The notes: a model not told the origin generated them from the letters alone. Counted from the stretch's first letter, positions 1-64,000 are shown. The stretch is DNA of 64,000 nucleotides from Hormiphora californensis (GCA_020137815.1 CM035358.1:6944001-7008000), one strand, 5' to 3'. A program made the numbers and translations.

Positions 1-64
1 AGGTTGTGTAATGTGTGCCCTAAATTGTGGTTGTGTGCCCTAAATCCATCAACTTCCTCTCCAG

Positions 65-945
<881 letters not shown>

Positions 946-1267
946 AACAGGCACAGGTGAAAGTAAGAGAGAACAATTCTGATTTTGATGAAATAAGAAT
1001 GTTCTTTGGTCTCTAAATCATTTGACTGGGGCCTCTCTCACTTTGACCATTCTTCCTAATTTTAACAGTCAACACATAGGACACGCAGCCAAATTCTCAT
1101 TTATTTCTATCTACTCTCTGTTGTTATTACTAAGTTGTTAGTATCACTCTCTATCCTCTTTCACTTTCAGTTGCAGTGGAAAGGTACGTCCGTGTTACCG
1201 CCCAGGCAGTTGCCCAGACACGTGGACGGAACCTGAAAGACCAGATGGGAGAGGTCAGTCGTTTGTA

Positions 1268-2824
1268 CAAGGTGGCCCATAAATTATGATAGCGGGGGAC
1301 GAGCCGTACCTCCTAAACGGTGATAGTTGTGCAAAAACAAACTACGGGAACATCCTGGAACAATTCCTGGACGACTTTTTGCAAATTATAAAATTTTTAT
1401 TCAAAAGTTCATTTTTCATTAATGAACTTTCTACACGTTCATTAATGAACTAAGGACTCTAATTTACCGAGAGTTGGGCATTTTGTTTGGGTTGAATTTA
1501 TCTTTCCAATGAGCACCATAAATATCAAATTGAAGCACCAGGTCACATGGCAGTTGAGAAAATGCACATGCATGATTTTGGCTCTTCCTGCGACTTTCAA
1601 TCGGCTGTATCACGGCTACCTTTTGTTCAATCTTTTTAAAAATTTGGGAGAACATCGGATAAGCAAAGATCTTTCCTCACAAGAAAAATCAAGGTCAAAA
1701 CTTAAAGTTCATTTTTAAGTGTTGGTAGTTCATTCCACTCATTCAGGAACAAACATCCCTAAAGTGATGAAAAGTGATGGTTTTTGTTTGGCCGATACCC
1801 TGCAATGATAGAGAGGTGTAAAAATACGCTTCCGGGCTAGTTAGTGAGTGTCCATGTGATCATGATGATATCTGACACCTTTTCTAAGCCATAATTAAGG
1901 GGTTTTCTCAAATGCAAGCATGTGATTTGAGTTTTCGTGATTGGTATCGTGCAGCAATGTTGAGAGATCTCATAGCACCTCAAAAACGATGATTAGTTCA
2001 ATGAAAAGAGTTGATTTATGATCGAAAATTATCGTTTAGTTCATTTTGACGTCTGTTTTAATCTTTTCTATCATGAATCAACTCTTTTCATTGAACTAAT
2101 CATAATTTTTGAGGTGCTATGGGATCTCTCAACATTGCTGCACGATACCAATCACGAAAACTCAAATCACATGCTTGCATTTGAGAAAACCCCTTAATTA
2201 TGGCTTAGAAAAGGTGTCAGATATCATCATGATCACATGGACACTCACTAACTAGCCCGGAAGCGTATTTTTACACCTCTCTATCATTGCAGGGTATCGG
2301 CCAAACAAAAACCATCACTTTTCATCACTTTAGGGATGTTTGTTCCTGAATGAGTGGAATGAACTACCAACACTTAAAAATGAACTTTAAGTTTTGACCT
2401 TGATTTTTCTTGTGAGGAAAGATCTTTGCTTATCCGATGTTCTCCCAAATTTTTAAAAAGATTGAACAAAAGGTAGCCGTGATACAGCCGATTGAAAGTC
2501 GCAGGAAGAGCCAAAATCATGCATGTGCATTTTCTCAACTGCCATGTGACCTGGTGCTTCAATTTGATATTTATGGTGCTCATTGGAAAGATAAATTCAA
2601 CCCAAACAAAATGCCCAACTCTCGGTAAATTAGAGTCCTTAGTTCATTAATGAACGTGTAGAAAGTTCATTAATGAAAAATGAACTTTTGAATAAAAATT
2701 TTATAATTTGCAAAAAGTCGTCCAGGAATTGTTCCAGGATGTTCCCGTAGTTTGTTTTTGCACAACTATCACCGTTTCGGAGGTACGGCTCGTCCCCCGC
2801 TATCATAATTTATGGGCCACCTTG
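1268..2824. mobile_element. Non-autonomous foldback DNA transposon with TA target duplication (Tc1/mariner-like)
   Basis: TA|CAAGGTGGCCC...GGGCCACCTTG|TA. Two ~765-bp near-identical inverted arms around a ~30-bp spacer (centre ~2046). Mirror ORFs 1509-1718 and 2374-2583 are identical. Confidence 0.9.
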
Positions 2825-4179
2825 TATTTCATTCACATATTTTGCCAGTTAGGCGATATTAGTTGATTTGTATGTGATATAAAATTTAGTATGGTGTGCA
2901 TTATGCAAACTCCCCTTCCCTCTGCAGGCATTGGCGATATCTGAGGCCAGGACCAAGTTCCAATCAAAGATAACACATCGACCAACTTGAAACCCCACTT
3001 CAATCCTGTAGGGGTCCACTAACGCCTGTCCACTTCTCCCTTTTGACTGAAGGATGTTCGGGCTTTTTTGTGTCGTTTTACTTCGGTTTCGATGTGAGGA
3101 CAGGCCGTTTCTTCTGGTTTTGGTCCCGGTTCTGGTTGTCTCATGATAGGCTTGTGACAGTGAAATAGTGAACTTATTTGTCCTTCGCCACTGCCCCTAT
3201 GTGACAGTGAAATAGTTTCCTTCCCCATTGACTCTCTGTCGGAGAGAAAGAAGCTGCCTGCGAGATGAGACATAAAAGAATATTTGAGAGCTTATTTTTA
3301 TTGTCTGTATAGAATTTGTAAATATTTTGTTTTATTTTGACAGCTAAATTATGCGTACTTTGAAATTGTGTAGAAGATGCAATACCCATTTTTTATGAGT
3401 TCAACTTACATAACGTATTGCATCTACTATGTGTACACTGTGGGTGAATCCTGTATCTGATACACTACCAGCTCCCGCTTTACTAACAAATAATATGTCC
3501 GCGCGCGAGATCCTCCCGACTGGCTTATAAACAAAGCAATTATCGTTATCATTCCAACGCGCGTTCGCAAGTCAGCGCAACGGATAGCATGTGATAGCTC
3601 CAGGTCGCGAGAAGTCGCTAAAAATCGCACAGTTTTAAGCCGCCAGCTAAAGTGCTACATTCACCCAAAGTGTTATTCAAAGGCAATTCCTCTCTAGTTA
3701 TGATGTCGTTAACATATTCCAGGGTACGGAAATTTGAATTTCTAATTTTTTCATAAATAGGGAAGGCTATTGTTTGTTGCGTGTTCCTGTGTGGTGTTTC
3801 GTGGTGTTTTGGGATCTACTACTGCTGTCCCCATGATTGCTAAAGCTTTTCTACCTACGTACCCTGTTGACTTTCTACACAGCTACAATTCTACGGATCT
3901 TTATCACCTGATTCTACATGTTATTCAGCGGGATTTCCCTTGATGTTTGTCACCAGCGCTCTACCACTACCAACCTCCGTATTCTTTACCCCGACATGGA
4001 GAGACGAAGAGTAAGAGGGGGAGAGAGACATGGGGACGGTGGGGGGGGGGAGGGGGGTGAGGGACTTCAATGGGCTTTCTAGTATACTATATAGGATCGA
4101 AGGATCTTCATTAAGGATTTTCTATTGATGCTATCGAAAGCCTTGACAAAATCGATAAACATGAATGATCAAACTCTTA

Positions 4180-5559
4180 TCAGGTGAGATATTCTGGCAG
4201 GTGATCAGTGGTACCACAACATTTACCCTTAAACGAGATGATGTTGTAATCCTCGACTACACTTACACCACGGGTATTTGTGAGGATACATGGAACCAGA
4301 AATCCTACTATGCAGCATTCCATCCCGTTTACGATACAGCCACTAGCGCCTACCATGCTGTCGACGCGGACGGTAGGAACTTTTATTTCAAAAATTGTTG
4401 TAAATTTAAAGCAACCCACCATTTGATAATTTCCCAACTTTCCAACTATCATGTACTTCAGTAGTTAAAACGTCTCTTGCAGATTGGATAACGAAACAGG
4501 TCGATTCACTGCAAGTCAACTTTCCGGCCACCGCACTCCAGCTTCGTTCAAATTACACTGAAGGCAGTGGAGAGGATTTGCTAATGCATTTCTTCCAATC
4601 CCACAGTTATATCGGATACATCCGTGTTAACTACGGTAGCTCTACCATTACCTACCGTGTGAGCTCTACCGAGTCAGACATATTTTGCATGTCTGACTCG
4701 GTAGAGCTCCCCACACAGCCATACAGTGTGGGAGTGGGTACCGTGTGGACTTTGTCCCTCAGTTCGACCACCTTCACTTTGTGGTGTGATGCCGTCACCG
4801 TGCTGGAGTACGATTATGGGGGTTTGGGGTGTGCAAATAAGTGGGCCACTCCACCAGATGAGATGTACTTCTCAACCACAACTGACTCTGATTACCGACT
4901 ACAACCAGGTAGCGGAACACCAGGACCAGAACGAATAAATGGCCCACTGATGAGGGGTTGTTTTCAAAATTTACCATTTATTCATTGATCTCCTCCTCCT
5001 CCGTCCTTCCTCTCCGAGAAATACCTATTATATCCTCAATATACCTCTGTATAATTGATTTCTGTATGGTGACACATATTTTCAGATATTTGTGATGATT
5101 TAAAAGTTCCCAACTCATTGGACGGGACCTACTCTGCCGGAAAGGATACCATGGTGGAGGTGAAGTGTAAAGCCGGGTATATAAATACCACAATAACCTG
5201 TAGAAAGGACAGTGTGTGGAGTAAGAATGTCACGGACGTGTGCCCGAAAGGTAACCCCTTTTTTCCGAAACTGACACTCTCACCCGGCCTGCGGCCATTA
5301 CTTTTGACGAGATGTTTGATGTCTTATTTAATTTTGATATGTCAGTTTCTACAGAACAATTTCAACAGTGTATCGATATAATGATCCCAAATTTCGTTCT
5401 TCCAGGATGCTTTATGGTGGATCTCGACCCTAATAATAAAACCACTGTGATGGCTGGGTCAACTGCGTACCGAGCGTGCATCCAACTGGAACCTTATACA
5501 CCCTACACATGTCAAGGAAACGGAACCTGGACATCAAACTCGACAACTTCTTGCATAGG
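4180..5559 (+). CDS. Partial multi-exon gene: Cys/Trp-containing repeat domains plus two sushi/CCP-like modules (exons ~4180-4372, 4483-4908, 5086-5250, 5406-5559)
   Basis: Phase-1 exons bounded by AG/GT. DICDDLKVPNSLDG...VKCKAGY...ITCRKDSVWS...C and GCF...ACIQ...YTCQGNGTW...C have the CCP-like C..C..C..W..C pattern. Start and end not resolved; may be degraded. Confidence 0.5.
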
Positions 5560-6855
5560 TGAAGTAAAAACGATGAAACTGCATATCATGCTGCTACCAC
5601 ACACACACACACATACATACATACATACACGTATGTATACAGGTTAAGGTTTAAAGGTACTAGAGGTGCATGACTGCATGGCATGGTGTGTGAGAGACAG
5701 TGATGTGTGACAAAAATTAACCGCTCTCATGGGTCAGGAGTCCTGACATCCTTATCTAAGATATCGTCACTTCCACAAATGATACACACACACAAACATA
5801 ATAACAATAATAACAATAACATTATACATATTTAAATCGCTTTTGAGCTATATAATGCTATTCTCGATCAGCTTAAACAGCGTCCTCTCGATAATAGCAA
5901 GCTTTCTAAAGCGCTTCATCGCTGAATTAACCTATAGACATTCGTCCTCGTCGTCATAGATAATAAATTATATAAAATAAAAACGGACTTAGATAATTAA
6001 TAAATTAGATACAAAAGACAGACTGAACACCGATGGACACACAAATACATGCAACACACACACATACACACACCCACACACACACGTCATACACATACAA
6101 ATTCATACAAACACAAGCAAGTACTTGGCATACGAGCAAGTACTTAACATACGAACAATTAAGCACACAACCAAATTCACCAACGTCCAACGGAGTCCAG
6201 AGATAATCAACCCTACCACATACTGAACAAAATAATGAAATAAACGCTAATTGAGTGTTGTCCTCTCATTACTCATTAGTTCATTGTGACTCGCTTTGTC
6301 TTGGATTATTATTATCATGGTTATTGGTTATCATGGAGGAATATCAGTTTCACACTTAGGAGATATCATGTAGGATTTCAGGATTTAGGAATTTACTTTA
6401 GGCCTTTTAGTTCTGAAAATAAGGTGCTCTGGAGGGGGTTAATCTTCATAATAGAAGCCTCCAAGAGCAATATAGCACTGTGAATTGCGTAGCCAAGACT
6501 ACACAATTCACAGTCCCATTGTGTGAGAAGTCAACTGTACACGTCATTCAGTTGCCAAGAGGCGTATCTACAAGTAAGTCAGTGTCTAGATCTGTCATGG
6601 GTGGGGATTCTTTTTTTAATTCTCACACACACTTTTTTTCTCACATTATTTTTCTGACATCCCTCTTTCTTTTTTTTAACTTTTACTACCTCACATTCGA
6701 TCATGTATTTTTCCGTTTTTTGCTGAGGAGGACGAAACATACAGAAACAATTCACTAATATCTACTCAATACCCTATCTCCCAGGACCCCGTCTTCAAAG
6801 ATCAATATTCAAATCCATACCATCCATCACTAGCAACTACACACATAATAAAATG

Positions 6856-9765
6856 CTACTCAGAGAAGGCCTTGGAAAACAACAGTGTTTTTAGATCAGT
6901 TTTGAACCTCTGTAAAGTCCTAGATCGACGGAGCTCCCGCGGAAGATTGTTCCATAGCTTAGGCCCTGATACACTGAAAGCCCTCTCCGTTGTTTTGTAT
7001 TTGGGATGCGGAGTTTCAAGAAGAAGATCATCATAATCTGCACGAAGTGTCATTGGTTTTTTCTTCCTCTTTTCCAGAAGGCCACTTAGGTATTCGGGTG
7101 CAAGGCCGTTCACACATTTATAGACCAGAACACAGGTTTTGAAATTGATCCTTTCGCTCACTGGTAGGAAATGTAATGCCTTACGCAACGTCGTTGTGCC
7201 TTGCCACCTCCTCTGTCCATAAATGAATCTAGCTGCTGCATTTTGTACCTTTTGTAACTCAGCAACATTCCGTTTAGTCATCCCAGACATCAGAGAATTG
7301 CAGTAGTCTATTTTTGAATGAACTAAGCTGCATACCAATATTGTCCTAAGCTTCCGAGATAGCTTTCCAGCAATTCGCCACAGATTAACCAGAGTAGATT
7401 TACATGACCTGACCACAGCCGTGACGTGCTCATCTAAGGACAGCTTCGAGTCAAAGTACACCCCAAGGTTCTTCGCCGAACTCGTTACCAATGAGGGCCC
7501 ACTATCTTCAAATAGCTGCATAGAGCCAACAGAACTACCACCTCTCGGGGACAAAATCAGTACTTCAGTCTTAGTTGGGTTAAGTTGAAGGAAGTTTGTC
7601 GTGAGCCACGCCTGTATGTCAGAGACACAGCGCTTTAACTTTTGTTCTACCTCTGAGATATCATCCGAGGAATATGCCGCATAGACCTGTGTATCATCCG
7701 CATAAAAGTGAATACCAACACCATGTCGATCAGCAATGGCTTCTAGCTCAGTCGTGTAACAAATGAACAATATCGGTCCTAAAATAGACCCCTGTGGGAC
7801 TCCGATGGATAGTTCGGCAAGGGCTGACTTCATATCCCCCAACACCACTGCAGCATTACGCCCCGTTAAGTAACTCTGAAACCAACTCAGAGTAGTCCCC
7901 TTTACTCCATACAACTTTTCTAGCCGCTTCAGAAGTATCGCATGATTCACTGTATCAAAAGCAGCACTTAAGTCTAACAACAAAAGTACTACCTTCGACT
8001 TGTCATCAGTCAGAGTCAGTAGATCATCAAAGATCCGTAAGGTGGCAGTTTCGCAACTTTTGTGTCGACGATATGCAGATTGTTTCTTCGAGAGTAAACT
8101 GTTATCCTCCAGGTGCCTTACAAACTGGTCCGCTGCACACTTCTCTATTAGCTTTCCAAGGAACGGAAGGTTACTCACCGGTCGATAGTTTCCCAAGTCA
8201 TCCGGGTCTAGATTTGCCTTCTTGATGGTTGGACGAATCAATGCCGTTTTTAAAGCCGTAGGAAAAACCCCCGATGACAAGCTATCATTAACTATTTTCG
8301 ACAAGATAGGAAGTAGTTCACCAAACAGTTTTCGTACAAAGGATGTTGGTATAGGATCAAGGGTACAGTGTTTCGTGCTCATTTCCATGATGGTAGACCG
8401 AAGCACCTCATCAGAAACCGGCTCAAATTTGAAAATCGGAACAGATGATGGTGAGTCACTTTGAGTAGTCATGGAGACAGGTTGAACGTGATTATGGCAC
8501 TTCTCCATTCCTCGATAGATTTTCTCAACCTTCCCTTTAAAAGCTCCCATGAAGGTGTCAGCAAGCTTGCCTTTTTCAATGTTCCCAGGCATGACTTCAA
8601 CATTTTCCCTCCCCAGAAGGTGGTTCGAAGTTTGCCAAGTAGCCCGAGGGTCATGCTGTTGTTCTTCGAGACGAGCCGCGAAGTAGTTTTCTCTTACTCC
8701 AGTCAGGATTTTATCAGTTTCCTTCTCCTGTGCTTTACAGTCCTCAAAGAAGTTGAGTATCACAACAGGGTCTGTTTTGGTCCGAAGAATTGCCCTATAT
8801 TTTCTTTCTTTCCTCCTTCTTTCCCTTCTTGCCCCCTGGCAGATCTCATAGTTCTGTGTGAACCATTTATTACTGCGAGTTTTAACCTTCCTAGTAACCA
8901 CGGGCGCCCGACTATCCATAAACCCCGTCAACACCGAGATATACAGTTCAACACACTGGTCCAGGTCATCAGGTAACTCATCACAGAGATCCGACTGAAG
9001 AATGTCTTCCCTAAGATCCTCAATGTCAAGGTCTTTCATTTTTCGGCTTGTAACTAGTTTAAACTCACTGTTAGAACTACAGCCTGCCACATTTAGAGAG
9101 AAGCTCACTAGTGAATGATCAGGAAGAGCAGGTGCCCTATAAGTTTCCAGTCCGTCCAACGCCGTAAGGTCAGCATCCCTGGTTAGTACCAAATCAAGTG
9201 TGCCACCCCTCACATGCGTAGGCCCGATAACATGTTGAGACCATCCCTCCGACAGAATAAGCGCTTTAAACTTCTGTGTGAATCGGTCAGTATCATCTTG
9301 GAATCTCACATTAAAGTCGCCCATGACAACAGGAACGCCGCCCTTTGATACAAAGGAATTTAGATAGCTGCCAAACTCAGTTATGAAGTGATTATAGTCA
9401 TTCCCTGTGCGATAGATAACAGCAAGCCGGACTCCAACACTGCCCTTCACGAAGATCTCCAGACATTCAAAAGACTTCGTGGATGTTTTACACGTAGTAA
9501 ACTTGATCTTATTCCGAATAATGAACGCCACTCCACCCCCTCGCTTCCCTTTCCTCGGTGCATTAACTAGAGTGTGCTTCCAATCCCCTACCTCCGCCGC
9601 CAGTGAAGATTCATCTAAGTTAAGCCACGTTTCAGTAAGAGCTAGAATCCCAAGTCCATTTTCGACCATCATTCCCATGACCGGATTAACCTTGTTCCGC
9701 AGGGAAAAACAGTTGCCAAGTCCCACCTTAATGGTCCTGCACCCTACCTTCCCTAAATCAGCCAC
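6856..9765 (-). CDS. LINE ORF2: apurinic-like endonuclease + reverse transcriptase
   Basis: LTETWL, GGGVA, MGDFN, TLDLV and PDH (endonuclease); NYRPVSNL, LLDLSAAFDTV, GVPQGSILGP and FYADD (RT); L2-like C-terminus RAFSVSGPKLWNNLP. Confidence 0.97.
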   Translation of the reverse strand: MADLGKVGCRTIKVGLGNCFSLRNKVNPVMGMMVENGLGILALTETWLNLDESSLAAEVGDWKHTLVNAPRKGKRGGGVAFIIRNKIKFTTCKTSTKSFECLEIFVKGSVGVRLAVIYRTGNDYNHFITEFGSYLNSFVSKGGVPVVMGDFNVRFQDDTDRFTQKFKALILSEGWSQHVIGPTHVRGGTLDLVLTRDADLTALDGLETYRAPALPDHSLVSFSLNVAGCSSNSEFKLVTSRKMKDLDIEDLREDILQSDLCDELPDDLDQCVELYISVLTGFMDSRAPVVTRKVKTRSNKWFTQNYEICQGARRERRRKERKYRAILRTKTDPVVILNFFEDCKAQEKETDKILTGVRENYFAARLEEQQHDPRATWQTSNHLLGRENVEVMPGNIEKGKLADTFMGAFKGKVEKIYRGMEKCHNHVQPVSMTTQSDSPSSVPIFKFEPVSDEVLRSTIMEMSTKHCTLDPIPTSFVRKLFGELLPILSKIVNDSLSSGVFPTALKTALIRPTIKKANLDPDDLGNYRPVSNLPFLGKLIEKCAADQFVRHLEDNSLLSKKQSAYRRHKSCETATLRIFDDLLTLTDDKSKVVLLLLDLSAAFDTVNHAILLKRLEKLYGVKGTTLSWFQSYLTGRNAAVVLGDMKSALAELSIGVPQGSILGPILFICYTTELEAIADRHGVGIHFYADDTQVYAAYSSDDISEVEQKLKRCVSDIQAWLTTNFLQLNPTKTEVLILSPRGGSSVGSMQLFEDSGPSLVTSSAKNLGVYFDSKLSLDEHVTAVVRSCKSTLVNLWRIAGKLSRKLRTILVCSLVHSKIDYCNSLMSGMTKRNVAELQKVQNAAARFIYGQRRWQGTTTLRKALHFLPVSERINFKTCVLVYKCVNGLAPEYLSGLLEKRKKKPMTLRADYDDLLLETPHPKYKTTERAFSVSGPKLWNNLPRELRRSRTLQRFKTDLKTLLFSKAFSE

Positions 9766-9782
9766 ACGCCCATCTTCACCAA

Positions 9783-10901
9783 CTAGTTTTTTGCATTCCT
9801 TAGTTTAAGAAGGAAAACAGGACAGTCAGGCGAACCGGCATTGTGTAAGTTGGCATTACCCTTCAGCTTAGGGTCACTGGCATTTTTACAGTTGGTGCAA
9901 CACACTTTCCCCCTGTTCTTACAATCCTTTGTCTTGTGGCCTTCCGCACAGAACATACATGTAGCCTGTGGTTGCTCGCATTCCCACGCTTTGTGGCCAA
10001 ATTTCTGGCAACGGTAGCACTGTGGAATATAGTACCGATCTTCCACCCTACAGGAAACATTTCTAACGAAAAGTTTTCCTCCCTTGACCAACAGGTCCCG
10101 TAGAGCGCAAGAAACTCTCAACCCCACGTTAACCCGTTCTCTCGCTCTCGATTTCCCAACATAGACAACCTCCAAAGTATGCCCCTGGTCTAATAGAGAG
10201 CTCACCTTAGAGTTCTTCATCCGAATCATCTCAACTATGGCACTATCCAAATCACTCCGGCCCATATCAACTGGAAATTCTTCCACGGGAAGTGGAAAGT
10301 CCTTAACCGTAACTTTAGGCAGTTTAATAGATGTCTTATAGGTCGCTGCCTCGGGAAGAACTGCCTTAAGCTGACTCTCAGCGGATTGAAGCATGTCCTG
10401 ATCGGGTAAGGCAATTATTACATCGCCATTGGCCTCCGCCCTCATGAAGGACACAGGTGTCGCCTTTAGAGCCTCAGAAGCTCGTTTTACAGCCGTATCT
10501 CCCGCATTACTAATCGTAATTTTTGCAGCAGGTTTCTTAAGAACTTCAGCAAATGACCCACCGAGATTCTCACCAGGACTCGCCCTTAACCCCACACCAT
10601 CACCCCGACGTAAGTCCATTTCTCCAACAAGTTTCTCTACTATGAAATCAGCGTGCTTACCAAGCTCACTCACAACACATCGAGCAATCTCATCTCCACT
10701 AGCCCCGGTCTGCCCAAACCCCTTAGCCTTCCCGCTGTCCACAGAATCAAAACACGGGGGGCATAGCCAGCATAATCCCACGAGTTTACTTACTTCGACG
10801 GGTACGGGCGGATCAGCATCATCTCGCTCCTCTTTGCACATCAAACATACCATCTTCTCTGTAACTGCTATCTCTGCAGCCGCCTTTCTCGTTATTGTCA
10901 T
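9783..10901 (-). CDS. LINE ORF1, gag-like with three CCHC zinc knuckles
   Basis: CYRCQKFGHKAWEC, CMFCAEGHKTKDC and CTNC..H....C; Cys-rich N-terminus; directly upstream of ORF2. Confidence 0.92.
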   Translation of the reverse strand: MTITRKAAAEIAVTEKMVCLMCKEERDDADPPVPVEVSKLVGLCWLCPPCFDSVDSGKAKGFGQTGASGDEIARCVVSELGKHADFIVEKLVGEMDLRRGDGVGLRASPGENLGGSFAEVLKKPAAKITISNAGDTAVKRASEALKATPVSFMRAEANGDVIIALPDQDMLQSAESQLKAVLPEAATYKTSIKLPKVTVKDFPLPVEEFPVDMGRSDLDSAIVEMIRMKNSKVSSLLDQGHTLEVVYVGKSRARERVNVGLRVSCALRDLLVKGGKLFVRNVSCRVEDRYYIPQCYRCQKFGHKAWECEQPQATCMFCAEGHKTKDCKNRGKVCCTNCKNASDPKLKGNANLHNAGSPDCPVFLLKLRNAKN

Positions 10902-11607
10902 CTTCTAGATGGGGAATTGAGGTGCCTCACGACAACCTCAAATTAATTTGTTTAAAGTAGTGTTGAAAAGTTTGAAACATTGCGTTTTTTTCTTGTTGTT
11001 TTTACATGTCTTACTCTTAGTTACTTAAAAATTTACCTGCAATTGCAGCCTCTAACACATATCTTATTGTTTCATAACGCAACTACTGGAGATGAAGAAG
11101 ACGCCACTGAAAACTTGAAGCACTGCAATACACGCTGGGTGACATTGGTTCTGAATCCTTCCGTAAGTTTTTTTGAGATCCAAAATAATCACTGCGCTGG
11201 TAATCTTACTTGTATCCCGGCCCTGTTTACGACTTTCTTTTTTTTGCAGAATCAACCAGACAATCGCTAACAAAAGACACTGGCGAGCTAACTAGCAGAC
11301 AACTGCAGTCAGATGAAGCATCTTCGTCTTCTTCTTCGAGTGTCGGGTGTGAGACCCTAAAGAACTATCGCGACTTTCGCCATTGTGATTTGGTCGACAC
11401 TGGTGTGAGTGGCCTATGACAACACACCTTCTACACAACGATAGATGGGCTAAACAAGGAGGACAGAAGGAGTATCTTTTGCAATCATTAATTGGAGGAC
11501 CAACAACTTTAATTGAGTCACTGTTGAAGCGGTAATGAAGTCCCAGAAAGCTCTCCTGAACATCAAATGTTATCTAACTACAACTCAACTGAACTATCGC
11601 GATACCG

Positions 11608-12853
11608 TTGGCACGAACTATTATCTTGACATGGGCTCAGAGTGACCAAAAACTTCCTACTTCTTATCGATTTTGTTTGATTATCTGAGCTCCTGACCTG
11701 CACCGTTTGTAACGGTGATTTTTGTACACACTCTGCTTTGATGGAGAAGCACAGCAATGCTTTCACACAGTGGTGTGAGAGTAATGGACTGACAGATGAA
11801 GCATGTCCCTCAGCGAGTGTGATGAAGGCAGTAGAGTGTCTGCTAAATGATGCTGCGTGCCAGAGCCACGGTAACAATTTTGATTCATCAAGAGTTACTG
11901 CAGCTAAACTCAACACGAAGAATAAGCCTGAGTTGATAAATATGATCCAGAATTATGCTTGGTTTTGTCACATGGTGGTCCTGCCATATGTTGTGGAAGT
12001 GGACGCTGAGTTGTACAAAGATACGACAAAAAAGCTAGAGGAGACAGAGAATAAGCTGGAAGAGGTAACAGGGAAGATCAATTCCATGCAAGAGACCGTT
12101 ATTAAGTCTCAGGAAGCGTTGTTATCTTGTCAAGAGACGGTGATAACTCTCCAGGGCTCTCTCCTCTCTGAGAAGAGCAAGAAGATTGAAGAGACGATGT
12201 CTTCTGTCAAAGAAGAACTGAAGGGCTATGCAGCAGTTGTGAAGAAGAGCTGCACTGCCTCGCTTGCTCCTAGGAAGCTACAAGCAGCCATGGTGAAGGC
12301 GTCCAGTGTGGAGGACAGGTCCAGCAACCTGATTTTCTACGGGTTGGAGGAGTCTGTTGGAGAGGAGAAGACTGAGGATGTTGTTCTGAATGTTTTGGAA
12401 CACACAAACGAGAAGCCGAAACTGGTAAGCTGTAGGAGGCTTGGCGAGAAGAAGGAAGGGAAGAAGCGGCCTGTCAAGGTGGTACTTCACAACCGAGATA
12501 TGGTACGCTCCATTCTGGCAAGGTCTGGGATGCTGAGGGAAGTGGAGGGAATGGAAGATGTTTACATTTGTCCAGATAGGACTGTTGAAGAGAGAAGTGA
12601 GAGAAAGAGACTCGTTTCTAAGTTGAAGCAGCAGAGAGAGACTGAGCCACACGTTAAGTGGGGTATTGTGAGAGGTAGTGTGATTAGAAGAGATGAGAAG
12701 AAATGAGACAGACAATTCATATTAATTTCTATACAATATTATTTGATTTAGAGTGTTTCCGCGGTGTAAGCGCTCATTCGGTGAGCCTGCCTCGTTCTTG
12801 TGGGTACATGATATTGTTTCAGTATTCATTTGAACGTTCAAAATCAAAATCAA
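11608..12853 (+). mobile_element. ORF1-only non-autonomous LINE derivative
   Basis: Single ORF1-like CDS, ~130-bp 3' UTR, (TCAAAA)n tail at ~12838-12853, and a candidate 6-bp TSD ATACCG (11602-11607 / 12854-12859). Confidence 0.65.
11740..12706 (+). CDS. CR1/L1-type ORF1-like protein (coiled coil + RRM-like domain)
   Basis: Long coiled coil, then DRSSNLIFYGLEE...RRLG...RPVKV...VYICPDRTVEERSERKRL, typical of LINE ORF1 proteins. Confidence 0.8.
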
Positions 12854-13344
12854 ATACCGATAGTGCTCAATCGACGGGGCGAGGGCATGGACTATTATTT
12901 AGCAGCATCAGTAACTACATCCATTACTATTGAACATTTACCATGGACATTGTGGCCGAGAGTACAGACAATTTAATATGTAATTGTGTTGTGTGATAGA
13001 ACTCTATAGTCCTTCCCAATCGTGTAAAATAAAGGCTATTTTGGGAAATCTCGGGGCCGGGGGGGGGGGGGGGGGTTCAACACCTGTTCCAATGTGACCA
13101 TAATGGTACCCCAAATCACATCCTAAAAGTATACGACTCTAAAGTCGGATTTTTTGAAACTGTCGCACCCCTGAAATAACAAAATTTGTCATATCTCCGA
13201 TTCATGATAAGATAGAGACTTGAAATTTGGAGGTTCGGAAGAACTTAGCAAGATCTTCGTAACCTCCAAATTTCAAGTCTCTATCTCATCAGGAACCGGA
13301 CTTATGGTCATTTAAAGAAATTTGAAAACTAAAAAACGACAGTT

Positions 13345-14178
13345 GGGGGGGACATGTTAATTTTGTTAACTTTGTTAATATTAACATCGAAAAAATAGGT
13401 GATTTATTAACATAATTAACAAAAGTTAACAAACATTAACAAATGCCATTTATACCATCTAAAGTCCCTTTAGCACGTGTTTTTTGGTATTACACTTGCT
13501 GCATGTTGTTCTGCGAACAAAGATATTCCTTCTGCATGATTTTCATGCCCCTAAGCCGTCTACTACAGCCTTCCCACAACGATTTGTTCCATTTTGCAAA
13601 TTTTAACAAAAATTAGCCAAACTGAACTATGTACAATTGAAGTCAAATGACACTAATTCACATTTTCCAACCTCAAAAACTTAATAAGACTCATGAATTT
13701 ACCTTCAATCGAAAAATATCCCAAAAATAATTTTTTCTAAAAAAACACAAGGATTTGTAGCGAAGCAAATTTTCAATCTTTAACAAAAAAAACGATTTTG
13801 GGATTTTTTTTTCTTATTTTTCGAACAGAAACGTTGTGCATCACTTTCTCTCGTCTGAAGAATGGATTATCAATGAAAAAATCACATTCAAGTGACATTT
13901 TAGACGCTAAATTGAAATATTCGTACCTTTTAATTTTCATCAATATGGATCCAAAAACCTTGTATTTTGGACTTTGGATATCGGAGGAGGCCTTGCATGG
14001 GTATACAAACGTTAGATAAGTCATTAAACTATAAAATTAAACCAGTTAAAGTCGTATTATCAACCGATAACTTCAATATTTTGGGATTTGTTAATTTTGT
14101 TAATTTTGTTAATTAACGTTAATTAACAAAATCGGAAAAAAGAGGTGATTTATAAACAATTAACATGTCCCCCCCCCC
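13345..14178. mobile_element. G-run-terminated MITE (Merlin-like), no TSD retained
   Basis: GGGGGGGACATGTTAATT...AATTAACATGTCCCCCCC, with subterminal GTTAATTTT repeats. Confidence 0.8.
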
Positions 14179-14891
14179 GTGTAGCCAAGAGAGGAGAGTT
14201 GGTTGTAAGCGGCCCACTGATCTGTGTGTATAGTAGTACCGGGAAGGACATGTCGTTGTATCAGGGGCAGAAGGGTTCCAGCATCTCGTCGGTTCAGGGG
14301 GCACTGGATCAGAAAACAATGGCCTGTTCTGCGACAAACGCCTCCTAGGACCCACGCTCCTTCCCGAAGAGTTCCACGATTGTATTTCCTCCGTCCCATC
14401 ATCGCTTCATCTAACTCAACTATTTCGCCAGGTCCCCCGATCGGTTGAGGGTTGTTGAGGATCCAAATTGCTACTGCTTCTAGGAGGGAAGCCTTCCACT
14501 CGGTTACAGATTTCCGGGACAATCCTGTGTACGCTGCTGTGTCTACATTCGTCAGGTTCTTGGAACTGAAGCAGTAGAGAAGTTGTAGTAGGCTGGAGAA
14601 TGGTATCTTGGAATTTGACAGGTAGGAACCGAAACGGCAGCTTTTGGTCTTACTGCATCCAGTAGCTGAGCAACGGAAAATCCACAAGTCAGGTGATTTT
14701 GTAGCAGAGCAGGGTTTAAGGATCATGGTACTGGTGCAGGCACATTGGACTGTAGTGAGGAGGATCCCCTTCTGAAGCAGGAATTGCCGGGAGGACTCCT
14801 CGTCCTTGGTGATAGTCATCATCTCGGAGAAGATTCCAGGTGAAGAGGGTTGAGAAGGCATAACTGATGTTGATACTAAGACTGTAAACAC
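14179..14891 (-). pseudogene. Truncated Merlin / ISXO2 (IS1016/IS1595-like) DDE transposase
   Basis: Zn-ribbon-like Cys pairs, then IVELDEAMMGRRKYNRG...WVLGG...TLLPLIQRHVLPGTTIHTDQWAAYNQL. Cut by the MITE before the catalytic Glu segment. Confidence 0.9.
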
Positions 14892-15296
14892 TCAACTATA
14901 TATACTAACTGCTGTGCAATCAAACGTCACAGGGAATTCGTATAGACATGAGGATTACCATGTCTAGCACTATTGTTAGTCGTCACCCACCTCATTATAT
15001 AGGCGGTCCCCGGTGTCACTGTCTCCGACGCTATTATAAGTCTCACATCTGATAATTACTATGGCTGTCTCACATGTAAAATATGGTCCCTTAACTTTCT
15101 AGGGTCCTTAAAAGGGTCCCTTAAAGGGTCCCTTAACCGGTCGGGCTTCTTCTCACCTGCCAGTAAAAAATTACCCGTAATGGTGAGTATTACTTACTGA
15201 GTAACTTACCCGGTGAGCTGTCAGGCCTCTGACCACAGTTCTCTTGACGAAATGAGAGGGTCAGGTCAATGCTCTGACAGCCAGTGTGTAACTTAC

Positions 15297-18200
15297 CCGA
15301 TGTGTAACTTTCTCCAGGAGATGTCCGATTATTCGTTTCAGTAACTCCGCCTCAATATTATGTAACTCCGACATGGCCATGACCAACTTTAGTGCTAACT
15401 CCTGTGTAGATTGTTAAGGAATTGATTTTGTAGTACTAAAATATCTACTTCTCTTCTGCATTGATACTGGTAACACATAGCAAATAAAAGAAAGAGTAAA
15501 GGAATGGCAACCATGAAAACCGAACCATTTAACCAAATATGTTAACCATGGTAACCCAGCCCTACCTGAACGCATATGTTAACCATGGTAACCCAACCCT
15601 ACCTGAACGCATATGTTAACCATGGTAACCCAGCCCTACCTGAACGCATATGTTAACCATGGTAACCCAGCCCTACCTGAACATATATGGTAACCATGGT
15701 AACCCAACCCTACCTGAACGCATATGTTAACCATGGTAACCCAACCCTACCTGAACGCATATGTTAACCATGGTAACCCAACCCTACCTGAACGCATATG
15801 TTAACCATGGTAACCCAACCCTACCTGAACATATATGTTAACCATGGTAACCCAGCCCTACCTGAACATATATGGTAACCATGGTAACCCAACCCTACCT
15901 GAACATATATGGTAACCATGGTAACCCAGCCCTACCTGAACATATATGTTAACCATGGTAACCCAACCCTACCTGAACATATATGGTAACCATGGTAACC
16001 CAACCCTACCTGAACATATATGTTAACACAGCTGGGAGGGTTACACTCCTGCCATGGGAAGCTGGTGGGTAAAAGGAATTGTTCGATGTCACCAAACAGG
16101 AAGGATTCCTTACTGCTTACATACTTCTCGAATATGCTGAGGATAGGATAGTTATACACGAAACGGTTACAGGTTAAATTACAGGTTAAGTTATGTAGTT
16201 AACCAGAACTGGACTAAAGGGGTTTTAGAGCTCAACTAGGACTGAAATGAACAGATTGAACTAATATTCAAATTATTCAATTATCTAATTGTAATCAACT
16301 AACTAAAATAAGGAACTCACCTTTTCTCCAGGGTGCTGTACCGCTCAATGCTCTTATTCTCAATCTCATAATCACTCCCCTTTATGTAGCCATGTGATAT
16401 AAATGTCTCCAGCAGTAGGGGGATTATCGTCATCATTGTGTGGCGACAGTTACCTGGTGGTAGGGAGGGGGGGGTCTCATGTTGGTTTTGTTGTTTTTGT
16501 TGTTTTTGTTGGTACGCGAATTATGTACTAACAAACCGCATATAGGTATACTACCAACAAACACCAACAAAACCAACAAAAGTTATTTTTGTTAGTTTTG
16601 TTTGTTAGTTTTGTTGGTTTTGTTAGTACTAACAAAACTAACAAAATTAACAAAACTAACAAAACATTTTGTTGGTTTTGTTTGTTAGTTTTGTTGGTTT
16701 TGTTAGCACTAACAAAAACTAACAAAACATTTTGTTAGTTTTGTTTGTTAGTTTTGTAGAGATTTGTTAAAGTTTTGTTGACTCAACAAAACAACAAATC
16801 TCAACAAACTAACAAACCTCAACAAAACAACAAATCTCAACAAACTAACAAATCTCAACACAACCAACAAATCTCAACAAAACAACCAATCTCAACAAAC
16901 TAACAAATCTCAACTCAACCAAAAAATCTAAACAAAACAACAAATCTTAATAAAACAACAAATCTCAACAAACTAACAAATCTCAACAAACCAACAAATC
17001 TCAACAAAACAACAAATCTCAACAAACTAACAAATCTCAACTCAACCAAAAAATCTCAACAAAACAACAAATCTCAACAAAACAACAAATCACAACTCAA
17101 CCAACAAATCTCAACAAAACAACAAATTTCAACAAACTAACAAATCTCAACTCAACCAACAAATCTCAACAAACTAACAAATCTCAACTCAACCAACAAA
17201 TCTCAACAAAACAACAAATCTCAACAAATCTCAACAAAACAACAAATCTCAACAAAACAACAAATGTCAACAAAATAAAAAATCTCAACAAAACAAATCT
17301 CAACAAACCAACAAATCACAACAAAACAACAAATCTCAACAAAACTTCATTAAGATTTGTTGTTTTGTTGAGATTTGTTGTTTTGTTGAGATTTGTTGGT
17401 TGTGTCGAGATTTGTTAGTTTGTTGAGATTTTTTGGTTTGTTGAGATTTGTTGGTTGTGTTGAGGTTTGTTAGTTTGTTGAGATTTGTTGTTTAGTTGAG
17501 ATTTGTTAGTTTGTTAAGATTTGTTGTTTTGTTGAGATTTGTTGGTTGTGTTGTGATTTGTTTTTTGTTGAGATTTGTTGTTTTGTTGAGATTTGTTGGC
17601 TGAGTTGAGATTTGTTAGTTTGTTGAGATTTGTTGTTTTGTTGAGATTTGTTGGTTGTGTTGAGATTTGTTAGTTTGTTGACATTTGTTGTTTTGTTGAG
17701 ATTTGTTGTTTTGTTGAGATTTGTTGTTTTGTTGAGATTTGTTAGTTTGTTGAGATTTGTTGTTTTGTTGAGATTTGTTGGTTGTGTTGTGATTTGTTAG
17801 TCCTTTGTTATAATATTATTTTTGTTAGTCACAAACAAAGCCAACAAAATTAACAAACAAAACCAATAAACCAACATAACCAACAAACAAAACCAACAAA
17901 ACCAACAAACCAACAAAACCAACAAACAAAACCAACAAAATAAACAAACAAAACCAACAAAACCAACAAACAAACAAAACCAACAAACAAAACCAACAAA
18001 CAAAATTTTTGTTATGTTTGTTTTGTTTGTTGGTGCCAAAAAAACGTCCATACTACCAACAACCAACATGAGACCCCCCCCCCCCCCCGTAGGGAGGGAG
18101 TTGATTAAGAGGGAGTAGGGAAGGGAGGGAGGGAGTTGTTGAGAATTAGGGGGTTGTGGGGAGTTGTTGAGTAAGGGAGTAGGGAGTAGGGAAGGGAGGG

Positions 18201-20991
18201 AGGGAGGGAGTTGATTAAGGGAGTAGGGAGTAGGGCGGGAGTAGGGAGTTGTTGAGTAAGGGAGTAGGGAGTAGGGCGGGAGTAGGGAGAAGGGAGGGAG
18301 GGAAGATAGTGAGTTGTTGAGTAAGGGAGTAGGGAAAGGAGTAGGGAAGGGAGTAAGGAACTGAAATTATATCAGCAGGACAAACATGAAATTACCTAGA
18401 ACAAGAACTAATCTCTCCTCCGCTGTTGTTTTGGTTGGTTGGTCAATGTCTCCTCCCCCACCATTAGAAGTTATACTTGCATCTTTCTGGAAAATGTAGC
18501 AGAATGTCAGCAGGGGAAAAGTGTCCGGCATCTATCTATCTACCTCGTCCCCTAGATCAGACACACTCCCTCTTTTTAGTAAATTTAACAATCTCTATTC
18601 TCTCTCCTAAGTAAAAGTAATGATCTCTCTATTCTCTCTCCTTAGTAAAGGTAATGGTCTCTCTATTCTCTCTCCTTAGTAAAAGTAATGATCTCTCTAT
18701 TCGGAGGGGGGCCGGCTGAAGTTTTTGAAGTTTTTGAAGTCAACTTCAAAAACTTCAAAGAGAAACTTAGGGTGGAAAACTTCAAAAACTTCAAAAACTC
18801 ATATCACCCCCTGTCCGGAGTACTGCTTTTTTTTTCTCTGTGTGTGTGTTGCAACACTGGAATCGTGCGCGTTCAGGGCATGTTTCAAGTTCCACGTGTC
18901 ATAGCGCAGCCACTAATTAGATTAAGGAATAATCATTCACACTAGGTTCAAGCCCAGACAATTCCTAACACTCTGGATCAAACCCGAACTTGAATGGATA
19001 AACACAAGCTAGGTTATGGGCTCTTTTGTAAAAGTTGTCATGATTTTGTACACCACGATATTTGTCAACCTAGACAACTTCTCCGGCTCACTGAGAGAGT
19101 AATACCCCGAAAATAAAAAAAAGGTGAGATATGTCCATCTGGAAATTGTCTGCTGAAGAAGTTAGTGAAATTCTTTTTGAAAACCGACATAAAATGTGGA
19201 CAGTAGAGATGCGGGATGGACATAATGCTCATAATTCGTGTGGTGCGTCACAGTGCTGACACATTGAAGTTTAGAGAGTACTGCTTTTTCCGGAGTACTG
19301 CTTTTTCTCTCTCTGCCATGAGAGCGCGTAGGGGGGCTGTGTGTGAGGACTGTGAGTGTGTCGGGGTGTATCCAGACTGTGTAGAAGTGTGTGGTTACAT
19401 TCTGTCTCTTACACGATTTAGTGTACCGAATATTACAAGACTAGAATGTTATAATTATACGTGTCACACAATGCTTTTCCCTCAGCTCTCCTGACCCATT
19501 TCTCAACCAATATCTGCTACCTCATCGCTCAATTATCCCATCACTCACAGCAAACCTATACCGTTGTAACCTCACCATCAGCTACCCAATCTCTCTGCTA
19601 CTCCATCGTTTAGCTACCCTACCCTTAGAGTTAGCTAATCCACCAGTTAGCTACCCCACTGCCCTGATCCCCTCATCTATTTCATCTCTCAGCTATCATA
19701 CTGCTCAGCTACCCTGCCCTGCTAGGTATACATCAGATCTTAATGGATGCCAGTAAAGCCCCTCCTCCCCCAAGATGTCCCTCAGACCTCATTAGATACC
19801 TCTGACCCTCCTAGATACTCTCGAGATAATGTAGCAGGCTCTGAGGGGTATCTACTAGTATGTAAGGAGTATCCAATGAAGTTTGCGGTATCTATATCTC
19901 AAATACGCCTGCCAGAATGTCTCAAATTTTGTTCTATACCTCTAAAAACCCCTATAGTAGAGTCGATAACTACATCGACCTCTCCCAATTGTTCCAGTTT
20001 TTGTCACATCTGTTTGGAGCCTCGACACGACCTCTAAACAGGTGTTACTTTTTCACAAACTGTTTTCATCTTGGTGTAATCAGCAGTTGAGATGTTGCTG
20101 ATCATAACAAAAACCTGACTAAATTTTTTCAACTTGGGGTAAAACCATGGGTGTCAAAAGTTAGCTCTAGGTCCCCTGAGTAACCAACTGGAGACTCCAA
20201 GAGATATTTCAAGCCGTTCTCATGTAATCATTAATCCCGGTAGAGCACATATTTGAGTATGGACGTACGTGCAATTGCCTACAACCTCAACTTTAATGTA
20301 TAACGTTAATGTGCGTCTCTCTCTTTTCTCCCCCTTGAGAAAGAGTTATCTCGCGCGGCGCAACCGCACGTGCGGTTTTTCCAGAGAGAGTGAGAGACAT
20401 ACAATAACATGTAAACAGCCTGCCAGCGCTCACGTACGTCCGCATTGTATTTTTTTCTCCACCGGGATTAATGATTACGGGAGAACGGCTTGGAATATCT
20501 CTTAGAGTCTCCGGATGGTTACTCAGGGGACCTAGAGCTAACTTTTGACACCCATGGTTTTACCCCAAGTTGAAAAAATTTAGTCAGGTTTTTGTTATGA
20601 TCAGCAACATTTCAACTGCTGATTACACCAAGATGAAAACAGTTTGTGAAAAAGTAACACCTGTTTAGAGGTCGTGTCGAGGCTCCAAACAGATGTGACA
20701 AAAACTGGAACAATTGGGAGAGGTCGATGTAGTTATCGACTCTACTACTAGATACTCCTATTTTCTTCATAGAAACCACGCACCAGACTCTAATATCTTA
20801 TGAGGTGCCCCTCAAAAAACTATTAGACATCCCTAAAACAATTATAGATACCATAGAAATCATTAGATACTCCTTAGACCATAATTCTAGATACCCCTCC
20901 TCCCGTAAGGTCCCATGCAAGAGCAGGGTTAAATCCCCCGGGCCCGGATCTTGTTGGATCTGAAGGCTCTCTCTCTCTTTCTCTCTCTCCC

Positions 20992-21069
<78 letters not shown>

Positions 21070-21091
21070 GTTTCGGAAATTGAGAAAAAGA

Positions 21092-21179
<88 letters not shown>

Positions 21180-24100
21180 CAGAGAGAGAGATGAGATGGT
21201 GAAGAGACGGCTGAAAATTGGTTCTGATAGCCGGAATAATATAGTCAGAGTAGCAGTCAGTGTAGTATAGGGTCTGAGAGATTTCTAGAATTCTAGGAGG
21301 CTCTGAGGGGCATCTAGAATGGTCTAAGGAGTATCTGATGATTTCTATGAAGAAAATAGGAGTTTCTAGGGGTTTTTAGAGGTATATACCCTGCTAACTT
21401 AAATAACCCGCCAGTCCCGCTAGCGCGCTCTCAATAAACAGCCAGTCCAGCGGCAGATTATTTCCCACTGGCAGGTTATTTATTTTGAACATTCAAAGTG
21501 TGTGTAAATGATCAGTTCTTACTAAAATACAGAGGGAACACTATGTGCAACACTTACACACTACATTGGAGAGAAAGAAAGGACACATTCCGTCAATTAT
21601 CTCCCCTTTTGTCTCACTATCTCTTCCTCTGTGTTATGTGTGACATGCCCCTTATCAGGCTATTTCTTTCACTCTCTTTCCTTAGCAACTGCTTAGTAAC
21701 TGTTACCAAACAGTGTACACTCAATTGTGAGGTGTTTTAACTATTTCTCAGTCCTCTTTGAGTGTTTTGATTAGCGGCGCGCTGGGAGAAAATATATAGA
21801 ACAAAATTTGAGAGACATTCTGGCAGGCGTATTTGAAATATAGATACCGCAAACTTTATTGGATAATCCTTACACACTAGTAGATATATCCCTCAGAGCC
21901 TGCTACATTATCTCGAGAGTATCTAGGAGGGTCAGAGGTATCTAATGAGGTCTGAGGGACATCTTGGGGGAGGAGGAGGAGGGGCTTTACTGGCATCCAT
22001 TAAGATCTGATGTATACCTAGCAGGGCGGGGTAGCTGAGCAGTATGATAGCTGAGAGATGAAATAGATGAGGGGTTCAGGGCAGTGGGGTAGCTAACTGG
22101 TGGATTAGCTAACTCTAAGGGTAGGGACTTGGGTAGCTAAACGATGGAGTAGCAGAGAGATTGGGTAGCTGATGGTGAGGTTACAACGGTATAGGTTTGC
22201 TGTGAGTGATGGGATAATTGAGCGATGAGGTAGCAGATATTGGTTGAGAAATGGGTCAGGAGAGCTGAGGGAAAAGCATTGTGTGACACGTATAATTATA
22301 ACATTCTAGTCTTGTAATATTCGGTACACTAAATCGTGTAAGAGACAGAATGTAACCACACACTTCTACACAGTCTGGATACACCCCGACACACTCACAG
22401 TCCTCACACACAGCCCCCCTACGCGCTCTCATGGCAGAGAGAGAAAAAGCAGTACTCCGGAAAAAAGCAGTACTCTCTAAACTTCAATGTGTCAGCACTG
22501 TGACGCACCACACGAATTATGAGCATTATGTCCATCCCGCATCTCTACTGTCCACATTTTATGTCGGTTTTCAAAAAGAATTTCACTAGCTTCTTCAGCA
22601 GACAATTTCCAGATGGACATATCTCACCTTTTTTTGATTTTCGGGGTATTACTCTCTCAGTGAGCCGGAGAAGTTGTCTAGGTTGACAAATATCGTGGTG
22701 TACAAAATCATGACAACTTTTACAAAAGAGCCCATAACCTAGCTTGTGTTTATCCATTCAAGTTCGGGTTTGATCCAGAGTGTTAGGAATTGTCTGGGCT
22801 TGAACCTAGTGTGAATGATTATTCCTTAATCTAATTAGTGGCTGCGCTATGACACGTGGAACTTGAAACATGCCCTGAACGCGCACGATTCCAGTGTTGC
22901 GACACACACACAGAAGAAAAAAAAGCAGTACTCCGGACAGGGGGTGATATCTCCTAAACCGTTGGAGATAGGCCCTATGTTGCTTCATAACTCTTATATA
23001 AAGTTGCATATTCCGAACAAGATGCACCCCTTTAAAAAGCCTATAGTCACTCATAAACCATTAAAACTGGTCTAGCCCAAAAAAAGTCATGCGCACACAC
23101 AAAATTATGAAAATATCCCATTATTCCTCGAATTAGATGAGATGGAGACTTCATTTTGGCACGTACCCCCACTAACTCGAGGCCGCTGATGATTTTAGTG
23201 TCCATATTTTTTTCACTACTCCCTTCATAAAAAATTTGCATTTTGTGAAACTGGCAAAGAGGGTGTGGCCCCAAAAAAAATTTGAAAATTTACTTCATAA
23301 TTTTTTAACACTTTCTTAGCATTTTCTAGGCAATTTTTTGAGTTATGGAATGAAAATAAAATCAGTTTTTACAAAAAATTTAAATTTTTTACACCAAATT
23401 GTGCCATGGATTTCACGGCTAGGAATCATTGTAAATATCCTAATTTTCGGTAGAAAAAGGGCAGACAAGGACGGATAACTTTGCCACACTATGTATTAAG
23501 CATGAAACTAACCTAAACAAGTGTAATAATAGTCACTGATAGCATATAAAAGTAGTTTAGAGTTTTTGAAGTTTTTGAAGTCAACTTCAAAAACTCAAAA
23601 AGTAGGGTGGAAAACTTCAAACTTCAAAAACTTCAGCCGGCCCCCCCCTCTATTCTCTCTCCTTAGTAAAAGTAATGATCTCTCTATTCTCTCTCCTTAG
23701 TAAAAGTAATGATCTCTCTATTCTCTCTCCTTAGTAAAAGTAATGATCTCACTATACCTCGTCTCCTAGATCAGTTAGCTTCTTCAGGCAGTATCTCTCC
23801 CTCTCCTTAGTAAAATTAATGATCTCTCTATTCTCTCTCCTTAGTAAAACTAATGATCTCACCTCGTCTCCTAGATCAGTTAGCTTCTTCAGGCAGTATC
23901 TCTCCCTCTCCTTAGTAAAATTAATGATCTCTCTATTCTCTCTCCTTAGTAAAACTAATGATCTCACCTCGTCTCCTAGATCAGTTAGCTTCTTGAGACA
24001 GTATCTCTCCCTCTCTTTAGTTAATTTAACAATCTCTATTCTCTCTCCTTAGTAAAAGTAATGATCTCACCTCGTCTCCTAGATCAGTTAGCTTCTTGAG

Positions 24101-39100: not shown

Positions 39101-40404
39101 ATGTTACAATCTCCCTCCCCTCCCGTCAGCGTCACAACCGTTACCTAGCAACGAATTGTTAAATGTTACAATCTCCCTCCCCTCCTGTTAGCGTCACAAC
39201 CGTTACCTAGCAACGAATTGTTAAATGTTACAATCTCCCTCCCCTCCCGTCAGCGTCACAACCGTTACCTAGCAACGAATTGTTAAATAATACAATCTCC
39301 CTCCCCTCCCGTCAGCGTCACAACCGTTATCTAGCAACGAATTGGTAAATACTACAATCTCCCTCCCCTCCCGTCAGTGTCACAACCGTTACCTAGCAAC
39401 GAATTGTTAAATACTACAATCTCCCTCCCCTCCTGTCAGCGTCACAACCGTTACCTAGCAACGAATTGGTAAATACTACAATCTCCCTTCCCTCCCGTCA
39501 GCGTCACAACCGTTACCTAGCAACGAATTGTTAAATACTACAATCTCCCTCCCCTCCTGTCAGCGTCACAACCGTTACCTAGCAACGAATTGTTAAATAC
39601 TACAATCTCCCTCCCCTCCTGTCAGCGTCACAACCGTTACCTAGCAACGAATTGGTAAATGTTACAATCTCCCTCCCCTCCCGTCAGCGTCACAACCGTT
39701 ACCTAGCAACAAATTGTTAAATACTACAATCTCCCTCCCCTCCCGTCAGCGTCACAACCGTAACCTAGCAACGAATTGTTAAATACTACAATCTCCCTCC
39801 CCTCCCGTCAGTGTCACAACCGTAACCTAGCAACGAATTGGTAAATGTTACAATCTCCCTCCCCTCCTGTCAGCGTCACAACCGTTACCTAGCAACGAAT
39901 TGTTAAATACTACAATCTCCCTCCCCTCCCGTCAGCGTCACAACCGTAACCTAGCAACGACCAGGGGTAATTGTTTAACCAATGCGATTTAAATGCCCCT
40001 AAAATACAGAATAGAAGGTATAATTTCTTACAAATGGTTGGTCTCGGTTCGGATTTTTCCCCACATAACTAATGATCTTGTTTTCAGAGCAGTGTTCGAT
40101 AAAGGGCTTGCAGTCCTCGCCACAGATTATCAGAGCTGAACAGATGAACAGTTGTTACGGACTAGAAGAAAGGAAATATAGCTATGTTAACTAATCTATG
40201 GTAAATATAATGGTAAATAATCTATGGTAACTATGGTAACTAAGCTATGGTAACTATGGGAAAGAGAGACACAATGAAAGGTTTCCTGAACTCACCCACA
40301 ATATCTGTGATCCGTTCCCCAAACCGTTCTCCTCTGATAGTTATTTTACATCCGGGAGAGACGACAGTAGGGGATAGCCCATTCACCAAGGGCTGTGTTC
40401 CCAT
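15297..40404 (-). CDS. EXOC2: Exocyst complex component 2 (Sec5). Exons: 40404-40296, ~40135-40032, 37780-37636, 37352-37238, 37096-37047, 36819-36713, 33068-32890, 32635-32527, 32426-32292, 32043-31938, 31634-~31519, 31335-31157, 31022-30871, 30330-30188, 25827-~25687, 24302-24174, 18486-18396, 16453-16321, 16136-16010, 15401-15297; last exon(s) not found
   Basis: The spliced translation is colinear with animal EXOC2 as I recall it: MGTQPLVNGLSP..KITIRGE (IPT/TIG), VVTLTGGEG, YLLNNH, KKDKADRIRNALNVIERFRFLFGLP, YDIVLNDYKKAKSLF, DPAW, FVDEL..YLDGSL, ENWQ..TALP, EERLVLVLGNC, FPWQECNPP. Splice phases are consistent. Confidence 0.93.
15541..16027 (-). repeat. 37-bp tandem array (~13 copies) containing an EXOC2 splice donor
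   Basis: Unit (minus) GTTAACATATATGTTCAG|GTAGGGTTGGGTTACCATG. Confidence 0.95.
16468..18088. mobile_element. Merlin-like MITE/foldback with an internal inverted 18-bp satellite
   Basis: TIR GGGGGGGTCTCATGTTGG; 8-bp TSD GTAGGGAG (16460-16467 / 18089-18096); the internal ACAAATCTCAACAAAACA array flips orientation at ~17345. Confidence 0.9.
18096..18360. repeat. Degenerate purine-rich (GGGAGTA)n repeat
   Basis: Directly visible. Confidence 0.8.
18805..22946. mobile_element. Large foldback element with CAC...GTG termini and 4-bp ATAT TSD (Chapaev- or Sola-like, non-autonomous)
   Basis: ATAT|CACCCCCTGTCCGGAGTACTGC...GCAGTACTCCGGACAGGGGGTG|ATAT. Inverted arms >1.2 kb; the centre carries (CT)n facing (AG)n. 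Confidence 0.85.
19955..20747. mobile_element. 793-bp MITE with TAG...CTA termini and 3-bp TSD CTA (Academ-like), copy 1
   Basis: ~285-bp TIRs starting TAGTAGAGTCGATAAC. Removing it restores the match between the host foldback arms. Confidence 0.88.
23740..24210 (-). repeat. ~104-105-bp tandem repeats duplicating an EXOC2 exon end and donor (CLKKLTDLGDE|gtgag)
   Basis: About 5 copies here, plus a remnant at ~18540 separated by the 5-kb nested insertion; embedded in a ~32-bp minisatellite. Confidence 0.85.
24343..25325. mobile_element. Non-autonomous DNA transposon with TTAA TSD and GG...CC termini (Kolobok-like)
   Basis: TTAA|GGCCAGAGGGGGGGGTCC...GGACCCCCCCTCTGGCC|TTAA, plus an internal ~140-bp inverted repeat (24677-24980). 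Confidence 0.85.
26142..26148 (+). promoter_or_regulatory. Candidate TATA box of protease gene 1
   Basis: TATAAAA about 45 bp before the ATG; the paralog has TATAAAA at 33641, about 40 bp before its ATG. Confidence 0.55.
26190..27912 (+). CDS. Papain-family (C1A, cathepsin L-like) cysteine protease with one C-terminal ShKT domain; exons 26190-~27199, 27378-~27524, ~27780-27912; nested in an EXOC2 intron
   Basis: Signal peptide, I29-like prodomain (INKFSIMTEQE), QGGCGSCWAF, NHAV, RNSWG, and CEDLKTSC...C...NCAATCKWC. Confidence 0.93.
28090..28835. mobile_element. Putative non-autonomous element with TATAAT/ATTATA ends and short hairpins (Crypton-like?)
   Basis: TTATAACACCCCCCAGTG repeats, repeated CTCGCAGGCTCG, hairpin CTCGACCTTCGGTCTCG, and an imperfect inverted repeat 28543-28600 / 28740-28835. 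The family assignment is a guess. Confidence 0.4.
29024..29163. mobile_element. ~110-bp hAT-like MITE, copy A (with duplicated left end and a small hairpin)
   Basis: TIR CAGGAACCGACCGAA; 8-bp TSD ACTGTTAG. Confidence 0.88.
29182..30219 (-). repeat. 40-bp near-perfect tandem array (~26 copies) containing an EXOC2 splice donor
   Basis: Unit (minus) CTGGTTACTGTTATGAGACGCATCTGTGTCAGG|GTAAGTG; only one variant base seen (~29618). Confidence 0.97.
30368..30431. mobile_element. 64-bp hairpin / minimal MITE flanked by TA
   Basis: CGGAGATCGGTTAGTCGA...TCGACTAACCGATCTCCG, inside a ~60-bp intronic repeat. Confidence 0.6.
30697..30895 (-). repeat. 28-bp tandem array (7 copies) containing an EXOC2 splice donor
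   Basis: Unit (minus) TGAGGTTGCCCTCTACCTTATGA|GTAAG. Confidence 0.95.
31771..31879. mobile_element. hAT-like MITE, copy B
   Basis: Same sequence as copy A; 8-bp TSD ATGTACAC. Confidence 0.9.
33683..36386 (+). CDS. Papain-family (C1A) cysteine protease with two C-terminal ShKT domains; exons 33683-33837, 33986-34102, 34429-34682, 35164-35307, ~35415-35679, 35827-35937, 36082-36386; nested in an EXOC2 intron
   Basis: Signal peptide MLFFIALIVSAAA, NQGGCGSCWAF, GCKGG, PHHAMAV, KNSWG, CSDKNDRCKEWADRGEC...CKKSCNIC and CSDGLSDCARW...CRKSCGVC. Confidence 0.93.
34118..34212. mobile_element. hAT-like MITE, copy C (right end truncated), in protease gene 2 intron
   Basis: Matches copies A, B and E. 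Confidence 0.85.
34843..35160. repeat. ~80-100-bp intronic tandem repeats
   Basis: Three copies of CATTCCATGCCAAGCTCGACCCCCTTTACAAATGTAAAGGAGGGTTAGAACAT. Confidence 0.85.
36822..36986 (-). repeat. 33-bp tandem repeat (5 copies) abutting an EXOC2 acceptor
   Basis: GGTGAGATTGTTACTTTAACTAGGGGAAGAGCA; related units recur at ~31030-31120 and ~37360-37410. Confidence 0.9.
37736..39960 (-). repeat. 61-bp tandem array (~36 copies) containing the EXOC2 exon-3 splice acceptor
   Basis: Unit (minus) TAACAATTCGTTGCTAG|GTAACGGTTGTGACGCTGACGGGAGGGGAGGGAGATTGTAGTATT. Confidence 0.97.
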
Positions 40405-40657
40405 AACTGTGCAAGTACTTATTTACATCCTGGTTAGAACAGGACGCAAAGTTATTGGAGGTTATAAAAGTTATTGGGGGATAGTTATTATAGTGACAGA
40501 GAAAGAGCTGTGGAGAAATATAGAGTATACTGCAAGTTTGATGAATAAAAACCAGTCAATAATAAATTAAAACACCCGTCACCCATCATAATCCACGTGA
40601 TTCTGATCTGTATTTAAACTCTCTCAACACTTCTCAATTAAACTCTCTTAACACTTC

Positions 40658-41446
40658 TCAATCCTCCAAGCCATCCTCGTCTTCCTCCCCACCCTCCTCC
40701 GCCCCTTCCATCTTGGCCCTCTTCTTCTTCTGCTTCATACTTCTCTCCCAGGCAGCCCGATGTTTCCGGTAGAGTAGCAATGCACTCCTTGCATCCTCCA
40801 CCGAGTCATGGACACCCGTCTGGACTTCAGAATCAAGGAAATGTTTCACGAGATTTTTAAGTGACGGTGTGTTGCCCCTTGAGATCTCTTTAAAGGGCTT
40901 GAAACTGGAAGTATCACGGATCAAATGCCGTGGATGGGAAAACTCCAACACTGCAAAATCATTTGAAAGACCATGACCGATAACGATTCTGTCCTTGATC
41001 ATTTCCGCAACCTCGGCCTGAGCTACTTTAAAACGAACTCCCTCTTCTTTGAGAATCTTTCCGGTGAGACCGGTGATGTGAGCTCGATAATCCGTGACAT
41101 GTGATCTAGGTATCACGTACTTGTTGTAAACTACATCACCATAAACATTCACTATTGAAACTTTGGCCAACTCACTTTCTTTTCCCTCCTTCCCCACTCC
41201 CACCATTTCACAGTCCATAGCTAGCCGATGGGTGATGTCTGTGGATAATGTGGTAGGGCTAGAAAATAACAAGGGTTTGCTTTTCCGTTTTGTCTGTTCT
41301 TCGGTGACTGCTGTTTCAAGGGAAGGTGATGGAGGACATATTGGATCTTTTATCGGTTTTGTTTTGCTTCTCGTAGGTTTGGCAATAGTTTTCCGTAGCT
41401 TTTCCCAGTTTGAAGCCCCGGGAGTTTTCTTCTTATGTCTTGCCAT
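40658..41446 (-). CDS. REXO4: RNA exonuclease 4 (DEDDh), intronless CDS
   Basis: ASNWEKL N-terminal motif, LAMDCEMVGVG, VTDYR, IGHGLSNDF, IRDTS, PSLKNL, HDSVEDAR. Confidence 0.93.
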   Translation of the reverse strand: MARHKKKTPGASNWEKLRKTIAKPTRSKTKPIKDPICPPSPSLETAVTEEQTKRKSKPLLFSSPTTLSTDITHRLAMDCEMVGVGKEGKESELAKVSIVNVYGDVVYNKYVIPRSHVTDYRAHITGLTGKILKEEGVRFKVAQAEVAEMIKDRIVIGHGLSNDFAVLEFSHPRHLIRDTSSFKPFKEISRGNTPSLKNLVKHFLDSEVQTGVHDSVEDARSALLLYRKHRAAWERSMKQKKKRAKMEGAEEGGEEDEDGLED

Positions 41447-41956
41447 CTATTAAGGAGAACTAACGGAAGAGATGTAATCAAAAACCATCAAAAAGTGGCT
41501 CAACCTGCAGCCATGTAGGCAGCCAAATAATTAACAGTTATATTTTTCGAAATGTTTTCAAAGCGATCAAAAATCACTCAATTGGAATTGTATGCTACAG
41601 ACCCTGTTAGAAATAGGGATAAGACAGCTCATTTCAAATTTCAATTTTTCAAATCACTCGAAAAAAGATCAAAATTTTGATTTGCAAAAACGATTTCTTT
41701 GTAGTGGAAGCTCTTACGGTATTTCCCACGCTCCGTGGGAAAGTTTTCGACCGTGGGAAAGTTTTCAAAGCGTGGGAAAAGAGAGATACATACAATAACT
41801 AAGAAAAAACAATTTATTTTTTATAGTTACTAGAGTACCCGTTTGCTGGGAACCCGTGACCTGGTAAATGGTAATTTATCCTCATATAACCGGTGACATT
41901 TGTGTTTGATTTTTAAAAGATAATTTGTTTGTTCCTTAGAGCAATGAGTCTCATAG

Positions 41957-42200
41957 TAGGAGCGGTTAGATCAGCACGTGCAGAAAGTCGCGCGCCACCC
42001 TAATCTCAGGTTACTCTCACGGCTTCATTTTGCATCCAATCCAAAAGTGACCTTCATCAAACCTGTAGATCTCCTCAAGGAGAAGCGAAAACTTGAGGGA
42101 CATTTCTTGATAATGATTGGATGCGACCTCGAGGAGCTATGACAATGCGCAAAAAGGGGTGGCATGCGACTTTAACCACGTGGTGATCTAACCGCTCCTA
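41957..42200. mobile_element. ~245-bp MITE
   Basis: TIR TAGGAGCGGTTAGATCA(G/C)CACGTG; TSD unclear (possibly TA). Confidence 0.75.
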
Positions 42201-43021
42201 ACACCTTGGGTTTTTGAAAAAACGGCCATTACAATTTTGGCGAGGCGGGTAAATCATTTACTGTAACGCGCGAATTTTCCCAAAAAAGCGCTGCTTTTTT
42301 ACGCCGCGCGCGGAACCTAGAATTACGCGCACAGTGTGTGTGTGTGTGTGTCGTGTACCTCCCGTACTTCCACCCACTTGCTGTCGTTGGGGAGCAGCGA
42401 TCCCTAGATTTCACAGTTCTCTCCTCAGGTCACCAACACACATGGCTGCCCAGAGCGCCGTGCTCGATCTCCCGGTCAGGTCCCACCAAGGTAGCGCCGG
42501 GTTTCCCCGGTACCCCTTAGTGGTACCCTTCCATTGGAAGACACGAGTCGACAGACGAGAACTGTTTCGATAAAGAGCATGAAGGTCACCACCAACAGCA
42601 GGCGCACTAGTACTACTGTACCAGTCTTACGGTACTGGGTTTCCCCAGAATAGGTTAAATCGCCGAACGATAGTGCGCGTTCATCTTCACCATGATGAGG
42701 CACCATTTGTGCACTACCACCTGCCTGTTTCCAGGCGTGTACCTCTGATCGGGGTACAGTGGTAGGGTTCGGTCCATCGAGTCGTCATAGCAGCTATGAT
42801 CGAGTCGACCCAGGTGGCGCTGTTCTTTTTGTTTTGCCGATCTAGTTGTGGGGGGCCAGTCCAAAGACTAGTGACTTGGTTTGTATTGCGCTTTTGCTAG
42901 TTGCGGATTTGCTTCTGCCGTGATGGTTTCAACAGACTCTACCTGATGAGATCAGGGCTTTGCCAGTGTGCACTTTTAAACTACCGTTGGTATAGAATCA
43001 TTTTGGTGGTAGCGTTATGTT

Positions 43022-44430
43022 TTATTTGAATAGACCGGATTTGGTGACTACGTTGGTGAGTTTCCTTAGTTCCAGTGGCTCGTCTTCATTGTAAATGTTT
43101 TCTTTGATGTTTTGATACTCTTGAGTGAATCTGAGGTGGTCAAGGTCAGGACAGTTTAGTAGTTTGTGTTTGGAGTTTTCTCTTACCCCGCATAATTCAC
43201 AGTTGGGTTTTATGGAAGGGTCTCTGTGGGAGAGGGCACTTCTCAGGTTGTTCTGGCTCGTTATGGCTAGTGTCAGACTTCTCATTGTTTCCTTGTTTTT
43301 GATTGTTAGTTTTGTGTTTTCTTTAATAATCTTCCCGATAATCGTTGTAGTGAACTCAGAGTAATTTTTTGTCTTTAGTTCAGCGATTATTCCTGTCTCG
43401 TGTTGTTGTTTCAGCTTTGCCGTTATTTGGCTCTTTGTTTGTCCCAGTGCATTCTGGGTGTTTTTGCTGTTTGCAGTCGCTTGTTTTGCTATTTGATCTG
43501 CCCTCTCATTACCTTCTATGTTTGCATGGGCCTTCACCTTTACTATTTCTACGCCATTATCTCTTTGCAGTTTGTGTATACTTCGTAGGGTTTCAGTAGG
43601 TTGTTTTGAGTTTGAAAAATTTCTTGTTAGTCTTCTCAGTGTAGTGCTAGAGTCGGTGTGGATCACTAGATGTGACTCCTTTGTTCCCATTTCTAGTAGT
43701 TTCTCTATTACCAATTGTATTGCCAGTAGCTCTGCTGGATTTATGGTGTTTTCGGGTGCAAGGGGCTCTTTGAGATGATTTCCTGGTTATCCATGTAGAT
43801 TATGGCTCCTGCCCCTGTCATATGTGTTGAGTCTTTCTTAATTCTTGACCCATCTGTATACGCGTTTGTTATTTTGTTCTTGCTCAGTTGGGAGTTTTGT
43901 TCAAAGGTTATATCGGTGTGTTTTGTCTGGTCGATGGCATTAGGAATTTTTAGGCTTGTTATATTATGAGTAATTTCATAGCTTTCGAGTGCGTTAGATG
44001 CAGCTCTTTTTTTTTCGTGGAAGGGATCTGTCCACCAGTTTCCCTCAGCCTTCAGGTTTATATAGTTGTTGATACTTTCTTTGTTGATATGGTAAGTGAC
44101 ATCGTCCACTCCTGCCATTGTGGTTAGCACTATGTGCTGAGTGTGTTCGTGTCCTCCGGTAATCCTTCGAGTGATAGAGTTCTGTGCTGCTTCCAGCTTC
44201 ATCTTGAGTGTTTAGTTTTTCAGCACTTTCTGTCCCCGTATGCCTGCCCCGTATGTCAGGGTCTTCATCAGTATATTGTCGTGAACGTATCTGCCTTGGG
44301 CTGTGCTTATTCCCCATTTTGTTGTCATGAGGTGTCTCAGTGGTCTCGCAGATCGTTTAATTGTTTCTGTTTTATTTTGGACGTGGGCTTTGTAGTTTAA
44401 GTTTTTGTCCAGGGTTATTCCTAGATACAT
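43022..44430 (-). pseudogene. Frameshifted LINE ORF2 remnant (RT thumb + RNase H + CCHC)
   Basis: Split over ORFs 44212-44430, 43741-44202 and 43022-43714; RT core missing. Confidence 0.88.
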
Positions 44431-44699
44431 CGCCTGGTTTGTGACTGGGATAGTGTAGTGCTAGAGTCGGTGTGGATCACTAGGTGTGACTCCTTTGTTC
44501 CCATTACTGGCAGTTTCTTTATTACCAATTGTATTGCCAGTAGCTCTGCTTGATTTATGGTGTTTTCGGGTGCTGTTAGTTTTCCAAAATCCAGTTTCTG
44601 GTCTTTGTCACATATGTTTTGTTGTATCGTGTATCACCGATACTATCGGAAATTTAAATGTTTCAATATCAAGCAAAAGTGAAAAAAGATATCCATAAA

Positions 44700-44773
44700 G
44701 TCGCCTGACCGGGATTTGAACCTGGCATCTTATGCTTCTTAGCCCAGATTGTGGCCATTAGACCACGGAGCTG
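44700..44773 (-). other. tRNA-like segment (pol III A/B boxes); degenerate tRNA or SINE-like head
   Basis: Minus strand: AGCTCCGTGGTCTAATGG...GCCAGGTTCAAATCCCGGTC. Acceptor and anticodon stems do not pair well. Confidence 0.5.
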
Positions 44774-46688
44774 TTAGGTACAGTGCAATTCAGATATACT
44801 TATACTGTGCCGAGATTAGAAATTTTGGCAGAGGTTCCCCAGGGGCTCCTGGCCCCTACTCGGTTTTTCAAGAAAGTTCACCCGGCCAGATTCTGGCCCG
44901 CCGGTGCCTGTTATTGGAGCAACAGGAGCCCTTGCACAAAAGCTTTATTGGCACTTGAGTAATGTTGGTATATATATACTAAGTGTTATCGTGTTGGTCG
45001 TAGGGCAGGATTCCCTCAATTTGTGTTAATACCATTTGTTACAGTTGACCGCACTTTATTGATCCATCAGGCCCCAGGATCGCGGCTACGGGACCTATCC
45101 CTGGCCTTTCCCCAGAGAGACCTCCCTCCCCGGGTCCTTCCTGTGAAGGACCCGCAGCACCCACCCCCCATGAGATTAGGCCCTAGGCTGCCACAGGGAG
45201 TCAGAAAATCCTGTCACCTGACTCCCCCCGCAGACGCGCACAGTGTAAAATTTTAAAATTCATTGAAAATTTCCTCGCGTTTTATGTCGCCAAAAAAAAA
45301 AGTCGACGAAAAATTCCAAATTCGTGAATTCAGAATTATAAGAACTCCGGTCAGTTCTCATCTTGCCAATCCGTTTTCCGGGAACCCCTGGCCAAAGGAC
45401 ATTAAAGTTCACATAACGACCAAGTTTCATATCGATTGGATAAGATTTTGGGTGGCTACGGTGAAAAATATCGTATTTTTGGCATTTTTAACTTTCCCGA
45501 CGCGATTTACGACCCTTAAGGGTACGCTAACCAAAAATTTTTTTCGAGTGCAGGGAAATCTCTCACCGTAGGGTTGTAGGCCATGCCAAGGAGACCTCAA
45601 ATATGCAATTTGAGCTCTCAAGTCGAATTCATATTTTTGCTACAGCTGCTTGAAAAATGAACTGAAAATAAGTTTTTGGCATCTTAAAAATACATTTGTA
45701 AAGATAGGATCATAAAAATTTGTGGATTTGAAGAGGACAAAGAGGTGAGTAGCCACAAAAAAATTTTTTGAAATCCGAGCTGATTTCCGGTCCTGAGATG
45801 GATTTCTTTTTTTTGACTTTAACGCCATATTTGGCCAAGTTCCGAAAATATGTGAAAGCTGTAAATTGGTCAAAAGTTGCGTCTAACGATTCTCTATATG
45901 GCCATAAATTTTGGGCGCGTCCTTATTTGAGATAAGCTGTACAGAGTTTTTTTTGTGAAAGCCGTCATTTCAGAAATAAATAAATTCCCTGTATCTCAAA
46001 AACGGCTAATCGTAGAGACCTGAGACTATGCTTAAACGATTCAGAAGGTCCGATTTTGGGGGGGTCTTCTGAGAGACATTTTGCTCCAACTTCAACCGTT
46101 TTTGCTGTAATTGCGAAAAACAAATTCTATGAAAAGGGCAAAAGCTAAACTCCAATATCCTGAAATTAGGGAATTTTAGCTAAGAAAGGACCGAAACTAT
46201 GGAAAAATGTGTAACAAGCTAATTCCTTCACTATTTGGTCCATATGGGTCCCTATAATCACCAAAAACAAAATCACAAAAAATCCACGATGGCGAAGATG
46301 GGTTTTTGTTTTTCGCAATTACAGCAAAAACGGTTGAAGTTGGAGCAAAATGTCTCTCAGAAGACCCCCCCAAAATCGGACCTTCTGAATCGTTTAAGCA
46401 TAGTCTCAGGTCTCTACGATCAGCCGTTTTTGAGATACAGGCGCCGGCGCATTGACGCAAAATCAAAATTTTCGGAAAAAAACATGTTTTCGAAAATGTT
46501 GATTTTGCGTCATTGAGCCGGCGACGTGGCGCATTAACACAAAATCAAAATGCTCGAAAAAATGATTTTGCGTCATTGAGCCGGCTTACGTGGCGCATTG
46601 ACGCAAAATCAAAATTTTCGAAAACATATTTTTTTAAAAACATGTTTTTTTTTCACGTTTTTTATTTTTTTTCACATTTTTTAGTGGA

Positions 46689-46895
46689 AGCTCTTACGGT
46701 ATTTCCCACGCCCCGTGGGAAAGTTTTTGACCGTGGGAAAGTTTTCAAACCGTGGGAAAAGAGAGATACATACAATAACATACAAAAAATAATTATTTTT
46801 TTAAAGTTATTGTATGTATCTCTCTTTTCCCACGGTTTGAAAACTTTCCCACGGTCAAAAACTTTCCCACGGGGCGTGGGAAATACCGTAAGAGC
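46689..46895. mobile_element. ~205-bp palindromic MITE-like element (half copy at ~41709-41830)
   Basis: AGCTCTTACGGTATTTCCCACG...CGTGGGAAATACCGTAAGAGCT with internal CCGTGGGAAAGTTTT repeats; gives mirror ORFs. Confidence 0.8.
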
Positions 46896-47254
46896 TATTT
46901 TACTTTTTTGATTTTGCGGTAATGCGCCGCCATACAGCTCTGCGCGGCTCTTAATGCAACGAAACATTTACTTATTCGCGCGTTACGTTTATTGCAGCGT
47001 TATATTTTTCATGAATTCTCGTATTTTTCTTTTTTTTTCGTTCTGTCGCGTCGCGGCACCAAAGTTTTGCCCCAAAGCACGAACCAGTTTTAAATTTTTG
47101 ATTACTGAACAGTTACCGGTGTACCTAGCCTGCCACCCCGTTCTCATGGTCGCAGATCGACATATTCCATCATACCGTAAAGAAATTGTATCCTTTATGA
47201 TCCAAAAAACGTGACAGCTGTCTAATTTCCATTTTCCACGACCTAGCCAGACAC

Positions 47255-50200
47255 ATGGACGCGCTGATGTCCAGTAGTGACTGGATTTTAAATCCAGATT
47301 TTGATGAAGGCAGCATCTTAGCTGATTTTAACTGCGAGGTTGGTACCCACACAGCTTTGACAGTTTTTTTGCGGGGGTAACCGGACTATGAAAATTAAGC
47401 TTATCTGCAGTACCCAAACGCTATCTTTCTGACATCTTAAGCTCTCACGTATTCCATTTCCCAGGATTTCCCATCGTTGACAAACAACCCGGCATGTTCT
47501 CCAAGCAGCTTCGCGGGAGGTCAAGAAGAGGCCATGAATGGTTAGTCTATCTTAGAAGAAACTATACACCCCGTCTCTACCATTCCCCATCTCACTAGAT
47601 GCGTGGCGGGAGGCGTTTTCCAAGCTCGCTAAGATCGAAGAGAATCAAAGTGGAACGGGGAGTGACGTGACGTTGGGCTCTGGATTTAGTTACGAGACTG
47701 AGAGTGAGAGTGAGGAGATTCAGGGAGAGTATGTGATGGCTATCTCGTGCCCGTGTTGTGGCCAGGATTTTACTGATAGGAACAGGCTTGTCTCTCATCT
47801 GGAGAAAGTCCATCACAGGTGAGAGAGAGAGAACTAAACTGTAGGTACACCATGATCTTAACAGTAGAACAAGTTCGGAAACAACCATTTCACTCTCTTG
47901 TGAACTAATTATTATGAATGAGATATGATGAGTGAACTAACATCTCCCCCTTTTTTCCAGATGTGTTAGATGCGAGTACAAGTTCGAGACAGCTGAAGAG
48001 TTGGCCATGCACCAAACTATGTGTGTGTATAACTCTACTGAAGACGATAACCTGTCTATATCTGGGGATGAGGATACTAGCACTTTGATGAGCGCATCTC
48101 TCTCTATGGGTAAGAGAGACCTCTATAATAATTCGCTTCTGCCTCTATTGTTACAAGGTTATAACCACATTCTCCCCTGCTTAGTAGTAGAGTCGATAAC
48201 TACATCGACCTCTCCCAATTGTTCCAGTTTTTATCACATCTGTTTGGAGCCTCGACACGACCTCTAAACAGGTGTTACTTTTTCACAAACTGTTTTCATC
48301 TTGGTGTAATCAGCATTTGAAATGTTGCTGATCATAACAAAAACCTAACTATTTTTTTTCAACTTGGGGTAAAACCATGGGTGTCAAAAGTTAGCTCTAG
48401 GTCCCCTGAGTAACCATCCGGAGACTCTAAGAGATATTTCAAGCCGTTCTCCTGTAATCATTAATCCCGGTAGAGCACATATTTGAGTATGGACGTACGT
48501 GCAATTGCCTACAACCTCAACTTTAATGTATAACGTTAATGTGCGTCTCTCTCTTTTCTCCCCCTTGAGAAAGAGTTATCTCGCGCGGCGCAACCGCACG
48601 TGCGGTTTTTCCAGAGAGAGTGAGAGACATACAATAACATGTAAACAGCCTGCCAGCGCTCACGTACGTCCGCATTGTATTTTTTTCTCCACCGGGATTA
48701 ATGATTACGGGAGAACGGCTTGAAATATCTCTTAGAGTCTCCGGATGGTTACTCAGGGGACCTAGAGCTAACTTTTGACACCCATGGTTTTACCCCAAGT
48801 TGAAAAAAAATAGTTAGGTTTTTGTTATGATCAGCAACATTTCAAATGCTGATTACACCAAGATGAAAACAGTTTGTGAAAAAGTAACACCTGTTTAGAG
48901 GTCGTGTCGAGGCTCCAAACAGATGTGACAAAAACTGGAACAATTGGGAGAGGTCGATGTAGTTATCGACTCTACTATAGGGTAGCCACTGGCTATTTGA
49001 AACGCCTGCCAATGTGAAACAGTGTCTGACTATTTGAAACGCATGGTCTGGCTATTTGAAACGCAGTGCCGCGTATGTAGTAGCTTGTCTTGGGAGATGC
49101 CTAGCAAACAGTTGGTAGACATGACGTTATTTTAAATTCTGGAATAGAAACAATCCTTGTGTTTAAATAAAAAATTCAAAGATTTCCTTTTTATTTCAAA
49201 AAATGAAAATTGAGAAAATTAAATATAATTATAAATAGCTTTTTTAAACCTCTGGGCTCCGTCTCAGATCGGAAAAGTGTTCTAATTAAGCATAATTGGG
49301 TCTTAATGACCCCATTTACAACTTTTCACCGGGAAATGATTTATACTTATGTGAGGGCACTTTTCCGACTAATTTTGATACGCTGAATCACGTAAGCAGC
49401 CTTTCCAATCCCTCAGAGGTCGGGAAAGTACCTTAATTGAGCAATTAAGGTCAATTAGACCCAATTATACTCAATTAGGGCACTTAATCGGCCTCAGACG
49501 GATTGGAAAAGTTGCTTACGTGATTCAGCATATCGAAATTAGTCGGGTTCAGTGGTTTCCGATATGTTATGATCTGCAGGGCAAGCGATTCTGGTAATTT
49601 GAAACACTGAGGAGGGCTATTTGAAACACTTTTCTCCAAATCCGCTGTTGGAAATTTTTGATGTTCATTTTGAGCATAGGGAGGATATGAATTATGATTT
49701 AAGCCATTTCCGCCAAAAATTGGCCGAATTTGGGGCAAAAACCGTTTTCCTGGCTATTTGAAACACTTTTTGGAAACATTAACTGCACCAAGCACATGCA
49801 ACCAAATTCAGATTTCAGACATGGAATGGCACTGCACAACCCTTTTCTAACTATTCCATGTCAAAAATTTCGGTTTCGTGGAGAAATTGAGGGAGATACG
49901 GGTGTTTCAAATTAGCAGACCGAGGCGGGCTAACTGAAACACCAAATTTGGATAGATATCACGTGACCCTGGCCCCGGAAGCCAAAATGAGACATCTCCA
50001 ACCACCCCAAAAACTACCCAGGGACTGTCTCGGTAACACAAGGTCAAAAAAATTTGGGTTCGACTTGATTTGTGGGCAGGCAAGGGAAAAAAGTGAAAAA
50101 CTGTTTCAAATAGCCAGTCGCTACCCTATAATGTTTAATCGGCATTCACTCTATTTACTAACCCTCACTCTCTCTAGTTTCAATAGAAGATGGAGGTCCC

Positions 50201-52406
50201 TACGGGGGCGGTGGAGAACCAGAAGGACAATAAGGATAGTGTTTGGGATGAGATCCGTGCAATGCAGGCTGATCAGATGAAGAACACGCGAACCCGACAA
50301 TCGAGTAGCAGTAGCACTTGCACTAACATTGACAGGTAAATAATTAGTTGTTTTAATTAATAGATGAAATATATTTATTGATGAATTTGTTCCCCTCTTT
50401 GTTCCCCTCTTTGTTCCCCTTGTATATCTCTGCAGTAGTCTGTAGTAGCTAGTGTCCTACACAAGGTGCCATTCAACACCTGTATTGTAGACATGACGCT
50501 CTGTGTTGAGAGAATGAGTGTCTCACTTTGCACTACACCCTCACTGTACCTATATGTGTAATATGAACGTGGTGAGGTGTTTGCCCAAATATGGCAACTA
50601 TTATGCCCATATATGGTTACCACTGCAGACCACATTAGAGTTCCATCTGCAGCTGCTGTACGTGGTCTCTTTATTTCAACACCTGGGGGGGGGGGGGGGT
50701 CCAGCCCTAAAAAAAGCTAAAGGTACCCTGATTTTGGTCGATAGCGTTTTTTATTTTAGCTTTTTTTAGCTTTTTTTAGCTTTTTTTAGCCCTACTTTTT
50801 ATGTTTTTTCAGCATTCATCTTGACACTTTTCCATTAAATTTTCATCCTTCCGGACGTCTATTGACTGCATTTGTTCATTTCCTGCACATTTTTTACCAT
50901 AATCTACCGTTTATGTCCATACATAGCAATTTCTGTATCCACCCCTACTGCCATTTTCTGGAGACATTTTTTTGATAAAAATATTATTCAAATTTGATAA
51001 AAATAGTTTTAAAAAAGTTCAAAAAACGTTATAAAACGTTATAATAAAAGTTTAAAAAATTTGGCGTCAGCGGGATTCGAACCTATATGAATCCACTAAA
51101 AACTTAATTTTAGCTTTTTTTTAGCTTTTTTTTAGCTTTTTTTTAGCTAAAAAAAGCTAAAAAAAAGTTTTAAAAAAAGCTAAAAAAGGCTAAAAAAGCT
51201 AAAAAAAAGGCTAAAAAAGCTAAAGGTACCCTGATTTTGGCCGTTAGCTTAGCTTTTTTTAGGGCTGGACCCCCCCCCACACCTGTTGTACACTGAACAA
51301 TAAGCTAATTAAGGGAGGGGCTCAACTTATTTAATTACGAACACCCTTCTTCTCTGATGTTAATTAACCCCGTTATTCTACCTCTGTTAATTAACCCCCC
51401 CCCCATTATTTCAACAGGGGTGGAGGATTCAACGACACGACCACTCCAAACCTGAACCCCGCCAAGACGGATTCTAAGAAGAAGATCTCTATCAAGGTTG
51501 AACCCGATGCCTCAGTTAATGATCCCAGTTTTGAGTTTGAGAGCACGGTCAAGGCACCCGTTGCAAAGATTAAACCAAGTAAGTGAACCCTCTATCCCTC
51601 CATAATAACTAATTTAGGGCTTTTTTAGGGCTGGACCCTTCTCTCTACTATAATTCTCACCAATAACACCCCATATCTCTCTCCAGATTCTCTGCTAAAG
51701 AAGCGGCTCCGTCCCAATCTGGCCACTAAAGTTCGAGGAAGGTACGGCAAGGGAAAGAACACAGCGCCCCTAGCCCCTCCCTCGCCCCCATCCTCCCCAA
51801 CCCTTGGTGACCAGGAACTACTAGATCCCGTCACACCTGATAACCCTGAACAGCAGGAAGAGGAGGAGGCTGAGCAGCCTGCTATAGAGATAAAAGAGGA
51901 ACCCCAAGATTTGGAGGGTGAGCTGACGTGTGAAGTGTGCGAGATGACGTTTGAGGGGTATCAGGATATGGAGCAACATGCAGCAACACACAATGTACCT
52001 GACACTAATGTAAGTTGATGATAGTCTCTTCCCAAAGTTCTTATTCCTATTCTTAGATGAATCAAACTTTAAATGTGTAGGGTAGTGCAACGATATATGG
52101 GGGACTTCATTGTCCACATGTCTTCCTCATCAGGCATCCCAATTCTCATCCATATTATATCTGATCCCTTCTATTTCCAGGGTGTAAGCTGTGTGATATG
52201 CGGTGAGCACTGTGCCTCATTTGACGAGTTAAACGCACACGAAAAAGAGAAACACGGCACATTCGCATACAAGTGTGGCGATTGCAATAGGATCTTCAAC
52301 ACTCAACTTAGTTTTAAAGAACACGAGAAGTACCATAGCGACTACAAACAGTGCCCTCTGTGCGACAAGAAATTCCTGAATGCAGAACGGTAAATATCTC
52401 TCTCTC

Positions 52407-52499
<93 letters not shown>

Positions 52500-55071
52500 T
52501 CTCTCTCTCTGATCGCTAAGTGTAGTACATTAGTGAGAATGTACAGTGTGACAAGAGGGAAAATCCTTGTCACATAATGACTACAGCTGTGTTATACAGG
52601 GTGTCCCACTACCACTCGAAATGGGACACTCTGATCATATTACACATAATTCTCACTACGTTATTTGCACACCAGATTGGCGAGGCACCAGAGTACCCGG
52701 TGTAATAGTTCTGAGATCAAGTGTATTCAGTGTAGTGCAGTGTTTAACACCATCGAGGCCCTACAGGTAATAACATCAAACACTCAGTGACGTCACATGC
52801 TAATGCTGTGAAGCATCATTTCTTCTGAATCGTGTATACTTTCTCCTAAATACTCTTGATTCCTGAATACCTTCTCTGTTTCCCTGAATGCAACTGTTTC
52901 TTCTAAATGTAAACTGCTGTTTTCTTAGCAACTAACCTCTCTCAAATCATGCATAACCGCCTGATTGCTAGTCTTTCCGCTTTATTTGTAACTCTAGAGC
53001 CTTGTGCTCTTCCTAACCCCCTTTTATGAACTTTCTTTCCTGACCCACCCTCCCTCTTTGTCACCCCCTCTTCTAACCCTGCCCCACTTCACCAGGAACA
53101 CAAGCAGACAGTGCACGGTAGGAATGTATACAGATGTGACAAATGTGGGAAGACATTTGATCACAAACAGACTCTTGCTGTTCACAAGATGTCCCATACT
53201 GGCGAGGAAAAACCATTCAAATGCAAGGTACTGTTCAGAGTTGTGATTTCACAGTTTCATGTACTCTTCGAGCCGGACCAAACCCCGATAGAAACTTTTT
53301 AGACCCCTCGCCCCGGCCTCCCCCCCATGTCTCTGGCCTTATGTACTTATTATTACTCTCTTTCTTGGGAAGTTATAATCTTGCGGCAGGAATGAACTCT
53401 CATAATTTCATATTACCCCGACCTTGGCAGTTATACTGTTTAAATTCACACTGTTTAAATTATAGCCTCAGGGCGGGTTATATTTTGACTGCCCTGACTT
53501 TTTTTTTTTTTTTTTTTTTTTTTTATGTCTTCATCGTTCCTATATCTGTCACCCCCCACCACATCATGTGAACCCTGTCAGGCAATTGCTGACCCTATTT
53601 GCTTCAATCACGAAGACAGGTCAGGCGGGCTAAGTCTGACAGCGTCTATACAACATACATGTGTGGTGGAGTTTGACGGATATCATCTCTGCAGCCATCC
53701 AGTTGAAACCGGTATTAACCGTATACTGCGAGCACCTAATCTCTGGTGCTCTATGCAGTTCTATGCCCAATCACTGACAGTAACGCTTGCAGTATGTAGT
53801 CAACTAGACTTCTTGGCGTAGCATATGACGACACCCTAGAGACTAGTTGGAAAGCAGGGTGTGGAAGCGGGGTCAAATGTTCGTGAGCAAGCATGTATCA
53901 TATGTTCGTGTGTGAGACGGGAGTGAACTCCATGTGCTGATCGTGCAATTTGATAGTGTTCGTGAAAAGTGGTTTAGCTCAAGGGTAAAGATATATAGAA
54001 AGAGAGAGAGAGAGGAGAGGAGAGAGAGAGAGAGAGGAGAAGGGGAGGAGAAGAGATAGATAATGAGAGTAGATTAAGATAGATAGAGGAACGGGATAAA
54101 TTCAATATACACCCCCACCATGCATATAAGAAATAATCCCGGCTGGCTCCTATCGGACAGACTGTCCATTAGCGAGAGCAGTGAGGAGAGGAGCTCGGTG
54201 CTCTCTCTGGGCACGTTCCGCAGGTAGTCGAGTAGAGAGTGAGAGAGAGAGACGACAGAGAGAGGAGAGAGAGAGCAGAAGGCAGAAGGGGGGGGCAGAA
54301 GGCAGAGGACTACCGACCAGATCCACTTTTGCCGGGTAAAGGACTACCAATCACCAACACCCTCGGCCTAAGCTTAAGGACGGCAAACCCGCCCAGTCTG
54401 GGATGGATACTGCAGCTGCTTCCAGTACCGGCACCATAACAGACAGCCACCACCACTCCATAATCCCCCCTCCCCTTCGGAAATCCCCAGGCCGCAAATG
54501 TGGGGTTCGTGTACACTCCTCTCTCCAGGGTAAATGGTGACCGGAAGAAAAGGCCGGGTAGGTGGACGTGGATGAGTGGCTTGTGATTACGCATTAAGCT
54601 GCGGTAAGGTGCTGGCTGAGTTTTGAACTGCGTGTTGTGCCAAACTTTTTTGAAGATGGTCAGTACCACAGCCTGTGGCACTGTACCACAGGCTGTGGTA
54701 CTTTCCAACCTAGCCTAAGGAACCCTCACCCTAACTCTACCCCGGTGGATAAGTGGAAAGAAGGGCGAGAGAAAAGATGGTGAGAGGAGAGAGAGAAAGA
54801 GAGATGAGATCGAACGACATGGAGATGACGAGAGACGAGATCGAGTGCAGAGGAGACGAGACCTAATAGTTCGGAGAGAGAGCAGTTGCGAGAGCGACGA
54901 GTCAGAGGAATTTAGAGAGCGTCGAGAGATAGAGAAGAGAGAGGGAGACGAAAGGGGGGGGAGGGGACAGAGAGCGCACTCTGCAGAGAAGAGAAGAGGA
55001 GCAAGAGAGAGGGAGAGTTGAGAGGGAGGGAGGAAAGGGGGACGACAGAGGGAGGAGAGAGAGGGAGAGAG

Positions 55072-55130
<59 letters not shown>

Positions 55131-57391
55131 GAGAGAGATAGGGGAGAGGGCGGGGAGAGAAAGAGACGGAGAAAAACAGGAAGAAGAGAGGGATTAGCCA
55201 AGAAGAATGCGGAAGAAGACCTTTGAAGAAGAGAGGGGCAGGGGAAGAAAGAATCGGATTCCGGAACCCTAAAAAATGCGTAAATGATGGTGGTTGTTTT
55301 AGTCTATCCGCCTATAGACAGTTGTACCTGGGGAATGTAATTGAGGAGTGGGTGCATGAACTTACCCCTTTCTCATATATGTGAGAGGTGCCCTGCGAAT
55401 GCCAGAGTCTAGGGCCTAGGTTAGTAATGCTGTAACACATAAAACACATAATGAATATGATATGCCAGTTAAATGAAACTGGAACCGGTGATAGTGAGGG
55501 TGAAAATGGCACCTCCCCTATGGTAAATGCAAATTAATATCCCCTACCTATGGGTCACCCCGAAATTACTCGGTACTCAGAATCCCCCGAAACCACCCAA
55601 AAAGAAGAACGGGACGATGATTGAGTGAGCGAGAGAGAGAGAGAGAGAGAGTGGGGGAGAGTGAGAGAGAGCGCGAGAGAGAGAAAGAGGGAAAGGGCGA
55701 GAAAGAGACAGAGAGAGATAGAGAGAGAGATAGAGAGAGGGAGAGAGAGAGGGGAAGGGAGAACAACAACAACAGCCCTGACTTTAATTATAAACTCCCT
55801 CTATATTACAAGTCTCTTACTACCCAGAACCCTGCCTACTACTCTCAGCTCTATCCCTCTATGTTACACAAAACTATTGCTCGAGTTCTGCCCAATATCC
55901 CCCTCCGTCCCCTAGAACCCTGCCTACTACCCCTCTCTCAGATCCCCCAATACACCCGACGTGACTATTGCTAGAACCCCTGCCTACTACCCCTCTCTCT
56001 CTCTCAGCTCCCCCAATACACTCGCCTAGACTATTGCTTGAACCCCTGCCTACTACCCTCTCTCTCACAGCTCCCCAATACACCCGCCTAGACTATTGCT
56101 AGAACCTTGCCTACTACCTCTCTCTCAGCTCCGTCCTGTTTTTCAGGTTTGCGGCAAGGGTTTCAAGACATACTGGTATTACGTAGTGCACGAGAAGTGT
56201 TACTGTAAACACATAGATAAAACCAACTCCATTGTGCCGCCCTACGGGACTGATGCCAGCAAAAAGAAGTTCTACCAGTGCAAAATCTGCAGTAGGGTCT
56301 TCCCCCACATCTCACATCTGAAAGTTCATAACTACATTCATACAGGTAATTCTACATTTGTTAATTACTGCTAATTATCTAATTAATTGCTGCCAATTAG
56401 TTAATTACTGCTATAATTAACGTTACTAATTACCACTTTCTTCAGGAGAACGGCCATACAAATGTAACAGCTGTGGAAAAGGCTTCACACAGAAACAAAA
56501 CCTAAAGGTCCACGAACGAGTGCACACGGGTGAAAAACCCTACATTTGTAACAGTTGTGGGTTTGGATTCAAAGACCTTGGCAACTTGAGACGTCATCAG
56601 TATATCCACACCGGGGAGAAACCCCATGCGTGTGACCTGTGTGATAAACGGTTTACATGGGTAGAGAGCTTGCGGAGGCACAAGAGGACACATTTGAAGC
56701 AGCGGCCTTACGAGTGTAAAATATGTAAACGGGAGTTTGTTCACTTGGGCCATCTGCGAATACACGAACTGGTTCACAAGGTAATTAGAATAAGTAAAAC
56801 ACAGTTAATTGTTAGTTGATTAGTACTGTTAATTATTGGTGTATTGAACCCTTGTCCATTTAGTATATATACGCAGTTCCCAATTCCAGCATGGCATTAT
56901 AAATTATTGACAAGATAATCTAGGATCTAACTCCCTTGTTCGACCCTCCCTCTCTATAAAATAAAAAGGGCTTAAACAAAACAAGATCCAACCCTCTGTT
57001 TATTTCCAGCAAGACGAGCGGCCCATTCCAATGCAATATCTGTGGGAAGAGTTTCACAATGTTGTCATCCCTCTCTATCCACGAGCACATTCATCTGGAG
57101 AGGAAACCTTACCCTTGTGACATGTGCCAAAGGACGTTCATGACAGCTTCAGCGCTGAGCACACACAAACAGACTCATGTACAACGGATGGCTAGTGCTT
57201 ATAGACAGGTATGTAGTTGGGCACTGGGCAGATCAGTACTGGGTCTCTTGTTACGTTGGGCAGGAGTGGGGGTAATGGGTATTTTTGTCTCACTGTCAGG
57301 CTGGGGTGTTAAAATTGCTATTTTCAGTCTCCCGTTCTCTAACAATCCCTTCTCCCCCTTTCAGGCGTATAGAGACAAGTTTAGTTTCTGA
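47255..57391 (+). CDS. Multi-exon C2H2 zinc-finger protein (approx. exons 47255-47338, 47465-47540, 47599-47818, 47961-48109, ~50187-50335, 51418-51578, 51687-52008, 52181-52389, 53095-53227, 56147-56345, 56446-56780, 57010-57208, 57365-57391)
   Basis: At least 15 CxxC...H...H fingers with TGEKP/TGERP linkers, in AG/GT-bounded blocks. The phase of the 48109/50187 junction is unresolved. Confidence 0.82.
48185..48977. mobile_element. 793-bp Academ-like MITE, copy 2
   Basis: Near-identical to 19955-20747; 3-bp TSD TAG. Confidence 0.88.
48980..50126. mobile_element. Non-autonomous TIR element with GGG...CCC termini, probable TA target
   Basis: GGGTAGCCACTGGCTATTTGAAAC...GTTTCAAATAGCCAGTCGCTACCC, with repeated CTATTTGAAAC motifs. 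Confidence 0.8.
50686..51278. mobile_element. Merlin-like MITE
   Basis: TIR GGGGGGGGTCCAGCCCTAAAAAAAGCTAA; flanking duplication ACACCTG (7 bp, or 8 with one mismatch). Confidence 0.85.
55910..56130 (+). repeat. ~60-bp tandem repeat upstream of a zinc-finger exon acceptor
   Basis: Four copies of CTAGAACCC(C)TGCCTACTACCCTCTCTCAG. Confidence 0.8.
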
Positions 57392-57836
57392 GAGGGGAAC
57401 ACAGATCTTTAGTGTGTTTCTATATTGTAGGTGTACTTGTTATTAGCGGGATGGAGGATGGATATGATGATTTGCTACTAGATATATTAGCATCTATTTG
57501 ATGGTATGGCTACATCAGATGTGGATCGGGTTGCGAAAATGTGGAAGTTATCTCTCTACAAACTACCAAGAGAGAAACTGGAAACTTCATCACATATCGA
57601 ATCTTGGAAATGAGGTTTCGAAGCTAAGGAGGTATCTATCTCACATGAGGTTGTGGTGGCTGGTGGTGCAACAAACATAACACTGATGACAAGCAGAATC
57701 GAAAGCAAAAAAACGAGTGACACTGACTTCTTTTTTCCTAACATTACACATGTTGCACACACACACCACTAGATAGGGATGAGATTGACAATTATTTGGT
57801 ACTATGACCCAGTACTACTTATTAGAGAGGGTCTGA

Positions 57837-57904
57837 TTATTTAGGTCACGTGACTGGTTATCAGCCAATCAGGGACCAGTATTTCCTGATTCGGTCGGTT
57901 CCTG
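57837..57904. mobile_element. hAT-like MITE, copy D (left part missing)
   Basis: Matches the right two-thirds of the other copies. Confidence 0.85.
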
Positions 57905-58175
57905 GTCTGACCCCATAATTGGAACGGGGTTATTATATCTTGTATTGTTCGGTTAGAACATAACAATGTGACTATCTAGGTTATTAGTTGGGGGTTTCGC
58001 TGTTCAATACAGCGGAGAGTAGGTATTTATGTGTATTTACACTCTGGAATCTCATTTTCCAAGTTTCGGGAATCTTCATTTTTCCCTTCAAGAGATTCTA
58101 GAGTGGGAACAGGCTGTGTGTCCCACATCTTTGATGTGTCTAGATGTGACATCTAGTGGAACACATCCTGTATAT

Positions 58176-58284
58176 CAGGAACCGACCGAAACAAGTAAAC
58201 AACCAATCAGAACTCTTTATTTAGGTCACGTGACTGGTTATCAGCCAATCAGGGACCAGTATTTCCTGATTCGGTCGGTTCCTG
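58176..58284. mobile_element. hAT-like MITE, copy E
   Basis: Full TIRs; 8-bp TSD CTGTATAT. Confidence 0.9.
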
Positions 58285-59066
58285 CTGTATATTGCATGTT
58301 GTTTTATAACTGTGTTAGGGGCGGTCTATTATAGACATGTTGTCACTTGTTTTGTCGAGCAAGGCAAGTTGTCACATAGTTTCACGTTATGCGAGTCTTT
58401 CGATAGGGAGCCATCTTCTAAACATCTTATAGGGACGAGTTTTTTACCTGACCCTAAATATATCTAACCGAGAAGTCTGAAGGAGTTCGGACTATGCCCA
58501 TATATGGTGTGTCCCTCAGTCCTCCGTCATTTTCTGACTGAAAGAGACAGAGCAACCTAACCAGATAAATACGATATTTAATGTTGACTTTTGTTAGTGT
58601 CTTGGACCCTTTTTATCACACGAGACTTCTCTTTATCACATTTATATATATCAACTGGGGGGTTATCTTTTAGATTTTATAGTAAGCCCGATCTATAGAT
58701 TTTTTAGCTTTTCTTTAACTTATTATCGTATAATTAACCTACTTTCGGGGACACCAAAATTTATAATTTATCCGTTAAACTCTTTAAAAAATGTAAACTT
58801 TCGTATCGTGACTGATAGCTTCAAAAATTATTCCAAATCCCCTGAAAGTATGTTAGTCCTCCACACAGAGGCGCATTGACCACTGTAAGTTATTGATTAA
58901 GTTATTATTTTTACCAAAATTGTAGTTAAATGCTTCAAAAAATCGAAACTCTGTTGTTTTATTACTCTTCTACACAGTATTACCCCAACATTTCTCTTTA
59001 CCTCTATCTCTTCCCCCTCTCCCGATACTCTGAACCAAGTTAACCAAACTTTAAATTGTATAGGCC

Positions 59067-59370
59067 ATGGGTTCTCTGAAGCGATTTATGATCAAGAAGA
59101 AGCTGGCTAAGGCCCAGAAACAGAACAGGCCCATTCCCCAGTGGATCCGCCTCAGGACCGACAACAGGATCCGGTAAGTTAAGAACTGACCCCTACCCTC
59201 ACCATTTCATGCCTGACACGCCGCCCCGGACCTTGTCATGATGCTCTCTTTACATGAACAGCCCCCTCTCTCCATTAGCATTTCACTCATCAGTTCATGG
59301 CACACCTTAAAATCTGGCAACGCTTGCTTCTTTCTACACTTTTTCTCAAGCTATCTCTTTCCAAGCCTCT

Positions 59371-59440
<70 letters not shown>

Positions 59441-59754
59441 TTCTCTCTCTATCATTCTCTCTCTTTCTTTCTCTCTTCCTCAGTCTCCTGATGAATGAAT
59501 TATCTCGCATACATTATGTGCTATTTTACATTAGAACTGTCACTTTACCAGCACATGATCTCACTCAAATATGATTTAAGTCTGCCCTACGCCACAACTC
59601 ATCCCTATTTGGCTATCCCAGATCCGACACTAGGATTCCCAGATTCTATTTTCTAACCCATGTCTTCTTCGTTTACCCACATTTTAACCCCCTCTTCTCT
59701 CCCAGGTACAATGCTAAGCGAAGGCACTGGAGGAGGACAAAGCTGGGTTTGTAA
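59067..59754 (+). CDS. RPL39: 60S ribosomal protein L39 (exons 59067-59173, 59706-59754)
   Basis: [36 protein letters not shown]|[15 protein letters not shown]. Confidence 0.97.
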
Positions 59755-60011
59755 ACTGGATCTCTCTTTTGTGGAGGAGTCTAGCGATATAATCATTGCT
59801 CCCAGTTTTTACAATATTTAAAAAACAACACCACGAGTTTTATTACCACTCTCCAGCCTTCATCCCGTAGCCCTACCCCGACTCCATCCCGAGCCTTACT
59901 CGACCCTTGCTCGATCATCTTTCACCTGTTTAGAAGATAACAACCCCGACCCCTGTGCACAAAATGATCTTATATCTCCCATCATCTAATTCCCTACTCC
60001 TCTATCTAGCC

Positions 60012-62002
<1,991 letters not shown>

Positions 62003-62419
62003 GAACAGAATCACCCGCCTCCACTTGCGAAGTGGATTGTGGGACTATTTATCCGAACCCCAGAGTTTGGGGGCTATGATATATATGAACTGTAAACAGA
62101 TTGGACATTTTGTGAGAGAGGATTTGTGTTGCGTAGGAACTCTGTTTTTTTGTATATAAAAGTTAAACTACAGTTAAACATTTTAAAAGTTATCATTTGT
62201 TTGTTATTCATTTTACTTTTTACAGCCCATGCTAATTTACATGTTTCTCTTCCTTTTAACCCTGTCTGAAACTTCTCCGTTTCTTGAAATTGGAGTTCTA
62301 AACACAATTTCTATTAAAAAAGACACCCTGTACCAATAACTGTAACACCCCGTAAAACGAACATTTTACCTCCCCCACTCTGTAAAACAAACCCCCTACT
62401 TATCTTTTAGCAAGGCATA

Positions 62420-62924
62420 ATGCAGCCTGTCAAGCTCTTCAGCAAGGGAGTCGTCACTGGATACAGGCGGGGACAGCGAAACCAGGACACTTCCATTTCT
62501 CTCGTCAAGATTGAGGGTAATTAATTAATCATCACTAAGAAACTGGCGCCAGTAGTCGAATCTTTTACTGGGCCCACCACTGACTTCGTCCCCAGCTTTT
62601 TAAATTTCCCACTTAGTCCCCAGCTTTTAGATTTCTATAAACGTCCTCAGATTTCCCAAATTTCACCTCTTTTCTCCCCCAGGAGTCACCAGCAAGGCCG
62701 ATACTGAGTTTTACCTAGGAAAGCGAATCGCCTACGTTTACCGAGGACTCAAGTCCAGGAAGAACAAGATCACAAAGCGAGACACGAAACTCCGAGTTAT
62801 CTGGGGCAAGGTCCGACGTGCCCATGGATCAAGCGGAGCTGTCCGAGCCTCCTTCAGGACCAATCTGCCTCCCAAGGCCATCGGTGCTACTGTTCGAGTG
62901 ATGTTGTACCCATCCCGAGTGTAG
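62420..62924 (+). CDS. RPL35A: 60S ribosomal protein L35a (exons 62420-62516, 62683-62924)
   Basis: GYRRGQRNQ...KIEG|V...[11 protein letters not shown]...[43 protein letters not shown]. Confidence 0.97.
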
Positions 62925-64000
62925 ACCATTGCTATATCTCTGTTTTTACCCACATCTAAAATCTCCGTGTATATCTTTGACTATATTTCCCGCGTTCTCT
63001 CTCACTTGTGTGCCACTGCTCGGGCACACTTTCCCCACGTGTAGATTCTGTCGTGAACGGAGCGCGCGGTGAAATTGGGCGCGCTGAAAGCCATCCCTCT
63101 GGATATCAGGGCTGATGAATTTTCAGCCGCGCAACCACGTTTTCACCCTACCTCGTGGAGCATGGATATTCTCTGAATATGCACTCAGTACATATTCGAA
63201 TAGCATATGCCGCTATTTTGTCACGTCATACGAATGTTCGTAGTCGCGCTTGAAATGTGAGAGGGAACGCTTTAAAGACAATTTAATGGCAACGGGAAGT
63301 GCCATGTAGGCAAGCAAACCAGGATTCAGGAATCTTTGGGCTTGGAGCCAGCGTCAATTCTGTCGCTGTACTGACAACCGATGCGCCCTGAAGTGTGATC
63401 CCTGTTTCTTTCACCTCCTGATTTCAGAACTCTCGTCCAGAGTGGTTGTCCTGGCGTTCACCCAACTCAACGGCTCCCATGTTTCGGAGCGCGCGCGATT
63501 CCTTCCACATTTTGCGCGAAGTCACTCACTGGGGTGTCTTCGCGCCCTCCGTATCGGTCTAGGAGAGCCTTTTTACTGGGAATGCGAATAAAAAGCTGCC
63601 TCTTATCTCCTAGCAAACCTCTATTTTCCTTCCACATTGATATGAATCAAACAACAATTAACTGTTAAAACATTAATACAGACCTTCATTAATAACTTAC
63701 AATTATTGTATTAACACATGTACAATCAATCTCCGGAAAAAACTTCCCAATCTCTTTCTGCATTAAATTCATACGACAAATTATCTCTCCATACTTGTAC
63801 ACGCAAATCTCTCTCGTCAGAAACTCGTCATTAGCTCGATACACATATTAACCGGCTGATAAATATCACTAATCGATCATCTCGTATAACAACTAGCAAT
63901 TACACCCTAGCAATAGTACTCGACTCTGTCTATCATTGTAATGCGGGCAGTTCTGAGAGAGCTGAGTGGATCCTGAATAGCAGTCGATTTTCCAGGGAGT

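What the first reader, a model, noticed from the sequence alone, without database searches (positions are those of the whole stretch)
15541..39960. Gene-wide pattern of splice-junction arrays: five EXOC2 introns are built from tandem copies of the adjacent exon/intron boundary
Seen: five tandem arrays with unrelated sequences and unit lengths (37 bp x ~13, ~104 bp x ~5, 40 bp x ~26, 28 bp x 7, 61 bp x ~36) each straddle a real splice site of the same conserved gene. Each unit is exon sequence plus GT or AG plus a few intron bases. Weaker cases sit at intron edges elsewhere (474-590, 36822-36986, 37430-37465, 55910-56130). Ordinary minisatellites have no reason to be centred on splice sites. 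Inference: a recurrent mutational process or a selective filter amplifies splice junctions. The spliceosome must then pick the exon-proximal site among up to dozens of near-identical ones, which suggests strict exon definition, recursive splicing, or tunable unproductive splicing with NMD. I do not know of a description of this as a genome-wide system.
Basis: partly seen in the sequence, partly recalled or inferred. Interest (0 to 1): 0.88.

Follow-up and report, generated by a model that had tools for sequence, protein, structure and literature searches.

The report
Splice-junction minisatellites in comb-jelly EXOC2
Five exon edges of a comb-jelly vesicle-tethering gene (EXOC2) have been copied head to tail 5 to 36 times into the neighbouring intron, yet assembled RNA leaves the exon at the genuine signal at the two donor arrays it covers, so these are likely tolerated, recently grown repeats of a kind already known from lancelets and humans, unusual mainly in how many and how long they are here.

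Summary
The five arrays are real and each straddles a true splice site of a ctenophore EXOC2 gene: 20 exons splice to a stop-free 820 aa protein, 62% identical to the Mnemiopsis orthologue. Four are donor ladders (37, 103, 40, 28 bp units); one is a 36-copy acceptor ladder (62 bp). The 40- and 62-bp units are multi-copy in DNA of two samples; a related species is single-copy at the three junctions checked, so those arrays are young. One RNA contig uses the exon-proximal donor at the 28- and 40-bp arrays; another excludes the first acceptor copy. All 83 spare sites would give premature stops. The kind is known (lancelet 'mirages', human F7 and CBS repeats), and this scan noted it before in at least 11 other genomes. 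Their number fits geometry once introns are shrunk to pre-insertion size (5 of 18 straddle, 6.6 expected), and 0 of 28 introns in neighbouring genes have one. Unexplained: only junction-anchored arrays grew large (4 of 4 with 7 or more copies, post hoc), and one dispersed repeat hugs five EXOC2 exon edges in one orientation. No evidence for regulation.

The parts
15297..40404 (-). EXOC2/Sec5 host gene, 20 exons in the window (820 aa); the last ~165 aa of the orthologue were not found in the window
15537..16027 (-). 37-bp donor ladder at exon 19 (exon ends 16010); 12 spare donors; 10-nt shared sequence at the breakpoints; each unit holds AG|GT
   Evidence: orthologue single-copy; not covered by any laid run
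23691..24208 (-). 103-bp donor ladder at exon 16 (exon ends 24174); intron part is made of the dispersed 34-bp repeat, which supplies the working GT
   Evidence: not covered by any laid run
18487..18702 (-). Far end of the same ladder: diverged fifth spare donor near 18549 followed by what is likely the original ~57-nt intron; cut off from the rest by an inverted-repeat element
18705..23647 (.). Inserted element with long inverted arms (489, 335, 155 nt, 98-100%) splitting the 103/34-bp array; ends read by eye
29182..30220 (-). 40-bp donor ladder at exon 14 (exon ends 30188); 33 exon nt + 6 intron nt + 1; 25 spare donors, 24 of 25 exon parts identical to the exon
   Evidence: RNA contig stops exactly at 30188; raised depth in X1 and X2, single-copy depth in X8
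30697..30895 (-). 28-bp donor ladder at exon 13 (exon ends 30871); 6 spare donors; 3-nt shared sequence at breakpoints
   Evidence: RNA joins exon 13 to exon 14 without a spare unit; X8 contig leaves the array after the donor hexamer
37736..39960 (-). 62-bp acceptor ladder before exon 3 (exon starts 37780); 17 intron nt + AG + 45 exon nt; 35 spare acceptors, each with a branch-like TAAC 15 nt upstream; AG|GT in 35 of 36 units
   Evidence: RNA junction, X2 multi-copy, X8 single-copy
37430..37465 (-). Single diverged upstream copy of the exon 4 acceptor plus ~25 exon nt (decayed two-copy case)
25325..25675 (-). Dispersed intron-edge repeat family, cluster 15 nt behind the exon 15 donor; other clusters at 23662-24171, 31029-31120, 36825-36977, 37362-37414 and 18607-18695
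   Evidence: same place in X8 at two acceptors (records 23 and 30)
26190..27912 (+). Nested papain-family protease gene (3 exons) inside EXOC2 intron 14
33683..36387 (+). Second nested papain-like gene (7 exons) inside EXOC2 intron 6; two of its junctions are joined in an RNA contig
   Evidence: record 21

Best explanation
These are 'mirage'-type minisatellites: short tandem duplications that caught an exon edge, likely arose by replication slippage or repair between short shared sequences, likely grew by unequal exchange, and likely persist because the site next to the intact exon is used, as RNA shows for two donor arrays. In a gene whose introns were about 60-350 nt before repeats and transposons swelled them, a large share of survivable 30-100 bp duplications must cross a splice site: those wholly inside an exon are removed by selection, and few fit wholly inside so short an intron. 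At donor ladders the first GT after the exon wins (first-come or oriented scanning, shown for human F7). At the acceptor ladder the last AG is inferred to win through exon definition with the donor 145 nt downstream, as for the human CBS 68-bp junction duplication. Any slip to a spare site gives a premature stop and would be cleared by nonsense-mediated decay, so the arrays would be close to neutral. Shown: anatomy, frame consequences, presence in two samples, absence in a relative at three junctions, donor choice at two arrays. Inferred: mutational origin, acceptor choice, decay of errors, neutrality.
For: Orthologue is collinear and single-copy over all five junctions. RNA run X7, record 17 (259 nt, depth 3) matches 30188-30330 with 0 differences and stops at the proximal donor although 38 nt of array were offered; its other 47 nt cover 30871-30917 (depth 3 at 30896-30914, bin mean 0.55 = 47x3/257). 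RNA record 9 joins exon 2 to a unit beginning GTAAC, which is not the first copy (GTTAC, the one with the original intron context); 11 of 35 listed units, the last among them, are identical to it. 83 of 83 spare sites give a stop. Null model: 5 of 18 native arrays straddle, 6.6 expected, P(>=5)=0.87; EXOC2 alone 5 of 14 vs 5.8. 13 purely intronic native arrays and none in exons show a general duplication flux filtered by selection. Units are unrelated, and exon parts differ from the exon by 0-3% in four arrays. X8 (organism B) has single-copy depth or a run-through contig at the 28-, 40- and 62-bp junctions, so those arrays are young rather than conserved. Precedents: PMC3087553, PMC3902484, PMC1557585, PMC2630376.
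Against: Geometry explains the number but not the size: straddling arrays have 4.9-35.9 copies, intronic ones 1.9-5.0 (Mann-Whitney P=0.0003; 4 of 4 arrays with 7 or more copies straddle, 1.5 expected, P=0.016; threshold chosen after seeing the data). With transposon DNA counted as target, EXOC2 shows 5 of 16 vs 1.6 (P=0.016; all genes 5 of 23 vs 3.1, P=0.18). All six duplicated junctions are in one gene (6 of 19 vs 0 of 28, Fisher P=0.003, selection-biased). The RNA is two contigs of depth 2-3 from one mixed-plankton library; whether that animal carries the arrays is unknown, and poly(A) RNA cannot show decayed products. The acceptor contig ends inside the repeated part, so the last copy is compatible, not proven. 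The 37- and 103-bp arrays were not covered by any laid run. Insertion boundaries used in the null were read by eye.
Confidence: 0.68

Rival explanations
1. Exon-anchored growth bias: duplications seed anywhere, but those touching an exon expand and stay homogeneous far more, for example because the conserved exon anchors unequal recombination or repair in otherwise heterozygous introns, or because splicing-linked DNA damage recurs there.
For: Only junction arrays are large. Two unrelated donor units both end at or one base after the sixth intron base. Exon parts remain 97-100% identical to the exon in four arrays. Intron indel heterozygosity is high in one ctenophore (PMC8527503, passages).
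Against: Five arrays in one gene, chosen because they were striking; threshold post hoc; breakpoints of the other three units lie 17-68 nt into the intron; youth alone would give homogeneity; 0 of 28 neighbouring introns have one.
Confidence: 0.2
2. The 62-bp acceptor ladder is removed in steps: the first AG is used with the original ~80-nt intron, the GT right behind it regenerates a donor, and a second cut reaches the last AG (recursive splicing, or a new Rogers-type intron). This concerns site choice only and is compatible with a neutral origin.
For: 35 of 36 units hold AG|GT with a branch-like TAAC at -15, within the 9-43 nt range seen for such words at the 47 intron ends. Duplication of an AGGT segment can make a working intron (PMC3265369, abstract and introduction).
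Against: AG|GT is common background here (exon ends AG at 29 of 47 donors; exon starts GT at 16 of 47 acceptors) and only 3 of 5 ladders have it. The RNA junction carries the GTAAC-type start, which both models predict. The gene already splices multi-kb introns with nested genes, so exon definition is likely available.
Confidence: 0.15
3. The ladders are a regulatory device that tunes EXOC2 output through unproductive splicing and NMD.
For: 83 of 83 spare sites give premature stops. In human 6-16 and CBS intron 13 the next one or two spare donors are partly used (PMC1557585 introduction).
Against: Three arrays are missing in a close relative; units are unrelated; no unit length being a multiple of three has a chance of 0.13 by itself; the RNA contigs seen use the productive sites.
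Confidence: 0.05
4. Assembly artefact: long-read errors or collapsed haplotypes created the arrays.
For: The window has at least one likely indel error elsewhere (QDPR frame break).
Against: Unit depth is far above single-copy in two samples of two studies (40-bp bin 3477 in X1 and 36991 in X2; in X2 the 62-bp unit reaches about 190,000 against 327 on its flank; X1 may be the window's own source). Units carry recurring variants. A 4.9-kb element sits inside the 103/34-bp array.
Confidence: 0.02

Closest known systems
Amphioxus 'mirage' minisatellites (Adh3, BflGb6/BflGb9, TnC, PGBD5). Seen: passages of PMC3087553 and PMC3902484; the original Adh paper was not held and is known to me only through these
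   Same: Tandem units spanning an exon-intron boundary, at donors and at acceptors, unrelated units of 10-160 bp, more than one per gene, spare splice signals kept, normal mRNA made.
   Different: Here a ctenophore; five large plus one decayed case in one gene; up to 36 copies against 2-7 in the globin and PGBD5 cases read. Length polymorphism and somatic instability, reported in amphioxus, were not measured here.
Human boundary VNTRs: F7 IVS7 (37 bp x5-9), 6-16 intron 2 (25 spare donors), CBS intron 13, LMNB2, PDGF. Seen: abstract, Introduction and Discussion of PMC1557585
   Same: Donor ladders in which the most upstream GT is used; similar unit sizes and copy numbers.
   Different: One array per gene in those cases; F7 units carry only 4 exon nt; scanning was shown by mutation there and is only inferred here.
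Human CBS 844ins68. [quoted passage not shown]
   Same: Duplicated intron-end/exon-start in which the downstream copy is used and the upstream exon piece is removed.
   Different: Two copies there, 36 here; here AG|GT in nearly every unit also allows stepwise removal.
Intron gain by tandem duplication of an AG|GT segment (Rogers model). Seen: abstract and introduction of PMC3265369
   Same: A duplicated AG|GT segment is spliced out without changing the protein; three of five units here hold AG|GT.
   Different: Here the duplication spans an existing intron end and no new exon position has been made; two ladders lack AG|GT.

Membership tests
Mirage / exon-boundary minisatellite | Head-to-tail units of minisatellite size | tested here: met
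   28-103 bp units, 5-36 copies, 95-99% matches
Mirage / exon-boundary minisatellite | Unit spans a genuine exon-intron boundary and the terminal unit overlaps the real exon | tested here: met
   Orthologue-checked model and junction counts
Mirage / exon-boundary minisatellite | Spare copies keep GT or AG | tested here: met
   83 spare sites with the dinucleotide intact
Mirage / exon-boundary minisatellite | Normal mRNA is made from the exon-proximal site | tested here: inconclusive
   Met for the 28- and 40-bp donors; first copy excluded at the 62-bp acceptor; 37- and 103-bp not covered; one low-depth RNA run whose animal's alleles are unknown
Mirage / exon-boundary minisatellite | Copy-number instability between alleles or cells | not testable with these tools
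   Only collapsed contigs were offered; their depth is no copy number
Recursive splicing (ratchet point) | AG immediately followed by GT inside the intron | tested here: inconclusive
   Present in 3 of 5 ladders, but background is 29 of 47 donors and 16 of 47 acceptors
Recursive splicing (ratchet point) | Splicing intermediates or lariats at the inner sites | not testable with these tools
   No nascent or lariat data among the runs offered
Introner-like mobile introns (for the dispersed intron-edge repeat) | Whole introns alike, with both ends supplied by the element | tested here: not met
   Introns 3, 5 and 12 share only their 3' ends, introns 15 and 16 carry the repeat from the 5' side; no intron has it inverted at both ends
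Genome-wide splice-targeted amplification system | Splice-site overlap above geometric expectation and spread over many genes | tested here: not met
   Window only: 5 of 18 vs 6.6 expected; 0 of 28 other introns. No genome was held, so the genome-wide test itself remains open

The most novel reading that the evidence does not exclude
In this ctenophore lineage exon edges are hotspots of repeat growth: junction-anchored minisatellites selectively expand to dozens of copies, the 36-acceptor ladder is cleared by stepwise splicing, and a dispersed repeat family that offers a donor on one strand and a branch point plus pyrimidine tract on the other colonises intron ends, together rebuilding splice sites and inflating introns genome-wide.
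Probability: 0.15. Interest if true: 0.7.

Novelty: new member of a known kind. Interest (0 to 1): 0.3.

Why it matters
As it stands it extends a known oddity to ctenophores (no paper on it turned up in searches; 'minisatellite' does not occur in the main text of the one ctenophore genome paper checked, supplements unread). It offers a natural test bed: 35 spare acceptors with the same upstream context as the real one let one ask directly whether an early-branching animal picks 3' splice sites by exon definition or by stepwise cutting. It also shows one route by which 60-200 nt introns swell to kilobases, and it is a trap for gene prediction and read mapping. If the size bias of junction arrays held genome-wide, it would point to a mutational link between exon edges and repeat instability that I did not find measured in print.

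Tried and rejected
No whole genome was held, so the genome-wide test could not be run. A scan of metagenome contigs for the dispersed repeat gave 1 locus, L001, without any tandem repeat: a chance match. Run X10 (RNA by guess) laid 0 contigs on 39880-40430: no information. X7 had no contig on the array side of 39899 and none on exons 7-12: holes in filtered contigs prove nothing, so I do not count this against array-containing transcripts. X7 depth in the bin holding the 40-bp array edge exceeds what record 17 explains; a dispersed insert in the same bin fits it as well as an array contig would, so it is unresolved. Depth ratios between X1 and X2 at the arrays (3.6- and 10-fold) are not copy numbers and were not used as such. 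P0003 runs from exon 2 through a single-copy exon 3, but it includes translated dispersed-repeat sequence and one residue change, so it looks like a gene model of a relative, not a transcript of this species. A protein search with exon 15 found nothing. The 1-kb and 2.2-kb arrays were laid only at their edges, and the 37- and 103-bp arrays not at all, so their presence in reads is untested. The 'with TE' rows pair native-only arrays with transposon-inclusive lengths and overstate enrichment; one search is the fair version. In one search one cluster is counted twice (25325 and 25346); one search counts it once (5 of 17 vs 7.0). The per-unit divergence block skipped units and was redone. Introner reading of the dispersed repeat rejected (one end only). 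Look-ups for earlier notes on this genome and on the dispersed repeat gave nothing relevant. The original amphioxus Adh paper was not held.

Full report
Observation. Tandem Repeats Finder returns all five arrays at the stated places: 37 bp x13.3, 103 x4.9, 40 x26.0, 28 x7.1 and 62 x35.9. I built the minus-strand gene by coordinates: 20 exons from 40404 to 15297, GT-AG at 19 of 19 introns, 820 aa without a stop. A search with exon 7 found a Mnemiopsis leidyi protein carrying Sec5 and TIG domains; tblastn places it collinearly on the window's exons and the spliced model is 61.6% identical to it over 825 columns. The host is therefore EXOC2 of a ctenophore; the species was not determined. The orthologue is single-copy across every array junction, which fixes the real sites: donors after 16010, 24174, 30188 and 30871, acceptor before 37780. 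Each junction word recurs 12, 5, 25, 6 and 35 times in its intron, and the exon 4 acceptor once; only 4 of 1334 exon-interior control words recur.

Are they real, and how old? No genome was held, but public runs were. I laid 4 of the 10 listed runs on 30150-37835 and 4 on 39880-40430, five different runs in all. Two samples of organism A from two studies show depth far above single-copy at the 40- and 62-bp units; X1 may be the window's own source, X2 is another sample. X8, a relative with many exon differences, has single-copy depth at the 40-bp junction, a contig that leaves the 28-bp array right after the donor hexamer (record 23), and a contig that runs from the first 62-bp unit straight into unique exon 3 sequence (loose end at 39902). 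So three arrays post-date the split from organism B, or were lost there. Exon parts of the units differ from the real exon by 0.1%, 2%, 3% and 0% (40, 28, 62, 103 bp). The 103-bp ladder has a longer history: a diverged copy followed by a ~57-nt intron lies 5 kb away, beyond an element with long inverted arms.

Which site is used? RNA run X7 has no listed difference from the window over exon 14. Its record 17 matches 30188-30330 and ends exactly at the proximal donor although 38 array bases were available; its other 47 bases cover the end of exon 13 up to 30917 (depth rows and bin arithmetic). Both donor ladders are thus left at the first GT. Record 9 joins exon 1, exon 2 and 36 bases of exon 3 beginning GTAAC; the first ladder copy, which keeps the original intron context, begins GTTAC in the window and in X2, so it is not the source; 11 of 35 listed units, including the last, match (a 36th unit with a changed GT is not in that list). 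This is thin: two contigs of depth 2-3 from a mixed library, from an animal whose alleles are unknown, and poly(A) RNA hides decayed products. Using any of the 83 spare sites gives a premature stop.

Is overlap with splice sites more than chance? Among arrays with units of 20 bp or more, outside inserted elements, 5 of 18 straddle, 13 are intronic and none is exonic. After collapsing arrays and removing inserts (ends read by eye) the median intron is 168 nt, and a random non-exonic duplication of these unit lengths would straddle 6.6 times in 18 (P=0.87). Counting transposon DNA and its arrays gives 5 of 23 vs 3.1 (P=0.18) and, for EXOC2 alone, 5 of 16 vs 1.6 (P=0.016). The first baseline is the apt one if duplications seeded in short introns, as the remnant short introns at array ends suggest. 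Seven other genes in the window have 0 duplicated junctions in 28 introns. Against the purely neutral reading: straddling arrays are the only large ones (Mann-Whitney P=0.0003; 4 of 4 with 7 or more copies, 1.5 expected, P=0.016; post hoc, one selected gene).

Mechanism. Likely origin is a local duplication: 10 and 3 shared bases flank the 37- and 28-bp units, the 40-bp junction has one extra base, and the 62-bp junction lacks part of the original intron end. Growth by unequal exchange is inferred from the interspersed unit variants and general minisatellite behaviour. First-donor use matches the oriented scanning shown for human F7 (PMC1557585). Last-acceptor use needs downstream information, most simply exon definition with the donor 145 nt away; the gene already handles 3.6-5.7 kb introns with nested genes. 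Stepwise removal is possible because 35 of 36 units hold AG|GT, but that word is common at these junctions (29 of 47 donors, 16 of 47 acceptors).

A second feature. One dispersed 22-34 bp repeat occurs 29 times in the window, all in EXOC2 introns. Five clusters start 3-15 nt from an exon edge and all five point away from the exon; a sixth is the cut-off end of the intron 16 array. At acceptors of introns 3, 5 and 12 its reverse strand supplies a TAAC word 13-17 nt before the AG and the pyrimidine tract; at intron 16 it supplies the working donor. It sits at the same two acceptors in organism B (records 23, 30), so it is older than the three dated ladders, and its depth in all three DNA runs suggests a family of many copies. 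It is not an Introner (one end only). Orientation may be a selective filter; this is untested.

Comparison. Tandem repeats over exon-intron boundaries are named 'mirages' in amphioxus, occur at both ends, and do not disturb splicing (PMC3087553 passages; PMC3902484 passages). Human F7, 6-16, CBS, LMNB2 and PDGF have donor ladders of up to 25 spare sites (PMC1557585 abstract, Introduction, Discussion), and CBS 844ins68 is an intron-end/exon-start duplication resolved at the distal copy (PMC2630376 passages). This scan has 19 earlier notes of the kind in at least 11 genomes (unchecked AI notes, seen after I had reached the mirage reading). I found no paper on it in ctenophores or as a genome-wide count; supplements were not read and the original Adh paper was not held.

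Verdict. Real, a new member of a known kind, dense in this gene, most likely near-neutral. Interest 0.3, for the 36-acceptor ladder as a test of site choice and for the unexplained size bias and intron-edge repeat.

Noticed in passing
window 18607-37414 (six clusters): Dispersed 22-34 bp repeat found only in EXOC2 introns of this window, 3-15 nt from five exon edges and always pointing away from the exon; it supplies branch-like and pyrimidine sequence at three acceptors and the donor of intron 16, and is shared with organism B at two acceptors.
   Followed up: partly
window 26190-27912 and 33683-36387 (+): Two papain-family protease genes nested antisense in EXOC2 introns 14 and 6, both with cysteine-rich C-terminal tails (ShK-like by eye, not tested); one has 2 introns, the other 6.
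   Followed up: partly
window 18705-23647: 4.9-kb insert with nested long inverted arms (98-100% complementary) that splits the intron 16 array; an inner palindromic piece near 19955-20747 recurs near 48185-48975.
   Followed up: partly
window 16480-18090: Foldback-like element in intron 17 built of 18-bp and 9-13-bp units in inverted orientation.
   Followed up: no
window 24345-25324: About 1-kb element with short inverted ends flanked by TTAA (piggyBac-like by eye) inserted into the intron 15 repeat cluster.
   Followed up: no
window 30331-30655: 61-bp x3 intronic array resembling the exon 14 acceptor region, two of three copies with AC in place of the AG, separated from it by a ~100-bp hairpin insert; possibly a decayed acceptor ladder.
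   Followed up: partly
window 280-350 (+): Two similar acceptor-plus-exon-start words about 50 nt apart in the plus-strand gene at the window's start; possibly a decayed two-copy case outside EXOC2. This intron was not among the 47 counted.
   Followed up: partly
window 29040-29165, 31771-31878, 34118-34212, 57830-57905, 58177-58285: A ~110-bp short interspersed element, at very high depth in all three DNA runs laid.
   Followed up: no
window 1-15296: The last ~165 aa of EXOC2 are not in the window, so this stretch, with plus-strand exons, a reverse-transcriptase-like frame near 6800-10900 and a transposase-like frame near 14200-14900 (both by eye), may all lie in one EXOC2 intron.
   Followed up: no
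window 60860-61026 (+): Frame break in exon 3 of a QDPR-like gene, likely an assembly indel.
   Followed up: no
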